A DNA stretch of 64,000 nt from Thermoplasmatota archaeon (GTDB lineage Archaea > Thermoplasmatota > JAKEGO01): the NCBI GenBank assembly GCA_028279595.1, contig JANQNK010000020.1:1-64000 (forward strand). Reading direction: 5' to 3'. A program made the position numbers and the translations under genes. The notes beneath the pieces were generated by a model that ran no database searches, was not told the origin of the DNA, and saw only the letters and a list, made by a program, of their open reading frames with translations. How positions within the stretch are numbered: the first letter of the stretch is position 1; the number at the start of each line of letters is the position of its first letter. Below, in pieces: positions 1-64,000 of this stretch.

Positions 1-60
1 GCGACTGCGGTCATGACGGCACTGGCAGCGGCGGTCCTGATCTTCAGGAAGAGAAGGTAG
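1..60 (+). CDS. 3' end of an upstream gene: hydrophobic tail plus basic residues (PGF-CTERM/archaeosortase-type anchor), partial
   Basis: Frame 1 reads ATAVMTALAAAVLIFRKRR-stop (TAG 58-60): a TM segment followed by RKRR, as in archaeal C-terminal sorting signals. The rest lies outside the window. Confidence 0.6.
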   Translation, partial: ATAVMTALAAAVLIFRKRR

Positions 61-62
61 CC

Positions 63-788
63 CTGCTCCTCCTCGGAATAGGTCACGTCTTCGACCTGCG
101 AGCCAGGATATTCGAGACAGTGGACGGTTTCCAGCCCCGAGTGGTGGCACTGGAGATCGACCCACTCCGTTTCGAGGCCTTGAAGCACCCCGAGCTCCAG
201 GGAAAGGCACCCATCACGTTCCGTCTCCTGAGATATCTGCAGAAGAAGCTCGCTGCATCCTATCATTCCACCCCTGGAAAGGAGATGCTCGACGCCTTCG
301 ACGCCGCGAGGAACGCGAAGGCCGACGTCGCAATGGTCGACATGGATGCCCGCATCATGCTCCAGAGGCTCCAGAAGGCCATGCCCCTTCGGCGCAGGAT
401 CAAGTTCATGCTCACAGCACTGCTCGGAGTGATCGGAATAGGCGGGAAGAAATCCGTCGAGGAGGAGCTCGACGAGTTCGACCGGAACCCGGAGAAGTTC
501 TTCGAACTGCTCGAGGACGAGTATCCCGAACTGAAGAGGGTTCTGGTCGACGAGCGGAACGACCTCATGGCCCGGCGCATCCGGCACCTCACGACGAAAT
601 ATCCAAGGGTCATGGCCGTGATGGGCGACGCGCACGTCCCTGGCATCCAGAAGCTGCTGGAGGACCTCGATCCCGAGACCATCAGGCTCAGACAGCTGAG
701 GCGAAGGAGGCCTGTCAAGAGGATCAAGAAGGCTGAACCCGTTCACGAGGTAACACTAAGCTTCGACATAGATCAGGACGGGGAGTGA
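63..788 (+). CDS. TraB/GumN-family protein
   Basis: Motifs VALEID, GKEM, LVDERN and VMGDAH. The frame is open upstream of the tracked GTG (120) and contains the family N-terminal LLGIGHVF, so the start is probably CTG at 63. Confidence 0.8.
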   Translation: MLLLGIGHVFDLRARIFETVDGFQPRVVALEIDPLRFEALKHPELQGKAPITFRLLRYLQKKLAASYHSTPGKEMLDAFDAARNAKADVAMVDMDARIMLQRLQKAMPLRRRIKFMLTALLGVIGIGGKKSVEEELDEFDRNPEKFFELLEDEYPELKRVLVDERNDLMARRIRHLTTKYPRVMAVMGDAHVPGIQKLLEDLDPETIRLRQLRRRRPVKRIKKAEPVHEVTLSFDIDQDGE

Positions 789-840
789 GCGCTCGGGCTG
801 ACCCATTTGAATGTGTTCCACCCGCGGACAGTGATCGGGA

Positions 841-3800
841 CTACTTCTTCTTCCCATCCAGGGAATAGAAGTCCCTCTCGACCTCGTGGAGCTCGGTCGT
901 CGCCTCGGCGACGTGCTGCTTCTCGACATGGTAGTTGCTGTACTTGGCGACCTCGAACTTATCGGTCAGGCCGCGCACGGGCTTGGGATTGATCGGCAGC
1001 TGCGCCTCGACGTCCCTGGCATACTCCCTGGGCGTCCTGTCTATGCTCCTCGGGACCTTCTTCGAGAGCATCTTCTCCATCCTCTCGTAGTAATGCTCGA
1101 CCTTCTCGCGGTCGTTCATGTCCCTGAGGCGCCTCTTGGACCTGTGGTCGCGCTTGGGTTTGAGCAGGATCGCCCCGAGGACGATCGCCAGCAGACCGAT
1201 GATCGCGAATACGGATACCGAGGCCAGTGAGAGCATATCGCCCTTGTCCTCGTCGTCGACGGCAATCTCCTCGACGTCCGCCGTTATCCTGGAGCCGTCG
1301 TATATGTCCGTCCCTGCGTAGGTCGCGGTCACCCTCATGTTGCCATCCTCGGCCACGTAGTTGACCGTCGTCGCGGCCATTCCCGAGCCGTTCGTGGTCA
1401 ACTGGATGACCGAGTCGTTGCCTATGCTAAGCAGAACGGGAGCGTTCGATACAGGATCGCCCTGGTCGTCCTCGAGGGTCAGGATCACCCTCACCGGATC
1501 GTCCGCCCTCGCGCTTTCCGGCACCGAGATGGTCATCTCGGTCTCGGCCCTGAGCAGCAGGTCGGCGGTAGCCTCCGCGGACGGGTAAATGGTCGTCTCC
1601 GTGGACACGACCTTGATCGTGTGGTGTCCGAGCGTGTAGTCGAGGGTGTTGTTCGAGTACGTGTAGTCCTCCGTGATGACCCACGAGACATCATCGAAGA
1701 AGATGGTCATCTCGATGCCCGTCACGGTGTCCGTCGAGTCCCGTGCCGATATGAGTACCCAGACCGGCTGGTCCCAGTACGTGTTCATATCCGCGACCGT
1801 GAGGGTCAGCCTGTCCCTCACGAGCAGGTCGAACTCTTCGTAATCCTCGTCGTGGTACGTCGTCTCCTCGTAGGATGCAGTGACCCTCAGGTTCCCCTTC
1901 GCGAGGTCCGGGGCCCACTTGAAGCTGTGTGTACCAGTGCCGTTCTCGATCTCGACAGTGAAGTCCATTGCCAGTATGGTCAGGTCCACCTCGCCGTACA
2001 GCCCGACGCCTACGTCGTCCTGCAGTTTGACCTCGATCTCGAGGACATCTCCGACGAAGACCGACTCCGGCAGGATGACGTCCAGATCGGTACCCGAGCG
2101 GATGGTCACGTTGCTCGAGCTCGAGGATGGAAGGAAGTACCTGTGGCCGGGGAACGTTGCGGTGAACTCATGCACTCCCACGTCGACGACGGGCACGACC
2201 CTCGATAGCGCGAAGGTACCGTCCTCCCCGGTCGCAAGGTCCGCCTCGTCGAAGAGGTAGGAGTTGACGGTCATTCCCTCGATGCCCTCGCCCCTGTCGT
2301 TGACGAGCTGCCCGTAGACCTCCAGATTGCCAGACCTGTACTCGAGGGAGTCCTCGCAGGTCGTCTCGGTCCTGACGTAGACGGTCACGACCGAGGAATC
2401 CTCCGATCCGACGAAGAACTCGCTTCCCGCGTACCTGGCGGTCAGCATGTGCTGTCCGAACGTGTCGTTGCTGTCTATGAGGTATGTGTACGACCATGTG
2501 CCGTTGTCGGCCTCGGTCTGGCCCACGACGGTGTCGTTCCAGAGTATATCGATGGTGCCAGACATCTCGTTGTCGAGGATGTCGTGGAACGTCCCGGTGA
2601 TGTCTATCGATTCGCCCCTGATGCCGTCATCAACGTCCATATGGACCATGGTCTCGCGCATCACGGTGAGCTGGCCGGAGTAGTTGGCGGGACCGTGGTA
2701 CCCCTGGACGATGTACTCGACGTCGATGTCGTAGTGGTTCGGTTCCTGCTCGAGCGGCACGTTGATGGAGACATCGATGATCCCCGTGGTCTCGAGGATG
2801 TAGTATCTGTTGAAGACGCTCAGCCAGAGGTTGAGCGTGCCGGAGAGCGGGCCGTTGATGTCCGAGAGGTTGCCCTTGATCCTCATGGGATCTCCGGATA
2901 TCACCACATCGGGGAGGCTGATGTTGAGGAACGTCTCCGCCATGACGATGACGTTCTTGCTCGTCTGGACCGGAAGGATGTATCCGTGGCCATCGTACCT
3001 CACGCGGAACGCCGGCAGCGGACCGAGGGTGTGGTTCACGGGGACCTTCCAGTGGTAGTCGAACCATCCGTCCGTCGCGTTGAGCAGGTAGCTCTTGTCA
3101 TCGACGCTGACCCTGATCTCGTCGTCCAGCCCTGTCCCGTTGTCCATCAGAAGGTAGCCCGATATGTGGTATATCCTGCCTATCGGCGCGAACTCGCCTG
3201 TCATCAGGACGATGACCGAGCGAGCGTAGATGTCGAACTCGGCCTCGTCGGAATCCGATGTGTAGAAGCGCGATCCGTTGAACTCTGCCGAAAGGTTGAC
3301 CGGTCCCATGGGCATGTCCTGGGCGAGATCGACCTCGACGGCGAAGTAGCCGTCTGATCCGCTCGTCCCGACGCCGATGGGGGATCCCTCGAGGAACACC
3401 GTGATGTTCTGGTCCTCTATCCCCTTCCCGGTGTTGTCGATGAGGTATCCCTTCACCTCGTCAGTGCCGTTCCGCACCAGGTCGCCACCATCGAGCGTGA
3501 GCGTGGAGTAGCGGATGATGTCGATCTCCGTCTCCGTCGACACGCCGAGGTACTGGGGTGTGCCCATGAACGCCGCGGTTATCGTATGGGTCCTCGCCAG
3601 TTCGCTGTAAGGGATGTACTGCGTCAGCGAGAACGTACCGTTGATCGTGGCGACGATGTTCGACGTCCCCATCGTGATCGTCACGGGGAGATCGAGTGGA
3701 GAGCCCTGGTCGTCGGTAAGGGTTCCGGTGATCGTTATGTTGGAGTCCACAAGGGCGCTGTCCGGAGCGCTGACAGTGATGTACGTATCGGCAACGATGT

Positions 3801-6800
3801 TCACCAGGTCCGTCCTCCAGGACGGCATGTACACCTCGGTGCCGTAGAAGGTGGCAGTGAAGGCGATCGGTCCGAGTGTCGAATTCGAGGGGACGGAGTA
3901 CTGGAACGTCACCATCCCGTTCGTGGTCGATACGTTCCCGATGTGGGAACCGGATAGCACGAGGGTCATGTTGTCGAGTCCGTTCGCCAGGTCGTCCACC
4001 AGTGTCAGGGTGACGTTGAAGGTGGAGTTCCGGTATGCGTTCTCGGGCACCGACATCGTCAGATAGGTCGGCGCGAACACCCGGTATGTCGGTGTCGCAT
4101 TGCACGACGCGTAGATGGTCGTTCCGTTGTAGACCATGAAGACCGTGACATTGCCCAGGGGGTCGTCCGGGACCGTGACGGGGAGCACGAAGTAACCGTT
4201 CTCGTCGGTGGTGGCGTTGCCCATGAGCGTCCCGTTGGGCATGCCCCAGAATATCGAGACCTCCCTGTCCTCCAGGGGTGCGTCCCAGCCGTCCATGAGC
4301 GTCCCGTTGAGGTAAGCTGTGTCACCCCGGATGACCTGCTTGTCCACGGCGTCGATGTACGTGAATATCGCTCGTATCTCGACCGGGATGCGGTCGGCAT
4401 CCTCCGGATAGACATGGGTGTAGTTCGCGTATGGAACGTACCTGACGACGAGCGAGGTGTTCCCCAGCGGGGCCTCTGGCGGCAGGATGCAATCGATGTC
4501 CGCCGTCTTCCCGTCGACGACCCATCTTCCGATCTCCGTACCGTTGACGGCCACCGAGATGATCCCGGTGCCGGAGATGTCGTCTCCGTTCTCGTCGGCG
4601 ATGTTAACCGACGTGATGAATTCCCCTCCCAGGTAGAGCACCGGCGGAGCCGTCGCGTTCATCTGGACGCCCGGAAGCACCTCGATGGTCATCGATGCGT
4701 TCGAGGGTTCGAGCCAGGTGGTGCCGTTCATGGTGAACGACAGGGTGTGGTTCCCGAGGGCCATGGCGTCGTCGATGTCCCAGTAGAGCTCGGCTATGCC
4801 GTTGTTCGCGGATATGGGATTGCCGAGGTACTCTCCATCCCAGTAGCAATTTACGGGCATCCCGGGGTACATGGCGCCCCACGGGTCCGTTACCCTTATC
4901 GCCTGGTACAGTCGGCCACCCTGGCCGACTATCATGGTGCCGGACGGTAGGAGTTCCGATGGAGCGTGAATCTCCAAAGTAGAGTTCCCGTCCGGCACCG
5001 ACCACGCTGAAGTGTGATTGAACGTTGGAGGACTGAACAGCTGCACGTAGGACTCGCCTGCCCGTGCCCTGTTGGGGATCTCGCAGGTGACGTTGAAACG
5101 GCCCTCGGCGTCGGTCAGGGCGTACCTGGTCTGGTATCCCTGGCCCGTGCTGTCGTTGATGAATATCATCATGGGATGGAAGGGAATGCCGGCTCCGGTA
5201 TCGTTCAGGGCCGTTCCCGCCACCCACAGGGTGTCGCCCTTGTCCGCAGGGTCCTGGACCGCCTCGACGATGAGGGTCGCGTTCTCGTCGCCGAGGAAGA
5301 TATCGTCCTCCCTCGGTACGTGCTCCCCGTCGGACGGGGTCGTTCCCAGGTTGACGGCTATCCAGTTCTCCCTCCTGTATGTCGACGTCCCGTCCGGTAT
5401 GTAGACCTCGACGTATGAGTGACCGCCGGACCCGCCCACGAACCTCGTCGGGAGGCCGAGCGAGTTGGCTAAAACAAAGAATGCGAAGGACCTGTGACCG
5501 CCGTGTCCCACGCGGGATACGGCCACGTTCTTGAACAGGTTGTACGAGAGGTCGATGACGGGGATCCTGCCCTCGGCCTCCGGATATGTCGTACTGCCGT
5601 TGGTGAAGGTCAGGAAGTATTCCGTCAGGTTCGTGAGGATCCTCTGGACATTGGTCTCGCCCTGCAGGTTGTATATGCTCTCCAGGCTCGCGTTGTGCTG
5701 GAGGAACCAGGTCGCATTCTCGCGCACGTTGGCGGGGACCGGGTTCAGCACACCGGCGGGCACCTGGGAGACGTCTGCCGTTGGCGGGACCTCGAGGGTC
5801 CAGTAGGTCCCGTTCGTGATCATCATGTATTCCAGGACGATCCGGGCCAGCTCCTCCGAGAGGACGTAGTAGTTGTCGGCCCCGTCCTTGAAGAACTTCA
5901 GTGTGACGTTCGCCATGTAACCCGTGACGAGCGAGTCAGGTGTGGCGCTGGGTACCGCGAAGTACCTGGCAGGGTCCACCTCGATGGTGTTCGGGAGGTG
6001 GGCGCGGAAGTACATCCTGTACGAGCCCGAGGATGGCGGGGTCGTCGGGATCTGGTACTTGGTGTCGTTGTAGACGTAGAGCGAGAAATTGGAGCTGATG
6101 GTGTCAGTTATCACGAAACGGTCCGCATAAGGATGCTTCGGCGAGAAGACAGTGTACGACAGGCCGTATCCTTCCAGGAGACCGTCCGCTGGATCGATGT
6201 CGCCGTCCCAGGGAGGGATCTCGGCGTCGCCGGGGTCCGTCGGGTCGAGCCCGAAGTCCCATTCGTAGCCGTCGCTGAGTCCGTCGCCGTCCGTGTCCCA
6301 GTCGTACGGGTCGGTTCCGGCCTCGAACTCCTCGGTGTTGTTCAAACCGTCATTGTCGGGGTCCTCGTCCCCATCGGGAACGCCGTCGCCATCCGAATCG
6401 GTATTGTTCCTGTCCAGTCCGTACTCGTCCTCCCACCAGTCGGGGAGGCCGTCATTATCGTAATCGTCCGACCTGGTGCCGTTAAGATATTCATCCAAGT
6501 TGCTGACCCCATCGCCGTCCTTGTCGCCGTCGGAGTCGTCGGTCAGGGGATCGAGGCCGTTCTCGATCTCGTAGGCGTCGTCCATTCCGTCGCCGTCGGT
6601 GTCGTTGTTGGTCGGGTTGGTGCCGGCCTCGAACTCCTCTCCGTCGGTCAAACCGTCGCCGTCCGAGTCCTCATCGTAGTCGCCGATGCCGTCGCCGTCG
6701 GAGTCCGGATTGGACGAGTTCATGCCTCCTCCGCTGCCTCCGGACCCTCCGCCTCCGCTTCCGCCGTCCCCGTACATCTCCTCGAACCAGTCGGGAAGGC

Positions 6801-8337
6801 CGTCCTCGTCGGTGTCCTCATTGTCGGGCCTCTCGAGGACGTTCAGGTTGACCGCCCGTCCACCGAGGTTGACGCGCATCCAGTGCGATGATGAATATGA
6901 TTCGTTCTTGACAGGTACGTAGACCTCGACGAAGGCGTGCACCTCGTTGGTGACGTATCTCGTCGGGACGCCAAGAGCGTTCGCCATGATGAAGAAGGCG
7001 GCCGACCTGTGGCGGCAGACACCCCTCTGGTACATCACGAGCGTCTCGAAGACGTCGCAGTCGTCCGTCGGCTGGTACGGGTCCTCGTCGCCGTCGAAGG
7101 CGGCGTAGTACGATACCAGGGACGTGACCAACGTCCTGTAGTTGGTCTCGAATACCATGGAGGTCTGGTTCATAAGCTTCATCAACGGAACGATGTTGGA
7201 GTGGTTGTTGATGCAGGAGCCGTTCACGCCACCGCTGAGTATCCTCTGGACGGTCTCTATGACCGATGTCGGGACCTCCTTCTGGACGTCGTCGGGCACG
7301 TCGTCCACCGTGAGATCCTCATCGATGTACGAGGGCGTCTGGGACATGTAGGAACCGTTCGTGCCCATCCAGTAACGCAGGTAGATCGTTCCGGACTGGT
7401 CGCCGACGGCGTAGTAGTTGTCCGCACCGTCCTTGTAGAACCTCATGTCGGTCTCGTTCGCCGTGTACCTGATGATACCGGCGTCAGGTGTGGGCGACGG
7501 TATGAGGACCGGCCTGTTCGCCGTGATGGTCATACCCTTCCACAGGTATCCGTCGTAGATCCTGGTGTAATTCTTTCCGGCGTCCACCACCACCTCGCTG
7601 AGATCGGTGTCGCTCACGTACATGTAGTAGTCGGCGCGGACGGTGTCCGCGGCGCCCCAGCGTTTCAGCGAGCCCAGGGGCGGGATGAAGACGTTGTACA
7701 TGGTCAGCGAGTCGGGGCTTCCACCGGTATCCGGGAATCCGCCAGGCGATCCGCCGCTTGGCGGCCCACCGCCTCCGCCAGGGTCGTCCGGAGCGTCGGG
7801 ATCGTGAGGGTCACGCGGGTCCGTGCCGTTCAGGTACTCCTCCAGGTTCGTGTATCCGTCGTAGTCGACGTCCTCCGAGGAGTCGTTCTGATGGAGCTTG
7901 AGGGAGTATTCGACCTCCCAACCGTCTGGCATGCCATCGTCGTCCGTGTCCGGGTCGTACGGATCCAGATGGTACTTGTACTCGCCCCAGTTGTCAAGGC
8001 CGTCGTCGTCCGGGTCCTGGTGCGAATTGTTGGTCTTGACGGCATCGATCTTCTTCTCCCCGTCGCGCGGGTCGACGGCGAAGTGCACCTCCCAGCCGTC
8101 GCAGAGGCCGTCCCCGTCGGTGTCAGGGTCCTCGTTGTCCGTGCCGTTGAGGAACTCCTGGTAGTTCGTGAACCTTTCGCTCTTCTCGAGGTAGCCGTCG
8201 TTGTCGTAGTCGTACCCGTCGTTGTCGGGGTCCTTGTTCGAATCGGGATTCGAGGGATCGGACGCCTCGACGACGATACCGGACATTACGAGCATTACGA
8301 TAGCGAGAACGGCTAGCAGAGGTGTCTTAACGTACAT
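841..8337 (-). CDS. Giant membrane-anchored surface protein: signal peptide, bacterial-type TSP3 (DxDxDG) repeats, two transglutaminase-like domains, Ig-like stalk, TM, C-terminal DUF4129-like domain
   Basis: Repeated DTDGDGLxDGxE units; GVCRHR...HAFVEVYVP core; second copy GHGGHR...HSYVEVYIP; many G.L.D...G...A.Y.G Ig-like repeats; TM near aa 2380; TPREYA...FEVAKYS tail. Confidence 0.85.
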   Translation of the reverse strand: MYVKTPLLAVLAIVMLVMSGIVVEASDPSNPDSNKDPDNDGYDYDNDGYLEKSERFTNYQEFLNGTDNEDPDTDGDGLCDGWEVHFAVDPRDGEKKIDAVKTNNSHQDPDDDGLDNWGEYKYHLDPYDPDTDDDGMPDGWEVEYSLKLHQNDSSEDVDYDGYTNLEEYLNGTDPRDPHDPDAPDDPGGGGGPPSGGSPGGFPDTGGSPDSLTMYNVFIPPLGSLKRWGAADTVRADYYMYVSDTDLSEVVVDAGKNYTRIYDGYLWKGMTITANRPVLIPSPTPDAGIIRYTANETDMRFYKDGADNYYAVGDQSGTIYLRYWMGTNGSYMSQTPSYIDEDLTVDDVPDDVQKEVPTSVIETVQRILSGGVNGSCINNHSNIVPLMKLMNQTSMVFETNYRTLVTSLVSYYAAFDGDEDPYQPTDDCDVFETLVMYQRGVCRHRSAAFFIMANALGVPTRYVTNEVHAFVEVYVPVKNESYSSSHWMRVNLGGRAVNLNVLERPDNEDTDEDGLPDWFEEMYGDGGSGGGGSGGSGGGMNSSNPDSDGDGIGDYDEDSDGDGLTDGEEFEAGTNPTNNDTDGDGMDDAYEIENGLDPLTDDSDGDKDGDGVSNLDEYLNGTRSDDYDNDGLPDWWEDEYGLDRNNTDSDGDGVPDGDEDPDNDGLNNTEEFEAGTDPYDWDTDGDGLSDGYEWDFGLDPTDPGDAEIPPWDGDIDPADGLLEGYGLSYTVFSPKHPYADRFVITDTISSNFSLYVYNDTKYQIPTTPPSSGSYRMYFRAHLPNTIEVDPARYFAVPSATPDSLVTGYMANVTLKFFKDGADNYYVLSEELARIVLEYMMITNGTYWTLEVPPTADVSQVPAGVLNPVPANVRENATWFLQHNASLESIYNLQGETNVQRILTNLTEYFLTFTNGSTTYPEAEGRIPVIDLSYNLFKNVAVSRVGHGGHRSFAFFVLANSLGLPTRFVGGSGGHSYVEVYIPDGTSTYRRENWIAVNLGTTPSDGEHVPREDDIFLGDENATLIVEAVQDPADKGDTLWVAGTALNDTGAGIPFHPMMIFINDSTGQGYQTRYALTDAEGRFNVTCEIPNRARAGESYVQLFSPPTFNHTSAWSVPDGNSTLEIHAPSELLPSGTMIVGQGGRLYQAIRVTDPWGAMYPGMPVNCYWDGEYLGNPISANNGIAELYWDIDDAMALGNHTLSFTMNGTTWLEPSNASMTIEVLPGVQMNATAPPVLYLGGEFITSVNIADENGDDISGTGIISVAVNGTEIGRWVVDGKTADIDCILPPEAPLGNTSLVVRYVPYANYTHVYPEDADRIPVEIRAIFTYIDAVDKQVIRGDTAYLNGTLMDGWDAPLEDREVSIFWGMPNGTLMGNATTDENGYFVLPVTVPDDPLGNVTVFMVYNGTTIYASCNATPTYRVFAPTYLTMSVPENAYRNSTFNVTLTLVDDLANGLDNMTLVLSGSHIGNVSTTNGMVTFQYSVPSNSTLGPIAFTATFYGTEVYMPSWRTDLVNIVADTYITVSAPDSALVDSNITITGTLTDDQGSPLDLPVTITMGTSNIVATINGTFSLTQYIPYSELARTHTITAAFMGTPQYLGVSTETEIDIIRYSTLTLDGGDLVRNGTDEVKGYLIDNTGKGIEDQNITVFLEGSPIGVGTSGSDGYFAVEVDLAQDMPMGPVNLSAEFNGSRFYTSDSDEAEFDIYARSVIVLMTGEFAPIGRIYHISGYLLMDNGTGLDDEIRVSVDDKSYLLNATDGWFDYHWKVPVNHTLGPLPAFRVRYDGHGYILPVQTSKNVIVMAETFLNISLPDVVISGDPMRIKGNLSDINGPLSGTLNLWLSVFNRYYILETTGIIDVSINVPLEQEPNHYDIDVEYIVQGYHGPANYSGQLTVMRETMVHMDVDDGIRGESIDITGTFHDILDNEMSGTIDILWNDTVVGQTEADNGTWSYTYLIDSNDTFGQHMLTARYAGSEFFVGSEDSSVVTVYVRTETTCEDSLEYRSGNLEVYGQLVNDRGEGIEGMTVNSYLFDEADLATGEDGTFALSRVVPVVDVGVHEFTATFPGHRYFLPSSSSSNVTIRSGTDLDVILPESVFVGDVLEIEVKLQDDVGVGLYGEVDLTILAMDFTVEIENGTGTHSFKWAPDLAKGNLRVTASYEETTYHDEDYEEFDLLVRDRLTLTVADMNTYWDQPVWVLISARDSTDTVTGIEMTIFFDDVSWVITEDYTYSNNTLDYTLGHHTIKVVSTETTIYPSAEATADLLLRAETEMTISVPESARADDPVRVILTLEDDQGDPVSNAPVLLSIGNDSVIQLTTNGSGMAATTVNYVAEDGNMRVTATYAGTDIYDGSRITADVEEIAVDDEDKGDMLSLASVSVFAIIGLLAIVLGAILLKPKRDHRSKRRLRDMNDREKVEHYYERMEKMLSKKVPRSIDRTPREYARDVEAQLPINPKPVRGLTDKFEVAKYSNYHVEKQHVAEATTELHEVERDFYSLDGKKK

Positions 8338-8403
8338 GGCTTCACCCGGACCTTAGATTGGCTACACAGTAGCCTCGTCTGCGTAACCACTCCTTATATC
8401 TGT

Positions 8404-8414
8404 CTATATAAAAG
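8404..8414 (-). promoter_or_regulatory. TATA box for the transglutaminase surface protein gene
   Basis: Minus strand CTTTTATATAG about 70 nt upstream of the ATG; GGGTGA RBS before the start codon. Confidence 0.5.
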
Positions 8415-8536
8415 TATGTTGTGGTGATAACCATGTTTCCTCTTCTATGTAATGGAAACGTAAGTATTACGGGAAAACGTACCCGTAGGAGGTTCGAATT
8501 CTGGTATGGGTCAGGTCGGTCAGAGGTCTTTCGATC

Positions 8537-9472
8537 TCAGATCGAGATGTCGATCCCGAGCCGTTCCGTGAGCTCTTTGTACCTGTTCCTGATGGTGACC
8601 TCTGTGACCCCGGCAACGTCAGCTACCTGCCTCTGGGTCCTCCTGTGGTTCAGCTGGATCGATGCGATGTAGATGGCCGCAGCCGCAACACCCGTCGGTC
8701 CGCGACCGGATGTAAGCTCCATGTCGGCGGCCTCCTTCAGGATCTCGATGGCCCTGGCCTGGACCTCTCCCGGCAGCTTCAACGCGCTGGAGAACCTCGA
8801 GACGTAGTCGACCGGCGAGGTCGGCATGAGCTTCAGCTTCAGTTCCCTGGTCATGAAGCGGTACGTCCGTCCGATCTCCTTCCTGTTGACCCTGGAGGCG
8901 TTGGCTATCTCGTCGAGCGTCCTGGGAACGCCGAGCTGCCTGCATGCTCCGTAAAGCGAAGCCGCAACGACGCCCTCGATGCTCCTTCCCCGGATGAGGT
9001 TCTTGTTGACGGCCTTCCTGTAGATCATCGCCGCCGCCTCGCGGACGTTCCTCGGCAGACCGAGGGTGGATGCCATCCTGTCCAGTTCGCCCAGGGCAAA
9101 GGCCAGGTTCCTCTCCGTGGCGTTGCTCACCCGGATCCTCCGCTGCCACTTGCGCATCCTGTAGATCTGGGCCCTGTTCCTTGTCGGGATGCTCTTCCCG
9201 TACGAGTCCTTGTTCTTCCAGCCGATCTCCGTGGCCAGGCCCTTGTCGTGGATGGTATAGGTCATCGGCGCACCGGTCCTGGCGCGCTTCTCCCCCTGTT
9301 CCATGTCGAACGCCCGCCACTCCGGACCGACGTCGATGTAGTTGTCGTCGATGACGAGCCCGCAGTCCTCGCAGACCAGCTCGCCCCTCTCGTAATCCCT
9401 GGTAATGTGGTGGCTCTCGCACTCGGGACACTTCAGTATGTCCTCTGTCTCGATCTTCTCCTTTGCCGCCAT
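8537..9472 (-). CDS. tfb: Transcription initiation factor IIB
   Basis: Zn ribbon CPEC...CEDCG, B-reader [32 protein letters not shown] and [13 protein letters not shown] motifs. Confidence 0.98.
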
Positions 9473-9478
9473 CTTTCC

Positions 9479-9709
9479 TCACCTCGTGAATATGTCGATC
9501 TGTTCCAGGCCCATCCCCTTCTTCGCCTTGTCCATCCGTATCTGCACGAACGGAGCGTCCACGGGTCCGAACACGTCCTCGACCCTGCCCACCGGCTTGA
9601 GCATCCGGTCGTAAACCGTGCTCCCCACAGCAGGGGCCTTCTCCACCTTTGCGATCAATCGCCCGGATGGTAGAAGGTGTAGTGTCTTTCCGAGGAACTT
9701 CGCCGACAT
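9479..9709 (-). CDS. gar1: H/ACA RNP protein Gar1
   Basis: LG..LH...GRLI...P.VGSTVYD..LKPVGRVEDVFGPVDAPF; sits directly upstream of tfb, a common archaeal arrangement. Confidence 0.9.
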   Translation of the reverse strand: MSAKFLGKTLHLLPSGRLIAKVEKAPAVGSTVYDRMLKPVGRVEDVFGPVDAPFVQIRMDKAKKGMGLEQIDIFTR

Positions 9710-9849
9710 CTATTTAAGGCGAGTTTGGATTCCCTATTTAAAGGTTTCCCTGGATTATATGTAATTTTGGGTCATTTTTTCTGCGATCGTCGAAGTATGA
9801 GCGGTCATCATGACCGTACAGACATGTGGAAACCATCCCTGGCCCCGCC

Positions 9850-12678
9850 TCAAGCGTGGTTCGGTTCGTAGGGGTTGAAGGCCGGATCCCCCTGGAGTAT
9901 GAACTCGTTTATCGTGTCGCTGTCCGGTCCCCCGTTGTCCGTCCCCACGTCGCGGATGTACTTGTTCTTCGCGTCCATCAGCGCATAGCCCGTGGTCAGG
10001 TCCTCGAAGTTGTTGGCGATGATCCCGTCCTCGTTGGTCTTGTCGTAGATGTAACCGAGGAGGTTGGCGTACATGTTGAGGGCCAGGAGGTCTCCTAGCG
10101 TGGTGTCCGAGTTCGTGTCGGGGATCGGTACCACCGTTCCCCAGGACATCCTGGTCGCGCCCACGTAGGCGTTCATGCCTGCGTGGAGGAACGCCAGCGA
10201 GAGGGCGTTCTCGGGGTACAGACCGTCGATGCGTCCGGTGACGCAGGAGGACCCGAAGATGACGGTCGGACCGAAGTCCATGTACCTTACGTGTGCCACA
10301 TCGTAGGCTCCACCGCCGTAGGTGGCCTTGGATACCGGGTCCGGTATGCCGTCCGCGCCCTCCTGTGCGGTGGGAACGTACCAGTAGTAGAACCCGTGCG
10401 AGCAGAAGAAGATGAAGTTGGCGCTCTCGTAGCTGTCCTCGGTGTACTGTCTCCTGGAGAGCTGGTTGTAGTGCTCCTCTCCCTCGGGGCCAGTGTAGAA
10501 GCCGGCGGCCTGGGCCATCCTCTCGAACTTCTGGAGGTCGAGCGCTGCGACCTCGACGGGCGGTATCGTCCCGAGGGTTGTGTACGCTGACATCTTCCAC
10601 TCATCGTCGAGCTGTATGCCGTCGTTCGCATCCCCCCTGTGGTTGTCGATGATGTCCAAGTAGAATGCGCTCCTGGCGATGAGCGCGCTGATGTCCTGCG
10701 CGTCCCAGCCGGTGAACCTCCCAACGGCGACCTCGAAGTCCGGATCGTACTCGTTCACGTTGTCGTACGGAGCGTCGTTCGGGATTATCAGGTCGAAGGG
10801 GGCGTCGTACGGGTCAGCGTCGACGGACATGTAGAAGTTGTCGCTGGGCATGCCGAAGCCCTCGGTCGGGTCGCCCTGGCCCGATGCGTAGTAGAACTGC
10901 GGGATCATGTTCGAGTCTCCGACGATCGCGATGCAGAACTCATCGCCGTTGGAGTAGAAATCCTCCTGGTAGTCGGCGGCGAGGTTGACTATCATGTCGA
11001 TCTCCGCCGGTATCTCGTCGGGCATGTTCCTGTAGTCCACGAAATCGTAGTTCTGCGGATGGATCTCGACGCCCTTGAGCTGGCCGAGGGCCCAGATGAT
11101 GTCCTTCTTGACCAGAATGGCGCTCTGGTTGGCATCGTCCAGCGTGTCCTCGTTCGCTGCGGGCACGCCGCAGCCCTGGCATCCGATGTAACCGGGAGAA
11201 TGGACCGCGAACTGGGGTTTCGAGAGTATCAATCCCCCGTGATGCGCGGTGATGTAGCCGGCCATCGAGGAGGCGTCCTTCATGAGCGGATACACCGGGA
11301 CCTCGGCCATCTTGCCGGCATATCTCCCCTTCAGGGTCTCCATCTTGTCGATGTAGATGTCAATGGTGTACTCCGCCTCCCCGTCGTCGTCGGTCGGCAG
11401 CCTGGCCAGGACCTGGATGTCCATCGGCCCCTCGCTGTTGACCTGGGCCAGCTCCGTGTAGAAATGGGCCCAGATCGGTTTGCTCGTCGGGTCGTCCGGC
11501 TGGGCCGTGATGTACTTCGTTCCGGGCGAGCCGCCGAAGAAGTAGAGCTTGTCCTCGGCGTGGTCGGCGTTGATGGCGCCGTCCTCGTTGCCGTCGTAAC
11601 CTATGTAGGCATAGATCCTCTCGCCGGAATCGTGGGCGTTGCCTTCGGTCCGCAGGTCGGCGATGATCTCGGGGAGCGTGTAGGCGCTCAATCCATCGGC
11701 CTGGGACACGTCCATCTTGACATCCACCCTCAGGTTGGCGAAGTTCCAGCCTTCGGGTATCTCGAACCTTTCGATGGGGCCGTCGGGGGCATTTGGCGCC
11801 GCTCCGGGATAGTTGCCGGAGGATGAGTCCCCGACGACGTCCTCGAAGTGGTATTCCTCGGTCGCTGTGATAGTGTAATCATGAGAGTCCAGAGGGTTGG
11901 CGATCGTCAGGTAGTCGGCCTCGATCCCGAGACGGTCCTCGAGTATCGTCCTCGTCGTGTGGAATGCCAGTTCCGCGGTCTCGTACTCGGTGTAGATGTC
12001 GGAGTCGTGGCTCGTGACCGGGAACCTCATGACCTTTCCGTAACCGCCCGTGTTCCCGCAGACGATTGTGAACCTGACGCCGAGGTTCCTCAGGGTGCCC
12101 TTCACCGAACCGTCCACCTTGTCGGCGATTATCACCGGGATGTCAAGGTATGATGCCAGCGGCATCAGCATGGTCGCCATGTTGTAGCCCAGCTGGCTCG
12201 GTTCTACTATCATGGCTCCGTCGGACGCCACCCAGTTTTCGGAGGCGACCTCGAGGGAGACCATCTCCGGGTCCCCGTTTATCGAACGACGCCCCGATGC
12301 GACGATCTCCCCGACATCGCCGAGGGTGAGTACGTCGGAGTGGTCGTACATCATCAGGAACCTGTCCACTGCGCTCGACGGATCGTCCGATGTGGCGACG
12401 AGGAGCGGGACCTCGTGCAGGTCGTCCTGGTCGTCGTAGTACAGGGCCAGCGGAGTGCCTATGAGGGCGTAGAACGGGCTGTCGCTCGACGCGATGACGG
12501 CGCCCGGTTGACCGCCCCTGACGCTCTCCTGCGTCATGAGGTCGTTGACCGAGGCCCTCTTCTCGGAGCTGCCCTCGTCTGCATTCACATCGATGACGCT
12601 GAAGGCTGCAAGGAGAAGTACGAGTACGAATGATATCGCGACGATCTTTTTCATCCCGAGAGAAGTGTCCTCTATCAT
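9850..12678 (-). CDS. Secreted C25-family (gingipain-like) cysteine peptidase
   Basis: Signal peptide; IVGDSNMIP, SDNFY, VAVGRF, catalytic His in FFCSHG, catalytic Cys in GSSCVTG, AYVGATR, LQGDPA. Confidence 0.88.
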   Translation of the reverse strand: MIEDTSLGMKKIVAISFVLVLLLAAFSVIDVNADEGSSEKRASVNDLMTQESVRGGQPGAVIASSDSPFYALIGTPLALYYDDQDDLHEVPLLVATSDDPSSAVDRFLMMYDHSDVLTLGDVGEIVASGRRSINGDPEMVSLEVASENWVASDGAMIVEPSQLGYNMATMLMPLASYLDIPVIIADKVDGSVKGTLRNLGVRFTIVCGNTGGYGKVMRFPVTSHDSDIYTEYETAELAFHTTRTILEDRLGIEADYLTIANPLDSHDYTITATEEYHFEDVVGDSSSGNYPGAAPNAPDGPIERFEIPEGWNFANLRVDVKMDVSQADGLSAYTLPEIIADLRTEGNAHDSGERIYAYIGYDGNEDGAINADHAEDKLYFFGGSPGTKYITAQPDDPTSKPIWAHFYTELAQVNSEGPMDIQVLARLPTDDDGEAEYTIDIYIDKMETLKGRYAGKMAEVPVYPLMKDASSMAGYITAHHGGLILSKPQFAVHSPGYIGCQGCGVPAANEDTLDDANQSAILVKKDIIWALGQLKGVEIHPQNYDFVDYRNMPDEIPAEIDMIVNLAADYQEDFYSNGDEFCIAIVGDSNMIPQFYYASGQGDPTEGFGMPSDNFYMSVDADPYDAPFDLIIPNDAPYDNVNEYDPDFEVAVGRFTGWDAQDISALIARSAFYLDIIDNHRGDANDGIQLDDEWKMSAYTTLGTIPPVEVAALDLQKFERMAQAAGFYTGPEGEEHYNQLSRRQYTEDSYESANFIFFCSHGFYYWYVPTAQEGADGIPDPVSKATYGGGAYDVAHVRYMDFGPTVIFGSSCVTGRIDGLYPENALSLAFLHAGMNAYVGATRMSWGTVVPIPDTNSDTTLGDLLALNMYANLLGYIYDKTNEDGIIANNFEDLTTGYALMDAKNKYIRDVGTDNGGPDSDTINEFILQGDPAFNPYEPNHA

Positions 12679-12907
12679 CGTTCATTCCTCGGGTTTGCTA
12701 TTCCGTGGAAAATAATAAGGTTTATGGTGGAAATCGCCCGCACGGAGCCGTTCTTGATAACAACTGGAAGCGCGGATGATAACCTTTCATGCAACGGAGG
12801 AGGGTCATCCTGCCTTTACAAACTCACGCCAAATCGTCTGTAACGGTCACTGTTTTTGCACAAAATATATAGGCATGATTGTGATATGGGCAACCGGAGG
12901 CACTAGA

Positions 12908-13450
12908 ATGGAGAATGTAGAGGTCTTCCTCAAGTTCGATCCTCGCTACGGCGACGCCGAGAAGCTCGACCGACGGGTCTTCGACGCAGCCATCGAGTAT
13001 TATTCCTACATCCACGCCAAGAAGGTCGAGGAGATGACGAAGGACGACGCCTACCAGGCCCTCGCCGAGTACAGGGAGTACGCTCTCCGCGAGCATCTGA
13101 GATGGAAGTACATGGAGAACAAGATCCGCTCCCTGATGCACGATCAATGTGCCTATACCACGGACGAACCCGCACTCGCATGTTTCCACATACCAAACCT
13201 CATCGAGATCCCCATGGAACAGCACTTCGAGGTCTTCAACCGTGACCAGTTCCAGTGCAGGTACTGCGGTGTCACCGGAGAGGAAGAGGAGCTCGAGATC
13301 GATTTCATAACGCTGCCGGAAGAGGGTGGCACACTCGACTTGGACAACATCGTCACGGCATGCGTGGACTGCAAGAACAAGGTCCTCCTTTCCAGGTCCC
13401 GGCCCAAGCCCCCGGCCATGCCGAAGATGAAGAAAAAGGTCAAGCAATGA
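12908..13450 (+). CDS. HNH-fold Zn-binding protein with degenerate active site
   Basis: VFNRDQFQCRYCG...LEIDF...GG...NIVTACVDCK; GGAGG RBS before ATG 12908. Confidence 0.75.
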   Translation: MENVEVFLKFDPRYGDAEKLDRRVFDAAIEYYSYIHAKKVEEMTKDDAYQALAEYREYALREHLRWKYMENKIRSLMHDQCAYTTDEPALACFHIPNLIEIPMEQHFEVFNRDQFQCRYCGVTGEEEELEIDFITLPEEGGTLDLDNIVTACVDCKNKVLLSRSRPKPPAMPKMKKKVKQ

Positions 13451-14712
13451 GCAGGTCTGGCCGCTTTTACGCCGAGATATATGGCTGTTCGATGAACCGT
13501 GGTGAGGCCGAACTCTTTCTCCGGGAGATCGAAGAGCGGGGCCTTATTGCGGTCGACGACCCGAAGACCGCGGACGTCTCGTTCCTCTTCACCTGTACCG
13601 TGATCGACACCACCGAGAGGAAGATGTTGCAGGCGCTGGGATCGATCCCGGGTCCCCTTTACGTCGGCGGGTGCATGCCCACGGCCCAGGAGGAGCTCGT
13701 CCTGAGGACCCGGCCGGATGCACGACTGTTCGATCCCGAGGACTACCGCCAGATGCTCGAGGAGTCGCTTGACAGCATCGGCTCACGGAACGGACATGGA
13801 CCCGTTCGGGACGACAGGCGGGAGCGGAACGTCAGAAGGCATCCCCTCGGCGACGATTCGGTGATAATCCCGATCGCCAGCGGGTGCGACGGCCAATGTT
13901 CCTACTGCATAACCCGGATAGCCAGGCCGGAGCTCAGGTCGATGTCGATGGAGCAGATTTCCGACCTCGTCAACGGCTCCGGCAAGGCGGAGGTCCGCCT
14001 CTCCGCGCAGGACGCATCCGCCTACGGGATCGACATCGGCTCCGACCTCCCACAACTCCTGGAGAGGCTCTCGCGGGGCGACGGTCCAATGCTGAGGGTT
14101 GGTATGATGAACCCGCACACGCTCCTCCCGATACTCGACCGGACGGTCGAGGCCTATGACAGCCATCGGGTCTTTAAATTCCTCCATCTTCCCCTTCAAT
14201 CAGGGTCCGATCGGATCCTCAACGAGATGCGCCGTGAATACTCAGTATCCGAGTTTATCGAGATCGTCGATATGTTCCGGTCCAGATATCCCGGGATGAG
14301 CATCTCCACGGATGTGATCGTCGGATTCCCCGGCGAGACCGACGCCGACTTCGAGCTGACGGTCGCCGCCATCGAGGAGCTCAGGCCCGAGGTCCTCAAC
14401 GTCACACGTTTCTCTCCCAGACCCGGAACCCCTGCAGGGGACCTGATACCGGTTACGGGACGGATCGTGAAGGAGAGGTCCCGGGAGCTCACGGAGATGC
14501 ATAGAACCATGTCCGCCGAGAGGAACGAAGGCCGGGTGGGCACAAGGGCCGAGGTGATCGTCACCGAGCCGGGAAGGGACGGAACGTCAATGGCCAGGGA
14601 CATCGATTACAGGCCCTACGTCATTCCCGGTGAACACAATATCGGGACATGGCTCAACATCGTGGTAACCGATTCTACCGAGGCCTATCTCATAGGCGGA
14701 CCCGAGGAGTGA
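13447..14712 (+). CDS. MiaB-like tRNA methylthiotransferase (archaeal t6A37 methylthiotransferase type)
   Basis: YGCSMN, TCTVI, GGCMP, radical SAM CDGQCSYC, HLPLQSGS, IVGFPGET, C-terminal TRAM-like domain; ATGA overlap with the HNH gene. Confidence 0.92.
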   Translation: MSRSGRFYAEIYGCSMNRGEAELFLREIEERGLIAVDDPKTADVSFLFTCTVIDTTERKMLQALGSIPGPLYVGGCMPTAQEELVLRTRPDARLFDPEDYRQMLEESLDSIGSRNGHGPVRDDRRERNVRRHPLGDDSVIIPIASGCDGQCSYCITRIARPELRSMSMEQISDLVNGSGKAEVRLSAQDASAYGIDIGSDLPQLLERLSRGDGPMLRVGMMNPHTLLPILDRTVEAYDSHRVFKFLHLPLQSGSDRILNEMRREYSVSEFIEIVDMFRSRYPGMSISTDVIVGFPGETDADFELTVAAIEELRPEVLNVTRFSPRPGTPAGDLIPVTGRIVKERSRELTEMHRTMSAERNEGRVGTRAEVIVTEPGRDGTSMARDIDYRPYVIPGEHNIGTWLNIVVTDSTEAYLIGGPEE

Positions 14713-14821
14713 TGATTGAGCCTGAGACCATTACCTCCTTCGATCCCATCCCTCACTTTCGGTTGACGCGCTCGCCGCCCCCACGTTCTGGCGACAACGC
14801 GTTTCACTAGTTCTCCAATTG

Positions 14822-14829
14822 TTTATATA
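14822..14829 (+). promoter_or_regulatory. TATA box (leaderless cca transcript)
   Basis: TTTATATA about 26 nt upstream of ATG 14855. Confidence 0.6.
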
Positions 14830-14854
14830 CAGCCTTGGCGGATATTCCGGGGTC

Positions 14855-16204
14855 ATGTCGGCCGAGGCGCATGCGGAGGGTATGGTCCTCCCGTTGAGAC
14901 CCACGGACGAGGAGTCCGACTCGCTCTCGAATGCAGCGGACGCTCTCCTCGCCGAGGTCGGTCGGCTCTCGCAGGGCCGGTTCGAGCCCATACTCGTCGG
15001 CTCCGCCGCAAAGGGGACCTTCCTGGCGAACCCTGACATCGACGTCTTCATGATGTTCCCGGAGGAGACGTCGCGGGAGGAACTAGAGCGGATCGGTCTC
15101 GAGGTCGGAGCCGCCGTCCTCGACGGAGAGACGAGGTACGCCGAGCATCCATACACCCACGGCGACTTCATGGGGTTCGAGGCCGACGTCGTGCCCTGCT
15201 TCAAGATCGAGGACGCAACCAGGTTGAAGTCCAACGTCGACCGGACGCCCTTCCACACGGAGTTCATCATCGGGGAACTGCCGTCCGAGCGGAGGGACGA
15301 CGTCCTCCTCCTGAAGGGTTTCATGAAGGGGGTCGGGGTCTACGGGGCCGAGATAAGGGTGGAAGGCTTCTCCGGATACCTCTGCGAACTCCTCGTCATC
15401 AAGTACGGGCGTTTCATCGACGTCCTCAGAGCCGCCGCTCAGTGGGACGATGCTCCCATCCACATCATCGATCCCCCTGGAGGGTCCGATGCCTGGGACG
15501 ACGCCGAGATGAAGCCAGGCAGACCCAAGTTCCGGCGACCACTCAACGTGGTCGATCCCGTCGATCACACCAGGAACGTGTCTTCAGCGCTGTCGAGAAA
15601 TGCCCTGGACACCTTCGTCCTGGCGGCGACCGAGTACCTTTCGGAACCTGACGACAGGTTCTTCTTCCCCGTGCCGAGGAAGGTCCCGGACAGGGACGAA
15701 TGCATTGAGTGGCTCAAGGTTAGGGAGACGTTCACGGTCCACGTCCAGATGGACAGGCCTGACCTCATCGACGATGTCCTCTACTCCCAGATAAAGAAGG
15801 CCCACAACAAGCTCCTGGCCGCATTGAGCGAGGCGGAGTTCACAGTGGTCACGTCGGACATCCTCGCATCCGAACACATAGAGATCATCTTCGAGGCCCA
15901 TCCGGCCCTCCATCCCGAGACCATGGTCCGGCGCGGACCTCCCGAGGACAACAAGAACACGGAGAAGTTCCGCTCGAAGTGGGGAAAGAACGTCTTCTCC
16001 GAGGGCGGCCGCCTGTGGGCCGAGGTGCCGAGGAAGTTCAGGACCCCCGACGCGGCGATAGAGGCAGCTCTTGCTGACAGGGGTATCGGCAAGGACCTCA
16101 ACGAGGCCGGAAGGAGTGCAGTGATCACCACCGGCGACGACCTTTCCGGGAAGGTCGAGGCGATGTCCCTGCTAATGGACCGGCGGGTCCCCTGGCACCG
16201 CTAG
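14855..16204 (+). CDS. cca: Archaeal class I CCA-adding enzyme
   Basis: VGSAAKGTFL..PDIDVF, YAEHPY, DVVPC, DRTPFHT, GVYGAE...GFSGYLCELL, DPVD..RNV. Confidence 0.96.
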   Translation: MSAEAHAEGMVLPLRPTDEESDSLSNAADALLAEVGRLSQGRFEPILVGSAAKGTFLANPDIDVFMMFPEETSREELERIGLEVGAAVLDGETRYAEHPYTHGDFMGFEADVVPCFKIEDATRLKSNVDRTPFHTEFIIGELPSERRDDVLLLKGFMKGVGVYGAEIRVEGFSGYLCELLVIKYGRFIDVLRAAAQWDDAPIHIIDPPGGSDAWDDAEMKPGRPKFRRPLNVVDPVDHTRNVSSALSRNALDTFVLAATEYLSEPDDRFFFPVPRKVPDRDECIEWLKVRETFTVHVQMDRPDLIDDVLYSQIKKAHNKLLAALSEAEFTVVTSDILASEHIEIIFEAHPALHPETMVRRGPPEDNKNTEKFRSKWGKNVFSEGGRLWAEVPRKFRTPDAAIEAALADRGIGKDLNEAGRSAVITTGDDLSGKVEAMSLLMDRRVPWHR

Positions 16205-16264
16205 TACAGATTTTACTCATCCCAAATTGATCACTTATCAGCGGGTACTGGCTCCCGGAAAAAA

Positions 16265-17230
16265 CTAATCCTCAGAGTTGTCGTTGTCACCGAGGCGATC
16301 GAGGAGGGCCGCGACCATTAGTGGCACTAGGACAGTGGCCTCGCCCGGGATCGTGATGTGCTCGGCCTTGGGTCTCATCTTGCCCCACGAGACGGCCTCG
16401 CGCATCCGGGCGCCGGACAGCGAGCCGTCGTACTCCGGAGCTGTCGTGATGTAGACCGCCGAATCGAGCCCGTCCCTGAACTGATTCCACCAGATGACAT
16501 GGTGCTTGGAGATCCCGCCCCCGATTATGAAACCGCCCGTGTTCTCCGCAGAGAAGACGATATCGGAAAGGACCGACTCATCCGCGAGGACATCGATGTG
16601 GAAGTCCGGATGCGCCTGGCTGAACAGCCACAGCTGCGATCCGACCGCACCGTCCGTAATTCCGGGAACGATGACAGGTATCCTGTTCTTGGCGGCCCAG
16701 TAGACTATGGACGACTCGTCCGCCAGCTGCTCGCCCATCCGCCAGATGAGGTCGTGAGCCGCTATGGTCCGCACTCCTTCCTCGTACAGTTTCTCGAGGA
16801 ACGGCTGGATGTGGCTCTCTAGCGCTGGACCGTAGGTCTCCATAGGAACGAAGACGTTCCCGAGCCTGTGAATCTTCTGCTCGAGGAGTTCCACGTCGTC
16901 GGCGTCGAACGATCCCTTCTCGTAATTCCCCCATACGCGGGCGAGGTCGTGGTCGAGCGTCCCGCAGGTCGTGATGATCACGCCGACCATCCTCTGTTCG
17001 ACCAGGTGTCGAATGACGCCTCGGACACCGGTGCTGATAATGGCTGCAGGGAATGAAAGGAACACTGTGGACTTGCGTTTGTACATCCTCTCGAGGATCT
17101 CCACGCCCGCGGCAACCATGGGTGCTGTGAAGCCCCCGGCTTCCGAGAGCTGCTCCACGAGTTCGGAGACTCGGAGGTTCGCGTGGATATCGACGTCCTC
17201 TACTGGGTCCATCCCGCTGGCATCGGTCAT
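16265..17230 (-). CDS. dys: Deoxyhypusine synthase
   Basis: GGFTA, TGVRG, IHRLGNVFVP, PGITDGAVG, GGGISKHH, DGSLSGA..REAVSWGK; the start may instead be ATG 17212. Confidence 0.95.
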   Translation of the reverse strand: MTDASGMDPVEDVDIHANLRVSELVEQLSEAGGFTAPMVAAGVEILERMYKRKSTVFLSFPAAIISTGVRGVIRHLVEQRMVGVIITTCGTLDHDLARVWGNYEKGSFDADDVELLEQKIHRLGNVFVPMETYGPALESHIQPFLEKLYEEGVRTIAAHDLIWRMGEQLADESSIVYWAAKNRIPVIVPGITDGAVGSQLWLFSQAHPDFHIDVLADESVLSDIVFSAENTGGFIIGGGISKHHVIWWNQFRDGLDSAVYITTAPEYDGSLSGARMREAVSWGKMRPKAEHITIPGEATVLVPLMVAALLDRLGDNDNSED

Positions 17231-17355
17231 GTCTGTTATATGCCTTTGGATGGCCGGATGATTCATTTATGGATGGCCAGTATATGCAATATAGATGGTT
17301 GAACCAAAAGCGGTTAAATACATCCAGGCCGATGGTATGGCCAAGAGGGGCCACA

Positions 17356-20300
17356 ATGATTGGTAAGACCCTCCTCATGGTAGGAATAAGCCTCCTAATG
17401 GTCTCGATATCATTGACCGTTTGGACCGACGGTGCGGTCGCTGATACATACATTGTCGATGACGACGGCGGTCCGTGGGCGAACTACACCAAGATACAGG
17501 ACGCAGTCGACAACGCAACGAACGGAGATACCATCAGGGTGTATTCAGGATACTACATCGAGCGATTGACCGTCAGTGATAGTCTCACCATGGTCGGGAA
17601 CGGGACCGACGAAACGACCATAGACGGGGCATCAGCAGGTCGGATATTCCTTATCTTCAGCAACGAGGTCGATATTGCGCACATGAAGCTCATCAACGGG
17701 ACCTACGGCATCGACATGTCGCATTCGGACGGGTTCAGCGTCCGCAATCTCCTGATAGAGGACATGAACAATAACGGGATCTACATCAACTCCTCCGACA
17801 ATGGCGAGGTTCGGAACAGTACGATCAGGCAATGCAATTACGGGCTCAGTCTTCGGAACTCGCATTGGAACACCATTGGCAACGTTACAGCGGACATGAA
17901 CAGCCATATGGGGATAGAGCTCTCGGCATCCACATTCAACGAGATAACTGGTTCTGAAATGAGGTACACTGGTGGTGGAGGCGGTCAGTACGGACTCTAT
18001 ATCGGGGAATCGAACAACAATACTGTGGAACGGTGCCACATTCACAACAATTCAGGACACGGGCTCCTCGTATATCGGTCCGATGGCATCAGGATCTCAA
18101 ACAGTTCAGTGAGCTCGAACGACAAGGATGGCATCGCCTTCGAAGGGTCCGATGAGTCGAGGATATCTGAATGTCTACTACACTCGAACACCTATTATGG
18201 AATAAGCCTCAAGGACGCGAGCAGCAGCAACAGGGTGCTCTACAATCAGTTCATTGACAATCCGGGGAATTCCTCGCAGGCCTACGACGACACACCCGGG
18301 AACAGTTGGGACAACGGCAGTTATGGCAATCACTGGAACGACTACGCCGGCTCTGATTCCAACGGTGACGGCATCGGCGACTCACCCTACGACATCGATG
18401 GTTCAGGCATCTACAGCGGAGCTGAGGACGGATATCCATGGCTCAAGGTCGTCGAGGCGAATGAGGTACCGATCGGGAATATCACCTCGATCAGTCCCGA
18501 TCCTGTCAGGGAAGGCAAGAACGTCACCTTCACCGCTGAATCCTACGACGAGGACGGGTCCGTCGCTCGGTACGTTTGGAGATCATCGATAAACGGGGAG
18601 TTCTACAACGGATCGTCGGATACCACGATGATCGACACCCTGTCCGTCGGCAACCACACGATCACTCTTCAGGTCCAGGACGACGACGGGGACTGGAGTG
18701 TCGAGGATTCCGCAAACCTCACTGTCCTGGAGAAGGTGGTCCGGGAGAACACCCCTCCGACGGCCGCCATCGACCATATCTCACCATCTCCCGCAAGGAA
18801 TGGCACTAACATCACCTTCGCCGGGAACGGGAGCGACGAGGACGGAGATGTCGTCAGGTTCGAATGGCGGTCGTCGATCGACGGCGTCTTCTACAACGGG
18901 ACCGAGTCAACCACGATAGAGCGTAACCTGTCGGTAGGGAACCACACCGTCTATCTGAGGGTGATGGACGACAACGACACGTGGAGCGACGATGTATCCG
19001 AAAGACTTCGCATCTACGAAAGGAATTCCACCAATCAGAGGCCCATTGCGATCATCGTCAAGATAGATCCGAGGGAGGAGTCCAACCTCACTCAGAGCGT
19101 GACCTTCTACGCCGGAGGGGAGGATGTCGACGGCGATATCGTCAGGTATCGCTGGAACTCCTCCGTCGACGGCGTCTTCTACAACGGAACGGAGAACAGC
19201 ACGACATACGGCAACCTGTCGGCCTGGTTCCATTACATCTCCCTGATGGTGATGGACGACAACGGGTCCTGGAGCGATCCCGTCACCTGGCACTACCGGG
19301 TCATCCCTCCGAACTCGATCCCCATCGCGACGATACTCACGATCGATCCCTTCAATGCCACCGAAGGGGATCCAGTGCTGTTCGACGGAGCTGGTAATGA
19401 CACCGATGGTTTCATCACCAGATACCAGTGGCACTCGGACATCGACGGTTTCCTTCACAACGCGACCGATGAATATGAAATATCGTTCTGGAGGTGGCTC
19501 TCTAACGGGACGCACCTCATATCATTCCGTGTCAAGGACATCAGGGGAGAATGGAGCGAGAACGCGACAGCAATAATCCATGTCAACGGGATCCCAAGGG
19601 GCAGGATCGTCAGCACTGGACCTGCTCCAGCCCTCGAAGGAGAGGTGGCGTGGTTCAACGCGCACGGAAGTGATGATTCTGGGATCTCCAGGTATAGGTG
19701 GACGTCGAGCATCGACATGGAGTTCTACAATGGTACTTCGTCCGGATTCAACACAAGGAACCTGTCGGCTGGGACACACGCCATAACCCTATCCCTGATG
19801 GACACGGACGGTCTATGGGCGATCGTCGATTCGACATCTTTTATGGTGGACCATCCCCCTATTGTCACCGTCAACATGACCTCGATCCCCGATGTCATGG
19901 ATAGGAACCTGACCATCGACGGGACAGCTCATGACATCGACGGGAACATCTCCCTTGTCGAGATCTCCATCGACGATGGACCGTGGTCCAGCGTCAATGG
20001 GACGGCCGAGTGGTCATACTGGCTTGTCGTGGTCAATCTTACGAACGGAAACCACTCCATCAGGGTCCGGTCCTTCGACGGCTACCATTACAGCGAGGTC
20101 GTCGATCTGACGGTCATCGTTGACATCCAGGCCGTAGACGTCGGCGAGGGGAAGGAGGGCAAGGGTGGGGCGTCTCCGGTGTTCCTCTACATCCTGCTGG
20201 TGGTCGCTGCCATCGTTATCGCGGTCCTCATGACGGAACCCGGCCGATACATGGCCATCTTCATGGTCGCCCCCGTCTACACCAAGGTCCGAAAGCCAGA

Positions 20301-20733
20301 CAAGATCCTCGACCAGGCCACCAGGGGCAAGATCATCGAGTACATAGGAGACAATCCGGGAGTGCACTTCACCAAGATGAAGAAGGACCTGGAGCTTCAC
20401 AACGGATCCCTTGCCTACCATCTCTCCGTCCTCGAAAAGAGGAGGTTCATCAAGAGCGTGAACGATTCTTACTACCGGCGGTTCTACCCTGCGGGATACG
20501 GAGTACCAGATATCACGCTATCTGATACTCAGCAAAGGATAGTCGAGAAGATCCTCGAGAACCCGTCCATCTCCCAGCAGGAGATCGCCACCCTGCTTGA
20601 AATCAAGCAACCATCCGTCGTCTATCAGCTCAAGAGGCTTCGCGAGAAGCGGGTCGTGATGAAGAAGGGGATGCGGGGATGGCAGGTGAGGCCGGAGTTC
20701 GAGGACGAGTTCAGGGGAAGGGAGAACTCCTGA
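17356..20733 (+). CDS. Membrane-anchored beta-helix (NosD/CASH) + PKD-repeat protein with cytoplasmic double winged-helix domain
   Basis: Signal peptide; VDDDGG..YTKIQDAVD beta-helix ending GNHWNDY.G.D..GDGIGD.PY; five PKD-like units (D.DG....Y.W.SS.DG); Ig domain; TM; NPGVHF..L.NGSLAYHL..LE and NPSISQQEIA helices. Confidence 0.85.
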   Translation: MIGKTLLMVGISLLMVSISLTVWTDGAVADTYIVDDDGGPWANYTKIQDAVDNATNGDTIRVYSGYYIERLTVSDSLTMVGNGTDETTIDGASAGRIFLIFSNEVDIAHMKLINGTYGIDMSHSDGFSVRNLLIEDMNNNGIYINSSDNGEVRNSTIRQCNYGLSLRNSHWNTIGNVTADMNSHMGIELSASTFNEITGSEMRYTGGGGGQYGLYIGESNNNTVERCHIHNNSGHGLLVYRSDGIRISNSSVSSNDKDGIAFEGSDESRISECLLHSNTYYGISLKDASSSNRVLYNQFIDNPGNSSQAYDDTPGNSWDNGSYGNHWNDYAGSDSNGDGIGDSPYDIDGSGIYSGAEDGYPWLKVVEANEVPIGNITSISPDPVREGKNVTFTAESYDEDGSVARYVWRSSINGEFYNGSSDTTMIDTLSVGNHTITLQVQDDDGDWSVEDSANLTVLEKVVRENTPPTAAIDHISPSPARNGTNITFAGNGSDEDGDVVRFEWRSSIDGVFYNGTESTTIERNLSVGNHTVYLRVMDDNDTWSDDVSERLRIYERNSTNQRPIAIIVKIDPREESNLTQSVTFYAGGEDVDGDIVRYRWNSSVDGVFYNGTENSTTYGNLSAWFHYISLMVMDDNGSWSDPVTWHYRVIPPNSIPIATILTIDPFNATEGDPVLFDGAGNDTDGFITRYQWHSDIDGFLHNATDEYEISFWRWLSNGTHLISFRVKDIRGEWSENATAIIHVNGIPRGRIVSTGPAPALEGEVAWFNAHGSDDSGISRYRWTSSIDMEFYNGTSSGFNTRNLSAGTHAITLSLMDTDGLWAIVDSTSFMVDHPPIVTVNMTSIPDVMDRNLTIDGTAHDIDGNISLVEISIDDGPWSSVNGTAEWSYWLVVVNLTNGNHSIRVRSFDGYHYSEVVDLTVIVDIQAVDVGEGKEGKGGASPVFLYILLVVAAIVIAVLMTEPGRYMAIFMVAPVYTKVRKPDKILDQATRGKIIEYIGDNPGVHFTKMKKDLELHNGSLAYHLSVLEKRRFIKSVNDSYYRRFYPAGYGVPDITLSDTQQRIVEKILENPSISQQEIATLLEIKQPSVVYQLKRLREKRVVMKKGMRGWQVRPEFEDEFRGRENS

Positions 20734-20808
20734 ATTTGGCCCAAATATAGAATGATGAACCATAAGTGATTATAAAGGCCAGATGCCTATCTCGGACGAG
20801 GGAACCAA

Positions 20809-22236
20809 ATGTCAGGTAAGGTCGTGTCCTTTGTGGGTCTATGTCTGCTATCATTGATCATAGTAACGACTCTCACGGCGGTCGTCAACGGTGAAACGAT
20901 CGTCGTTGACGATGATGCCGGCTCATGGGCTCAGTATGATAACATTCAGGAAGCCGTTGACAACTCATCAGCGGACGATATTGTCCGGGTATATGCCGGG
21001 ACATACCATCCCGATTGGGTATACATCAACTGGACCCTGTCAATAGTGGGAAACGGCTCGACGCAGACGACATTCGATGGGGAGATGACCAATGATCGGG
21101 CCCTTCAGGTGAACGCCGATAATGCTTACGTATCTGACCTGATGATCTACAATTACAGTACAGACCGGACCGCCGTTAACATCAATTCCAACTGGACGAC
21201 CGTGGCGAGATGCAACTTCTCTTACAACGGCGATGACGGTCTCAGGATCGGATATCTCATAGAAGAGCAATCATGGCCACATAATGTCACAATAGAGGAA
21301 TGCGAATTCGTTCACAATACATATGGAATATTTGCTACCATGGGGAGGAACCACGTTTTTAAAGACTGTCTCTTCCAGCGCAACCTGCATGGACTCGCAA
21401 CCTCCACTGGATATTACGGGTATGGTTTCAATCATACAATCGTCAACTGCACTGCAAGACTGAACTTTGGTAGTGGCTTCCGCATCGGTGGAACGGGAAT
21501 CAACATCACCCAATGCTACGCCATCGACAACGACGATTACGGATTCTACTTCCATAATGGGTCCCTTACCATCAGTGAGTGCGACCTGACAGGAAATGAG
21601 GTCGGGATCGGTATCAGTAACGACTGGAAGCCATTTGCCGAGGACCTGAATATCGTCCAATGCGGATTTTTCAACAACACCAGAGGAATTCACGGTTCCC
21701 ACTCCAGGAGGATCCTCGTCGACCAATGTAATTTCTCAGGGAACTACAGAGGGATCTACCTCGCATCGAACACGGACGACTGGACGATCGAGAACTGCTC
21801 CTTCAATAACAGTGGTGATGTCCACATCCGTGGCGGTGACTGTGACGACGCAGAGATCATGTGGAACGAATTCATGGGTCACGACACGGCTATCTATCTT
21901 ACGTCCGGCTCGGATGGTTCAACGATCCATCACAACAATTTCATGTCCGACGCCAACGTTTCATCACAGGCGAAGGATGACGGCAACAGCAATCAGTGGG
22001 ACGACGGTGAGGAAGGGAACTGGTGGTCCGATTACAATGGGTCCGATGGAAATGGTGACGAGATCGGCGACACCGAATACGTGATCAACGGCAGTTCCGA
22101 TTCGACCGATCGGTATCCTTTGATGGACCCAGCCATGACCAGCGCACCGGAGAAGGTCAGCGGACTGAATTTCGTGATGATCACATTGTTCCTGGTCGTT
22201 GTTATTGGTATCTTGTTCAGAAGGCGACATCCATGA
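20809..22236 (+). CDS. NosD-type beta-helix surface protein with C-terminal TM + RRR anchor
   Basis: Signal peptide, VVDDDAGSW..IQEAVD, parallel beta-helix repeats, GNWWSDY...DRYPLM, APEKVSG-TM-RRRHP. Confidence 0.85.
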   Translation: MSGKVVSFVGLCLLSLIIVTTLTAVVNGETIVVDDDAGSWAQYDNIQEAVDNSSADDIVRVYAGTYHPDWVYINWTLSIVGNGSTQTTFDGEMTNDRALQVNADNAYVSDLMIYNYSTDRTAVNINSNWTTVARCNFSYNGDDGLRIGYLIEEQSWPHNVTIEECEFVHNTYGIFATMGRNHVFKDCLFQRNLHGLATSTGYYGYGFNHTIVNCTARLNFGSGFRIGGTGINITQCYAIDNDDYGFYFHNGSLTISECDLTGNEVGIGISNDWKPFAEDLNIVQCGFFNNTRGIHGSHSRRILVDQCNFSGNYRGIYLASNTDDWTIENCSFNNSGDVHIRGGDCDDAEIMWNEFMGHDTAIYLTSGSDGSTIHHNNFMSDANVSSQAKDDGNSNQWDDGEEGNWWSDYNGSDGNGDEIGDTEYVINGSSDSTDRYPLMDPAMTSAPEKVSGLNFVMITLFLVVVIGILFRRRHP

Positions 22237-24272
22237 GATCTATTCCCATCGTAGGCTTCATTATATTGGTGTCGATACTGACAACTATCGGAAACGGATC
22301 CACGGAGACCATAGTCGTCGATGACGATGGAGGGTCCTGGGCGGATTACTCCGATGTTCAGGACGCCATCAACAATTCGGGTGCTAATGATACGGTACTG
22401 ATCTACGAAGGAGAATATTTCGGTGGGATAACTCTGAATGAATCCGTATCATTGATCGGCAACGGTACTAACAAGACCACCATCAATGCCGACGGTGATC
22501 GGTATACAGTTAGGATCGAAACAAGCTGGTGCAACCTGAGCAAGGTGAAGATCACCGGTGCAGACTATAACATGGGTTCGTTCGGAGTTCTGATAGTCGA
22601 CGATCTGGATAACATCACTATCGACGAATGCATCATTATTGACAACGATAAGGACGGTTTATACATCAAGAATGGAGATAATTTCACCATTCGTGATTCA
22701 TCCATCATCGATCACATGTTCACTGCGATGGAGCTCCGTGTATGCAAGAACTCTCGGGTCATCAATTGTACGATCTCTGATCACCGAACAGCCATTGAAT
22801 TGCCTGGGGGTTCCAACCTACTAGTCAAGGATTGCTACCTCGAATCGATCGGTCGAGGTACCATTGTCAGCAATGTCTACAATGCTACCTTTGAGGACGT
22901 TACAACCTACCCCAACAGTTCTGTTAAAAGCTTGAACATCGGGATCACTCATTCCGAATTCATCAAATTGGTCAATTGCCGTGGGGACGGCAGCTACTCG
23001 ATCTGGGGTAATGAATTCGACCATTATTCCAATATTGAAGTCGAGAATTGTACAAGCCAGGGTAATCCATTCAACTTCATAGCTCATGATAGGGACGTGA
23101 TCCTAGAAGCGCCTAGAGGTCAGGTTGCCATATTCAATTCGACCAATGTGAGTGTGTTGAATGCTACCATCAATAACTACTCATATGCACTGAGGATCCA
23201 TTACTCGGACAATGTGACGATCGAAGCATCGAACCTGGATGATAATGACATTTACAGTCTCTATATTGATGAATCTCAACATATACGGTGTCTTAATATC
23301 TCAACCTCGAATAATCCGTCCTCAACGTCGAATGCATGTGGGATTAAAGCTGAAAATAGCGATTTCATTCGAATCGTTAATTGTTCAGTACGGGACAATG
23401 ACTTTTGTGGAATTCGATTAACTAACTGTGATCATACCGAGATCAATCGCTCGATCATCAAGGACAATGGAGATATTGGTGTGCAGATTCGAGGAAGTTA
23501 CTATCCATGGAGCTGCAGGGATAACAATGTCGTCAATTCGACGATCCAAGGTCACGACACCGGTGTCATTATTACTGCTTCCTATGGCTCCTTCATAATC
23601 TCAAATAATATTTCGTCATCCGACATCAATGGGATCGACCTGTCAAGTACTCGCTATCTAAGGTTCATTGATAATATGATCACGAATTGCAGCGGATATG
23701 GAATCGATATGTGGGAGTCCGAAAACGATGTAATTTCGCGAAATCACATCTACAATTGCGGCCTAGGTATCAACATAAGGGGTGGGAATTTTACATTGAT
23801 ATCGAACAACTCGATATTCGGAAGCGATTCGTATGGAATGGCTCTCTTCGGAGGGGTATACGACCGTCCCGCGAGAGAGTATCTGATCAAGTACAATGAA
23901 TTCATGGACAATCGCAATCATTCTATCTACATTAACAACGCAAGGGAATGCGTCATCCATCACAACAACTTCGGTAAAGCGCAGAGTGCAATGGACAACG
24001 GGAACACCTGGTCCCTTACTAACTCCACATGGGACGACGGAGAAGAAGGAAACTACTGGGCCGACTATAACGGCACCGATGGTAACGAGGATGGAATCGG
24101 GGATACTGCCCACCCTATCGAAGGGGATGCCAACTCCACCGACCGGTATCCGCTAATGGACCCGGCCACGACCAGCGCACCCGAGAAGGTGCCGGGGATC
24201 TCACCGATCGGCCCTATGATAGCCTTGGTCGCATTAACGATCCTCCTACGCCGTCGCTCAGGCAGAAAGTAA
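22233..24272 (+). CDS. NosD-type beta-helix surface protein with PGF-CTERM-like anchor
   Basis: Same cassette as the upstream paralog, ends APEKVPGI-TM-RRRSGRK; ATGA overlap. Confidence 0.85.
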   Translation: MRSIPIVGFIILVSILTTIGNGSTETIVVDDDGGSWADYSDVQDAINNSGANDTVLIYEGEYFGGITLNESVSLIGNGTNKTTINADGDRYTVRIETSWCNLSKVKITGADYNMGSFGVLIVDDLDNITIDECIIIDNDKDGLYIKNGDNFTIRDSSIIDHMFTAMELRVCKNSRVINCTISDHRTAIELPGGSNLLVKDCYLESIGRGTIVSNVYNATFEDVTTYPNSSVKSLNIGITHSEFIKLVNCRGDGSYSIWGNEFDHYSNIEVENCTSQGNPFNFIAHDRDVILEAPRGQVAIFNSTNVSVLNATINNYSYALRIHYSDNVTIEASNLDDNDIYSLYIDESQHIRCLNISTSNNPSSTSNACGIKAENSDFIRIVNCSVRDNDFCGIRLTNCDHTEINRSIIKDNGDIGVQIRGSYYPWSCRDNNVVNSTIQGHDTGVIITASYGSFIISNNISSSDINGIDLSSTRYLRFIDNMITNCSGYGIDMWESENDVISRNHIYNCGLGINIRGGNFTLISNNSIFGSDSYGMALFGGVYDRPAREYLIKYNEFMDNRNHSIYINNARECVIHHNNFGKAQSAMDNGNTWSLTNSTWDDGEEGNYWADYNGTDGNEDGIGDTAHPIEGDANSTDRYPLMDPATTSAPEKVPGISPIGPMIALVALTILLRRRSGRK

Positions 24273-24308
24273 TTAATCTCCAGGTCTTATCCCATTGGGG
24301 GAATCGCA

Positions 24309-24557
24309 ATGGCAGAGGTCGACGAGAACGAGATCATCAACATCCTGAAGGTCATCGAGGAGATACTCCGTAACACACCGCCAGACAGGCGTTTCTGGGG
24401 AATACACAAGGAGGAGCACATACGAAAGGAATTCGCCCGTCTCGAGTTCCTCTACATAGATCTCGGCATGGAAGGGTTGAAGCGCGACCTGGAGATCGCC
24501 GAAGCAATGCTCGGTCTCCTCAAGGGCGATACAGGGGTCCAGTTCGAGATCGAATGA
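24309..24557 (+). CDS. Hypothetical protein (82 aa)
   Basis: ATG with G-rich RBS, genome-like codon usage, fills the gap between genes. Confidence 0.55.
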   Translation: MAEVDENEIINILKVIEEILRNTPPDRRFWGIHKEEHIRKEFARLEFLYIDLGMEGLKRDLEIAEAMLGLLKGDTGVQFEIE

Positions 24558-24560
24558 ACC

Positions 24561-24713
24561 CTAGTAATACCTGCTCTTGATCCCCCCTGCCTTCCACAGC
24601 GGCATTGCTCCCATCAACAGAACGAGACCAACACCTGCCAGGCACAGCGACATTGAAATTATCAGGACTATACCGACGACTATCATGATCCCCGCTATCA
24701 TCCTCATTCCCAT
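24561..24713 (-). CDS. Small hydrophobic membrane protein (50 aa), absent from the ORF track
   Basis: Reads MGMRMIAGIMIVVGIVLIISMSLCLAGVGLVLLMGAMPLWKAGGIKSRYY; GGAAGTGA RBS-like element upstream; stop lies 4 nt from the convergent neighbour's stop. Confidence 0.5.
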   Translation of the reverse strand: MGMRMIAGIMIVVGIVLIISMSLCLAGVGLVLLMGAMPLWKAGGIKSRYY

Positions 24714-24807
24714 TGGATATCACTTCCTTGGTCCATGATGCGGTGGTCCTCCGCGATCGGTGAAAGTAGGACTCATACAATACTTAACAGTTCTCAAGGA
24801 AGGAAAT

Positions 24808-24840
24808 AAAAAAAAGGGGGGAGGGGGCTTTCGCCCCCCC
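24808..24840 (-). terminator. Hairpin + U-tract terminator of the acidic repeat protein gene
   Basis: Minus strand GGGGGC-GAAA-GCCCCC, then TCCCCCC and T8, about 23 nt after the stop codon. Confidence 0.75.
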
Positions 24841-24862
24841 GGATTGGCGTTGCTTGATCGTC

Positions 24863-27800
24863 TCAGCTTCTGTCAACCTCGGCTCCGAAGTGGAAGGAGT
24901 AGTCCTTCTCGGACTCGTCCTTGATGGTGTCGCCGTTCTCGTCGTTCCAGATTATCGCCTGGACCTTGAGGGCCTCCCACTCCTTCTCCTCGTCCGTGTC
25001 GTTGTTGTAGAACTCGTAGCCGCCGAGGAACAGTGTGGTGTTCGACTCGGAACCGTCGTCCTGCAGGTCGTGTCCCTCGCCGTAGACGAGGTAGAGGTAT
25101 CCGTGGCTCGGGTACGTCCCGTTGCCCTCGATGTACGCTCCGATGGCAGCGGAGGTGGAGTTCTCGACGTATCCGTTGGAGTTCTGGTCGTAGAGGGCGT
25201 AGCGTATTATGAGGAGCCTCTGGCGCTCGGGTGTGCCGTCGCCGTCGTCGTCCTCGGACTGGAACCCGATCAGAGTGGTGGTGTTCTCCTCGGGGTTCCC
25301 GTCGCTGTCCGCGTCCACCTTCAGGATGTGCCAGATGACGCCGCGCTCGACGCCGTCGTCGGTCTCCATGAGCCATGTCACGCCTTCCTCCCGCTCGTTG
25401 TTGCCGTCCTCGTCTGCGTCCACGGTGGTCGCTATGCCGAAGAACAGGACCTCGTGGTCCTCCTCCTGCATGTGCACCGCGGTTATGATGTTCTGCTCGT
25501 CGGTGTGGTTCTTGTGGTAGAGTGCGAAGGACATCTGCTCGTCGACCGTTCCATCGTCATCGTGGTCATGGGCCTCGTGGTACCAGACGAACCAGTCGGT
25601 GTCGTCTCCGACGACCTTTCCGCCCGCGACGTAGATCTTGAGGACCTCGTCGTTCCCGTCGTTGTCCTCGTCGACCTTGAGGGCGCCAGCCTGCATCGCG
25701 TTGTTCTCCTCGGCCACGCCGTCCGTGTCGTTGTCCCATGACTGTATCCCGGTGATGACCGCCCAGATCCTGTCGGCCTCGCCGTCCGAGTTGTAGTCGG
25801 ATATCTCGAGGATCCAGATCCATGTGTTGTTGGTCTCGGGGTTGCCGTCGTCGTCCTCGTCGATGATCTCGGTGCCGAAGAGCACGACTATGAGGTAGTC
25901 TGCGTTGCCGTCGGTATCATTGTCGTACATCTCCATTGCCGCAGCGGTCGCGGTGCCCTTGTTCGGGGTGCCGTCCATGTCATCGTCCTCGACGATGGCC
26001 GTGCCGATGACGGCCCTCATGTGCATGGGGTGTTCCTCGGAGGTCTCGGCGAACTCCTGCTCGACCCCCACTATGAAGGATTGGTTGTACTGGGGGTTGC
26101 CGTCCGTCGTGACGTTCTGTTGGTTTATCATTATCCAGATGGCCGCCTGGTACTCGTCGAAGCCGTCGGTGTCGTTGTCATAGGTCTCCAGGAATCCCAT
26201 TGCTCCCACGACGTCCTCGGTGTGGTTGTCCTCGTCGTTGTCCCACATCTGGTTGTGGGCGATGATGGCGCGGCGGTGCTCCGCGGAGCCGTCCTCCTGG
26301 ACGTTCTCCATCTGGACCTGGTAGTGGTAGCCAGTTCTATACTCGGCGTTCCCGTCGCTGTTGTTGTCGTAGAGCTGGTGTCCGTACGCGACCATGCCGA
26401 CGTCGATCCAGTCCTCGTCCGGGGTCGGGTCGTCGCCCTCCCACCAGAGGACATCGTTCTCGAGGTCGACCTCATCGATCAACACCGCCTGGCGGTAGTC
26501 GACATCCGGCTGCGAGGCGTTGTAGATCTCGTCGCCCAGGCCGTACGACTCCTTCGTGTCCTCCTCGTACAGCTCGCCGGTCGCCGGCTCGCCGGACGAC
26601 TCGTTGGTCAGGTCGTTGTTGACGGTCGTTAGGTTCAGACCCTCGAAGTCGGTCAGCGTGTCGCCGCCCTCGGACAGGTCCTTAATGGGCTCACCGCCGA
26701 TCTCGCTGAACTCGGGGGTATCGTCGCCGTTCTCATCGAAGATCTCCCCGATCTCGTCCTGGAGCTCCTCGTCGACGAACTCCGTTATGGTGCCCTCGTC
26801 CTGATCGGCCTCGCCGTCACCGTTGCTGTCCAGCAGGTCCTCGACCTGGTCGTTGGTCTCCTCGTTCTCGGAGGTCTCCTCGTACTCCTCGGTCTCTCGG
26901 ATCCGGAAGTCGTAGGCTCCGAAGAAGACGCCCAGATAGTCGAAGTTGCCGTCGGAGTTGTCATCTGTGATGCTCATCACGGCCCTGGTTCCCCAGGCAC
27001 GGTCAATGAAGCCGTCGTCGTTCTGGTCGACTCCCTGGTCCATCGCGGCCGCCGCGGCGCCCCTCTCGGGATTGCCGTCCTCGTCCGCGTCCATGAGGTA
27101 GATCGCGAACCTGGTGTTCTTGTAGCCGTCCCACACGCCGTCGGTGTGGTTCGCCCAGGTGCGGTTCTCGACCCTGAAGAGCGCCTCGTACTCGGGCACG
27201 CCGTTTGTGTCGTTGTCCCAGGACTCGTATCCACCGGCCTCGGTGTACATGTATTCCGGATCTCCGCTTGAGTCGTTGTCGTAGATGTATTCCCTGCCCT
27301 CGGCGGCGATCACGTGCTCGGCACTGCCGTCGTCGTTCGTGTCGCCGTTCTCGTAGGCCCAGACGTAACGCTCACTCATCTCGGGGATGCCGTCGTCGTC
27401 GCTGTCGGTCAGCGTCTCGCCGACCGCGCCCGTCCTGTTGCGCTCGGTGTTGCCGTCCTTGTCGGCGTCCCAGTACTCGATGGCGCCGGCGTTGTTGCTG
27501 ATGTATTCGGGATTGCCGTTGGTGTTGTTGTCGTAGTACTCCATCGCGAGGATCCCGATGCGTCCGTAGATCGCGTTGCCGTCCCGGTCGCCGTACTCCT
27601 CGTAATCGGTCTGGTGCCACCAGAGATAGGTGTTGTTCATCTCCTGGTTGCCGTCGCCGTTCGCGTCTATGCCGACGGAGGTCATGACGAGGACCCTGAT
27701 CGACAGGTTGTCGCCGAAGAGCTCCTCGACACCGCCCACGAACCCGCGGACGTACTCCGGGTTTCCGTCGGTGTTGTTGTCGTACCAGACGTGGCCTATG

Positions 27801-29074
27801 ATGACGGCCCTGTACTCGTCGAGCTGCCTGTCGTCGTCATCGTCGATCTCCTCCTGGGCCCAGACCTGGTGGTTTGCGAACTTCAGGTCCTCGCCCGAGA
27901 AGCGGAGGTTCTTCGCCACGAACAGAGCGGACTCCTTCTCGTTGATTCCGTCGTCGTCCGCGTCGAGGGTGTACTTGCCCCACTTCCGAACGCGTACGAC
28001 GGTGTCGACGATGGTGGTACTTGTCCTGTACGCCGCGAACACGAGGGTCTCCTCGTTGTTGAGGTCCTCGTCCTCGTTCACGGTCACTCGGCCCCAGTTC
28101 CACTCGACTATCCTGCCCGGGGTGCCGTCATCGTTGATGTCCCAGATCCGCATGCCGACCACCAGTATGGCCTCGTACTCGTGGACCCCGTTCGAGTTGT
28201 TGTCGTATCCCTCGTAGCCCGCGAGCCAAAGCCAGGTGAACTCGGCGTTCCCGTCGTCGTCGCCATCGTAGGACCAGACGATCAGGAGCAATGCGTTCTC
28301 CGACTCCGGGTTCCCGTCCTCGTCGGCGTCGGTGGCCTCGTAGGTCCAGTAGACCTCGCGGGACCAACCGGTGGACTCGTTGTAGTCCTCAGTGTCAGTA
28401 GTATTGTCGTCGTACTCTGCGAGCTCCTCGGTGAAGTCTGAGTATCCCTTGCTCGTGGCCGTTGCCTCGTAGTCGGGGTCCTCCCTGGCTTCATCGGTCT
28501 CGCCCTCGCCCCAGAGCACATGGAAATCCTCTATGTCATCGGTCTCGGTGACCTCTTCGTCGTAGACAGAGGCGTCCTCCTCGGGGTCGTACTCGACGAT
28601 CTCCTCGGCGTCCTCGTCCGTCGGGAGGTCTCCCTCGATCGATTCATCGTTCTCCTCGAGCATGTCCTCGACGTCCTCCATCTCGTAGTCGAGCATGTCC
28701 ATGCCCTCGGTCGAGTTCACCGCGTTGCCCAGGGGTGTTCCGGGTTCTGCGATGATGGCATAATCGGGTTCGCCGTCGCCGTCCTCGTCGAGGACCTCCT
28801 CGACGTCCACGGATCCGGCCTCTTCCAGGGTATCATTGTCGTGGTCGGGCTCGCCGTCCCCATCGGGATCGAGCTCCTCCTCGACGTTCTCGGGCTCGTA
28901 ATTGTTCGATATGATCCTGTCGAAGGCCGGTGTCTCGGTGTACTGCTGTACCTCCGATCCGCCCTCGTCAACATCATCGTCGGTCGGTATTACCTGCAAC
29001 AAGCTCATCGCGCTGAGGATGACGAGGAACGCCACCGCCACCGCGATCAATCCTTTCTCGCTTCTTCCATTCAT
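24863..29074 (-). CDS. Very acidic secreted/membrane-anchored protein with about 40 DxDxDG-like repeats
   Basis: N-terminal TM/signal; periodic D.D.DG.PE turns alternating with ~12-residue strands; strong codon bias; AGGTGAGG RBS before ATG 29074. Confidence 0.85.
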   Translation of the reverse strand: MNGRSEKGLIAVAVAFLVILSAMSLLQVIPTDDDVDEGGSEVQQYTETPAFDRIISNNYEPENVEEELDPDGDGEPDHDNDTLEEAGSVDVEEVLDEDGDGEPDYAIIAEPGTPLGNAVNSTEGMDMLDYEMEDVEDMLEENDESIEGDLPTDEDAEEIVEYDPEEDASVYDEEVTETDDIEDFHVLWGEGETDEAREDPDYEATATSKGYSDFTEELAEYDDNTTDTEDYNESTGWSREVYWTYEATDADEDGNPESENALLLIVWSYDGDDDGNAEFTWLWLAGYEGYDNNSNGVHEYEAILVVGMRIWDINDDGTPGRIVEWNWGRVTVNEDEDLNNEETLVFAAYRTSTTIVDTVVRVRKWGKYTLDADDDGINEKESALFVAKNLRFSGEDLKFANHQVWAQEEIDDDDDRQLDEYRAVIIGHVWYDNNTDGNPEYVRGFVGGVEELFGDNLSIRVLVMTSVGIDANGDGNQEMNNTYLWWHQTDYEEYGDRDGNAIYGRIGILAMEYYDNNTNGNPEYISNNAGAIEYWDADKDGNTERNRTGAVGETLTDSDDDGIPEMSERYVWAYENGDTNDDGSAEHVIAAEGREYIYDNDSSGDPEYMYTEAGGYESWDNDTNGVPEYEALFRVENRTWANHTDGVWDGYKNTRFAIYLMDADEDGNPERGAAAAAMDQGVDQNDDGFIDRAWGTRAVMSITDDNSDGNFDYLGVFFGAYDFRIRETEEYEETSENEETNDQVEDLLDSNGDGEADQDEGTITEFVDEELQDEIGEIFDENGDDTPEFSEIGGEPIKDLSEGGDTLTDFEGLNLTTVNNDLTNESSGEPATGELYEEDTKESYGLGDEIYNASQPDVDYRQAVLIDEVDLENDVLWWEGDDPTPDEDWIDVGMVAYGHQLYDNNSDGNAEYRTGYHYQVQMENVQEDGSAEHRRAIIAHNQMWDNDEDNHTEDVVGAMGFLETYDNDTDGFDEYQAAIWIMINQQNVTTDGNPQYNQSFIVGVEQEFAETSEEHPMHMRAVIGTAIVEDDDMDGTPNKGTATAAAMEMYDNDTDGNADYLIVVLFGTEIIDEDDDGNPETNNTWIWILEISDYNSDGEADRIWAVITGIQSWDNDTDGVAEENNAMQAGALKVDEDNDGNDEVLKIYVAGGKVVGDDTDWFVWYHEAHDHDDDGTVDEQMSFALYHKNHTDEQNIITAVHMQEEDHEVLFFGIATTVDADEDGNNEREEGVTWLMETDDGVERGVIWHILKVDADSDGNPEENTTTLIGFQSEDDDGDGTPERQRLLIIRYALYDQNSNGYVENSTSAAIGAYIEGNGTYPSHGYLYLVYGEGHDLQDDGSESNTTLFLGGYEFYNNDTDEEKEWEALKVQAIIWNDENGDTIKDESEKDYSFHFGAEVDRS

Positions 29075-29196
29075 AAGCCTCACCTATATCTTGCGTATCA
29101 TCTTCAAGTGCGGGGCCTCTTATATACAGAGACTTAAGGGTGTTCCGGACGAATGTTTCTATATGTTTTATATATGAGAAAGACGGCCTGAACGGT

Positions 29197-29994
29197 ATGG
29201 ACGGCGGCAGTCCGAGGGCGATGGAGGACCCTCTCCAGAGCCTGTTCAAGCTATCCGACGACCTCTACAAGAACGCAAAATGGAGCTTTCGGAGGATAGA
29301 TGTGACCATCCTCTTCCTGCTGTTCTCCCTCTTCTTCACCGGACTCCTGGTCCGGGCGTGGCTTCCGACGGGGAAGCCAATGTTGATAATGATCGCACTG
29401 GGTCTCCTCGTGGCCAGCCTTATGGCCATGATGATGATGCTGAAGCTCAGGAAGCTCCTCCACGACTACGTGACCCGACACGCGGCCATCAACGCCGTCA
29501 GGGCGGATCCGATCGTGCAGGTACCGGAGGGCGGTACCCCGACGGACAGGTTCCTGTCCCACCTGAGGTCGAAGAACCGCGAGTTCAGGCAGTTCATCGA
29601 AGCCCATCCCGAGACGCTCCGGAAGCCTGGTTCCCTGAGCGGCGCGAAGAGAAGCCACGAATTCGACGCATACGTGTTCAAGAAGGGCTTTCCGGCGGGC
29701 AGGTCATACATGCTCCTGATCCGGGAGCTCGAGGGACTCCCATCATTGAAGGACCTGAAGATGCTGGCCCGGGAGGTCGACGACATCACGGCCAAATGGA
29801 GAACCGCTCCATCCAGGGTAGTCCTCATCGTCACCTCGCCAATCGAGGACATACCCGGGAACGCCTACGAGGTCCTCATCGACGGCGTACCCCTTAGGAA
29901 AGGAACATCCATCTTCCAGGTGGTCATAGAATCGGCCGACGGCACATACGATTTCATACCACTGGTCCCCGAGATGCGGGGATTCATGCCGTGA
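29197..29994 (+). CDS. Hypothetical membrane protein (2 TM) with possible restriction-endonuclease-like C-terminal fold
   Basis: Two hydrophobic helices; LSG...SHEFDAYV...LLIRE segment; TATA box TTTTATATA about 23 nt upstream. Confidence 0.65.
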   Translation: MDGGSPRAMEDPLQSLFKLSDDLYKNAKWSFRRIDVTILFLLFSLFFTGLLVRAWLPTGKPMLIMIALGLLVASLMAMMMMLKLRKLLHDYVTRHAAINAVRADPIVQVPEGGTPTDRFLSHLRSKNREFRQFIEAHPETLRKPGSLSGAKRSHEFDAYVFKKGFPAGRSYMLLIRELEGLPSLKDLKMLAREVDDITAKWRTAPSRVVLIVTSPIEDIPGNAYEVLIDGVPLRKGTSIFQVVIESADGTYDFIPLVPEMRGFMP

Positions 29995-30055
29995 ACGCCG
30001 ATTGTCCAGTCAATTCAGAAAGATTTAAACATCAAGTAACCTTCCGTAGTCCCTG

Positions 30056-31369
30056 ATGGTCGTGTTCGCCGCGGAGGCCGGGAGCGCGGATGACGATCCA
30101 CCGGTCTGCGCTATCTGTAAGAAGCAAGGGCCGGACTATGTACACTCGTGCGGGGCGGAGTTCCACAAATCCTGCCTCGAGGAGTACAAGAAGTTCATCG
30201 GGTCATCCGACGTGATCTGTCCACACTGCCTCGAGAAGGTATCCTACGATGAGAAGAAGAAGGAGGCCGTCGACTTCATCGGCACTACCAAGGGGCCCGA
30301 GGACCTGCTGGCCCAGCAGTACCTCGACCTATCGACGGAATATTACCTCGAGCACATCAACAACGATATGTACTACGTCAGGGCCTTCGTCACGAACATG
30401 GACCCGGAGTCCGGGATATGGCACATGTATCCCATAACCATCAACTACTCCAACTATCCGGAGAGGCCCAGGATGACCATACCGGAGGACGTCCTCACGG
30501 ACGCCCTGGACCTCACCGAGACCATCGATATGTTGAGGGGTTGGAAGCCCGACTCCCCACCGCAGCTGGTCGAGCTCGTCAAGTCCATCGAGCACTCCAT
30601 AACGGACAAGAACAGGCTCTACGAGGAGATCGACCAACTCGTCAACGAGCTGGAGGGAGTGAGCGACAACGCCTCGAAGGTCGGATTCTCGTTCGATACG
30701 TACGGTGGAAGGAAGGTCGAGTTCTCACTCGGACTCGCCAACTACCCGCACGCACCGGACGTGATGGTCGAGGGCGTGCCCCTCGGCAAAGGTTTCGAGA
30801 CCCTGAAGGCCTGGACTGTCCGCGAATCGACCCTCAACGAGGTGGCCGTGGAGATCAAGGCACGTCTCATGCACCATTACAGGCGGGCCTTCGAGATCGA
30901 GCTCCTCGAACGCTACTTCGACGTCGACGACAACGAAAGACTGATCGTCGGCATGCGCGACCCTGGCTCGGGCGCGTTCCTGATATTCAAGGTCGACTTC
31001 CCGCCTGACCATCCCGCGAAGGCGCCAAGGATAGACGTCGACCAGTACGAGAACGTCTCCACCGAGGACCTCGAGAACATATTCGGGTCCTTGGAGAAGG
31101 CCCTGAAGGACTGGAAGAGCGACGTGTATGTCGTCGACGTACTGAGGGCCCTCCAGAACGAACTCTTCGAGCACGGCGGCGAGAAGTGTCCGACCTGCGG
31201 CGATCCTGACTGCCCCGACTGCGGAGCAGACCTCGAGGAGGGCTGCAGGGAGGTCTGCCCGAACTGCGGTCACGCCTTCCACGCCCACTGTCAGGAAGGG
31301 ATGGAGATCTGTCCCTACTGCCTGATCCCGTTCCCCGAGGAGGTCTACGAGGTCGAGGTTACCGACTAG
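30056..31369 (+). CDS. RING - three tandem UBC/RWD-like domains - RING protein (FANCL-like architecture)
   Basis: N-terminal CAIC..HSCGAEFHKSC..CPHC; three (Y/H)PxxxP-type motifs each followed by L..W...L..(L/V)...(I/L); C-terminal CPDC..CPNCGHAFHAHC..CPYC. Confidence 0.8.
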   Translation: MVVFAAEAGSADDDPPVCAICKKQGPDYVHSCGAEFHKSCLEEYKKFIGSSDVICPHCLEKVSYDEKKKEAVDFIGTTKGPEDLLAQQYLDLSTEYYLEHINNDMYYVRAFVTNMDPESGIWHMYPITINYSNYPERPRMTIPEDVLTDALDLTETIDMLRGWKPDSPPQLVELVKSIEHSITDKNRLYEEIDQLVNELEGVSDNASKVGFSFDTYGGRKVEFSLGLANYPHAPDVMVEGVPLGKGFETLKAWTVRESTLNEVAVEIKARLMHHYRRAFEIELLERYFDVDDNERLIVGMRDPGSGAFLIFKVDFPPDHPAKAPRIDVDQYENVSTEDLENIFGSLEKALKDWKSDVYVVDVLRALQNELFEHGGEKCPTCGDPDCPDCGADLEEGCREVCPNCGHAFHAHCQEGMEICPYCLIPFPEEVYEVEVTD

Positions 31370-31420
31370 GCGGAGTATTTTCCAATATCCTTAAATATCC
31401 ACAGTCCACCTTCGTAGCGA

Positions 31421-32809
31421 ATGGTCGAAGTCAAATGTCCTCTCTGCCACTCGCGTTTTGAAACGGACGGCCCCAAAGCGGAATGTCCGGACTGCGGAGA
31501 GGTCTTCTACCCCGGTGGTGAACCTCCGAAGGAGAAGAAGGCTGCCGAGCCCGTCAAGGAGAAGGAGCCGGAACCGGAACCCAAACCCGTATCCAAACCC
31601 CAGCCGGAGCCGAAGCCAGAACCGGAAGAGCGGAAGTCCGCTGTCGAGAAGATGCTCGAAAGGACCCCGCCCGCTCCACCGCCCAGACGGGAGGCCAGTA
31701 GGGAGCCGGAAAGACAGCCGAAACCGGTGGTCGCCGCGAGGGGGAAGCCTCCGTCCAGGCGGCCTGTCAAGAAGCCTGCCCCCGTGAAGGGACCGGCCCC
31801 GGCAAAGAAGAAACCGGACCTGGCCTACATCCCGTTCGAGTTCCGTGTCCCGAAGGGTTTCGTTCCTCCCGAACCGGAGAGACCGGTCAAGAAGGCCGTC
31901 AGACCCCGACCCAAGCGCAGGGTCGCACCTGCCGATACACCCGTCAGGCCCGTTCAGAAGGTCAAGCCCAAGAGGGTCAAGCGTCCACTTCCACCTCCGC
32001 CCGACGATGAGGAGCCAGAACCCAGGGAGGGCGGCATCAAACCGATCCCCCGGCGGACCTCGGACCTTCCAGTATGGAAGACGCGGTCGGGTCTAGCCGG
32101 TATATTCCTTGTCATAGTTTTCATCCTGGCGCTGGCCCAGGCAATGATGATGATCGCAGCGGACGATGGTCCCGCCGAGGGAGGCGGAAGGGCCGACATC
32201 CTCGGCACCGTCGTCGACACCGAGGGCTCGAAGGTCGTTGGGGCGATAGTCACCCTCGACGGGGGCGAGGTCGCCTACACCGACGGGAGCGGCTCGTTCT
32301 ATTACGACAGCGTCAAGACGGGGGACCACACCATAGCCGTCGACGCGGATGGATACGAGACGTCCAGCTGGAGGACGACCGTATCTGGCTCGAACCGGTA
32401 CGTCGTGATCACCGTGGGTCCGGTCGAGCGGAACGTCGACGACACCAGCGACCTCGAGAGGAGGGACAGCAGCATCCCCATGATAGCCCTGATCTTCGTT
32501 CTGTTCGGAGGGATCGCCTTCGTCGGCGGCGTCTTCGCCCTGCGGGGCCTTGGCAGGACGATACCGATGATCGGAGCGGTGGCAGGGATGGTCTCCATCG
32601 GTCTGTTCGCCGGAACGGTCCTCGCCGTCCTCGCTCTCATACTGCTGATATTCTCCGAGAAGGAGTTCGTCGAGATCCACAGGTGCGCGGCGTGCACCGG
32701 GGTCATCGGCGGGGACCATACCTCCTGCAGCCAATGCGGTGCCGAGTACCACCCCGCGTGCGCCCGCGGCGAGGGCGAATGCGTCGTCTGCGGTAATGCC
32801 CTGAGGTGA
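31421..32809 (+). CDS. Membrane protein: Zn ribbon, Pro/Lys-rich region, TM, carboxypeptidase-regulatory-like domain, TMs, C-terminal C4HC3 RING-like finger
   Basis: CPLC..CPDC; G.V.D..G..V.GA.V...TDGSG.F...GDHTI.V.A.GY; CAAC..CSQCGAEYHPAC..CVVC. Confidence 0.8.
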   Translation: MVEVKCPLCHSRFETDGPKAECPDCGEVFYPGGEPPKEKKAAEPVKEKEPEPEPKPVSKPQPEPKPEPEERKSAVEKMLERTPPAPPPRREASREPERQPKPVVAARGKPPSRRPVKKPAPVKGPAPAKKKPDLAYIPFEFRVPKGFVPPEPERPVKKAVRPRPKRRVAPADTPVRPVQKVKPKRVKRPLPPPPDDEEPEPREGGIKPIPRRTSDLPVWKTRSGLAGIFLVIVFILALAQAMMMIAADDGPAEGGGRADILGTVVDTEGSKVVGAIVTLDGGEVAYTDGSGSFYYDSVKTGDHTIAVDADGYETSSWRTTVSGSNRYVVITVGPVERNVDDTSDLERRDSSIPMIALIFVLFGGIAFVGGVFALRGLGRTIPMIGAVAGMVSIGLFAGTVLAVLALILLIFSEKEFVEIHRCAACTGVIGGDHTSCSQCGAEYHPACARGEGECVVCGNALR

Positions 32810-32813
32810 GCAC

Positions 32814-33533
32814 TTGTACGACGCAAGGTACAAGGTGCGGCGGATATCCCTCATCACCCTTTTCATAACGTTGATCGTAAATGCGATTTTCTTCCTCGCT
32901 CCGCTCAGCGAGCCGGCGGACTCGGTCCACCTCGGCGAGGAGGGCGGTGCGAACATCGTCGACCAGAGCGAAAAGTTCGACGACATGAACCCGTTCGCCC
33001 GGTCCGTCTACCTGTTCGGCGACGCCACCTGTCATCAGAAGGCGAGCAGGTCGTTCTTCATCAACGGGAACCAGATGCCCGTCTGCGCCCGGGACGTCGG
33101 GATATACCTCGGACTCACGCTCGGTGTACTGGTATTCATGGTCTTCCCCCGCAGGTTCTCGATGTGGTGGCTTGCGATCGTGATAGCCCCCTTTGCCATA
33201 GACGGGATGGTCCAGCTCGTGACGGCATACGAGAGCAACAACGCCCTCCGGCTGATGACTGGCAGCATGTACGGCGGTATAATCGGAGTCTTCATCCTCA
33301 TGTCCATCAACGAGATCTACGACGTCAGGCTGAAACTGTTCGGACCGGAGAGATGGCTTCGGAGGAAATTGAGGATGCCCGAAAAGCCACCTGTGCTGTA
33401 CCAGTACAGGCCTCGGGAGCCGGAACGTCGCGAGAGGCCGTCCTCCGATGAGAAGCGGCCGCAGGCCGGACGAAGGAGGCGTGACCCTCCCCGCAGGAAG
33501 GGACCGGCCGGTCCCCGGACCGGGAAGGAATGA
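32814..33533 (+). CDS. DUF2085-family membrane protein
   Basis: CHQKASRSF..NGNQMPVCARDVGIYLG, DG..Q....YESNNALR..TG; TTG start after GAGGTGA RBS. Confidence 0.85.
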   Translation: MYDARYKVRRISLITLFITLIVNAIFFLAPLSEPADSVHLGEEGGANIVDQSEKFDDMNPFARSVYLFGDATCHQKASRSFFINGNQMPVCARDVGIYLGLTLGVLVFMVFPRRFSMWWLAIVIAPFAIDGMVQLVTAYESNNALRLMTGSMYGGIIGVFILMSINEIYDVRLKLFGPERWLRRKLRMPEKPPVLYQYRPREPERRERPSSDEKRPQAGRRRRDPPRRKGPAGPRTGKE

Positions 33534-33546
33534 GTTCTGAGAACTG

Positions 33547-33755
33547 GGATGTGTCCCGGCACTAACGGAGGCTTTCATCGGACGGTCTCCCGCTCTCGGC
33601 CACCTGACCCGCGCCGGGACTGTGTGGCGCAGGGGTTGGACCGTCATCATGCACGGGATTGTCCCAGTCAGACGGGGACCCATTTACTACGCCCTGTAGC
33701 CCCGCACTTGCCGCGAGAATCACGGATCATCCCGCTCTCCGAGGCGAGGCGGGCA
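33547..33755 (-). ncRNA. Three-hairpin box H/ACA pseudouridylation guide RNA
   Basis: Three stem-loops each followed by ACA (plus-strand TGT at 33695, 33621, 33550); CUGA/AUGAUGA K-turn in hairpin 2; 14-nt pocket-to-ACA spacing in hairpins 2 and 3; TATTAATA box at 33773-33780. Confidence 0.85.
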
Positions 33756-33830
33756 TCGATTCGGAACGTTCGTATTAATAGGTGTCGATTGCCGACCAGT
33801 ATCCCAAAGTGTTAAATCGTCACCCTGCGA

Positions 33831-36422
33831 TTGCCAAACATGTTGGGACCCCAGCACGTGTTCGTCATGCTCCTGACCGTTATGATGATATCCATCGGAA
33901 CCGCGAGTGTGGAAGCCGATGAGGTGTATGATGAATACGATGTCTCGTTCGATAGTCCCACCTCCGTCACGGTGGAGTGGGAATGCTCCATCCAGCTCCT
34001 TACGGTCGATTCCTCGTTGCGTGACTGGGAGAACATCAAGTCAGAGAACCTCCAGGAGAATGCCTCCAGGATAGTGTTCGACAGCGCCAACCTCACCGCG
34101 TCCCGTTTCTACCTCTTCAGCCAGATATCCAACGGGACCGTGACCTGGGACGAGGATGTCATATCCTGCACCTTCACGATCACCCTTGGCAAGCGGACCT
34201 GGGCACTTGACGAGTACGACGTAGTCTCGATGGACGATGTCGTCGACGCCGCCCTCGAGATGGGCGGGAACGTCAGCATCTGGACCACGATCTGGGTCGA
34301 GGGAGAACACCACGCGAACGTCACCTTCGGCGTTGATTCCCTGGGAGACGATACCGGTGGGTCAGGTGCGTACATCATACCCACAAGGTACGTGAACAGG
34401 ACGGTGAACGCCCTCTCCGGTCCCAGGCAGTGGAACCGGTACTACGGGATCATGGGAAGGGGAGGAGTACAGATCGAGGACCCCTTCATCGACGCGGACA
34501 TCTACATGCCATCGATGAAGCTATACGAGCTCAACGGGACGGTCTCCTACGGCACCATCGACCTGTGGGACTACGGGATCGAACTGCCCGACACCATCAA
34601 CCTGACATCGATGAACGCCGGCGGTGTGCGGATCCTGGTGAACAACGGACTTGCCAATTGGACGGACATAATCGACGACGTCGCGGACGAGCTCGTCTAC
34701 GGCGGCATCGACATCGAGCGGGCCATCCGGGAAACCTTCAATAGCGATGGGTCGATAGCGGTCGATTTCGACCCGGATTCGATAGCGACCGTTCCGTACA
34801 CCAGGGGTCAGCTCGCGGCACAGGGGCCGATAGAACTGGACCTGCACAGTGCCGATGACGCACAGCTCTTCAACGAGGATGATGAGACATTGATGGGATT
34901 CCTCAACTCCGGGGCCAGGACCCGAATGGGGACCAATGCAGACCTCTCCGGATACGACTACAGGTTCATGTTCCGGGCTCCTTACGGGATCATTGCCGAA
35001 CCCGAGCTCGGCGAACAGGTCGGGAACTTCGCCAGGTGGAACGGCTCCGGATTCCTGAACACGTCCATGTGGTTGAGTTCGACCGATGCCCCTGGCGTCA
35101 TCCAGAACGACACGAACGTCATGATCGACATCGACATGAGCGACATATCCCTCCTCGGGATGAAGATGAACTACGAGTTGAACGCCGAGGGCCGCGTCAG
35201 GTGGATGCTCCTCGGACACGACCTCCGGAAGGGCGTCCCGCGGGACATGGAGATCGAGTACGTGAGCGCCGACCTCATCCGGATGATGTACGGGAAGGGC
35301 CTCATCAACGAGGAGGACATCGACAACATAACCCGCGAGATCCGCGAGGGCCTCGAGGAGGATAGCCCGTTCTCAGCGGGCATGGAGATCGAGGTCACGG
35401 GCTATGACGGCGAGTGGGACATCAACGACATGGACGGCCGTCCGGCCGTCGTTTTCACGATATACTCGAAGGGGGAGATGGGTCTCAGGGGCGGCGAGAA
35501 CGTCCTCCTGAACATGATATCGGTGCCCATCGAGTTCGAGCTCGCCTCTGTCGAGGGCTGGAACACGACATACAGTATATTGCTTCCCGAAGGCCTATCC
35601 GTGGCGAGCGTTGAGGTCTCCGACGGGGAGGTCACCAAGTCCACCGAGGGATTCAAGCACAGGGTAACCATCCGGATCCCCAGGGACGTCGAGAGCGTCA
35701 CCGTCAAGCTCAAGCTCAACGTGGGAATGATGTTCCTGATCAGCCAGTTCTGCATGTGCTTCCAGGGACTGCTCCTGATCGTCGTTCTCCTCGTCCTGGT
35801 CAAGGTCTGGAAGTACGTAAAGGAGAGAAGGGCCGAGAAGAAGGACGACGAGCTCATCGCCAAGGGACTGAAGGCGAAGGCAGCCATCGCCACCCTCAAG
35901 GCCGCCAAGGCCGCCGAGGAGCGGGGAGAGGAGCCTCCCGAGAAGGGTCCGCCTTCCGAGGATGATGAGGAGGTCGAGTTCAAGGAGGACGTTCCGGAGG
36001 AGGAACCCGAGGAGGAGGTCCCGCCGGAACCGGTCGAGCGGCGTCGGAGGCGGAGACCTGAGCCACCGGTCGAGGAACCCGAACCTGAGCCTGAGCCCGA
36101 GCCAGAGCCGGAACCCGAACCATCCGATGAACCCGATGAACCGCTTTATGAAGATGAGGAGCCAGAACCTCCCGCGGAGCCGGAACCTACCGCTGAAGCC
36201 GGAGGGCCAGCGGTGATGGGGAGGCCGGGACCTCAGACACCGGACCCCGAGGCGGTCAAGGCTGCCAAGGGAACCCCTCCGCCGGTGGCACCCGCCAAGT
36301 CCGATGTGGAGGAGGATGTCGAGGACGGACCGGAGGAAGAGGAGGCTCCCGAAGACGGATCCGACGACGAGGAACCGGCGGACGAGCCAGATTCCATCGA
36401 GGACACCTCGGAATGGTCCTGA
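33831..36422 (+). CDS. Single-pass membrane protein with large ectodomain and acidic Pro/Glu-rich tail
   Basis: Signal peptide, internally repeated ectodomain, TM near aa 635-660, EPEPEP low-complexity tail; the start may be ATG 33840. Confidence 0.75.
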   Translation: MPNMLGPQHVFVMLLTVMMISIGTASVEADEVYDEYDVSFDSPTSVTVEWECSIQLLTVDSSLRDWENIKSENLQENASRIVFDSANLTASRFYLFSQISNGTVTWDEDVISCTFTITLGKRTWALDEYDVVSMDDVVDAALEMGGNVSIWTTIWVEGEHHANVTFGVDSLGDDTGGSGAYIIPTRYVNRTVNALSGPRQWNRYYGIMGRGGVQIEDPFIDADIYMPSMKLYELNGTVSYGTIDLWDYGIELPDTINLTSMNAGGVRILVNNGLANWTDIIDDVADELVYGGIDIERAIRETFNSDGSIAVDFDPDSIATVPYTRGQLAAQGPIELDLHSADDAQLFNEDDETLMGFLNSGARTRMGTNADLSGYDYRFMFRAPYGIIAEPELGEQVGNFARWNGSGFLNTSMWLSSTDAPGVIQNDTNVMIDIDMSDISLLGMKMNYELNAEGRVRWMLLGHDLRKGVPRDMEIEYVSADLIRMMYGKGLINEEDIDNITREIREGLEEDSPFSAGMEIEVTGYDGEWDINDMDGRPAVVFTIYSKGEMGLRGGENVLLNMISVPIEFELASVEGWNTTYSILLPEGLSVASVEVSDGEVTKSTEGFKHRVTIRIPRDVESVTVKLKLNVGMMFLISQFCMCFQGLLLIVVLLVLVKVWKYVKERRAEKKDDELIAKGLKAKAAIATLKAAKAAEERGEEPPEKGPPSEDDEEVEFKEDVPEEEPEEEVPPEPVERRRRRRPEPPVEEPEPEPEPEPEPEPEPSDEPDEPLYEDEEPEPPAEPEPTAEAGGPAVMGRPGPQTPDPEAVKAAKGTPPPVAPAKSDVEEDVEDGPEEEEAPEDGSDDEEPADEPDSIEDTSEWS
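36076..36140 (+). repeat. Degenerate 6-nt coding tandem repeat (Glu-Pro)
   Basis: gaaccc/gaacct/gagcct/gagccc/gagcca/gagccg units encoding EPEPEPEP. Confidence 0.7.
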
Positions 36423-36520
36423 GGCCGTCCATTCCCATTGTTCGGCCCGAAGGACAAACTATTAATAAAGGTCCCCGATATGACCGTGTCCATCAGTCCA
36501 TTCGAACGGAGGAAGGGTAC

Positions 36521-36706
36521 TTGAAGTACACGCGATTCGAGAATGCCAGGATCATAGGCGCCCGCGCGCTCCAGATCTCGCTCAACGCCCCTATTCTCCT
36601 CGATATCCCCGATAACCTACTCGACCCACTGGCCATTGCCAGGATGGAGTTCGAGGCCGGCCTGATACCGATCACCACGAAGACCCGTACCGCCAAGGAG
36701 GCGTAG
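36521..36706 (+). CDS. rpoK: DNA-directed RNA polymerase subunit Rpo6 (K)
   Basis: YTRFENARIIGARALQIS..AP...DPL.IA..E; TTG start after GGAGG. Confidence 0.95.
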   Translation: MKYTRFENARIIGARALQISLNAPILLDIPDNLLDPLAIARMEFEAGLIPITTKTRTAKEA

Positions 36707-36707
36707 G

Positions 36708-37310
36708 ATGACCGAAGACGACCTGTTGGTTCCAGAGAACGTATATCTCACGTCCGGCACGCATATTGGTACTCAGCAGAAGAGCGCTGACATGCTGCCC
36801 TTCATTTTCAAGGTGCGTGACGACGGCCTGTATGTGCTTGACATCAAGGAGACCGACCAGAGGATACGGATGGCTGCGGACTTCATATCGCAGTACGACC
36901 CGAAGAACGTCCTCGCGGTCGCCGCCCGCCAGTACGGCCAGAAACCGGTGAAGACCTTCGCCGACAACACTGGCATCCGGGCCATCCCGGGTCGTTTCAT
37001 CCCCGGAACCCTCACCAATCCCTCTATCAAGACCTACCAGGAGCCGGAACTGATCGTCCTTTCGGACCCGGCCACCGACACCCAGCCTCTCAACGAGGCG
37101 ATATCCATTGGGATCCCGGTCATCGCACTGTGCGACGCCAACAACGAGACCAAGTACGTCGACATGGTGATCCCGACGAACAACAAGGGGCGAAAGGCAC
37201 TCGCTCTGGTGTTCTACCTGCTGACACGCGAGGTCATGCTCAGTCAGGAGCGGATCTCCAGCCCCAGCGAGTTCGTCATGGATATCGAGGACTTCGAATC
37301 CCAGTTGTGA
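36708..37310 (+). CDS. rps2: 30S ribosomal protein uS2
   Basis: YL.SG.HIGTQQK, R.DGLYVLD, GRFIPGTLTNP, PTNNKGRKALAL. Confidence 0.97.
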   Translation: MTEDDLLVPENVYLTSGTHIGTQQKSADMLPFIFKVRDDGLYVLDIKETDQRIRMAADFISQYDPKNVLAVAARQYGQKPVKTFADNTGIRAIPGRFIPGTLTNPSIKTYQEPELIVLSDPATDTQPLNEAISIGIPVIALCDANNETKYVDMVIPTNNKGRKALALVFYLLTREVMLSQERISSPSEFVMDIEDFESQL

Positions 37311-37319
37311 GATGACCAG

Positions 37320-38084
37320 ATGCAGTTGTCCGTGCTCGCCAGCGGCAGTAACGCCAACGCAACTGTCGTCGTCGAGGATGGGCATGCGCTCGTGATCGAC
37401 TGCGGCCTCTCAGCCAGGGAGTTCTTGAAACGTCTGCACGGGGAGTTCGGAGAGGTCGACATCGATGCCATTCTCCTGACGCATGAACATTCGGACCATC
37501 TTTCCGGAGTGCGCCCGCTGGCCAGGAAGACCGGGACACAGCTCCATTCCGTGGCTGCGACCCTGGAGAAAGCTACGGGGACGGGTAGCCTGGAGGGCGT
37601 GGAGACCCGCGAGGTGGTCCAGATGGAACGCACGGAGATCGGTCCGTTCGTCGTCACCCCGATACCCGTCTCCCACGACGCCGTCGACCCGGTCGGATAC
37701 AGGGTCGAGTCCGGAGGAAAGGTAGTCACGGTGTCTACCGATCTCGGCTACGTCAACGACGAGCTGCGGGAGAGCCTGGTGGACAGCGATGTGGTCGTCC
37801 TGGAAGCCAACCACGACCTGGAGATGCTCCTCAACGGGTCATACCCCATCCATCTGATCGAGAGGATCGTCGGGATGAGGGGCCATCTGTCCAACGAGGA
37901 TTCCGCCGGAGGTATCGCCGAGGCCGGTCCGAGCGTGGCCTTCCTCGCCCACCTGAGCCAGGACAACAACACCCCCCAGAAGGCTGAGGCGACGGTCATC
38001 GAGACCCTCGAGGAAAGGGACGTCCAGACCGAGGTCTTCCTGACCTACCGGGACAGGGCAACGAAGGCCATTGACATACCCTGA
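37320..38084 (+). CDS. MBL-fold metallo-hydrolase (YycJ/WalJ-like)
   Basis: LASGS..N, IDCG, THEHSDH, VSHDA.DPVG, TDLG, LEANHD, GHLSN, AHLS..NN. Confidence 0.9.
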   Translation: MQLSVLASGSNANATVVVEDGHALVIDCGLSAREFLKRLHGEFGEVDIDAILLTHEHSDHLSGVRPLARKTGTQLHSVAATLEKATGTGSLEGVETREVVQMERTEIGPFVVTPIPVSHDAVDPVGYRVESGGKVVTVSTDLGYVNDELRESLVDSDVVVLEANHDLEMLLNGSYPIHLIERIVGMRGHLSNEDSAGGIAEAGPSVAFLAHLSQDNNTPQKAEATVIETLEERDVQTEVFLTYRDRATKAIDIP

Positions 38085-38177
38085 TTTCGACATCCGACGA
38101 ATTAAACGACAATTCTAATATACCCAATCGACCATATTTCGACACCGGACCAGCCATGGGCATCGGTCCGGCATGAG

Positions 38178-39128
38178 GTGATGATAATGGCGAACGAAGG
38201 TTACGGCAAGGTTATCCTGTTCAACGAGCATTTCGTCGTCTACGGGATCCCGGCCATCGCATCGGCGGTGGACAGGAGCACGACCGCGACGGTGGAACCC
38301 TGCATGACGTCATGCGGGGGAGAGTTCATTCCGGGTGTGTATCTCGAGGACCAGAGGCCCGAGACCCCGGGTTACAAGGAGAGCAAGATCGACCAGCAGC
38401 GTGATTCCATCAGGTACATGCTCGAGGCCATGGACCTGGACCCGACGCCGAAGCCGATAAAGGTGACGCTCGGCGGGGAGCTCATGTGCGCGAGCGGGAT
38501 AGGAGCCAGTGCGGCATCCTGCACAGCGATGGCCCGTGCGCTTTCCGATTTCTACAGCCTCGATCTCGACGACGACAGGATAAACGAGATCGCATACCAG
38601 GGCGAGAGGGGCTACCACGGCACGCCCTCCGGCATCGACAACACGGCCGCGACCTTCGGCGGGCTCATCTGGTTCCGCAAGGAACCGCCCACGATGGACA
38701 GGATGAAGATGCCCCAGCAGGTCGAGGTGGTCATGGGCAACACCGGAAAGGTGGCGGACACGACCGCAGCCGTGGCCGGCGTCCGCGAGAGGCGTGAGCA
38801 GAACCCGGAGAAGTACGGCGCACTGTTCGACGAGGCGTCCGAGATGGCAGCGACCGCCCGTGAAGCCCTCAACGCCGGCGACCTGGAGAAGGTCGGCAGG
38901 CTCATGGACGAGAACCACAGGCTCCTGCAGGAGATCGAGGTCTCGAGTCCCGAGCTGGACCTCCTGGTGGACGTGGCTCGGGCCAACGGCGCCCTCGGCG
39001 CCAAGATGACCGGAGGCGGGCTCGGCGGAAACATGGTCGCCCTGACCCCGGGGAAAGAGCTCCAGGAGAAGGTCGCGAAGGCGATCGAAGCCGAGGGTTA
39101 CGCCGCACTCAGGACCAGGATCGGATGA
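38178..39128 (+). CDS. mvk: Mevalonate kinase
   Basis: GKVILFNEHFVVYG, GIGASAA, HGTPSGIDN, GAKMTGGGLGG (GHMP kinase motifs). Confidence 0.95.
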   Translation: MMIMANEGYGKVILFNEHFVVYGIPAIASAVDRSTTATVEPCMTSCGGEFIPGVYLEDQRPETPGYKESKIDQQRDSIRYMLEAMDLDPTPKPIKVTLGGELMCASGIGASAASCTAMARALSDFYSLDLDDDRINEIAYQGERGYHGTPSGIDNTAATFGGLIWFRKEPPTMDRMKMPQQVEVVMGNTGKVADTTAAVAGVRERREQNPEKYGALFDEASEMAATAREALNAGDLEKVGRLMDENHRLLQEIEVSSPELDLLVDVARANGALGAKMTGGGLGGNMVALTPGKELQEKVAKAIEAEGYAALRTRIG

Positions 39129-39139
39129 GGTGATCGGAT

Positions 39140-40450
39140 ATGAAGCTTAGACCGTTTCTTGAGAGGTTGGAGGAGAAAGGTGAATTGCTACGCGTGACCC
39201 GGGAGGTCGACGCGGAATACGAGATCGCCAACGTACTGAACTCGCTCGGCGAGAGGCCGACGATATTCGAGAACGTGAAGGGTTACGACATGCCGGTCTT
39301 CGGCGGGATCTGCGCCCATCGCGACTCGATTGGCGAGGGAATGAGTACGACCAAGGAGGGTATACTCGGCAAGCTCGTCGACGCCCTGCGGAACCCCGTC
39401 GAACCCGAGATGGTCACCGACGCTCCATGTCAGGAAGTGACCATGGACCCGGTCGACGTCGGGAAACTGCCGATACTCACACATCTTCCCGGCGACGGCG
39501 GACGCTACATGAGCGCCTCCGTCTGCATACTCAAGGACCCCGAGTCCGGAAGGAACGTCTCCTATCACAGGATGATGCAGCACGGTCCGGACAGATTCAC
39601 TGCCAGATTGATCAAGAAGCGTCAGACGAGGACGACCTACGACAAGTCCGAAGAGGATATCGAGTTCGCCATCTGCCTCGGCAGTTCCATTCCAGTACTG
39701 ATAGCCGCCTCTCTCGGACCTCCGTCCGGTGTGGACGAGCTCTCCATTGCCAATGCGATCGCGCCGACCGAACTCGTCAAGTGCAAGACCAAGGACCTCG
39801 AGGTCCCGGCGGACACCGAGATCGTCATGGAGGGCCGTATCACACGCGATGTTGGAGCGGAAGGACCATTCGTCGACCTCACCGAGACCAGGGACTTCGA
39901 GAGGCAGGAGCCCTTCGTAGTCATCGACGCCATAACCCACAGGAAGGACGCCATGTACCAGTGCCTCCTGCCCGGAAGGCTGGAGCACAAGACCCTCATG
40001 GGGATGCCGAAGGAACCCACGATCTACGACGAGGTCTCCAAGGTGGCGGACTGCAAGAACGTCTATGTTAACATGGGCGGCGGTTCCTGGCTCCACTCCA
40101 TAGTCCAGATCAACAAGAAGACCGAGGACGATCCCAAGGCTGCCATCGAGGCCGCATTCAAGGGCCACGGCTCGATGAAGCACGTCTGGGTGGTCGACGA
40201 GGACGTCGACATCTACGACCCGGTCTCCGTCGAATGGGCGATGGCGACCCGCTTCCAGGCGAGCATCGACATGTACGTCTGGGAGAAGCAGCCGGGCAGT
40301 TCCCTGGATCCAAGCGGATTCCACGAACCGGGCAAGAAGACCCAGGTGGACAAGGTCGGGTTCGACTGCACCAAGAGGAGCGACATCGACCCGGCCAAGT
40401 TCGTCAAGGTCGAGTACGGGGAAGTCGACACCGATGATTACGTCAGGTGA
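39140..40450 (+). CDS. UbiD-family decarboxylase, probable anhydromevalonate phosphate decarboxylase
   Basis: NVSYHR, VPA..EIV.EG, EGPFVDLT, EHKTLMGMP.EP, GG.SWLH, VDEDVDI..P..VEWA.ATRFQ; lies between mvk and the aconitase X genes. Confidence 0.9.
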   Translation: MKLRPFLERLEEKGELLRVTREVDAEYEIANVLNSLGERPTIFENVKGYDMPVFGGICAHRDSIGEGMSTTKEGILGKLVDALRNPVEPEMVTDAPCQEVTMDPVDVGKLPILTHLPGDGGRYMSASVCILKDPESGRNVSYHRMMQHGPDRFTARLIKKRQTRTTYDKSEEDIEFAICLGSSIPVLIAASLGPPSGVDELSIANAIAPTELVKCKTKDLEVPADTEIVMEGRITRDVGAEGPFVDLTETRDFERQEPFVVIDAITHRKDAMYQCLLPGRLEHKTLMGMPKEPTIYDEVSKVADCKNVYVNMGGGSWLHSIVQINKKTEDDPKAAIEAAFKGHGSMKHVWVVDEDVDIYDPVSVEWAMATRFQASIDMYVWEKQPGSSLDPSGFHEPGKKTQVDKVGFDCTKRSDIDPAKFVKVEYGEVDTDDYVR

Positions 40451-40751
40451 GGGCCGAACGAGGGTCTGGCTCGAGGTGACCGAGGTCGGAGAGGACATCG
40501 TTATCACCTTAGGTGGTGGAGAGAGGTCTCACATCGGCGGAGTCGTTCTGAAGGTACCAGATGAAGAGGTCAGGACAATGCCCATCGGGACACACCGTGA
40601 CCTCGAGGTACTGATCCCCCTTGCAGAGGCTGCATACGAGAAGTACGGTAAGTCGATCGTCGTGGTCGGAGGGATCCATATCGATGACGCGACGAGGGAA
40701 GAGATCCTGGAGATAGTGGAGAACTGCAAGGACCTGGCATCCCAGCTCTGA
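40434..40751 (+). CDS. LpdD-like (PAC-fold) putative prenylated-FMN chaperone
   Basis: GED....L.GGE..HIG, HRD, V.GGIHIDDAT.EEI pattern; overlaps the ubiD 3' end. Confidence 0.7.
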   Translation: MITSGEGRTRVWLEVTEVGEDIVITLGGGERSHIGGVVLKVPDEEVRTMPIGTHRDLEVLIPLAEAAYEKYGKSIVVVGGIHIDDATREEILEIVENCKDLASQL

Positions 40752-40765
40752 TCTGAAGTGAGAAC

Positions 40766-41389
40766 ATGGAGACCATCATCCGGACGTTCGATGAGGGTGA
40801 CCTCGAAGAGGCATCCACCATAATGGCTGAATCGTTCGAGGCGAAGTTCACCAGGCTGGCCGACCTGTCGGTACCCGAGATCGCTGAACTTTCGGTCCAT
40901 CTCGGGATATCCTATCCGAGACCATTCCACGGGTACCTGGTCGCCCAGACGGGGGAGTCCGTTTCCGGCGTCATCGTGCTCAAATGGAAGGGGCAGGACA
41001 GACTGTCGATGCCCATGAGATGGCGAAAGGCCAGGAAGTTAGGGTTATGGAACGCGGTCAAGACACTATTCGGGATGATCCTGCTCGATACGTCCCCCAA
41101 GGCCGGGGAATGCTACATCGAGCATGTTGCCGTCTCGAGCGAGCACAGGGGCATGGGGATCGGGACGATGCTGATCGAGGAGGGTGAACGGATCGCCAGA
41201 CGGTCTGGTCTTCCCCTCTATTCACTGTATGTGGCCGAGTCCAATGAGGGAGCGGTAAGGCTCTATCAATCCTTGGGCTTTTCCATCGATAAAAGGGTCA
41301 AGAGTTGGCTCACGAAACGGATATTCGGAATTCCGGTCTGGTACAGGATGGTCAAGGCCCTCGATCAGGAGATAGACGATCGCCGATGA
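40766..41389 (+). CDS. GNAT-family N-acetyltransferase
   Basis: YIEHVAV..EHRGMGIG..L, LYV...N..AVRLY.SLGF. Confidence 0.9.
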   Translation: METIIRTFDEGDLEEASTIMAESFEAKFTRLADLSVPEIAELSVHLGISYPRPFHGYLVAQTGESVSGVIVLKWKGQDRLSMPMRWRKARKLGLWNAVKTLFGMILLDTSPKAGECYIEHVAVSSEHRGMGIGTMLIEEGERIARRSGLPLYSLYVAESNEGAVRLYQSLGFSIDKRVKSWLTKRIFGIPVWYRMVKALDQEIDDRR

Positions 41390-41408
41390 CCCAGTCGGCG
41401 ATTCACAA

Positions 41409-41417
41409 AATATATAA
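41409..41417 (+). promoter_or_regulatory. TATA box upstream of the PMDh-ubiX genes
   Basis: AATATATAA preceded by A-rich BRE-like bases, about 50 nt before ATG 41466. Confidence 0.5.
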
Positions 41418-41465
41418 CCATCCTGCGCCACTGACGGGATTACCGCTCAAATGGGGGATAGAAGC

Positions 41466-42650
41466 ATGTATCTTACCAATGAACAGGAGGCGATGCTGAA
41501 CGGAGAGGACGGACCGGTGCTGGAGCGCATGTTCCGGCTTCTCGTCCGTCTCGGGGACATCTACGGAGCAGAGAGAATGATCCCTGTCGGTTCCGTGCAG
41601 GTCGCCGGAGTGTCGTTCAAGTCGATCGGACTTCCGGGAACCGATTTCCTCGAGGACATCGCGTCGAAGGGGGAGAAGGTCAAGGTGTTGACCTACCTCA
41701 ATCCAGCGGGCATGGACATCGAGGACTGGAAGGAACTAGGGTTCCCGGAGGAGTTCGCACAGAACCAGATGAGGATCATGGATGCGTTCCGCGAGATGGG
41801 CATCGTGGTCACGTCGACGTGCACGCCCTACCTGGCAGGGAACCTGCCCAGGTTCAGGGAGCATATCGCATGGTCCGAATCCTCGGCAGTGTCGTTCTCG
41901 AACTCTGTGATAGGTGCCCGGACGAACAGGGAGGGCGGTCCGTCCGCCCTCGCTGCAGCGCTTTGCGGGGTGACACCGGATTACGGGCTGCACAGGGACG
42001 AGAACAGGGCTCCGACAGTGGTGATCGACCTCGAGGCCGAACTGAAGTCGAATGCGAACTTCGGCGCCCTCGGATACCACGTCGGCAAGCTGGTCAAGAA
42101 CAAGATCCCCTACTTCAGGGGCATGGAGAACGCGAACACCGACCAGCTCAAGGCCCTAGGCGCGGCGATGGCAGCTTCGGGCGCGGTCGCCCTCTACTAC
42201 GTGGAGGACCTGACCCCCGAGGCGAACCAGCAGGACATCTCTGGATTGGAGACCTTCTCGGTGACGGATTCCGAGATCAAGGAGACCTATGCGACCCTGA
42301 GGACCGGGGAGGAGCCGGACATCGTGTTCCTCGGCTGCCCCCACGCTTCCCTAAGGGAGATCGCCGATGTTGCCGCACAGGTCGAGGGTAAGACCCTTAG
42401 AAAGCCTGTCTGGATAGCGACATCCCGCGTCATGAAGGAGGCTGCTATCAGGATGGGCTTCGACAAGACCATCGAGGCTGCTGGCGGAAGGATCGTCGCC
42501 GATACGTGCATGGTCGTCTCGCCCCTCGAGCAGATGGGCTACGGGACCACCGCTGTCAACTCCGGAAAGGCAGCGAACTACCTTCCTGGATTCTGCAAGC
42601 AGAAGGTCGTGTTCGCGGACATCGCGGACCTCGTCATGGAGGTGGAATGA
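41466..42650 (+). CDS. Phosphomevalonate dehydratase large subunit (aconitase X catalytic, DUF521)
   Basis: MYLT.E.E.ML.GE.G, TCTPY, AWSESSAV.F.NSV.GARTNREGG, GCPHAS, DTCMVV, NSGKAA.YLP. Confidence 0.93.
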   Translation: MYLTNEQEAMLNGEDGPVLERMFRLLVRLGDIYGAERMIPVGSVQVAGVSFKSIGLPGTDFLEDIASKGEKVKVLTYLNPAGMDIEDWKELGFPEEFAQNQMRIMDAFREMGIVVTSTCTPYLAGNLPRFREHIAWSESSAVSFSNSVIGARTNREGGPSALAAALCGVTPDYGLHRDENRAPTVVIDLEAELKSNANFGALGYHVGKLVKNKIPYFRGMENANTDQLKALGAAMAASGAVALYYVEDLTPEANQQDISGLETFSVTDSEIKETYATLRTGEEPDIVFLGCPHASLREIADVAAQVEGKTLRKPVWIATSRVMKEAAIRMGFDKTIEAAGGRIVADTCMVVSPLEQMGYGTTAVNSGKAANYLPGFCKQKVVFADIADLVMEVE

Positions 42651-43033
42651 TGGAAGGAAGGAGCATCAGTCCGGGCAAGGCCGAGGGAGAGGCCATCGTC
42701 TCGACCGAGCCGATCGGGTTCTACGGAGGAATCGACGCCCAGACCGGGATAGTCATAGAGCAGGGACATCCCCTCGAGGGCGAGAGCGTCACCGGAAAGG
42801 TCCTGGTATTCCCGAACGGAAAGGGCTCGACGGTCGGGTCCTACGTCATCTACGGACTCGAGAAGAACGGTGTTGGTCCCGTGGCTATCGTCAACCAGGA
42901 GACCGAGACCATCGTCGCCACAGGTGCGATCCTCGCTGGTGTGCCATGCGTGGACGGCATCGACATCTCGACCATCAATACAGGCGACAAGCTTATTGTA
43001 GACGCCGACAACGGGACCGTCGAGGTCGCATGA
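42647..43033 (+). CDS. Phosphomevalonate dehydratase small subunit (aconitase X swivel, DUF126)
   Basis: G.AEGEA.VS..PI.FYGG.D..TG, HPL.G.S, GKGSTVGSY; ATGA coupling. Confidence 0.93.
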   Translation: MMEGRSISPGKAEGEAIVSTEPIGFYGGIDAQTGIVIEQGHPLEGESVTGKVLVFPNGKGSTVGSYVIYGLEKNGVGPVAIVNQETETIVATGAILAGVPCVDGIDISTINTGDKLIVDADNGTVEVA

Positions 43034-43587
43034 AGGACAGGATAATCGTCGGGATATCGGGCGCTTCCGCCCAGATGCTGGCCGTAGAGACTCTGAAGGC
43101 CTTGAAGGACACAGGCATCGAGATTCACCTCATCGCCACTGACACCGCGAAGGACATCATCGAGAAGGAGACGGAGTACTCCTGGGACTTCGTGGCCGAC
43201 CTGGCCGACGTCGTCCATTCCGACGATGATATGTTCGCATCGGTCGCCTCCGGTTCTTACCGGACCCTTGGAATGATAGTCGTCCCATGCAGCATGGCGA
43301 CCCTTGCTGAGATTGCGAACGGATTGGCGACCACACTTCTGACGAGAGCCGCGGACGTGACCCTGAAGGAGAGAAGGAAGTTAGTCCTCGTGACCAGGGA
43401 GACGCCGTTGAGCTACATCCATATCAAGAACATGTCGACCGTGACGAAGGCCGGCGGAGTGATCCTCCCGCCCATGTTCACCATGTACTCGAAACCGGGT
43501 TCGATAGAGGACATGGCCCGTCACATAGTCGGCAAGGTGCTGGACCAGTTCGACCTAGAACACGATCTCTACAGGCGATGGGAATGA
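43030..43587 (+). CDS. ubiX: UbiX-family flavin prenyltransferase
   Basis: GISGAS, ASGS, PCSM.TLA.IA.G, RAADVTLKERRKLVL..RETP. Confidence 0.95.
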   Translation: MKDRIIVGISGASAQMLAVETLKALKDTGIEIHLIATDTAKDIIEKETEYSWDFVADLADVVHSDDDMFASVASGSYRTLGMIVVPCSMATLAEIANGLATTLLTRAADVTLKERRKLVLVTRETPLSYIHIKNMSTVTKAGGVILPPMFTMYSKPGSIEDMARHIVGKVLDQFDLEHDLYRRWE

Positions 43588-43898
43588 CCATCGAGATGAA
43601 CAGCAGCAGTCTGGAAGCACGCGTCATCAAATTGATCAGAGAGAAGTACCCGATAACGATGAAGCAGATGGCCAAGGAGCTTCACGTCTCGGACATGAAG
43701 GTCCGACGGGTGATCGGTCGACTCGCCCTTAGAGGGATCGTCGAGAAGGAGGTCCTTCCCGATGCGACCTACGTCCGATTGATCAGACACGATATCAAGT
43801 TCGTCGGACGGAAGGCGGACCAGATCCGTCCCATCAAGCACACCAGCACCAGGAGGGTCGTCGAGGAGCCTGAAGAGAACCAGAACATCTACCAATAG
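43584..43898 (+). CDS. Winged-helix DNA-binding protein
   Basis: I...YPIT..Q.AKEL..S...VRR.I.RL...GIV; ATGA overlap with ubiX. Confidence 0.7.
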   Translation: MTIEMNSSSLEARVIKLIREKYPITMKQMAKELHVSDMKVRRVIGRLALRGIVEKEVLPDATYVRLIRHDIKFVGRKADQIRPIKHTSTRRVVEEPEENQNIYQ

Positions 43899-43899
43899 A

Positions 43900-44232
43900 T
43901 CATTTTAAGAAACAAGGACAATCCTTTGACCTCAGGATAACGATCTGTTCATCTGGGGTATTGACATAATCCTCCTGCCTTTCGCTCCCCGTTGCCAACG
44001 CTTGTTCTAGCGGGCTCAGATGCCGATATCCCCTCAGTTCCATCTCCCTAACAAGGTCCTCATGGCGTAGATACAATGCTCTTTCCTTGCCCACCCATCT
44101 GAGGGTCTCTGGATGGTTCCTGTACCCCGTCCTTCCCTTGGTCAGGATCGACCAGATCGCATGGACCTCCCTGTGCTCTCCGAGAAGGTGCTGTCTGCAC
44201 AGGTGAGCCGGTTCGATGTCCCATACCCTCAT
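43900..44232 (-). CDS. Pyrimidine-dimer DNA glycosylase / T4 endonuclease V-like protein
   Basis: MRVWDI.P..LCRQHLLGEHRE.H, Y..HP...RW, RH..LV.EM..RGY.H. Confidence 0.8.
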   Translation of the reverse strand: MRVWDIEPAHLCRQHLLGEHREVHAIWSILTKGRTGYRNHPETLRWVGKERALYLRHEDLVREMELRGYRHLSPLEQALATGSERQEDYVNTPDEQIVILRSKDCPCFLK

Positions 44233-44318
44233 CGATCCCTCTGTCCGTGGAGCAATGATAAATACATTCCCTAAGACGGGGACCAACGATTAAGTATCCA
44301 CCAACCATACCTGGGTCG

Positions 44319-44957
44319 ATGCAAAGGACCATCAAGAAGGATTGGACCAGGAAGGAGCTCGACAACTACATTAAAGACATGAAGACGACCACCCTGGCGG
44401 CGAACATCACCGTCGAGGGTACCCATAGGGTACTTGACCTGAGTGAGATCGAGGAGATCCTTCGAGGTGCCGAGATCCTTGCCCAGCAGGACTGCTATTG
44501 CCGCGAGAAGATGGGCAACTGCAAGGAGCCCATGGACGGCTGCATCAACATCAACGAGGAAGCCAGGGACATGATCGACAAGGACAAGGGCCGGGAGGTG
44601 TCGGTGGAGGAGGCCCTCGAAGCGTTCGTCCGTACCTATGACGCAGGTTTCGTCTACATGGCGTACGAGTTCGAGAACCAGGACGGGATCGCTGTCATCT
44701 GTTCATGCTGTACCTGCTGCTGTCATTCTCTCTCTGCCGCCCTGAGGTTCGGTTACAGGGACCACGTGTTCAAGTCGAATCTCATCGCCCGTCAGGACAT
44801 CGATAAATGCAATGACTGCGGTCACTGCGTGGAGAGATGTCAGTTCGACGCCCGGGAGATGGTCGAGGGCACGCTGATCTACAACGAGCAGATGTGTTTC
44901 GGCTGCGGTCTGTGCATGACCTGTCCGCAGGACGCCATCACGATGGTCGAGCGCTAG
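44319..44957 (+). CDS. 4Fe-4S ferredoxin-domain protein
   Basis: CYCR, ICSCCTCCC, CNDCGHCVERC and CFGCGLC..CP motifs. Confidence 0.88.
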   Translation: MQRTIKKDWTRKELDNYIKDMKTTTLAANITVEGTHRVLDLSEIEEILRGAEILAQQDCYCREKMGNCKEPMDGCININEEARDMIDKDKGREVSVEEALEAFVRTYDAGFVYMAYEFENQDGIAVICSCCTCCCHSLSAALRFGYRDHVFKSNLIARQDIDKCNDCGHCVERCQFDAREMVEGTLIYNEQMCFGCGLCMTCPQDAITMVER

Positions 44958-44962
44958 AGTTC

Positions 44963-46402
44963 TCAGAGAAGTACTGTAAGTCCGTACGCCAACGCTGCCG
45001 TCGGAGCCGAGGCCAGAATTACCGCGATGCCGAGATGCTCAAGCTTCTTGATCCTGGACAGCGAGACGCCGTGAGCGATTATCGCCACGGCGACGAAGGC
45101 CTCGACGAGGGCGGCCGTGGGGAGCTCATGCATGTAAAGAGTGACAGAAAGGACCCCCATGGATGCACCGATCGAGAGCAGGGCCGCACCGTAGAGGATC
45201 CTCCTGATCGGCCAGTTCGAGCGGCTCATGATGATGAGGACAATGCCGACACCGGCGATCAGGAAGGCCACCGGGATGACCCTGGGGTCATCAATGTCGC
45301 TGAGAGCGTAGTAGGGAACGAATATGATAGAGTAGATCCCGGCACCGAGGGAGATCCCCCTCAGTCCTGGGATTCCTATCCCCCAACCCTTCCCGCTTAG
45401 GAGAACCGTCATCACACCGAGGACGAGCCATGCCTCGACGTGCCCTTGCTCCTGACCGGATGCGGGTATCATCGAGGCGATGCCCTGCAGTACGAGCATC
45501 GTCCCCGCGACGGACATCATCATCTCCCTGCTCCTCCTCTCCGGTAGGGCTTTGTAGAAGACGAACAGAGAGAACGCCATCAACGGGACCATTGGGGTGT
45601 CCGGATGCGAGAATCCCCTGATCAGATAAGATAGGTGGACCAACACGATCGCTGCTACAGCCATCGGCATCCATGTGATGCCAGCCCGTCTGCCGAGCTC
45701 CATCGTTCCCGATAGGAACATCAGTCCTGGAATGTAGGCCATGAGAAGTACCAGGGTGTTGTCGACGAGAATGAAGGTTGCGAGGAGCAGTGCGATCCCT
45801 GCCGGCAGGGTGACGGAGATCAATCCCTTCAGGATCTCCTCCTTCTGCGCAGCGATGTCACGCCAATCCATCCTATCACCGTAACCGGACGGTGGAGGTA
45901 CATCCCGGTGAGCATCATCCTCTGGAACTGACTCATCGTTCTCACTGGTATTTTCCTCATCATCGGGGAAATCCGGCTCCGGAGGAGGTACAGGTCGTCC
46001 GATGTCCTCACCGAGTTCCGATAGTTTGATGACCTGCAGGGGGCTGAAACCCGAGTTGACAGCGAAGGAGAACGGCACCTCCGCGCCATCGACAAAGACG
46101 GTGCAGGGGTCCAGGCCGTTCCTCAATTTGGTCGATTCCGACAGTCCGTCGGGTGTCAGGATATAGGACTTCTGGCTCCGGGCCTTGCCACGGATGCGCG
46201 AGAGCGTTACCTCCACGTGTCCCTTGTCGACCATCTTCGAGAGAACGATGGCCACGTAACCTCGCTTGATCGACGTCGCCTCGGCGATGCCGGACTGGGT
46301 GACCTCGGGCGGCCTCTCGTAGTCATCGGCGGACCGTATCCAATCCGAGAGGTGGAGGAGTATCTTCTCCTCGGCCGTCAGTCTCGGCAGTGACATCGGC
46401 AT
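44963..46402 (-). CDS. Membrane protein with N-terminal winged-helix (MarR-like) domain and multi-TM C-terminus
   Basis: EKILLHL...TQSGIAEA..I.R..V...L..MV.KG.V...Y.LT..G, then about 9-10 hydrophobic segments; TATATAA box at 46422-46428. Confidence 0.75.
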   Translation of the reverse strand: MPMSLPRLTAEEKILLHLSDWIRSADDYERPPEVTQSGIAEATSIKRGYVAIVLSKMVDKGHVEVTLSRIRGKARSQKSYILTPDGLSESTKLRNGLDPCTVFVDGAEVPFSFAVNSGFSPLQVIKLSELGEDIGRPVPPPEPDFPDDEENTSENDESVPEDDAHRDVPPPSGYGDRMDWRDIAAQKEEILKGLISVTLPAGIALLLATFILVDNTLVLLMAYIPGLMFLSGTMELGRRAGITWMPMAVAAIVLVHLSYLIRGFSHPDTPMVPLMAFSLFVFYKALPERRSREMMMSVAGTMLVLQGIASMIPASGQEQGHVEAWLVLGVMTVLLSGKGWGIGIPGLRGISLGAGIYSIIFVPYYALSDIDDPRVIPVAFLIAGVGIVLIIMSRSNWPIRRILYGAALLSIGASMGVLSVTLYMHELPTAALVEAFVAVAIIAHGVSLSRIKKLEHLGIAVILASAPTAALAYGLTVLL

Positions 46403-46593
46403 GTGGTAGCCCGTCAGGTCGTTATATACCTTATCGAAATCCCTTCCACGTCCTTCCCCGGAATATCTGGCCCGGGCTGAGAACCCTTCCGGTATCGTAC
46501 CGCTATGTCCGTGCAACTGCCCGTTGCGGTCCATCGTGGTCCCAGCTCTTTCCATGCCGAGAACGGCCGTTCCCGACATCCTTGATCACTTTC

Positions 46594-49500
46594 CTAGGCC
46601 GATGTTATCGTTATCTCTGGTGATTCCGCCCTCAATCCAGGCTGGTACATGTCGTATACGACCATCGAGGCAATGGTCGAGGTCGCCTCGAGGTCGGCCC
46701 TGATGGTGTACGGGATCTCGATCTCGGACCCCGGACCGATGGGCGTGATGTAGACGAGAACGGTTCCGTCGTCGTCTTCCCAGTTGTCTATATCGCCTTC
46801 CTCGATCATCGTGTCGAGGTCCCATGTCATCTGTTCGAACCCTGCGGGCGTTGGCATCTCGATGAGGATCATCTGGAGCGGGTCGGTTCCGTTGTACGTT
46901 ATCGACACGGTGCCGTTGACTATGTCACCCGTGCTCACGTTGACATCGCTCATGATCAGGTCGATATCGATCGGTAGTATGACCGGTTCGTAGGGCATGT
47001 AGTACGATGATATCAGCTGGAATGCGATCTGTCCGATGCTGGCGGATCCGATCGTAACATCGAACTCGTCGTCAACGTATGGCCTGAGATCGATGTACCG
47101 TGTCACTTCGGCGTTCTCCTCGGTAATTGTCTCCTCGTGGACCAGCGTTCCGTCGATCGACACGGAGACCGCCATCTCCTCGACATCTAGTATCGCCTGT
47201 CTCGCAATGGCCTGGAAAGCCACGACCGTGTCCCTGGTCCCGAAGAACCCTGTGGTCGTCCTGTGATTGAGGAGATACCTCGTCCCTGCCGTCGCATAGA
47301 ATGGTCTAAGGTCGTTAAGCGCCATGACGCAGTAACCGGTGGTCTCGACCACTTGAGGGGTCGAGCTCCAGCGCCAGTAGTAGCGGTCGTCGCTTCCCGA
47401 GTCGATCATCGTGTTGTCGGTTGTCCAGTAGGTCTCGTCACCGTCCACGATGGCCAGCTCCTTGAGCCTGTCCGCGATAGGAGTCGTCTGTGAGTGTCCC
47501 CGTTCCTCCAATACTATCAGGGATAGTGCGAGGGAGTAAGGATCGTCCCATATCTCGCTTAGATGAGAACCGATGTAGGCGACGGCGTCATCGAGTGCCG
47601 TTCCATCGTATCCGGAATAGATCAGGGACCTGGCGACATAAGCCGTCGTCGCAACGGTCTTCGTCTTCAGCACGTCCGGTGTGTACTCGTAAAAGCCCCA
47701 CTCGGGGAACGTGAACGAGCCGTCGGAATGCTGCAACTCCAGTATGAGTGCCTGCATGTCGGTGATGACCTTGTGGTCGACAGCGAATCCCGAGTCTATC
47801 GCGTCCTGGAACGTTATGAGGCCCCATGACGTGAGCCATGGGTGTGGCGCCCTGTCGGATGGGAACCATACGATGCCCCTCCCGGGTCCGTCCGGATTTT
47901 CCATGAGGAAGGTGAGCTCGTGGAGGATGCCCTGAACGACGATCTCCTCGTACTCACGCTTCTTGTCGTCGCCGATGCTGTCGTCGAGCAGCCTGTAGGC
48001 GATGACGTCCATTGCGAGAGTGGACATGCTCTGCTCTCCGCAGCCGCTGACATAGTGGATGTACTCCTCAGCACCGTCCATCGCTACAGCGTTCATCGAG
48101 CCCTGGAGCTTTATGTAGGCCATCTCGCTGCCAGGGACACGAAGCGGGTCCATCTCGATCGTGGTCTCGACGGTCATGTCGTCCTCGAGTATCCCGTTCG
48201 TGACGTTGTCGATCCTCAAACCGGTCGGTTCGACCCTGATCTTCCTGATCACGGAGTCCGAAAGGATGCCGTTCGTCGCATCGAGCCTCACTGAGGCCTC
48301 TCCGACCTCGTCCGCCACAAGGCGGAAGGAGATCGAGTCCACTGAGTTCGCGTCGACGACGACCGTTCCATCGGTTGCCCCGACGATGGTCATTCCCTCC
48401 GCAGATATGTCAAGTGCGATCGTTGACTGCTCATCGAGATAGTTGTAGACGAGAGCCTTCAGTTCGAACTCGTCGCCTAGAAGCGCCCTTACGGGAACGT
48501 CTGGCTCTACGAAGAAGTCCTGGAACACCGTGATCTCGATGTCGTCCGTTCCGATCCAGCCCTCCATGGTGGACGCAACGGTCTCCATGCTCCACGTGGT
48601 GATGGTGTCCGGTGCTGTCAGATCGATCGAGGCCATTCCGTTCTCATCTGTCTCTATCATCGGATTCCAGTACCACGTTTCAGGGAAGTACTTCCGTACG
48701 TGGGTCACGGATTTCCCACCGGCCGATGAGTAATCATCGCCGGATCCGGCCTGGGAACCGTTCCCGGCGCCCAATGCGTTCTCGGGAACACCGCCATCTG
48801 CTATGAAATCCCATTCATCCCAACCACCCCGCCATCCACCATCCTCCTTCTCGAGGAGCTCCCCGGAATCCTCATCCGCGCTGCTTGAGGGTGCGGACAT
48901 GTAGGAACCGATGCTGTCCTCAGAAGTCGGCGTGATGGTCTGGGTCATTATCGCTGCAGGCGGAAGTGCGACAAGAGCGACTGCAAGCATTGCATATGCT
49001 GACGCCGTCCTTGCCTTGCTGACGAGATACATGAATGCGATGACCAGGACGAGCCCTATCGAGAGGATGGCGGGGGCCATGCCCTCTGCCTGGAAGTCGA
49101 GCGCTTCGTTCGTATCGTGGATGTAGGCGCCGATCTGGACCTGTTCCTCTCCGCCCGTCGGCACGTAGCCATCGATGCCAGGGGCGGATTCCTCTCCGTC
49201 CATGTACCTGAAGACCTGGTAGACCTCCTCGTCCTCGTAGAGATCGGATGCCGTCATCCTCTGGGCGAGTTCGAACACCGAGGTATCGATGATCCTGATA
49301 CCGAGCGCTGCCTGGACCGGAAGGTCGTGCCTGTCGACGGAGATATCGACCGAGAGGTCGTCGCCGGGTTTCACCGTCGATGACGACGGTGTCGCTGATA
49401 CGGTCAGCGCATCGGGGTCGATGACCGCGACGAGTGCGCTGGAGGTGGCCGAAGAAAGGTCGTCCGCTATCCTGAGCGCCCTTACCTCGATGCCAGGGGC

Positions 49501-51024
49501 CATCTGCGGCGTGGTGGTGAACGAGAATGAACCGCTGCCCTCGGAAAGGTCGAACGTTCCTGAGCGGACACGGGTGCCAGACGTGAAAACGTCGTAATAC
49601 CCCTTCGTAGAGAGGCCACCGCTCGAAACGACGGAGAACGTTGCTATCTCCCCGACATCGTAAGAGTACATGCCGGGAACGATCTTGATCCCGTCCTTGA
49701 CGCCGTCCAGGTCCAGTACGTATTGCGCGGTCGTGTCGCCGTCGGTGACGTTCACCTCGATGTAACCGCGATGTTCGGGAACGGTGAAGGTTATCGGGGT
49801 CATCCCGAGGCTGTCCGTCTCGAGGTCCCATGAACCAACGACCTCGGGTCTTGGATACCACCAGCCTCTTGACTGATCGTCGTTCGGGTCCTCCCAGTCG
49901 TCGGAGTCGTATTCGAAGAGGTTGGCCTCGACAGATGCTTCCGCAGGTCGACCATCCGGATATGTCACTATCAACCAGTAGGTGGACTCAAGGCCGGCGA
50001 TGTTCCAGTCACCGACCACCGCGAGGGTCAGAGGCGACTGGAAGAACGATGTCGCCAACGTCTTCGTCTCGGTATGGTCCGCCGTGTCAGTTACTGTGAT
50101 GTTGAACAGGAACTGGTCGAATCCGGACCAGTTCGTTCCTGGTGTGAAGTCTACGATAAAGGTCCCGGAGAGTGAATCGCTCTCGAGGGTATTCAGCGAT
50201 GTGGAACCGTAATGGTCGTCGTGGCCGATGATCTCGACCTCGATCTCCCCCTCCACAGGCTGTCCGAACGAATAATCGATGGTCAGATCGAAGGTGATGT
50301 TATCTCCCGGAACGTACCATGCCTTGAGCCCGTCAGCGGCGATGATGAACTTGGGAAGGACGTAGCGGTCCACCTTGAGCGAGGCCTCCTCGAACTCGTC
50401 GCCGACCGTTGCCCGAACGGTGTACTCACCGAGGGGCATCAGGTCCGAGAGAGTGAAATCAAGTGCGGAAATCCCGTATGCGTTGACATCCAGCGTACCC
50501 TTGAAGACCTTGTCGCCCTCGGGTGAGAATATGTCGATCTCCACCGCATCGGTCGATGGCGTCCGTGTCGACCTTTCGAACGTCAGGAACCGCATGTGCA
50601 CGGTCTGGCCCGGTTGATAGATCGGCTTGTCGGTCTGGATGATAATTGAGACCGACCTCGACTCGACGACGCTCAGGGTCCCCGTGAATGAGCGTCCGTC
50701 AACGTTCACGACTATCGTGGCGTTCCCGATGGGCGGGATGAAATCGACGTTGGCGATCCCATCACCGTCGGTCTTGCCAGCGTACTTCTCGATCCCCGTT
50801 TCGGTGATTATCTCCACCAGGACCAGCTCTCCCTCGAGCGGTTCTCCGTCCAGGTCCTGAGCGATCACGGTCACCTTGTCCGACTCGTCGCTGCTGAGTT
50901 CCGACGGCATCATTACCGTCACGTCCGATTCGGAGGACCTGTAGACGTCGTCCAGACTGTCCACGAAAACGGCCGTTCCGACCAGGGCAAGGCAGAATAC
51001 GATGATTATCGTCCATCTCTTCAT
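46594..51024 (-). CDS. Alpha-2-macroglobulin-family thioester protein
   Basis: IQTDKPIYQPGQTV, YVLPKF, VRKYFPETWYW, PDTITTW, FQDFFV, thioester GCGEQ (CGEQ at 48031-48042), TRDTVVAFQA, receptor-binding-like end (P.GF...VYDMY.P); N-terminal signal/anchor. Confidence 0.93.
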   Translation of the reverse strand: MKRWTIIIVFCLALVGTAVFVDSLDDVYRSSESDVTVMMPSELSSDESDKVTVIAQDLDGEPLEGELVLVEIITETGIEKYAGKTDGDGIANVDFIPPIGNATIVVNVDGRSFTGTLSVVESRSVSIIIQTDKPIYQPGQTVHMRFLTFERSTRTPSTDAVEIDIFSPEGDKVFKGTLDVNAYGISALDFTLSDLMPLGEYTVRATVGDEFEEASLKVDRYVLPKFIIAADGLKAWYVPGDNITFDLTIDYSFGQPVEGEIEVEIIGHDDHYGSTSLNTLESDSLSGTFIVDFTPGTNWSGFDQFLFNITVTDTADHTETKTLATSFFQSPLTLAVVGDWNIAGLESTYWLIVTYPDGRPAEASVEANLFEYDSDDWEDPNDDQSRGWWYPRPEVVGSWDLETDSLGMTPITFTVPEHRGYIEVNVTDGDTTAQYVLDLDGVKDGIKIVPGMYSYDVGEIATFSVVSSGGLSTKGYYDVFTSGTRVRSGTFDLSEGSGSFSFTTTPQMAPGIEVRALRIADDLSSATSSALVAVIDPDALTVSATPSSSTVKPGDDLSVDISVDRHDLPVQAALGIRIIDTSVFELAQRMTASDLYEDEEVYQVFRYMDGEESAPGIDGYVPTGGEEQVQIGAYIHDTNEALDFQAEGMAPAILSIGLVLVIAFMYLVSKARTASAYAMLAVALVALPPAAIMTQTITPTSEDSIGSYMSAPSSSADEDSGELLEKEDGGWRGGWDEWDFIADGGVPENALGAGNGSQAGSGDDYSSAGGKSVTHVRKYFPETWYWNPMIETDENGMASIDLTAPDTITTWSMETVASTMEGWIGTDDIEITVFQDFFVEPDVPVRALLGDEFELKALVYNYLDEQSTIALDISAEGMTIVGATDGTVVVDANSVDSISFRLVADEVGEASVRLDATNGILSDSVIRKIRVEPTGLRIDNVTNGILEDDMTVETTIEMDPLRVPGSEMAYIKLQGSMNAVAMDGAEEYIHYVSGCGEQSMSTLAMDVIAYRLLDDSIGDDKKREYEEIVVQGILHELTFLMENPDGPGRGIVWFPSDRAPHPWLTSWGLITFQDAIDSGFAVDHKVITDMQALILELQHSDGSFTFPEWGFYEYTPDVLKTKTVATTAYVARSLIYSGYDGTALDDAVAYIGSHLSEIWDDPYSLALSLIVLEERGHSQTTPIADRLKELAIVDGDETYWTTDNTMIDSGSDDRYYWRWSSTPQVVETTGYCVMALNDLRPFYATAGTRYLLNHRTTTGFFGTRDTVVAFQAIARQAILDVEEMAVSVSIDGTLVHEETITEENAEVTRYIDLRPYVDDEFDVTIGSASIGQIAFQLISSYYMPYEPVILPIDIDLIMSDVNVSTGDIVNGTVSITYNGTDPLQMILIEMPTPAGFEQMTWDLDTMIEEGDIDNWEDDDGTVLVYITPIGPGSEIEIPYTIRADLEATSTIASMVVYDMYQPGLRAESPEITITSA

Positions 51025-51260
51025 TTCGTTCACCCACCGCTTCTCTGTATAATCACGGACGACGAGGGTACAAATACCCCTTTCTGCTGCATGCAGCATG
51101 CAGGACCTGCCATCGGCGGTAATATTCTCCATCTCGACCGGTCATCCCAATTGCGTTTTTCGGTCGAATTCACACAAAAATCAACGATATATGGCGTATT
51201 TTCTCCAGTCAGTAATGCTTTTATACGCACAATGGCTTTTTCAACGGAGTGGTGGCGGTC

Positions 51261-51956
51261 ATGTTCAGGGACTGTATCAAGGGGTTGGACCGGGTGTTTC
51301 AGAGTGAAATCAAACCTGGCAAGACCATCCTTGTCACGGGCCCTCCTGGTTCTCTGAAATCGAGTTTCGTTCACGCCGTGATGAAGTCATATGTGGAGAA
51401 ATCCGGTGAGTTCGGACTCTTCACGACCCTCGAGCAGGACACCAGCTCCCATCTGGAGGGCATCGAATCCATCGGTCTGGGCCTTTCCAGGAACCTCCAG
51501 ATAACCGATTACAGCGAGATCCTCATGGACGAGTACGGGGGGAACTTCAACTACATGGAGTTCACCGAGATGATGATCGACCACTTCAAGGACCGCTACG
51601 GCGACAGGTTCTCGATATACGGTTTCGACTCCCTGGGTGCGCTCTATTCCATGATGCCAGATGTGAAGAATCCGCGCAAGTTCGCTTTCCAGTTCTTCTC
51701 GATGGTCAGGAAGCACAATCTGACGACCTTCATCATCCTGGAGAGCTCCCTCCAGGGCGATCCACTGACCATGGGGAACGAACCGTTCCTGGTGGACGGG
51801 ATATTCCATCTGGGTATCAAGAGGAACCGAGGTCACCTGACACGCTACTTCCAGGTCATCAAGATGCGCGCGACCAAACACAGCATGGACCCGTTCGCCA
51901 TCAAGGTGGACGACGGCGGCATCGAGATACTCGGACCCCTTCTCGACACCTCTTGA
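51261..51956 (+). CDS. KaiC/RAD55-family single-domain ATPase
   Basis: Walker A GPPGSLKS, TLEQ, FDSL, FLVDGI..L, V.KMR.T.H. Confidence 0.88.
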   Translation: MFRDCIKGLDRVFQSEIKPGKTILVTGPPGSLKSSFVHAVMKSYVEKSGEFGLFTTLEQDTSSHLEGIESIGLGLSRNLQITDYSEILMDEYGGNFNYMEFTEMMIDHFKDRYGDRFSIYGFDSLGALYSMMPDVKNPRKFAFQFFSMVRKHNLTTFIILESSLQGDPLTMGNEPFLVDGIFHLGIKRNRGHLTRYFQVIKMRATKHSMDPFAIKVDDGGIEILGPLLDTS

Positions 51957-52141
51957 ATTGGTCACGTTGATAACTGGCCGAAACTTCAGAATACCCTCAA
52001 CTGGGGGTTATTTCTCATTTAATCCGTTAGAAATTAACCATTGAAAGTTAATTATTCAATAATCACCCCTATTTTACTACGGTCTTTGGGATATATTTAT
52101 CTACTTTTGGATATATTCCTATTCACATAGATGGTGAGGCC

Positions 52142-52591
52142 ATGACGTTCGAACTTATGATGACAGACACGGCACCAGTCACCGACGAGAAGGATATGGA
52201 CCGGGCGCTCATCCGTTTCCTCGGTCAGATCGGCTATCTCGGCAAGAGATATTCGAAGAAGAGCAACGACGAGGTCAAGGACACCGTCGCATACCGTCTG
52301 GTCGCCGACTGCTTCCTCGGTCACCCCAACAGGGCGTGGCGCGTCGAGGAGATGACCGCCTACCTCGAGACCAGCGCACCCACCATCTACAGGCATCTCA
52401 ACAGGCTTCGCGGTCTGGACCTGATCGAGGAGGTCTACGCTGACGAGGAGAAGTCCAAGAAGGGCTACCGGGTCAGGTACGGAAACCTCGCCAAGGCCTG
52501 GTCCTTCCCAGAGGCTCACATCCGACTAGCCATGGACAACTTCAGGAAGAGCGTCGGACACATCCAGACTCTGATCGAGAGGGGGTCGTGA
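52142..52591 (+). CDS. HTH transcriptional regulator
   Basis: W.VEE...YL.TS.PT.YRHLN.L..LDL.E; GGTGAGG RBS. Confidence 0.75.
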   Translation: MTFELMMTDTAPVTDEKDMDRALIRFLGQIGYLGKRYSKKSNDEVKDTVAYRLVADCFLGHPNRAWRVEEMTAYLETSAPTIYRHLNRLRGLDLIEEVYADEEKSKKGYRVRYGNLAKAWSFPEAHIRLAMDNFRKSVGHIQTLIERGS

Positions 52592-52854
52592 GAATGGACA
52601 TGGACCTCCAACTCGTGCCCGAGTCCAGATACCGTATCGAGTCGCTCGCCAGCCGCGACAATCCCATGGTCACGGAGGGCGCTTTCAAGGGATTCCTCCA
52701 CGTCGGGAATGGCGTCGTCGCCATCGCCCTTGACATGGATGACGGTCTCAGACGCGTCATCCCTACACACATGATACTTGCCATTGACATCCTCGAGGTC
52801 CCAGAGGCCCCCGAGGAGGAAGAGGAGAACGATTCCAAATCGTTCTACAGATAG
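52588..52854 (+). CDS. Hypothetical protein (88 aa)
   Basis: GTGA coupling to the upstream HTH gene; fits directly before pheT. Confidence 0.65.
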   Translation: MRMDMDLQLVPESRYRIESLASRDNPMVTEGAFKGFLHVGNGVVAIALDMDDGLRRVIPTHMILAIDILEVPEAPEEEEENDSKSFYR

Positions 52855-52867
52855 GGGACTGGTTCGA

Positions 52868-54511
52868 ATGCCGTCGGTGAAGTTCACCGTTGACGAGCTC
52901 GTTAGACTCTCCGGAGTCGACGACATGGAATTGGACGACATCATCGCGATCATCAAGATGATGGGCGCCGACCTCGGAGGGATCGAGGACGGCGTTATCG
53001 ACATGGAGTTCTTCCCGGACCGTCCGGACCTCTTCTCCGTTGAAGGCGTGGCCAGGGCCCTGACACAGTACGTATCCGGGGTCACGGAGTACCATCCCGT
53101 ATCACCTGGCGACATCGAGATGAGCGTCGACGCCAAGGTAGCCGACGTCCGTCCGTACGTCGTGGGCGGAGTGGTCCGCGGAGCGTCGCTTGACGATGAC
53201 GCAGTTCAATCCTTGATGTCGCTTCAGGAGAAGCTACACGCCACCATCGGACGCAACAGGAGCAAGGTCGCCATCGGCGTCCATGACCTGTCCAAGGTGA
53301 CCCCGCCCTTCAGGTACACCGCGGTCGAACCGGAAGGATTGAAGTTCATCCCACTCGGAAAGGAAGAGGAGATGAGTCCAGCAGACATTCTCGAGAGGCA
53401 CGAGAAGGGGATCGACTACGCCCACATCCTCGAGGACAAGTCCCTCTATCCCATGATACTGGACGCCAACGACGAGGTGCTCTCGTTCCCGCCGATAATC
53501 AACGGGACATTGACCACGGTCACCGAGGACACCACAGACCTCTTCATCGATTGCACCGGGAGCTCGTTCGAGGCGATCAGGACATGCCTGGATATCGTCT
53601 CCACATCGCTTGCGGAACATGGCGGAACTATAGAATCAGTTACGCTGCCTCCGATCGACGGAGCGCCGTGGCCATCCGAGCCGATCGTGACCCCGGTCGT
53701 CGAGGGCGAACCGATGACCGTAACCCACGACCACATCTCATCACTGGTCGGGACCGATCTGTCGCAGGAGGACGTGCTCACGTCACTTTCAAAGATGGGA
53801 TTGAAGGCGGAATTCCACGGCGACGATGTCGTCGTTACACCGCCCTCCTTCAGAGGGGACATCCTGCACCCTGTCGACATCATCGAGGACGTCGCCATCG
53901 GATACGGATACAACGACATACCGATGTCGCTCCCGAAGAACGCAACCCTCGGTCGCGAGTTCTCGAGGAACGACGTAATAAGAGCGCTGAGGTCCACCAT
54001 GGTCGGCCTCGGATTCCAGGAGATCGTCACCCTCCATCTGCGAGGACCGGAAGAGGAGTTCGACAGGATCAGAAGGGAGAGGACCGACGTACCTACGATA
54101 TCCAATCCCATCGGGGTTGAGACAAGCATCCTACGTGCGTCTCTGCTTCCGTCGATGCTCCGGATGCTCTCGGACAACAGGCACAGGCCATTGCCACAGA
54201 TGGTCTTCGAGATCGGACAGGTCTACCAGGGCAGCGAGCAAAGGACTGTCGCCGGATGGGCCGTCATAGACGCTTCCGCGGGATACACCCAGGCCAAGTC
54301 GAACATGGAAGCGATCATGAGGAACCTCTCATCGGCATTCAACATCAAATCGATGGAGGACCCCTCATACCTTGAGGGGCGACAAGCTGCACTGATGAAG
54401 GAAGGTACAACGATCGGCGGCTATGGCGAGGTGCATCCCGAGGTCCTCGAGAACTTCGAGCTCGGATACCCGACGATCAGCGGAGAATTCTATCTTGACG
54501 AGTTCTACTAG
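52868..54511 (+). CDS. pheT: Phenylalanine--tRNA ligase beta subunit
   Basis: PDRPDLFSVEG.ARAL, LQEKLH..IGR.R.KVAIG.HD, SFPPIING, R.DILH.VD..EDVAIGYG, GE.HPEVL.NF. Confidence 0.97.
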   Translation: MPSVKFTVDELVRLSGVDDMELDDIIAIIKMMGADLGGIEDGVIDMEFFPDRPDLFSVEGVARALTQYVSGVTEYHPVSPGDIEMSVDAKVADVRPYVVGGVVRGASLDDDAVQSLMSLQEKLHATIGRNRSKVAIGVHDLSKVTPPFRYTAVEPEGLKFIPLGKEEEMSPADILERHEKGIDYAHILEDKSLYPMILDANDEVLSFPPIINGTLTTVTEDTTDLFIDCTGSSFEAIRTCLDIVSTSLAEHGGTIESVTLPPIDGAPWPSEPIVTPVVEGEPMTVTHDHISSLVGTDLSQEDVLTSLSKMGLKAEFHGDDVVVTPPSFRGDILHPVDIIEDVAIGYGYNDIPMSLPKNATLGREFSRNDVIRALRSTMVGLGFQEIVTLHLRGPEEEFDRIRRERTDVPTISNPIGVETSILRASLLPSMLRMLSDNRHRPLPQMVFEIGQVYQGSEQRTVAGWAVIDASAGYTQAKSNMEAIMRNLSSAFNIKSMEDPSYLEGRQAALMKEGTTIGGYGEVHPEVLENFELGYPTISGEFYLDEFY

Positions 54512-54522
54512 AATTGAAAGGT

Positions 54523-55068
54523 TTACTCCTCGAACTTGTCCGAATAATAGGTCCTGACTATCCTGAGGACGTCCTTCCAGTTCTTCTTCTGGATCGGTAG
54601 GCCCTGAGCCCTCCGAGATTCTCCACCCCGCTCGAACTCCTTACCCTTCTCGAACTCGAATATCAGTTCGGGTCCGAATATCGGTGAAATTCTAGGGAGT
54701 ATCCTCGTCACGCTTTCCAGCTCGTATGTGAAGCTATCATCGACGGAGGAGACGATGTCACCGAACGTCATCTCTGCAAGGGCTGTATCGTTGAAGATCT
54801 GACCCTGGTCCAGCCCCTCCGTCAATCCCCGGTATATCTGTATCGTGTTCAAAACCCGGTGCCTGAAGAACGATGCGTAGAGGAACTTGGGCTCCCGACC
54901 TGTTCGCCCGCCACCTTCAGCCTGGATGAGAATGACCTTCAACGGATACTCGTCATCGCCTCCACCCTTCTCCTCCGGCTCGGCGATGTACTCCCAGCAG
55001 TTGTGACAGTAGTATCTCTTGTAAGCGGTGAGCCAGATCCCATCCTCGGCGCAACGCGGACACTCCAT
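54523..55068 (-). CDS. Hypothetical protein with N-terminal Zn ribbon
   Basis: MECPRC...W..AY.RYYCHNC..Y; true start lies downstream of the 5S gene. Confidence 0.7.
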   Translation of the reverse strand: MECPRCAEDGIWLTAYKRYYCHNCWEYIAEPEEKGGGDDEYPLKVILIQAEGGGRTGREPKFLYASFFRHRVLNTIQIYRGLTEGLDQGQIFNDTALAEMTFGDIVSSVDDSFTYELESVTRILPRISPIFGPELIFEFEKGKEFERGGESRRAQGLPIQKKNWKDVLRIVRTYYSDKFEE

Positions 55069-55101
55069 CGTAACACGTATTGTTCTAAGATAATAAGAAA
55101 G

Positions 55102-55225
55102 TGCCTGACAGCGTTCCCGGTTTCCCGTGGGCTCTCGCACCACAGTACAGCCGGGAACGCGGGCGGGCTTAACTGCTGGGTTCGGATGAGACCAGGTGTT
55201 TCCCCACCGCTATGGCCGTCAGACA
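55102..55225 (-). rRNA. rrf: 5S rRNA (stand-alone)
   Basis: Minus strand TGTCTGACGGCCATAGCGGTGGGGAAACACCTGGTCTCATCCGAACCCAGCAGTTAAGCC...GGGAACGCTGTCAGGCA; helix I pairs the two ends; conserved CCGAAC and GTTAAGC. Confidence 0.97.
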
Positions 55226-55249
55226 AGTTCCGTTAGAGGACGGTCCCGT

Positions 55250-55257
55250 ATAAAAAG
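55250..55257 (-). promoter_or_regulatory. TATA box of the 5S rRNA gene
   Basis: TTTTTATA about 25 nt upstream of the 5S 5' end. Confidence 0.7.
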
Positions 55258-55258
55258 A

Positions 55259-58200
55259 TTATGCCGGTCCCTTCCTACGTGGTTTCCTTGCCTTTTTACC
55301 TGTACGAAGGACATCCTTGTATTCGTCAGTTATATGGCAGCCCCATTTCCGCTCTGAAGATACAACACCCTTCGCCTTCAGGTCCTTGACGTGATAGGCG
55401 ACCGTCGACTGCGTGATATCAAGACGTGAAGCCAGCTCTCTCTGCTTGATACCGGGCTGTTTAATGATCTGCATCACAACCCTCTTCTCTACGTCGCTCA
55501 GAACGACGTCTGGGACCCTGTAGCCGTAAGGATAGAACCTCCGATACATTCCATCCGGACGTGATTTGATGAAACCACCGGATTCGAGCACCCGCAGGTG
55601 GTATCCGGTGGTCCCGTTCTTCAGGTCGAGTTCCTTCTTGATCCTGTTGAAGTGGGAACCCGGATTCTCGTTGAGGTAGAGTACGATGCGACCCCTGGTC
55701 TCATGGTCGGTGATGGCTTCCTTCTTCAGTTTGGAATATAGTGGGAACAGGAGAGGGATAGCGAAGTAGCGTCCTCTGTCGATGGCCCACAGGCCTGCGA
55801 ATCCTGCTCCGAGGAGGCCGATGGAGGCTCCGACGAAGATCCATGTAACGAAGACCGGATCTGTGGAATCTCCAATATCATCGAGAGATATCGTCCCTCG
55901 CGCTGTTCCGGAGTTCAGTTTTTCGTTATCATCGGAATAGCTTGTCGCCGTGATGTTGAAGCTTACCGAACCGCTAGCATTCAATGGTACCAGCGCCGAG
56001 ATCCTAGCCTCTTTCTCGGAACCCGGTAGGATGTAAAGACTTTGATTGGTGATCGTGACCCATTCGCTATCGACCGTCAAACGGATCATCTGGGGAACGT
56101 TACCCTGATTTTCCACCGTAAGGTCATACTTGACCTTATCACCGGGATCGGCGCCGGACGTCAATCGGTTCAATCCCAGTGAGAAAGAATAATCGGCCCC
56201 ACTAGCTGTGACAGTTGTCTGTTCTGAACCGACCATCTGATCTTCGTGTAGAACGACGACCTCGAATGTATAATCTCCAGATTCGTTCAGTGAGACGCTG
56301 AATGTGAGATTCGTATAGCTCGTACCTGGGGAAAGGATCAAAACCTGAGACGAATTCTTAACTACGGCGTCTTCCCGCTTTGTATTCAATCTTACTGTAA
56401 GATTGGATTCATGAGGGATCCCCGAATGGTAACCAAGGGTGATCGTCACATTAAGGGATTCACCTGTGACCACGTACCCATCATAGGAGATGTCTGCTGT
56501 AACCTCGAGTGACCGATTGAGCCATTTCTCTGGTGGGCTGTACGGATCCATAAGGGGATAGGAGTCGATCGTGCCAGTACCGTTATGGATGTAGTACGGA
56601 ACATCACCGATTCCATCTTTATCATTGTCCTTTCCAGTATAGTCGCTCCAGTAGTTACCCTCAGATCCATCGTCCCACGTGGTGGCAATACCTACATTCG
56701 TAACCTGGTGACGATCCTCATTGTGAATATAGAAGTTATTATGATGAATTGTCGAGTTTATACAGGTCTTTGTAATGTAGAGCGCAAGTTCATCACCAAG
56801 TGTGAACTCATTGGCCCACACCATGGTATCGAGAGACGAATAATCGATGACGATACTGCTGTAGGTATCGGAGTTCCCACGGAACCTGTTGCTTGAGATG
56901 TTCGTGTCCTCCGAGTACAACAGGCGGACCCCCGTTTCGGAAGAACGAATCTCATTATCGACTATTCGGTTACCCTTGGATCTGTGAAGATATATCCCCC
57001 ACTCACAGGTCTCGATGGAATTGTTCATCAACAGGTTGTCGTCTGAATATATCAGTGAAATGCCAGAATAGGATTGGTTTGAGACCGTGTTCTCACGGAC
57101 GATGTTGTTCCGGCAGAATCCCATCTGTATGCCAATTCCCGAATGATTGACAAGATTCCCTTCGACGATCACATACTCACAGGCTGCCATTATTATATGG
57201 CGGGAGGTTCCGTTCACAACTCCTCCACTAGCATTCTTTACGTAGATTATCGGGCTGCCATCGATCTGGTTTGACTGATCGATACTGTGTGTGTTCCAGT
57301 TCGCTTTGTAATGTCCGTAGATGTTGATCCCACAGTTCGAAAAGGTATTATTCGATACTACGGTCCGATTCGAATGCCAGATGCCCAAACCATATTCTGC
57401 ATCGACGACACGATTGTGGATGATGCGATTATCATCGGACCACGCGATGTGGATTGACCGTCTTGAATCACTGAAACTACACGACTCGATCAGGTTCCCT
57501 TTCGCCCCGTCCTCAAGGGCGATCCCTCTCTCGATGTCGGATAAGTGGATATTCAGGAGCGAGCACTGATCAGAGTCCACCAATATTCCGTTCCGGGGTC
57601 TATACTTGGTGCCTTCCTCGATGCCAAGACCTTCGATCATTACGTTATTACTCTTTACCCAGACCACTGACATCTCCTCGTCCGAGCCCGCTTCCAGCGT
57701 GGTGTTGGATGAACCATTTCCTATGATATCCAACCTCTTTTCGATGATGATTGATTCCTCGTATTCACCAGCGTAGATGTTAATGATGTCAAAGTCTGTC
57801 GCATGTTCGAGTGCATCCTGGATCAACGAGAAATCAGCCCACGAACCATTGTCATCATCCACGATCCAGGTCTGTGGAATCATATCATTTGAGCCGGACC
57901 CATTCGGATTCATAAGAGGAAAAAGGTCCGCGATGAGCAAACTGCCGTTGATCACATAGGGTATATCGCCGATCCCATCGTTGTTCACGTCGGTCCCATT
58001 GTAATCCGACCAGTAATTGCCACGTTTTCCATGATGCCATGTAACGTTGTTACCGTCATCCTGAGCGTTCTCCGTGTTATCTATCAGAGCATTTTGATAG
58101 ATAATGCCATAGGTGTTGGACTCGTTCTGGTCTTTTACTCTTCCCCAGAGCTCGATACCTATCTTCGAATTGTTCTGGATCGTGTTGTTATTTATAATGA

Positions 58201-60718
58201 CGTCCGTGATGTCTCTGCCGGCACCGATCATGTTAGCATAGATTCCTATACCAATGTTCGAATTGTTCGAGAAGGTATTGTGATGGATATGGAGTTCATC
58301 TCCGAATCCCGTGACCCTCAATCCGTATTCGTTATTTTCACACGTATTATTGACGATCTCCAAGTCATCCGGCTTGTAGACATCGATACCTATCCAGGAA
58401 TTTCCGGCACAGATATTGTCGACCACTGTACTTCCACTCGATTCACCTACATATATCCCTACGAAGCAGTTCTCTAGATAGTTAGAACCGATCAACGAAT
58501 CATTGCCCCCACTTATGATTCCGGAGACTGAATCGGTACAGTTAAGAATGATGTTTTTTAACACGGTACAGTTCGATGACCACTGGATCCTGACACCGCC
58601 GCCATTTCCTTCGATATAATTTGCGTTTATTTCGCTCATCCACGATTCCCGGATAGCGATCCCCTTCTGAGTATTGTTAATGATAGTGCATTCATTGATC
58701 GTCAATTCGTCTACTCCTTCCGAGTTGATACCGTGATGACCGTTGTTCAGGATGGACGAATATGATATTGACACATCCTCTGAATCAAACAGGCCAATAC
58801 CACGATGATAACTATCCTGAATGACGCAGTTGAAGACTGTCACCACCTCGCTTTTATCAACCGTCAATCCGTACTGACCGCTGTTCGTGATAGTGACGTT
58901 CTCTAACCTGATCTGTGTGCTGTGCTTTACTAGCAGTGAGGATACCGGTCCATTCTCGGTCCAACCCCCTCCACCCATGATCGTTAGGTTAAAGACGGAA
59001 GCTCCATTGCTTCTTACCTTTAGTGCTGATTCATTCACGGCACCATTGATGATAGTTCCGGTTCCATTCCCACGTACGGTCAGCTGATCCTTCTCGAGTA
59101 TGACCGATTCGCCATATGTCCCCTCATATACGTAGATGATGTCTCCGGTCCATGAATTGTCGATCGCGTCCTGGATGCGAGTGAAATCTGCCCATGATCC
59201 ATTGTCGGCGTCGACTATCCACTTTCTCGGGTCCCTTGATGGATCGATATCGGGAATTGATCCATTCATCGGACGCATCAATGGATATTTATCCGATCGG
59301 TTACCATCTCCGTCGATGTGGTACGGTTTGTCTCCCACACCGTCTTCATCAGAATCATTACCGTTATAATCTGACCAGTAATTACCGTGTCTGTGATAGT
59401 ACCATGTGATGTTATGACCATCATCGACAGCTTGGTTAGTATTGTTAATGATTGAATTCTCGTAGATCACACCCCAGGCCCTGCTCATCTCCTCATCCTC
59501 GATCTCACCCCAGAGCTCGATACCGAGATTATCATTGTTGGCTATCGTGTTGTTCCAAATCACGAGATTTCTCAGCTCGGAGTCATCATTTTTAATCTGA
59601 GCATAGATACCAATTCCATTGACCGCACTGGTCGTGATGGTATTCTGAAAGACATCGACCTCGTCACCAATACCAATGATCCTCAATCCATCCTCACCAC
59701 TATCCACACATGTATTATTGATGATGTGGTAGTCCAATGGATTGTACACCTGGATACCAAGAAAACGATTGCCGTAACAGATGTTGTCACGCACTGTAAT
59801 GTTGACCGATTGTCGCGGCGAGATCCCGCTACTGCAATTGAAAATGTAGTTATCCTCAATCAAGGAATCCGAAACCTCCCAGAAATGAATACCAGAGTGA
59901 CTGCCGTTCATTACCACATTAGATCTAATTATAAATCTAGTCGTTTCACTGCCAATATTGATGCCACCGGAACTGTCCTCAACGTGATTGTCACTAATCA
60001 GCCCGATGTCCGAAAATCGGCTCTGGATCCCGTCATAGGTATTGTTTGCAACCAGGCAACCGCTGACCGTCAGATCGTCGGAATAACGTGCACAGATTCC
60101 GAGGTCGTAGTTATCTCTCACAGAGGTGTTTGAAACTGTTACAGCGTTCGAATTGACTATGTAAACGGCACGGTCGAGAATGAATTGGATAGTACAGTCG
60201 TGGATGATGACGTCCTCACTGTTCTCGACATATATACCGAAATATTCTCCATCTTTCACGGACACGTTGGTCAAATTGACATATTGGGCATGGTCAACAT
60301 ATACAGAAGGTATCGTAGCGTTACCACTCCCATCTTCCCCACCACCGAACACCGAAATATTCTCGATACCGATCGAATCGCCTTGGATATCAAGCACCGT
60401 CTCGCCAGATGTTCCATTTACGATACAAATATCAGATGCATTGCCCAGGATGGAGATGTCATTCTTGTCAACCAGGACCGATTCGTAGTAGATGCCTTCG
60501 AAAATACGGACATCATCCCCACCGGTCGAATTATCTATTGCGTCCTGTATCAACTGGAAGTCCGCCCAAGATCCGCTATCGTCATCGACGACCCAGGTTC
60601 TTCCTTGTGCGTCTGTGGACAGGACCAATAGAAGAACCAGGACCAAGGATACCGCTATCAATACCCTTCGATAGAGCCGGAAACCATCGCGATTGTCACT
60701 ATTTTCTTGTCCCCTCAT
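55259..60718 (-). CDS. Triple beta-helix (NosD) + Ig/CARDB-like + TM + double winged-helix protein
   Basis: Three W.VD.D.GSWADF..IQDA...GNYWSDY.G.D..DG.GD.PY cassettes; ENQGNVPQ domain; TM; NPGSHFN.IKK.L.LKNGT.GYHL.VLE and PGIKQRELA. Confidence 0.88.
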   Translation of the reverse strand: MRGQENSDNRDGFRLYRRVLIAVSLVLVLLLVLSTDAQGRTWVVDDDSGSWADFQLIQDAIDNSTGGDDVRIFEGIYYESVLVDKNDISILGNASDICIVNGTSGETVLDIQGDSIGIENISVFGGGEDGSGNATIPSVYVDHAQYVNLTNVSVKDGEYFGIYVENSEDVIIHDCTIQFILDRAVYIVNSNAVTVSNTSVRDNYDLGICARYSDDLTVSGCLVANNTYDGIQSRFSDIGLISDNHVEDSSGGINIGSETTRFIIRSNVVMNGSHSGIHFWEVSDSLIEDNYIFNCSSGISPRQSVNITVRDNICYGNRFLGIQVYNPLDYHIINNTCVDSGEDGLRIIGIGDEVDVFQNTITTSAVNGIGIYAQIKNDDSELRNLVIWNNTIANNDNLGIELWGEIEDEEMSRAWGVIYENSIINNTNQAVDDGHNITWYYHRHGNYWSDYNGNDSDEDGVGDKPYHIDGDGNRSDKYPLMRPMNGSIPDIDPSRDPRKWIVDADNGSWADFTRIQDAIDNSWTGDIIYVYEGTYGESVILEKDQLTVRGNGTGTIINGAVNESALKVRSNGASVFNLTIMGGGGWTENGPVSSLLVKHSTQIRLENVTITNSGQYGLTVDKSEVVTVFNCVIQDSYHRGIGLFDSEDVSISYSSILNNGHHGINSEGVDELTINECTIINNTQKGIAIRESWMSEINANYIEGNGGGVRIQWSSNCTVLKNIILNCTDSVSGIISGGNDSLIGSNYLENCFVGIYVGESSGSTVVDNICAGNSWIGIDVYKPDDLEIVNNTCENNEYGLRVTGFGDELHIHHNTFSNNSNIGIGIYANMIGAGRDITDVIINNNTIQNNSKIGIELWGRVKDQNESNTYGIIYQNALIDNTENAQDDGNNVTWHHGKRGNYWSDYNGTDVNNDGIGDIPYVINGSLLIADLFPLMNPNGSGSNDMIPQTWIVDDDNGSWADFSLIQDALEHATDFDIINIYAGEYEESIIIEKRLDIIGNGSSNTTLEAGSDEEMSVVWVKSNNVMIEGLGIEEGTKYRPRNGILVDSDQCSLLNIHLSDIERGIALEDGAKGNLIESCSFSDSRRSIHIAWSDDNRIIHNRVVDAEYGLGIWHSNRTVVSNNTFSNCGINIYGHYKANWNTHSIDQSNQIDGSPIIYVKNASGGVVNGTSRHIIMAACEYVIVEGNLVNHSGIGIQMGFCRNNIVRENTVSNQSYSGISLIYSDDNLLMNNSIETCEWGIYLHRSKGNRIVDNEIRSSETGVRLLYSEDTNISSNRFRGNSDTYSSIVIDYSSLDTMVWANEFTLGDELALYITKTCINSTIHHNNFYIHNEDRHQVTNVGIATTWDDGSEGNYWSDYTGKDNDKDGIGDVPYYIHNGTGTIDSYPLMDPYSPPEKWLNRSLEVTADISYDGYVVTGESLNVTITLGYHSGIPHESNLTVRLNTKREDAVVKNSSQVLILSPGTSYTNLTFSVSLNESGDYTFEVVVLHEDQMVGSEQTTVTASGADYSFSLGLNRLTSGADPGDKVKYDLTVENQGNVPQMIRLTVDSEWVTITNQSLYILPGSEKEARISALVPLNASGSVSFNITATSYSDDNEKLNSGTARGTISLDDIGDSTDPVFVTWIFVGASIGLLGAGFAGLWAIDRGRYFAIPLLFPLYSKLKKEAITDHETRGRIVLYLNENPGSHFNRIKKELDLKNGTTGYHLRVLESGGFIKSRPDGMYRRFYPYGYRVPDVVLSDVEKRVVMQIIKQPGIKQRELASRLDITQSTVAYHVKDLKAKGVVSSERKWGCHITDEYKDVLRTGKKARKPRRKGPA

Positions 60719-60832
60719 ACTCTCCCCTCGACACCGTTCTTACGATGCCGTCATTATATGAGGAGATTGGGTTACTTCTCGATAATTCTTGCGATAAGCC
60801 CGGTTCCTGCGTTTTTAAACGGGCTAATACCT

Positions 60833-63800
60833 TCACAGCTTGTCCTTCTGGTCCTTCAGGATGGTCCTGTATTCATCGGTAAGCTGACAGCCGGTCTTCC
60901 GCGAATATGTGACGATACCCTTCTCCTTCAGGTCCTTGACGTGATAGGTGATAGTGGATGCCGATATCTTGAGTTTGGTCGACAGCCTCTTCTGGCTGAT
61001 CCCTGGGTTCTTGATTATCTCCATCACTATTTTCTTCTCCATGTTCCCCAGGTGGACGTTCGGGATTGAGTAGCCGTGGGGGTAGAATCGGCGGTACATC
61101 CCGTCGGAGACCGACTTGATGAATCCGCCCTTCTCAAGGACCCTGAGGTGATACCCCGCGGTACCGTTCTTCAGGTCCAATTGTTTCTTGATCTTGTTGA
61201 AGTGAGCTCCTGGGTCATTATCGAGATACACTACGATCCTGCCTCGGATGTCGTGGTCTTGGATATTGTCTCTCTTGAGTTTAGAATAGAGCGGTGAAAG
61301 GAACGGTATTGCTAGATATCGACCACGATCGGTCGACCAGACGCCAACCAACCCGATGGCTCCAAGAGCCGTGACACCAAGGAATATCCATAACAACCCT
61401 ATCGGGTCGGCAGTGGGGTCTGAGACCGTTATTTCCACCGATGCTGAACCCGAGTTGTAGACCTCATCGTCCAAAGATATGCTCTCTGTCAGGATTGTGA
61501 AGTTGACCACACCTTCGGCTCCTGAAGGGATCGTTGCTGTCACCGTCGTTGTCCCCTCGGAATGAGGTAGAATGTAGATCGTTATGTTGTCGATTACTAT
61601 CCAATCCTCCTCGCACGATAATCTGAACCTTTGAGGGACATTCCCTTGATTCTCGATAGTAAGAGTATATTCGACTTCATCTTCTGGCTTCGCTTTTGAT
61701 GACGAGCGGTCCATCGTCACCTTGAACGAATGGTCCCTCACTTCGCTCAGGATGGCTGCCTCGGCTGTTTCGACCTCGACATCATCGTGAATGACCTTAC
61801 CCTTGAAGGTGTAGTTACCTGATTCGTTCAGGTAGAGTGATTGTTCCAATGTCTGATTCCACTGACCTACCGGAATAGTGATATTACCCTGGATGGTAGA
61901 ATAGTGCTCTCCATCGAGCTGGATTTCGATCTCGACCGTTGCATATGTTTCTTCAGGATCCGCTGAGGCTGACTCGAGGACGATGACCACGGTTATGGTC
62001 TCCCCCTTTATCGTTTCACCTATTGTCCAGATCTCGGAGGAAACATCAACTGATGTCCCTGGCTCCATCAACGGGTAGGGGTCTTTCGCACTGTCGTTCC
62101 CATCGAGGAAATAGGGGGTGTCACCGATACCGTCCCCATCGTCGTCCGACCCTGTATAATCAGACCAGTAGTTGCCTCTTTTCGCCATGTACCAATAATT
62201 GTACGTGGTGTCATCGAACCCCTGGGAGTAAGGTCCATTATTGGAATTGAACGAATTAAGACTCAGGGTATTGTTGCGGCTGTAGACCGGATCATGGAAG
62301 ATGTTCAGGTAACTCCTCACCACGATTCCATGCTCTCCATTTCCATCAATGCTATTATTGAGGATGAGGTTCCCATCACTTCGATAGACCTCGATCCCTG
62401 CAATGGTATTATTGAATATGTGATTCGATCCGATTACATTGTCATCGCTGTCTTCCAAATAGATACCCGTACCCAGCGTCTGATTTGGGAAATACCTCTC
62501 GTCATAATATGGTCCGGTACCCTGAACTTCACACCCAAGGATTCGAGACTCATTTCCCATTGAAATGTAGATAGCATATTGGTGATTATCGTTAAATGAA
62601 CATCTTTCAATTGCCGTGTATTCTCCACCAAATTGCGATACGCCTCTCACAAACCCAGTCACTGAGGACCTTGCCAGTGAGAAATTACTGGACTTGTACA
62701 ACTTAATCCCCGTCAATCCGGTTCCTTTTACGTCAACGTTCGAGACCGTGATGTTATTTGAGAATCCGATCTGAACGCTCGATAGGTTCATGATTTCATT
62801 CTCATTGAATATTGTGAAGTCTGTAACATTGGCAAGGATGAAACAGGATTGGAGTCCGGAGCCCATACCGCCCGTCCGATTTCTGATGTAACTCACTTCC
62901 CTACCATCCATGGTGTTCGAGTCGAATGTATGTGTCGTCCAGTCTTCAAGAACCTCACCAGTCATGATAATGGAGGCATTATCGAATTGATTCCTTTCAA
63001 TAGAAATCTCACGAGACCTATAGATGGTCAGTCCCTCCTTCAAATCGGTGAACCTGCAGCTAATAACCTTGACTCCCGACGATTCCTGGATATATATACC
63101 ATCATCGTCCCCGGAGGAGAAGGTGCAGTTGGAGATGATCCAATCATCACAGCGAGGTAGATAGATGCTCCATCCAGAGATGTCCTCAAAGACGGAATTC
63201 ACGATTCTACTGCCATCCCGACTTCCCCATATCCCGCGTGAATCCATAAAAATGCAATTCCGGACCAAGTTGTTGTTACCACTTAGATCAATTCCCCTGG
63301 TTCCGTTGTCAAATACAATATTTTCTATAAGACAGTCATCTGCATGAACGTGAATCCCATCTCGGTTACTGTTTTCAACTATTCGGAGGCCGATTAGACG
63401 CGTGTCATCTTCTAAGATACTGACGTAATTATGTCCGCAGATAATTCTTGACCGATGCGATTCGTTGCCAATGATCGTGACACTTTTTCGAGCGTCAAAA
63501 TCAACGTGATCACCATCGAAAGCTACTACGTAATCACCGTTATTTGCATTATCAATGGCAGCCCTGATCGCCTTATAGTCGTTCCACCAGCCGTCATCGT
63601 CGTCAACGACCCATACCTTGATTCCCTCAGCTTCGACGCCGTCCCACTCCTCGTCAATAGGATGATCGTCTGTGGCGCCCGTCTTTCCCAAGAGGATGTA
63701 TGGTTCTTCACTCTCATGATCCGACCAGAAGTTACCCGCGTCACCATTATCCCAAATGTTGAAATAACCATCGTCAAACGCCTGGCTCGAGTTTCCATTG

Positions 63801-64000
63801 TTATCGATGAAATTGTTGTGGTGGATCAAATTGTATGCGGATCCACCCTCTGACTGGATTCCGTACCCCTCATTGTACATGATGTCATTATAAATGATCT
63901 CGTTCACTGTAGCACCCTCATCAATGACAATACCGAGGGCATCCCCCATTCCATCGATTTGGTTGTTCGATATTTCATTGTAATGTATCTGGTTCCGGAT
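60833..64000 (-). CDS. Paralogous beta-helix + Ig/CARDB-like + TM + double winged-helix protein (5' partial)
   Basis: Frame stays open to the window end (IRNQIHYNEISNNQIDGM...); same C-terminal module as 55259-60718. Confidence 0.88.
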   Translation of the reverse strand: MRNQIHYNEISNNQIDGMGDALGIVIDEGATVNEIIYNDIMYNEGYGIQSEGGSAYNLIHHNNFIDNNGNSSQAFDDGYFNIWDNGDAGNFWSDHESEEPYILLGKTGATDDHPIDEEWDGVEAEGIKVWVVDDDDGWWNDYKAIRAAIDNANNGDYVVAFDGDHVDFDARKSVTIIGNESHRSRIICGHNYVSILEDDTRLIGLRIVENSNRDGIHVHADDCLIENIVFDNGTRGIDLSGNNNLVRNCIFMDSRGIWGSRDGSRIVNSVFEDISGWSIYLPRCDDWIISNCTFSSGDDDGIYIQESSGVKVISCRFTDLKEGLTIYRSREISIERNQFDNASIIMTGEVLEDWTTHTFDSNTMDGREVSYIRNRTGGMGSGLQSCFILANVTDFTIFNENEIMNLSSVQIGFSNNITVSNVDVKGTGLTGIKLYKSSNFSLARSSVTGFVRGVSQFGGEYTAIERCSFNDNHQYAIYISMGNESRILGCEVQGTGPYYDERYFPNQTLGTGIYLEDSDDNVIGSNHIFNNTIAGIEVYRSDGNLILNNSIDGNGEHGIVVRSYLNIFHDPVYSRNNTLSLNSFNSNNGPYSQGFDDTTYNYWYMAKRGNYWSDYTGSDDDGDGIGDTPYFLDGNDSAKDPYPLMEPGTSVDVSSEIWTIGETIKGETITVVIVLESASADPEETYATVEIEIQLDGEHYSTIQGNITIPVGQWNQTLEQSLYLNESGNYTFKGKVIHDDVEVETAEAAILSEVRDHSFKVTMDRSSSKAKPEDEVEYTLTIENQGNVPQRFRLSCEEDWIVIDNITIYILPHSEGTTTVTATIPSGAEGVVNFTILTESISLDDEVYNSGSASVEITVSDPTADPIGLLWIFLGVTALGAIGLVGVWSTDRGRYLAIPFLSPLYSKLKRDNIQDHDIRGRIVVYLDNDPGAHFNKIKKQLDLKNGTAGYHLRVLEKGGFIKSVSDGMYRRFYPHGYSIPNVHLGNMEKKIVMEIIKNPGISQKRLSTKLKISASTITYHVKDLKEKGIVTYSRKTGCQLTDEYRTILKDQKDKL

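Follow-up and report, generated by a model that had tools for sequence, protein, structure and literature searches.

A RING protein with three non-catalytic E2-like domains in a Thermoplasmatota archaeon, likely an E3 ligase of a eukaryote-type ubiquitin-like system

Introduction

A single open reading frame (ORF) of a Thermoplasmatota archaeon encodes a protein, P0001, in which three consecutive domains of the ubiquitin-conjugating UBC/RWD fold, devoid of a catalytic cysteine and here called pseudo-E2 domains, are enclosed between two RING-type zinc fingers. The same genome carries an operon for a ubiquitin-like protein (Ubl) in its pro-form, an E1, an E2 and a JAMM protease, and homologues of P0001 are found in other genomes within or beside operons of this kind. 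We regard P0001 as the likely RING-type E3 ligase of the genome's own eukaryote-type Ubl system, a reading in which ligase activity and E2 binding are inferred.

The gene and its overall model

The stretch of DNA analysed, hereafter the window, comprises 64,000 nt of contig JANQNK010000020.1 (assembly GCA_028279595.1). The ORF lies on the plus strand at 30056..31369 and encodes 437 aa, with coordinates identical to those of a first-pass annotation made from the sequence alone; the architecture proposed there, a RING, three UBC/RWD repeats and a C-terminal finger in one ORF, has held, and is supported by the ORF list, the AlphaFold2 model and Foldseek. The model has a pLDDT of 88.8 and a pTM of 0.72, and a flexible, acidic/basic linker (aa 63-79, 30242..30292, plus strand), with pLDDT below 50 at residues 66-78, joins the first finger to the repeats. 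In a full-length Foldseek search of the PDB, FANCL was the top match (7kzp_L and 9a0j_L at E 1e-9, 3k1l at 6e-5), aligned over approximately 400 columns, followed by BRE (6gvw_C and 6h3c_C, 2.7e-5) and Ltn1 (3.4e-4), with Knl1 and the RWD domain of GCN2 also in the list; the RWDs of CENP-O, Knl1 and GCN2 are good structural matches to the model. No NCBIfam model matched P0001.

Three non-catalytic E2-like domains

Domain 1 (aa 80-198, 30293..30649, plus strand) consists, according to DSSP of the model, of a helix, four strands and helices, with a YPxxP loop at residues 134-138 and a tryptophan at position 163, and its definition also draws on repeat homology. Domain 2 (aa 199-287, 30650..30916, plus strand), defined by VIA-align structure comparison, has its YPHAP loop at residues 230-234 and W253; P231 and R276 are near-invariant in the family. 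Domain 3 (aa 288-373, 30917..31174, plus strand, with an N-terminal helix starting at about aa 260) is a canonical RWD by Pfam, structure and profile, and contains an FPPDHPAKAP loop and W353. The hallmark loops read NYSNYPERPRM (aa 130-140, nt ~30443-30475), NYPHAPDV (aa 229-236, nt ~30740-30763) and FPPDHPAKAPRI (aa 315-326, nt ~30998-31033), and the α-β(4)-α UBC fold with its YPERP, YPHAP and HPAKAP loops is present, as judged by DSSP topology and the comparison with the GCN2 RWD reported below.

The repeats are homologous to one another beyond chance. Profile-profile comparison with hhalign related domain 1 to domain 2 with 99.4% probability (E 3.8e-21, 106 columns) and to domain 3 with 89.5% probability (E 1.9e-6, 92 columns), the latter comparison using non-overlapping alignments; for domain 2 against domain 3 it returned only the trivial overlap of both alignments. 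The Pfam RWD model (PF05773) matches domain 3 at aa 307-370 with 27.6 bits, against a gathering cut-off of 22.8, and across the family RWD was found in 23 of 29 members (E ≤ 0.01) and UQ_con in 19 of 29. Searched against the PDB, the domain-3 profile matched several hundred catalytic E2s, Ubc13 included, with a best E of 1.8e-7. By VIA-align, domain 3 is similar to the GCN2 RWD (Z 11.8, rmsd 3.2, 110 residues aligned) and to E2s (Z 9-10), domains 2 and 3 together (197..373) to the tandem RWD of Knl1 (Z 9.3, 166 aligned) and domain 2 (184..274) to the Tsg101 UEV (Z 8.8-9.0); residues 80-206, covering domain 1, were aligned in the ESM Atlas to listerin UBC_like clusters with a TM of 0.44 normalised by the match. 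The profiles of domains 1 and 2 alone gave nothing significant against PDB sequences (BRE E 0.15, E2 E 0.23), and the UBC identity of these two domains therefore rests on the model, on internal repeat homology and on the family-wide Pfam matches.

No cysteine occurs in P0001 between aa 59 and 377, no alignment column of the repeat region has a cysteine in three or more of the 29 family members, and the HPN motif and active-site cysteine of catalytic E2s (UQ_con) were not found in the three repeats. The absence of cysteine from the repeats makes the domains non-catalytic. The first-pass annotation had placed the three hallmark loops and had described the repeats as cysteine-free, of UEV/RWD type rather than catalytic E2s; both claims held.

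Two RING-type fingers

The N-terminal RING finger (aa 16-62, 30101..30241, plus strand) has the ligand pairs C18,C21 / H30,C32 / H37,C40 / C55,C58, with spacing C18-x2-C21-x8-H30-x-C32-x4-H37-x2-C40-x14-C55-x2-C58, and contains all the canonical E2-contact positions (I20, Y44 and P56). Its ligands are invariant in four close homologues, and in the model a helix (residues 38-48) lies behind the third ligand pair with pLDDT above 90. Neither Pfam zf-RING_2 (E 3.5e-4) nor zf-C3HC4 (E 0.0076) reached its cut-off. The RING identity first suggested for this finger is retained here; the relatives in sequence that phmmer found outside the family are true RING proteins (P0029, P0043 and P0047). The finger occurs also in the operon-embedded subfamily B and is absent in Asgard members, and is regarded here as an addition of the Thermoplasmatota lineage. 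A weak likeness to PHD fingers was observed as well.

The C-terminal finger (aa 376-425, 31181..31330, plus strand) is the most conserved element family-wide. Its candidate ligands are C378, C381, C386, C389, C397, C401, C404, H409, H411, C412, C419 and C422; across 26 sequences C378, C381, C386, C389, C404, H409, C412, C419 and C422 are invariant, conservation is 90% or higher at C397 and C401, and H411 is invariant among close relatives. The profile of this finger matched in the PDB RNF4 (3.2e-6), RBX1 (~9e-6), Arkadia (3.9e-5), RBX2 (8.6e-5) and APC11 (1.1e-3), as well as HRD1, and its alignment with RBX1 (profile positions 6-60) covers all three zinc segments, the CxHAFHxHC core included. 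The isolated finger was modelled with a pLDDT of 85.8, and its top Foldseek matches are almost all RINGs (BIRC7, RNF165, APC11, RBX1, Ltn1) at TM 0.5-0.65, with weak E-values (all > 0.02) and no match at E ≤ 0.001. Pfam RING models applied to P0001 alone left both fingers under their gathering thresholds. The plain C4HC3 finger initially proposed is not tenable, since 11-12 conserved Cys/His residues align with RBX1/APC11 as a three-zinc RING-H2, with C378, C381, C397 and, in close relatives, H411 added to the eight residues listed at first; on sequence and profile we assign the finger to the Rbx1/APC11 subtype, zinc geometry not having been measured on the model.

The two fingers could differ in function. 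The usual hydrophobic E2-contact residues are kept in the C-finger of Asgard members (CVIC and HCW) and lost at two positions in that of the P0001 subfamily (CPTC and HCQ). Since the full contact set is found in the N-finger, the latter may have taken over E2 recruitment in P0001, a possibility in which E2 binding itself is inferred. The first-pass reading would have been refuted by repeats not modelling as UBC/RWD folds, or by fingers that were not cross-braced RINGs. Neither outcome was observed: the structure comparisons of the AlphaFold model bear out the former, and the latter are RING-like by profile and fold, although their cross-brace geometry was not directly measured.

A Ubl-E1-E2-JAMM operon in the same genome

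It had been noted that no ubiquitin, E1 or catalytic E2 is visible within the window and that the partners might lie elsewhere; the former is correct and the latter is borne out by an operon elsewhere in the genome, on contig C13. Here, adjacent genes on the minus strand encode a Ubl that ends in QQAGG-R, a pro-form with one residue past GG, a ThiF-type E1 (189 bits), an E2 (UQ_con, 74 bits) with both HPN79 and Cys99, and a JAMM protein (JAB, 53 bits) whose HxHx7Sx2D motif is intact and which has long extensions, Lys-rich at the N-terminal end and coiled-coil at the C-terminal one. The C13 operon includes no RING gene, and P0001, on contig C18, is unlinked to it in this genome; the only RING-like fingers detected in the 86%-complete genome are those of P0001 and its neighbour P0002, which speaks for the E3 reading by elimination.

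Complex prediction of P0001 with the genome's E2 gave a score of 0.38, versus 0.01 for the best of three controls, with at least 50% of contacts in agreement between runs and a partner pLDDT of at least 84; no interface was reported. Of 80 solved complexes, 58 reach the mark used, as do 2 of 110 mismatched pairs; only 7 of the 80 passed with a score as low as 0.60 or less, together with both passing mismatches. The pass may reflect likeness only, because RING-E2 complexes are abundantly solved, and the prediction is weak support: unless there is a strong prior, passes of this class are mostly wrong.

Genomic neighbourhood and integrity of the contig

P0001 lies about 30 kb into a contig of 405,710 bp, in a genome with 0.2% contamination and 86% completeness, and GC is uniform across the locus (0.59-0.62). 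No RNA data set is listed as containing this DNA, and the one DNA data set listed is a coral metagenome, perhaps the source of the assembly itself. The upstream co-directional gene (29140..29994, plus strand) encodes P0003, a two-TM protein with an uncharacterised C-terminal domain for which no Pfam family was found and Atlas scores (≤0.83) were uninformative; a 53% identical homologue lies directly upstream in a Thermoplasmata MAG (locus L008). Downstream and co-directional (31421..32809, plus strand; synteny likewise kept in L008) is the gene for P0002, composed of a Zn ribbon, a Pro-rich linker, a TM, a CarboxypepD_reg β-sandwich (34.4 bits), TMs and a C-terminal RING-like finger, the latter matching Prok-RING_1 below threshold (E 1.3e-4) and the C-finger family by hhalign (68% probability, E 4.8e-5). 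P0002 is a second, membrane-anchored E3 candidate, an inference from sequence. A DUF2085 membrane protein (PF09858, 98.8 bits) is encoded 4 nt past P0002 (32814..33533, plus strand). No ESCRT genes were seen among the ORFs and Pfam matches of the neighbourhood. An orthologue flanked by the same two genes occurs in Thermoplasmata archaeon PMV_4.75, the only named genome returned by the related-locus search with a four-sequence alignment.

Distribution and linkage of the family

This is a rare family: a set of 1.8 billion proteins contains 44 representatives. In the Thermoplasmatota sample it is present in 3/3 genomes of one small class and in none of the 398 others. E2s are instead common, being found in 94 of 401 Thermoplasmatota genomes, and E2-JAB(-E1) clusters were present in all five genomes of the phylum that were checked. 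The first-pass reading needs a correction here: such eukaryote-type E2s are widespread in the phylum, so the conjugation core is not what is surprising. The possibility that the whole finding is equally ordinary was considered and rejected: the core is common, but the RWD-array RING protein was found in 0/398 other genomes of the phylum sample. The P0001 gene and an E2 occur together in each of the three genomes of the class, a count that refers to related, non-independent genomes.

On sister metagenome contigs from two independent assemblies (JGI 3300009034 and GCA_964347255.1), a Ubl-E1-E2-JAB operon has the homologue as its fifth co-directional gene, directly behind JAB (loci L010, L011 and L014); this homologue is 32% identical to P0001 over residues 85-426, and the E2 of those operons is 62% identical to that of this genome. 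On a Helarchaeota contig (L013), the gene next downstream of the homologue codes for a ThiF E1. Of the eight contexts of homologues that were inspected, five (P0007, P0009, P0015, P0017 and P0020) show no ubiquitin-system gene nearby. Asgard and subfamily-B forms have four RWD/UEV-like domains. All named distant relatives are Asgard archaea, and the Thermoplasmata clade is nested among Asgard members in the family tree. A transfer from Asgard archaea to Thermoplasmatota is the parsimonious reading; its direction is not demonstrated because the tree is unrooted (the midpoint root serves for drawing only).

Proposed mechanism and alternative explanations

In the proposed mechanism, the JAMM protease would trim the pro-Ubl (…QQAGG-R) and expose its Gly-Gly end; the ThiF-type E1 would adenylate the Ubl and hand it on to Cys99 of the UBC E2; the E2~Ubl thioester would be docked by one of the two RING fingers of P0001; and the rigid array of three non-catalytic RWD/UEV-type domains would offer a platform for substrate and/or Ubl. 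FANCL binds ubiquitin through its ELF domain and the substrate through the double-RWD. A cascade of this type, the Ub-E1-E2-RING-Rpn11 system of Caldiarchaeum, has been reconstituted in vitro, including the maturation of pro-ubiquitin by Rpn11 (PMC5654768). For P0001, the binding of the C13 E2, the RING involved, the stimulation of Ubl transfer and the substrates are all inferred, with no biochemical evidence for any family member. Against the E3 reading stand the lack of linkage to the operon in this genome, the five of eight contexts without ubiquitin genes, the loss of contact residues in the C-finger, the sub-threshold Pfam RING scores of both fingers, the weakness of the complex prediction and the relatedness of the three genomes behind the co-occurrence.

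The first alternative is that P0001 is a non-ligase scaffold or regulator of a JAMM deubiquitinase, similar to BRE/BABAM2, with fingers acting as structural or protein-binding zinc modules. The tandem UEV/RWD-like domains of BRE/BABAM2 organise the BRCC36 (JAMM) complexes BRISC and BRCA1-A. In favour of this hypothesis, BRE (6gvw_C, 6h3c_C) ranks high in the structure search and Pfam BRE is found in 3/29 family members, the gene lies directly behind JAB in the operon-embedded homologues, and the long extensions of the JAB protein could dock a partner. It appears improbable: BRE has no RING and its matches are weaker than those of FANCL, and the strong conservation of the C-finger and its RBX1/RNF4-like profile point to E2 recruitment rather than to a purely structural role. 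A combined role of P0001 in E3 activity and deubiquitinase docking is not excluded.

A second alternative sees P0001 as a Ubl reader or E2 cofactor, comparable to the UEV-like proteins Mms2/Uev1 and Tsg101, whose pseudo-E2 domains would bind Ubl, whether free or conjugated, for chain building or the sorting of modified proteins and whose RINGs would only tether. The similarity of domain 2 to the Tsg101 UEV (Z ~9) and the closeness of the domain-3 profile to catalytic E2s, Ubc13 included, are in its favour, as is the ubiquitin binding of Asgard UEV-Vps23 proteins (bioRxiv 10.1101/2023.07.25.550441). It is also unlikely, as ESCRT genes were not seen nearby and UEV-type domains are compatible with an E3, the ELF domain of FANCL being a ubiquitin binder; it would be a refinement of the E3 reading more than a true rival.

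Somewhat less likely still is a ubiquitin-independent role, with the RWD array as a general-purpose platform for protein contacts and with fingers that would bind nucleic acid or proteins, perhaps together with P0003, P0002 and the DUF2085 protein. RWDs are platforms in kinetochore proteins and in the ribosome-linked GCN2 and RWDD1, the conserved neighbours here are membrane proteins and not ubiquitin enzymes, the matches to the RWDs of Knl1, CENP-O and GCN2 are good, and the N-finger is weakly PHD-like. Against it stand the homologues that three lineages have within or next to the operon, the strict co-occurrence with E2 within the class and the RBX1-like profile of the C-finger.

Finally, an artefact, in the form of mis-binned or chimeric Asgard DNA, which would have undone the first-pass reading and to which the exclusively Asgard identity of the named distant relatives and the nesting of the Thermoplasmata clade among them could point, is practically ruled out and was dropped in view of the PMV_4.75 orthologue with the same two neighbours, the presence in 3/3 genomes of the class and an identity to Asgard members of only ~20-28%, far too low for recent contamination, in addition to the mid-contig position, uniform GC and 0.2% contamination.

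Novelty and significance

A prior description of this architecture in archaea was not found: the literature on FANCL or RWD together with archaea or Asgard gave only PMC6601020 (subscription-only papers were not covered). Burroughs, Iyer and Aravind (2011) reportedly treat prokaryotic RING fingers, and a prior mention there is not excluded. The eukaryotic RWD radiation, which includes kinetochore proteins, FANCL and Mediator, has been traced in one proposal to a non-catalytic archaeal E2 (PMC6601020). The proposal rested on a single Asgard RWD-like sequence, and the P0001 family provides a concrete archaeal candidate for such an E2. It also brings into prokaryotes an elaborate putative E3 architecture, tandem pseudo-E2/RWD domains with an Rbx1-like RING, previously seen only in eukaryotic ligases such as FANCL, Ltn1 and RNF25, while the archaeal cascades described to date use minimal RING proteins as E3s. 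Moreover, the system is compact, since a single genome supplies all of its five or six small, soluble components, and suited to studying in vitro the way in which a pseudo-E2 array holds substrate and E2~Ubl in position. The apparent sharing of a eukaryote-signature protein between Asgard archaea and Thermoplasmatota bears on the use of such proteins as markers of eukaryotic ancestry.

A bolder reading, which remains no more than possible, is that the family represents the prokaryotic stock of the eukaryotic multi-RWD/pseudo-E2 RING ligases, namely FANCL and perhaps the RWD-RING ends of Ltn1 and RNF25. Already in Asgard archaea, prior to eukaryogenesis, an E2 would have been duplicated into tandem non-catalytic arrays and joined to an Rbx1-like RING, and the gene would later have passed by horizontal transfer to a small class of Thermoplasmatota, where a second RING would have been added and the protein wired to the class's own Ubl-E1-E2-JAMM operon.

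Comparison with known systems

The closest eukaryotic parallel in layout is FANCL, in which three consecutive non-catalytic UBC-fold domains (ELF and double RWD) are likewise followed by a C-terminal RING. The FANCL-like layout recognised at the outset holds for architecture and fold, but membership in the FANCL family does not. Sequence identity is 13-17% and the global TM 0.22-0.25, the latter being low because inter-domain angles differ. No FANCL-specific Pfam model (FANCL_d1/d2/d3, FANCL_C) exceeded its threshold in P0001, FANCL_C reaching E 0.038 on the N-finger only; FANCL_d1 was found in 2/29 relatives at E 2e-4 or weaker, with 17.1 bits in P0015 against a cut-off of 23.8 bits. The FANCL finger is a two-zinc, C4HC3 (PHD-like) RING, whereas the C-finger of P0001 is a three-zinc, Rbx1-like RING-H2, and FANCL lacks the N-terminal RING. 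FANCL functions with UBE2T and the Fanconi core complex on FANCD2/FANCI, partners that would not be expected in archaea. P0001 is not a FANCL orthologue, and the resemblance is one of architecture and fold.

Ltn1 and RNF25 also combine RWD and RING, with an RWD-type domain directly before the C-terminal RING; the isolated C-finger superposes on Ltn1 with TM 0.59 and rmsd 2.7, and LTN1 and RNF25 are among the nearest Atlas clusters. In Ltn1, which acts on 60S ribosomes, a single RWD follows a long HEAT-repeat solenoid, whereas no HEAT region is present in the 437 aa of P0001 and the match is limited to the RWD-RING end. RNF25 has one RWD N-terminal to its RING, and both proteins lack a triple array and a second RING. 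BRE/BABAM2, Knl1 and CENP-O/P have in common with P0001 that non-catalytic UBC-fold domains stand in tandem and pack against each other via one long helix; BRE/BABAM2 and the kinetochore tandem-RWD proteins have no RING and are scaffolds, of a JAMM deubiquitinase complex and of the kinetochore respectively, not ligases. The C-finger aligns with RBX1 and APC11 in all three zinc-binding segments (E 9e-6), and both are among the fold matches of the isolated finger; they are small subunits that insert a β-strand into a cullin or APC2, while the finger of P0001 is fused to its own scaffold.

Among archaeal systems, the operon of this genome is similar to the Ub-E1-E2-srfp-Rpn11 systems of Caldiarchaeum and Asgard archaea in its pro-Ubl extended past GG, single-chain E1, UBC E2 with HPN and Cys, and JAMM protease, and the likeness extends to a RING protein (PMC5654768; bioRxiv 10.1101/2023.07.25.550441), whose gene belongs to the operon in relatives of P0001. 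Pseudo-E2 domains are absent from the archaeal E3s known so far, which are small RING proteins (srfp) (PMC5654768; bioRxiv 10.1101/2023.07.25.550441). P0001 differs from them in that its RING is fused to three RWD/UEV-like domains, four in relatives, and to a second RING, and in that its host belongs to the Thermoplasmatota.

Domain Architecture and the Pseudo-E2 Array

The protein P0001 is encoded by a single ORF of 437 aa on the plus strand (30056-31369), and the GC content is even across the ORF and its flanks (0.59-0.62). All of its sixteen cysteines lie in two terminal clusters (residues 18-58 and 378-422), and inspection of the sequence revealed none in residues 59-377. The AlphaFold2 model, built from an alignment of 29 family members, is confident (mean pLDDT 88.8, pTM 0.72), with disorder confined to residues 1-12 and 66-78. 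It displays a small N-terminal finger with a helix at 38-48, a second finger at the other end and, in the middle, three helix/beta-meander/helix units in series, namely D1 (80-198), D2 (199-287) and D3 (288-373), joined by the long shared helices 171-198 and 260-287.

The nature of these units was established from sequence profiles. D3 matches Pfam RWD with 27.6 bits, over the gathering score of 22.8, and across the family RWD is found in 23 of 29 members and UQ_con in 19, while a minority match UBC_like, BRE, FANCL_d1 or UEV. Among PDB sequences the D3 profile also retrieved several hundred UBC E2s of the catalytic kind (best E 1.8e-7); the profiles of D1 and D2, which are more divergent, gave no significant match on their own. 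In profile-profile comparison, D1 aligns with D2, shifted by one repeat (99.4%, E 3.8e-21), and with D3 (89.5%, E 1.9e-6), and no column of the repeat-region alignment has a cysteine in three or more of the 29 sequences. The homology among the repeats, the RWD/UBC matches and the lack of a conserved cysteine column therefore show that D1, D2 and D3 are mutually homologous, non-catalytic E2-like domains of RWD/UEV type. This confirms, on the same three lines of evidence, the three non-catalytic UBC/RWD-type repeats proposed in the first-pass annotation, whose three hallmark loops (residues 130-140, 229-236 and 315-326) lie at the nucleotide positions it had assigned to them.

Structural comparison leads to the same superfamily. 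In Foldseek searches of the PDB the model ranked first with human FANCL (9a0j_L and 7kzp_L, E 1e-9, ~380-405 alignment columns), followed by the FANCL central domain (3zqs, E 7e-6), BRE/BABAM2 (6gvw_C, E 2.7e-5), Drosophila FANCL (3k1l, E 6e-5) and listerin (9gy4_F, E 3.4e-4), then by Knl1 and CENP-O. Global TM-scores are only 0.22-0.25, so the inter-domain geometry of P0001 differs from that of its matches. By VIA-align, residues 219/258-373 superpose on the RWD domains of GCN2 and RWDD1 (Z 11.3-11.8, rmsd 3.2-4.0, ~110 aligned) and on E2 enzymes (Z 9-10), residues 197-373 on the tandem RWD of Knl1 (Z 9.3, 166 aligned), and residues 118/184-274 on the Tsg101 UEV (Z 8.8-9.0). The nearest ESM Atlas cluster, a "RWD domain-containing protein" family, has archaeal members only, most of them from Promethearchaeota, with UQ_con in 76% and RWD in 75% of its members; the eukaryotic LTN1, RNF25 and FANCL clusters come after it.

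The Two Terminal Fingers

The N-terminal finger has the pattern C18-x2-C21-x8-H30-x-C32-x4-H37-x2-C40-x14-C55-x2-C58, whose ligands are all invariant across four close homologues. Pfam matches are weak and under threshold (zf-RING_2, E 3.5e-4; zf-C3HC4, E 0.0076), PHD models being weaker still, and outside the family phmmer retrieved P0029, P0043 and P0047, all proteins with strong RING domains. The usual E2-contact positions are occupied by I20 (C-A-I-C), Y44 (in the helix, four after C40) and P56 (C-P-H-C).

The C-terminal finger is the best-conserved region of the family. Across 26 sequences it has nine invariant ligands and two more that are at least 90% conserved; H411 brings the total to twelve, sufficient to build three zinc sites. 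Positions 6-60 of the finger's profile align with RBX1 41-96 (E about 9e-6), covering all three zinc-binding segments and pairing the core CGHAFHAHC with CNHAFHFHC; RNF4, RBX2, Arkadia, APC11 and HRD1 are matched as well. The isolated finger, modelled with a pLDDT of 85.8, has matches that are nearly all RING domains, at TM 0.5-0.65, none of them with an E reaching 0.001. Given the ligand count, the RBX1 match and the RING matches of the isolated model, this finger is very probably an Rbx1/APC11-like three-zinc RING-H2, the ligand-to-site assignment being inferred from the RBX1 alignment. The earlier description as a RING-type finger is thus upheld, and its assignment to the C4HC3 type is replaced.

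Genomic Neighborhood and the Conjugation Operon

P0001 is preceded by P0003 (29140-29994, plus strand), a conserved protein with two TMs whose family is unknown, and followed by P0002 (31421-32809, plus strand), a membrane protein comprising a Zn ribbon, a Pro/Lys-rich linker, a TM, an extracellular CarboxypepD_reg beta-sandwich, further TMs and a cytoplasmic RING-like finger, whose spacing follows that of the latter half of the C-finger in P0001 (hhalign E 4.8e-5). P0002 could conceivably be a second, membrane-bound E3. A DUF2085 membrane protein (32814-33533, plus strand) begins 4 nt past P0002, and three of the four genes in this co-directional cluster encode membrane proteins. Farther out are an extremely acidic protein of 1406 aa, secreted or anchored (24863-29083, minus strand), with dozens of DxDxDG-like repeats (DADEDGNPE, DNNSDGNAEY, DNDTDGVPEY) resembling calcium-binding loops, and an 863-aa protein (33831-36422, plus strand) with an N-terminal signal/TM and a late TM, ending in a long acidic tail rich in Glu and Pro; neither matched a Pfam family. 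The GC content falls from ~0.60 to 0.45-0.49 at 22001-24000 and 56001-64000, stretches that might be foreign or differently constrained DNA. The only public run containing the DNA of 30056-31369 is labelled as a coral metagenome (2022), perhaps the assembly's own source, and offers only a hint of habitat.

The genome (2.29 Mb, 21 contigs, 86% complete, 0.2% contamination) encodes the components of a conjugation system on contig C13, separate from C18, to which the window belongs. This bears out one of the two options left by the first-pass annotation, partners elsewhere or action without conjugation. Four adjoining minus-strand genes (C13:32160-35162; L007:8164-11163), flanked by an amidohydrolase gene and an AlaX-like gene, specify a beta-grasp-sized pro-Ubl (81-88 aa, C-terminus QQAGG-R), a ThiF-type E1 (189 bits), an E2 (UQ_con, 74 bits; HPN at 79, Cys at 99) and a JAMM protease (JAB/MPN, 53 bits) with an intact motif, HTHPGHDLFLSTID. 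The E2 has 19 residues between the HPN His and the catalytic Cys vs. ~10 in canonical UBCs, and the JAMM protein carries a Lys/Pro-rich tail N-terminally and a coiled coil C-terminally. No RING gene is found in this operon. Genome-wide, zf-RING_2-like matches are limited to the N-finger of P0001 and near-full-length Prok-RING_1-like matches to the P0002 C-terminus, and the C-finger profile found no other convincing match.

Relatives, Distribution and Origin

The family is rare: a word search returned three clusters, and searching 1.84 billion proteins gave 44 representatives (E <= 1e-3). The RING-RWDx3-RING layout recurs in the closest relatives (83, 60 and 40-42% identity), and one of them (60%), from Thermoplasmata archaeon PMV_4.75, keeps both flanking genes, an upstream two-TM protein (53% identity to P0003) and a downstream membrane RING protein (33% to P0002, full length). 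A second Thermoplasmata-type subfamily of ~690 aa (P0008, P0009 and P0052; 30-32% identity to P0001) has the same N-terminal RING and a fourth pseudo-E2 domain. Two independent assemblies have a gene of this subfamily as the fifth in a co-directional series that starts with Ubl-E1-E2-JAB, in operons whose E2 is 62% identical to that on C13 and whose Ubl ends in QQAGG-WIKK; these members (L010:10001-12076 and L014:8459-10537) have their four pseudo-E2 domains between two RINGs. On a Helarchaeota contig a homologue lies directly upstream of a ThiF E1; in five other contexts inspected no ubiquitin gene was found near the homologues.

In an even sample of 401 genomes from Thermoplasmatota, the family profile detects a full-length gene in only 3, which make up the whole class of this genome in the reference set (one order, two families); all three also carry an E2 (72-76% identity). 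UQ_con E2s occur in 94 of the 401 genomes (53 of 162 genera). In all five E2-bearing genomes checked (G018, G008, G001, G004 and G351) the E2 adjoins a JAB gene, with a ThiF E1 also adjacent in three (G018, G008 and G004), and the RWD-array RING family was found in none of the five. Examples are G018:C20:307522-309123 and G008:C24:25657-27706, G018 having two such clusters. Because of these E2s and clusters, the conjugation core is common in the sampled Thermoplasmatota, in agreement with the deep "Ca. Thermoplasmatota E2" clade remarked on previously (bioRxiv 10.1101/2023.07.25.550441), and the pseudo-E2-array RING protein is the restricted element.

The named distant relatives are all Asgard (Lokiarchaeota/Lokiarchaeia, Promethearchaeota, Helarchaeota and Sigynarchaeota), one being auto-annotated as "E3 ubiquitin-protein ligase". 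They lack the N-terminal RING and usually have an extra N-terminal UBC-like domain; members of ~600 aa show this domain isolated, then a long low-complexity linker, three more domains and a RING. A maximum-likelihood tree built on the shared core groups the two Thermoplasmata subfamilies in a single clade (100/99) with a Lokiarchaeota sequence as sister (94/98), and Asgard sequences fall on either side of its midpoint root. Although this tree is unrooted, transfer from Asgard to Thermoplasmatota is the parsimonious reading, because of the Asgard diversity and the narrow Thermoplasmatota distribution. Asgard contamination is excluded by synteny, class-wide presence and the low identity to Asgard members (~20-28%), and the same observations rule out the chimeric contig considered in the first-pass annotation.

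Proposed Mechanism and Alternative Readings

In the absence of biochemistry, the best-supported reading, which we consider likely, is that P0001 serves the Ubl-E1-E2-JAMM system as its RING E3. The JAMM protease would trim the pro-Ubl to its mature form, as shown for pro-ubiquitin maturation by Caldiarchaeum Rpn11 (PMC5654768); the E1 would activate the Ubl and the E2 carry it; one RING of P0001 would dock E2~Ubl; and the pseudo-E2 array would hold substrate and/or Ubl, by analogy with the ELF and DRWD domains of FANCL. These FANCL domains bind substrate and/or Ub.

Complex prediction of full P0001 with the C13 E2 gives only weak support (score 0.38 vs. 0.01 for the best control), with runs sharing at least 50% of contacts and partner pLDDT of at least 84. 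Among solved complexes 58 of 80 pass the mark applied, as do 2 of 110 mismatched pairs, and scores passing it at <=0.60 comprise only 7 of those 80 together with both passing mismatches. Since RING-E2 pairs are textbook complexes, the prediction shows likeness at most. Asgard C-fingers retain the canonical hydrophobic positions (CVIC, HCW); the C-finger of the P0001 subfamily has CPTC and HCQ there, and the N-finger is fully canonical. For this reason E2 recruitment may have been handed over from the C-finger to an acquired N-finger, a tentative inference.

Short of biochemical data, three other roles cannot be ruled out: P0001 could scaffold the JAMM protease in the manner of BRE, act as a reader or cofactor similar to UEV proteins, or serve as a ubiquitin-independent platform.

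Comparison with Known Families

P0001 resembles a FANCL-type ligase in appearance and in its proposed, inferred, working. Membership of the FANCL family is rejected: P0001 has no FANCL-specific Pfam domain above threshold and, unlike FANCL, has a second RING and another RING type. Its place is in the RWD/UBC superfamily and the RING-H2 class. A search of full-text literature (subscription papers outside its scope) for FANCL or RWD with archaea or Asgard returned only PMC6601020, which reports a single Asgard "RWD-like domain" and puts forward the hypothesis that the eukaryotic RWDs, FANCL among them, arose by radiation of an archaeal E2 without catalytic activity. In non-subscription full text, no prokaryotic protein was found described in which a RING is fused to a tandem pseudo-E2 array. 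P0001 is likely to be a RING-type E3 of archaea whose multi-RWD architecture is eukaryote-like, its ligase function being inferred. Conjugation systems of the kind that surrounds it are already known; what is new is the E3 architecture of the family and its Asgard-Thermoplasmatota distribution.

Follow-up and report, generated by a model that had tools for sequence, protein, structure and literature searches.

The window analysed here is the 64,000-nucleotide stretch of contig JANQNK010000020.1 (positions 1 to 64,000) of the Thermoplasmatota archaeon assembly GCA_028279595.1. On its minus strand lie a gene for a thioester alpha-2-macroglobulin (A2M) and, 14 nt downstream, a gene for a protein that joins a winged helix to 11 membrane helices, with a perfect palindrome upstream of the pair. 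The A2M open frame in the ORF list spans 46594 to 51132 (minus strand) and encodes 1512 aa (P0001), and its true start is likely the ATG at 51024 (MKRW...), giving a product of 1476 aa, because in a relative that is 78% identical the sequence ahead of the corresponding ATG is no longer similar, promoter elements excepted. Residue numbers below are those of P0001; 36 is to be subtracted for the protein starting at 51024. The features are as follows.

51087-51096, no strand assigned: perfect 10-bp palindrome CTGCATGCAG, ~10 nt upstream of the TATA-like GGTATTT (51072-51078)
46594-51024, minus strand: thioester A2M gene (ORF, translation, Pfam, Foldseek)
50962-51015, minus strand: N-terminal hydrophobic segment, residues 40-57, a signal anchor or signal peptide (Kyte-Doolittle 2.53)
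49267-49689, minus strand: A2M_BRD (bait-region domain; MG5-MG6), residues 482-622 (Pfam)
49273-49305, minus strand: LGIRIIDTSVF, residues 610-620 (translation)
49072-49284, minus strand: conserved pre-hairpin segment, residues 617-687 (conservation in 96 sequences, AF2)
49021-49071, minus strand: first hairpin helix AILSIGLVLVIAFMYLV, residues 688-704, predicted to run from outside to inside (Kyte-Doolittle 2.49; helical in AF2)
49000-49020, minus strand: basic loop SKARTAS, residues 705-711, predicted cytoplasmic (K/R enrichment)
48946-48999, minus strand: second hairpin helix AYAMLAVALVALPPAAIM, residues 712-729, predicted to run from inside to outside (Kyte-Doolittle 1.87; AF2 helix 710-729)
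48700-48942, minus strand: acidic, disordered, hypervariable linker, residues 731-811 (pLDDT 22-27, column entropy >3 bits, many gaps)
48673-48699, minus strand: VRKYFPETW, residues 812-820 (translation)
48412-48678, minus strand: A2M domain PF00207, residues 819-907, opening with an invariant FPETWYW block (Pfam)
47203-48102, minus strand: TED domain, residues 1011-1310 (Pfam)
48031-48042, minus strand: thioester motif CGEQ, residues 1031-1034, in the TED
44963-46579, minus strand: partner gene, 538 aa (Pfam, AF2)

Few protease traps are as well studied as the A2M, complement and TEP proteins, whose known forms are, to our knowledge, either soluble or held by a lipid or GPI anchor. P0001 carries the Pfam domains MG2, MG3, A2M_BRD, A2M, TED_complement and A2M_recep in that order, all above the curated cut-offs, and a GCGEQ motif at residues 1030-1034 that is invariant across a 44-sequence alignment. 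Modelled with AF2, residues 313-1512 (mean pLDDT 73.6) find their best Foldseek matches in native CD109, A2ML1, C5, TEP1, A2M and ECAM, with E values from 1e-55 to 1e-42. By domain content and modelled fold P0001 is a complete member of the thioester A2M superfamily, for which protease-triggered rearrangement and covalent trapping are predicted.

Between the LGIRIIDTSVF strand and VRKYFPETW, the earlier note had described two hydrophobic helices joined by a short basic loop and flanked by acidic, flexible stretches, and had placed them in the bait region. Translation and hydropathy return the helices and loop just as quoted there: only three 19-residue Kyte-Doolittle windows in P0001 exceed 1.6, at residues 42-60 (2.53), 686-704 (2.49) and 712-730 (1.87). 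The flanks are indeed acidic in composition and flexible in the model, with pLDDT <50 for residues 650-687 and 22-27 for residues 724-809. Three lines of evidence also agree with the assigned position, at the bait and not in an MG domain: Pfam places the helices between A2M_BRD and A2M; VRKYFPETW aligns to human A2M residues 730-738, the first of which we take to follow directly on the annotated human bait region; and in the AF2 model both helices, at a confidence of only ~65, leave the MG6 strand, lie outside any MG domain and are followed by disorder.

The segment ahead of the hairpin, which corresponds by homology to the first half of the bait region in hairpin-less sister proteins, comprises two short helices, a flexible acidic stretch and a juxtamembrane helix that continues into the first membrane helix (AF2 helices 618-627, 631-644 and 674-707), and across 96 sequences D616 and Y643 are invariant while E621, G628, Y638, LP657-658 and A677 are conserved. 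The 81 residues behind it, which directly precede VRKYFPETW, hold 16 D/E and 3 K/R, and across family members the corresponding linker ranges from 52 to 156 aa and averages 14 D/E vs 4 K/R. Its acidity, disorder and hypervariability make this stretch, residues 731-811, the likely protease bait proper, and it is by variability alone that we would single it out as the linker to be cut.

In the 96 sequences the first helix has 0% charged residues, with W689 in 84% and G699 in 74%, and the second, hydrophobic and not conserved in sequence, shows at most 3% K/R, at three columns near its start. The loop between them, ~3-15 residues long, carries K/R at columns 708 and 709 in 74% and 51% of the 96 sequences and averages 2.9 K/R vs 0.26 D/E in 35 members; being always K/R-rich, it is therefore placed in the cytoplasm. 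Hydropathy and the positive-inside rule thus favour a genuine membrane hairpin that leaves the two large halves of the protein outside, and the proposal that the bait region is threaded through the membrane gains, as a predicted topology, the backing of charge-free helices and a basic loop. It is very improbable that the helices are instead buried within the protein or an oligomer as a plug of the native, spring-loaded state. Native A2M bait regions do sit partly within the molecule, and the modest AF2 confidence of the two helices would fit such a plug, but two segments of 17-18 residues that are essentially uncharged in 96 sequences, an interfacial Trp on the first of them, a connecting loop that is K/R-rich in every case and disordered acidic flanks together make up the signature of a membrane hairpin, and in sister clades the hairpin alternates with other membrane anchors.

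Conservation among archaeal homologs, which the earlier note had put forward as a check, is strict: the hairpin is kept at the same position in 96/96 thioester proteins of one archaeal clade, at ~25% identity in that region. This is far beyond chance. Of the 111 proteins in the thioester clade (support 99), 96 carry it, and 95 of these group in a clade made up of hairpin proteins alone, a distribution that suggests that the hairpin arose once and was strictly retained. Each of the 15 sisters lacking it seems to have an alternative feature: in seven this is a cleavable ASA signal peptide together with a C-terminal helix that ends in a basic tail, and in six of the remaining eight an N-terminal lipobox, with P0074 and L042 N-terminally incomplete or unclear. 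The C-terminal helix is found in no hairpin protein. The last 45 residues of P0001, where a GPI-type C-terminal signal would lie, are likewise free of hydrophobic windows, and the archaeal host itself makes a GPI anchor unlikely.

The N-terminus of the hairpin proteins bears on whether the hairpin is their only anchor. Family-wide a basic tail is combined there with 19-23 uncharged residues and the conserved motif VYNxD..YL; unlike in the sister clade, the ASA-type cleavage motif is absent from these N-termini, and no L-[AS]-[GA]-C lipobox is seen by eye in that of P0001 (MKRWTIIIVFCLALVGTAVFV). With this length and no ASA motif, the segment looks like an uncleaved signal anchor. A G-x-A cleavage site is possible in the same segment. 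Were it indeed uncleaved, the protein would already be anchored there, and a second tether would need another reason.

The partner gene lies directly downstream of the hairpin A2M in at least 22 loci. Its product has a predicted cytoplasmic MarR/PadR-like winged helix at residues ~63-159, followed at residues 239-537 by 11 membrane helices of no known family. Pfam detects a weak MarR_2 match in this protein and, among 21 orthologues, HTH_Crp_2 in 17 and MarR_2 in 8. AF2 models residues 63-159 with pLDDT >90, as well as the 11 helices, and VIA-align superposes the winged helix on AF1382 with Z 12.5 and an rmsd of 2.1 over 85 residues, many MarR proteins following at Z ~11; on this model the domain is a winged helix-turn-helix fold, with palindrome binding as its putative role. 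For the membrane domain, neither Foldseek against the PDB nor a wide VIA-align search gave a fold match, the 538-residue model being too long for a fair test, and the partner profile run against PDB sequences matched nothing in it; no sensor, enzyme or periplasmic sensor domain is recognisable there, and a cluster look-up for polytopic relatives returned almost no names. The downstream gene shows no match to a transglycosylase or transpeptidase family, and so does not resemble a PBP1c (pbpC) partner.

The same gene bears on whether the trap could be sprung from within. According to the earlier note, intramembrane or cytoplasmic proteases might cut the membrane part of the bait, and such an origin of the trigger, in which hairpin or loop is itself the target, we regard as quite improbable. 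The second helix of P0001 does contain a helix-breaking PP (724-725), as found in some intramembrane-protease substrates, but the family does not preserve it, and at these two columns even the most frequent residue reaches only 28-31%; the basic loop of 3-15 residues offers a soluble protease little access; and Pfam finds no protease family in the conserved neighbour, whose 11-helix domain has no His, Ser, Asp or Cys motif among its conserved residues. Of the earlier note's interpretation, the hairpin at the bait and its passage through the membrane are supported, whereas a cytoplasmic trigger is disfavoured by the short loop and there is no sign of an intramembrane one.

Partner and hairpin are also closely associated in their distribution. 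With a profile of the membrane domain alone, the 11-helix domain is found in 8/401 sampled genomes of the host's phylum, from 8 genera, and specifically in 8/18 hairpin-positive genomes vs 0/383 hairpin-negative ones, a co-occurrence that persists where the two genes are unlinked (G004, G093); the hairpin-less sister A2Ms are without it. A profile of the whole partner matches 231/401 genomes and was useless for this purpose because the winged helix is a common module. A KaiC-like ATPase gene upstream (51249-51956) was rejected as a member of the module: it has no homologue near the A2M gene in 46 related loci and is syntenic in the closest relative only.

Upstream of the operon, the palindrome CTGCATGCAG is the sole copy in the window, and together with the TATA-like box it is conserved in the closest relative (L054), where the intergenic sequence has diverged in all other respects. 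In 21/25 hairpin loci vs 0/6 hairpin-less ones, a palindrome built on the core ACATGT lies at this same site ahead of the TATA box, the background rate being 0.07 per 250 nt. In the window itself no exact ACATGT palindrome precedes the A2M gene; the variant CTGCATGCAG (core CATG) takes its place. The candidate site for the winged-helix orthologues is TGACATGTCA, and for this genome's protein CTGCATGCAG. We consider CTGCATGCAG the probable operator of the A2M-regulator operon, and we infer its binder to be the winged-helix protein.

Domain architecture, conservation, the charge pattern behind the topology, gene pairing and the DNA site were all computed directly. Taken together, they are consistent with a surface thioester trap that is tethered to the membrane at its trigger by the bait hairpin and served by a dedicated regulator, a reading to which we give an even chance. 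Along the predicted path, a basic N-terminal tail in the cell would be followed by the first hydrophobic segment and by MG1-MG6 outside; helix 688-704 would then run inward to the cytoplasmic loop and helix 712-729 outward again, leading into the 81-residue bait linker and on to the MG7, CUB, thioester and receptor-binding domains, all outside. The hairpin would act mainly as a membrane tether that keeps the trap's trigger at the surface of the membrane, a role that in sister archaeal A2Ms may fall to the C-terminal helix or lipid anchor. For the events after cleavage, we infer that a protease cutting the linker would deprive the thioester-bearing half of its tether, and that this half could then rearrange and bind the protease covalently, the resulting complex being either held on the N-terminal half via the shared MG6 or shed; by analogy with CD109 (PMC12927315), its release on cleavage is possible. 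The winged-helix/11-helix protein would be the dedicated regulator of the two-gene operon, probably acting through the palindrome that precedes the TATA box.

A more ambitious alternative, possible in our view though rather doubtful, is that the pair forms a protease-sensing signal module, in which the hairpin docks on the 11-helix domain of the partner and bait cleavage outside shifts or frees it, thereby altering a membrane-embedded transcription factor at the palindrome and coupling envelope attack to gene expression. That cleavage could transmit a signal was already part of the earlier note, and the comparative evidence gives this idea real support. The restriction of the 11-helix partner to the hairpin form, even where the genes are unlinked, and the conserved Trp and Gly in the first hairpin helix hint at a specific intramembrane contact rather than plain anchoring, the more so as an anchoring role may be redundant if the N-terminal signal anchor exists. 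The conserved putative operator would fit as well, and in bacteria two A2M-like proteins (P0114, P0046) have membrane helices at the bait position and are fused to a zf-HC2 anti-sigma domain, so A2M ectodomains appear to be wired to transcription elsewhere. Against this, a dedicated regulator would travel with its target gene even without contact; the co-occurrence reflects one or two evolutionary events and is thus confounded by phylogeny; the cytoplasmic loop has too few residues to relay a signal on its own; and the partner's membrane domain belongs to no recognisable sensor or enzyme family. Complex prediction for the hairpin (P0001 residues 665-744) with the 11-helix domain gave a score of 0.00, which is evidence neither for nor against binding.

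With the tethered trap as the preferred reading, at least 96 archaeal thioester proteins are predicted to pass their bait region through the membrane, which means that the trigger loop tolerates membrane passage and may exploit it. This bears on the origin of membrane tethering and signalling in the A2M superfamily, and the strict association with a DNA-binding protein embedded in the membrane and with a putative operator offers both a testable route from protease attack outside to archaeal gene expression and a defined putative operator/regulator pair for uncultured Thermoplasmata-type archaea. In our literature search, for which most subscription journals were out of reach, we found no description of A2M bait membrane helices, of a Thermoplasmata A2M or of anti-sigma-A2M fusions. 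We tentatively suggest, while leaning towards the simpler tether, that hairpin A2M and partner may constitute a new type of transmembrane signalling device, a complement-like trap serving as extracellular protease sensor whose hairpin relays cleavage to a transcription factor at the palindrome; if true, such a device would parallel the bacterial anti-sigma-A2M fusions with membrane helices at the bait position.

Among regulators, the partner resembles membrane-bound one-component factors of the ToxR/CadC type and anti-sigma factors with extracytoplasmic sensors in joining a cytoplasmic DNA-binding domain to membrane helices, and the bacterial zf-HC2 fusions link an anti-sigma domain directly to A2M-like proteins; the partner differs from both types in its 11 helices of no known family, its lack of a periplasmic sensor and its putative link to an A2M hairpin. 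Among the traps, bacterial type I A2Ms are membrane-attached monomeric thioester traps thought to guard the cell envelope, and ECAM is held by a lipoprotein anchor at its N-terminus, with CLEQ as its motif and PBP1c as its partner. The archaeal protein matches this group in structure at E ~1e-43 (E. coli ECAM/YfhM, Salmonella A2M; PDB 5a42, 4u48, 4ziq) but has CGEQ, a bait hairpin, an 11-helix winged-helix partner and no canonical lipobox that could be seen. With human A2M and A2ML1 (PDB 6tav, 7o7l-r, 7q1y) it shares the domain order, GCGEQ and the VRKYFPETW block right after the bait; those proteins are soluble, in plasma or epithelia, with a bait of ~40 residues, whereas here ~195 residues and two membrane crossings separate MG6 from VRKYFPETW. 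Archaeal A2M homologues in which a TED and an intact CxEQ go with a signal peptide and a predicted surface location have been reported from Halobacteria, Methanomicrobia and Thermococcales (Makarova et al. 2021; PMC8416519), and the portion of that account available to us makes no mention of bait membrane helices, such a partner or an operator. The best structural match, human CD109 (PDB 8s3o, 9fx2, 9fx3), is likewise a monomer-type thioester trap held on the cell membrane and, according to PMC12927315, alone in the superfamily in having a GPI anchor; there, bait cleavage leads to rearrangement, thioester capture, loss of contact with the anchored part and release of the complex. CD109, however, is held by a C-terminal GPI on MG8 and has a soluble bait loop, whereas the archaeal protein has its anchor in the bait itself, as a membrane hairpin, and a dedicated membrane-bound regulator beside it.

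The A2M (alpha-2-macroglobulin) gene of the window, its flanking features and the domains of its product are as follows, with residues numbered throughout in the 1512-residue frame (minus 36 for the protein starting at ATG 51024).

44963-46579: partner protein of 538 residues, 14 nt downstream of the A2M gene, with a winged helix and 11 membrane helices
46594-51132, minus strand: A2M open frame, a single ORF of 1512 codons
51087-51096: perfect palindrome CTGCATGCAG, its sole copy in the window, about 10 nt before GGTATTT
51249-51956, plus strand: KaiC-like ATPase, divergent from the A2M gene
Residues 163-246: MG2 (Pfam)
Residues 256-311: MG3 (Pfam)
Residues 482-622: A2M_BRD (Pfam)
Residues 819-907: A2M domain (Pfam)
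Residues 1011-1310: TED (Pfam)
Residues 1420-1503: A2M_recep (Pfam)

The protein thus carries the complete A2M domain set in order, with the thioester motif GCGEQ at residues 1030-1034, and an AlphaFold2 model of residues 313-1512 (44 relatives as input, mean pLDDT 73.6) finds native CD109, A2ML1, C5, TEP1, A2M and ECAM as top structural matches (Foldseek E 1e-55 to 1e-42). With domain, fold, thioester and bait features all present, it belongs to the A2M/TEP superfamily, with protease trapping as its predicted activity, and its gene is the only A2M gene in the genome (2.29 Mb, 86% complete). Translation probably begins at ATG 51024 (MKRW...), since in the closest relative, L054 (78% identical), only the palindrome and a TATA-like box are retained in otherwise diverged DNA 5' of this codon. 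The opening 36 codons of the 1512-codon frame (51025-51132) are probably untranslated; the promoter elements fall inside this stretch, and L054 has no corresponding frame.

Just three 19-residue Kyte-Doolittle windows in the protein exceed 1.6: residues 42-60 (2.53), 686-704 (2.49) and 712-730 (1.87). The latter two, with the loop SKARTAS between them, fall between the A2M_BRD and A2M domains, and the downstream VRKYFPETW aligns with human A2M residues 730-738 (6tav numbering), which we take to lie immediately after the annotated human bait region. In the AlphaFold2 model, helices 674-707 and 710-729 extend from the last MG6 strand, and residues 724-809 have pLDDT values of 22-27. Because the helices exit MG6 and are followed by this low-pLDDT stretch, the segments lie outside the MG domains, and the earlier note's placement of a membrane hairpin in the bait rather than in a folded MG domain therefore stands, as do all the strings it quoted and their positions.

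Residues 560-900 as query returned about 35 proteins (30-35% identical) in which a pair of hydrophobic segments lies 85-130 residues N-terminal of FPETW, and a bait-region profile matched 25 clusters (50% identity) at E <1e-30, the top matches spanning essentially the whole profile. A tree of 272 A2M-like proteins, calculated from 336 columns with the bait left out, unites the archaeal thioester proteins in one clade (n=111, support 99). The hairpin proved to be conserved in archaeal homologues: two inner helices were called in 31 of the 46 loci from an FPETWYW scan of species-representative genomes, and 96 of the 111 thioester-clade proteins carry it, 95 of them within one pure clade. A few further scan loci have just one inner helix above threshold, which we read as a weaker first hairpin helix; nearly all two-helix and one-helix loci are Thermoplasmata or Thermoplasmatota MAGs.

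In the 96-sequence alignment both helix blocks are essentially devoid of charged residues, the first conserving W689 (84%) and G699 (74%) and the second being hydrophobic with its sequence itself unconserved; loop columns 708 and 709 hold K/R in 74% and 51% of sequences, and residues 730-811 are gap-rich with column entropy above 3 bits. Averaged over 35 members, the loop has 2.9 K/R versus 0.26 D/E, and the linker C-terminal to the hairpin (52-156 residues) 14 D/E versus 4 K/R. By the positive-inside rule, the K/R-rich loop is predicted to be cytoplasmic and the two large halves of the A2M extracellular. The suggestion that cytoplasmic or intramembrane proteases could trigger the trap finds no support: the loop measures just 3-15 residues, the PP of the second helix is unconserved, and Pfam found no protease family in the conserved neighbour, the partner. 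At the N-terminus, hairpin-family proteins have a segment with an extended basic tail, a run of 19-23 residues free of charge and a conserved VYNxD..YL, and with no ASA motif; an uncleaved signal anchor is the more likely reading of this segment, and cleavage at a G-x-A site is also possible.

All 15 hairpin-less sisters appear to have some other feature. Seven, including loci from Hadarchaeota and Thermococci, combine a cleavable ASA-type signal peptide with a C-terminal helix bearing a basic tail, a helix found in none of the hairpin proteins; six of the remaining eight, including those of Altiarchaeota and Methanogaster, have an N-terminal lipobox, and the last two (P0074, L042) have incomplete or ambiguous N-termini. 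It is chiefly this alternation with a C-terminal helix or lipobox that argues for an anchoring role of the hairpin. The sisters' bait regions measure 103-129 residues, and residues 617-645 of the window's A2M correspond by homology to their front half, so about 85 residues were gained in the hairpin family.

At 22 or more loci an orthologue of the partner (445-642 residues) immediately follows the hairpin A2M; beside seven hairpin-less A2Ms there is none. Its winged helix is MarR/PadR-like (AlphaFold2 pLDDT >90; Z 12.5 to AF1382), and its 11 membrane helices matched no known family in Pfam and fold searches. In 401 sampled genomes of the phylum (162 genera), the bait profile matches 18 genomes in 16 genera and the 11-helix domain alone eight, all within those 18 and none among the other 383, counts that reflect one or two evolutionary events in mutually related genomes. 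The two genes co-occur even when unlinked, as in G004 and G093, where hairpin A2M and partner sit on separate large contigs. This exclusive co-occurrence favors the main rival, which we consider possible but rather unlikely, namely that the hairpin touches the 11-helix domain and passes bait cleavage on to that transcription factor. Also in its favor are the Trp and Gly conserved in the first hairpin helix, the chance that a second anchor is redundant, and bacterial A2M-like proteins that pair bait-position membrane helices with a zf-HC2 anti-sigma domain at the N-terminus.

By itself, the winged helix is common in the phylum (231 of 401 genomes). Numerous further proteins (350-1100 residues; e.g. 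G000:C11:138555-139013) have it as their N-terminal module, which suggests a large lineage-specific transcription-factor family built on one DNA-binding module. Most partner orthologues have a zinc-ribbon-like CPxC...CPxCG motif between winged helix and membrane helices, where the window's partner has no Cys pairs. In G093, where the hairpin A2M and partner occupy the loci L053 (G093:C104) and L052 (G093:C19), 3' of each lies a gene whose product (about 380-395 residues or longer) has a hydrophobic segment at the N-terminus, and a second, partial thioester A2M-like gene adjoins the first A2M on the opposite strand. The KaiC-like ATPase was rejected as part of a conserved module, being syntenic in L054 only and missing from the surroundings of the A2M at 46 other loci.

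A palindrome built around ACATGT (typical forms TGACATGTCA, TTTACATGTAAA and CTACATGTAG) lies 70-150 nt 5' of the first-membrane-helix codon in 21 of 25 hairpin loci, slightly upstream of a TATA-like box and commonly in two copies, against a background of 0.07 per 250 nt; the outlier L007 has it at roughly -190 to -220, and the six hairpin-less loci examined all lack it. ACATGT is absent from the corresponding position of the window's A2M; the perfect palindrome there and GGTATTT both persist in L054 amid otherwise diverged DNA. The hairpin-less genes L018, L024, L033 and L035 (Hadarchaeota, Thermococci) share a distinct upstream pattern, CGTTTCA copies on both sides of a TATA-like ATGTAT/TTGTAT box, pointing to a conserved candidate operator distinct from the palindrome.

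Taken together, we propose, at even chances, that the hairpin tethers a surface protease trap to the membrane at its trigger site, with the acidic linker C-terminal to the hairpin as the bait. Linker cleavage would free the half that bears the thioester, which could then rearrange and trap the protease, and the complex would remain held via the shared MG6 domain or be shed, as described for CD109 (PMC12927315); the partner would be a dedicated regulator acting at the palindrome.

Many A2M-like proteins without the CGEQ motif (P0058, P0086, P0095, P0114, P0120, P0223 and about 40 others), scattered over many separate tree clades, have 4-10 membrane helices separating A2M_BRD from A2M, a block that occupies the hairpin's position and has no Pfam family. 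Some such polytopic proteins (P0114, P0046, P0111) have a zf-HC2 anti-sigma-factor domain at the N-terminus, with a membrane helix after it, and are, as predicted from their domain order, anti-sigma factors with A2M as the outer part; our literature search found no paper on such fusions.

Among known systems, CD109 is defined by a C-terminal GPI signal and ECAM by a lipobox and a PBP1c partner, whereas the window's A2M has none of these. Archaeal A2M homologues with signal peptides were described by Makarova et al. in 2021, and the excerpted text of that paper mentions no bait membrane helices (PMC8416519). A literature search returned no published membrane hairpin in an A2M bait, and we therefore class the hairpin-in-bait layout as a new form within the known A2M/TEP superfamily.
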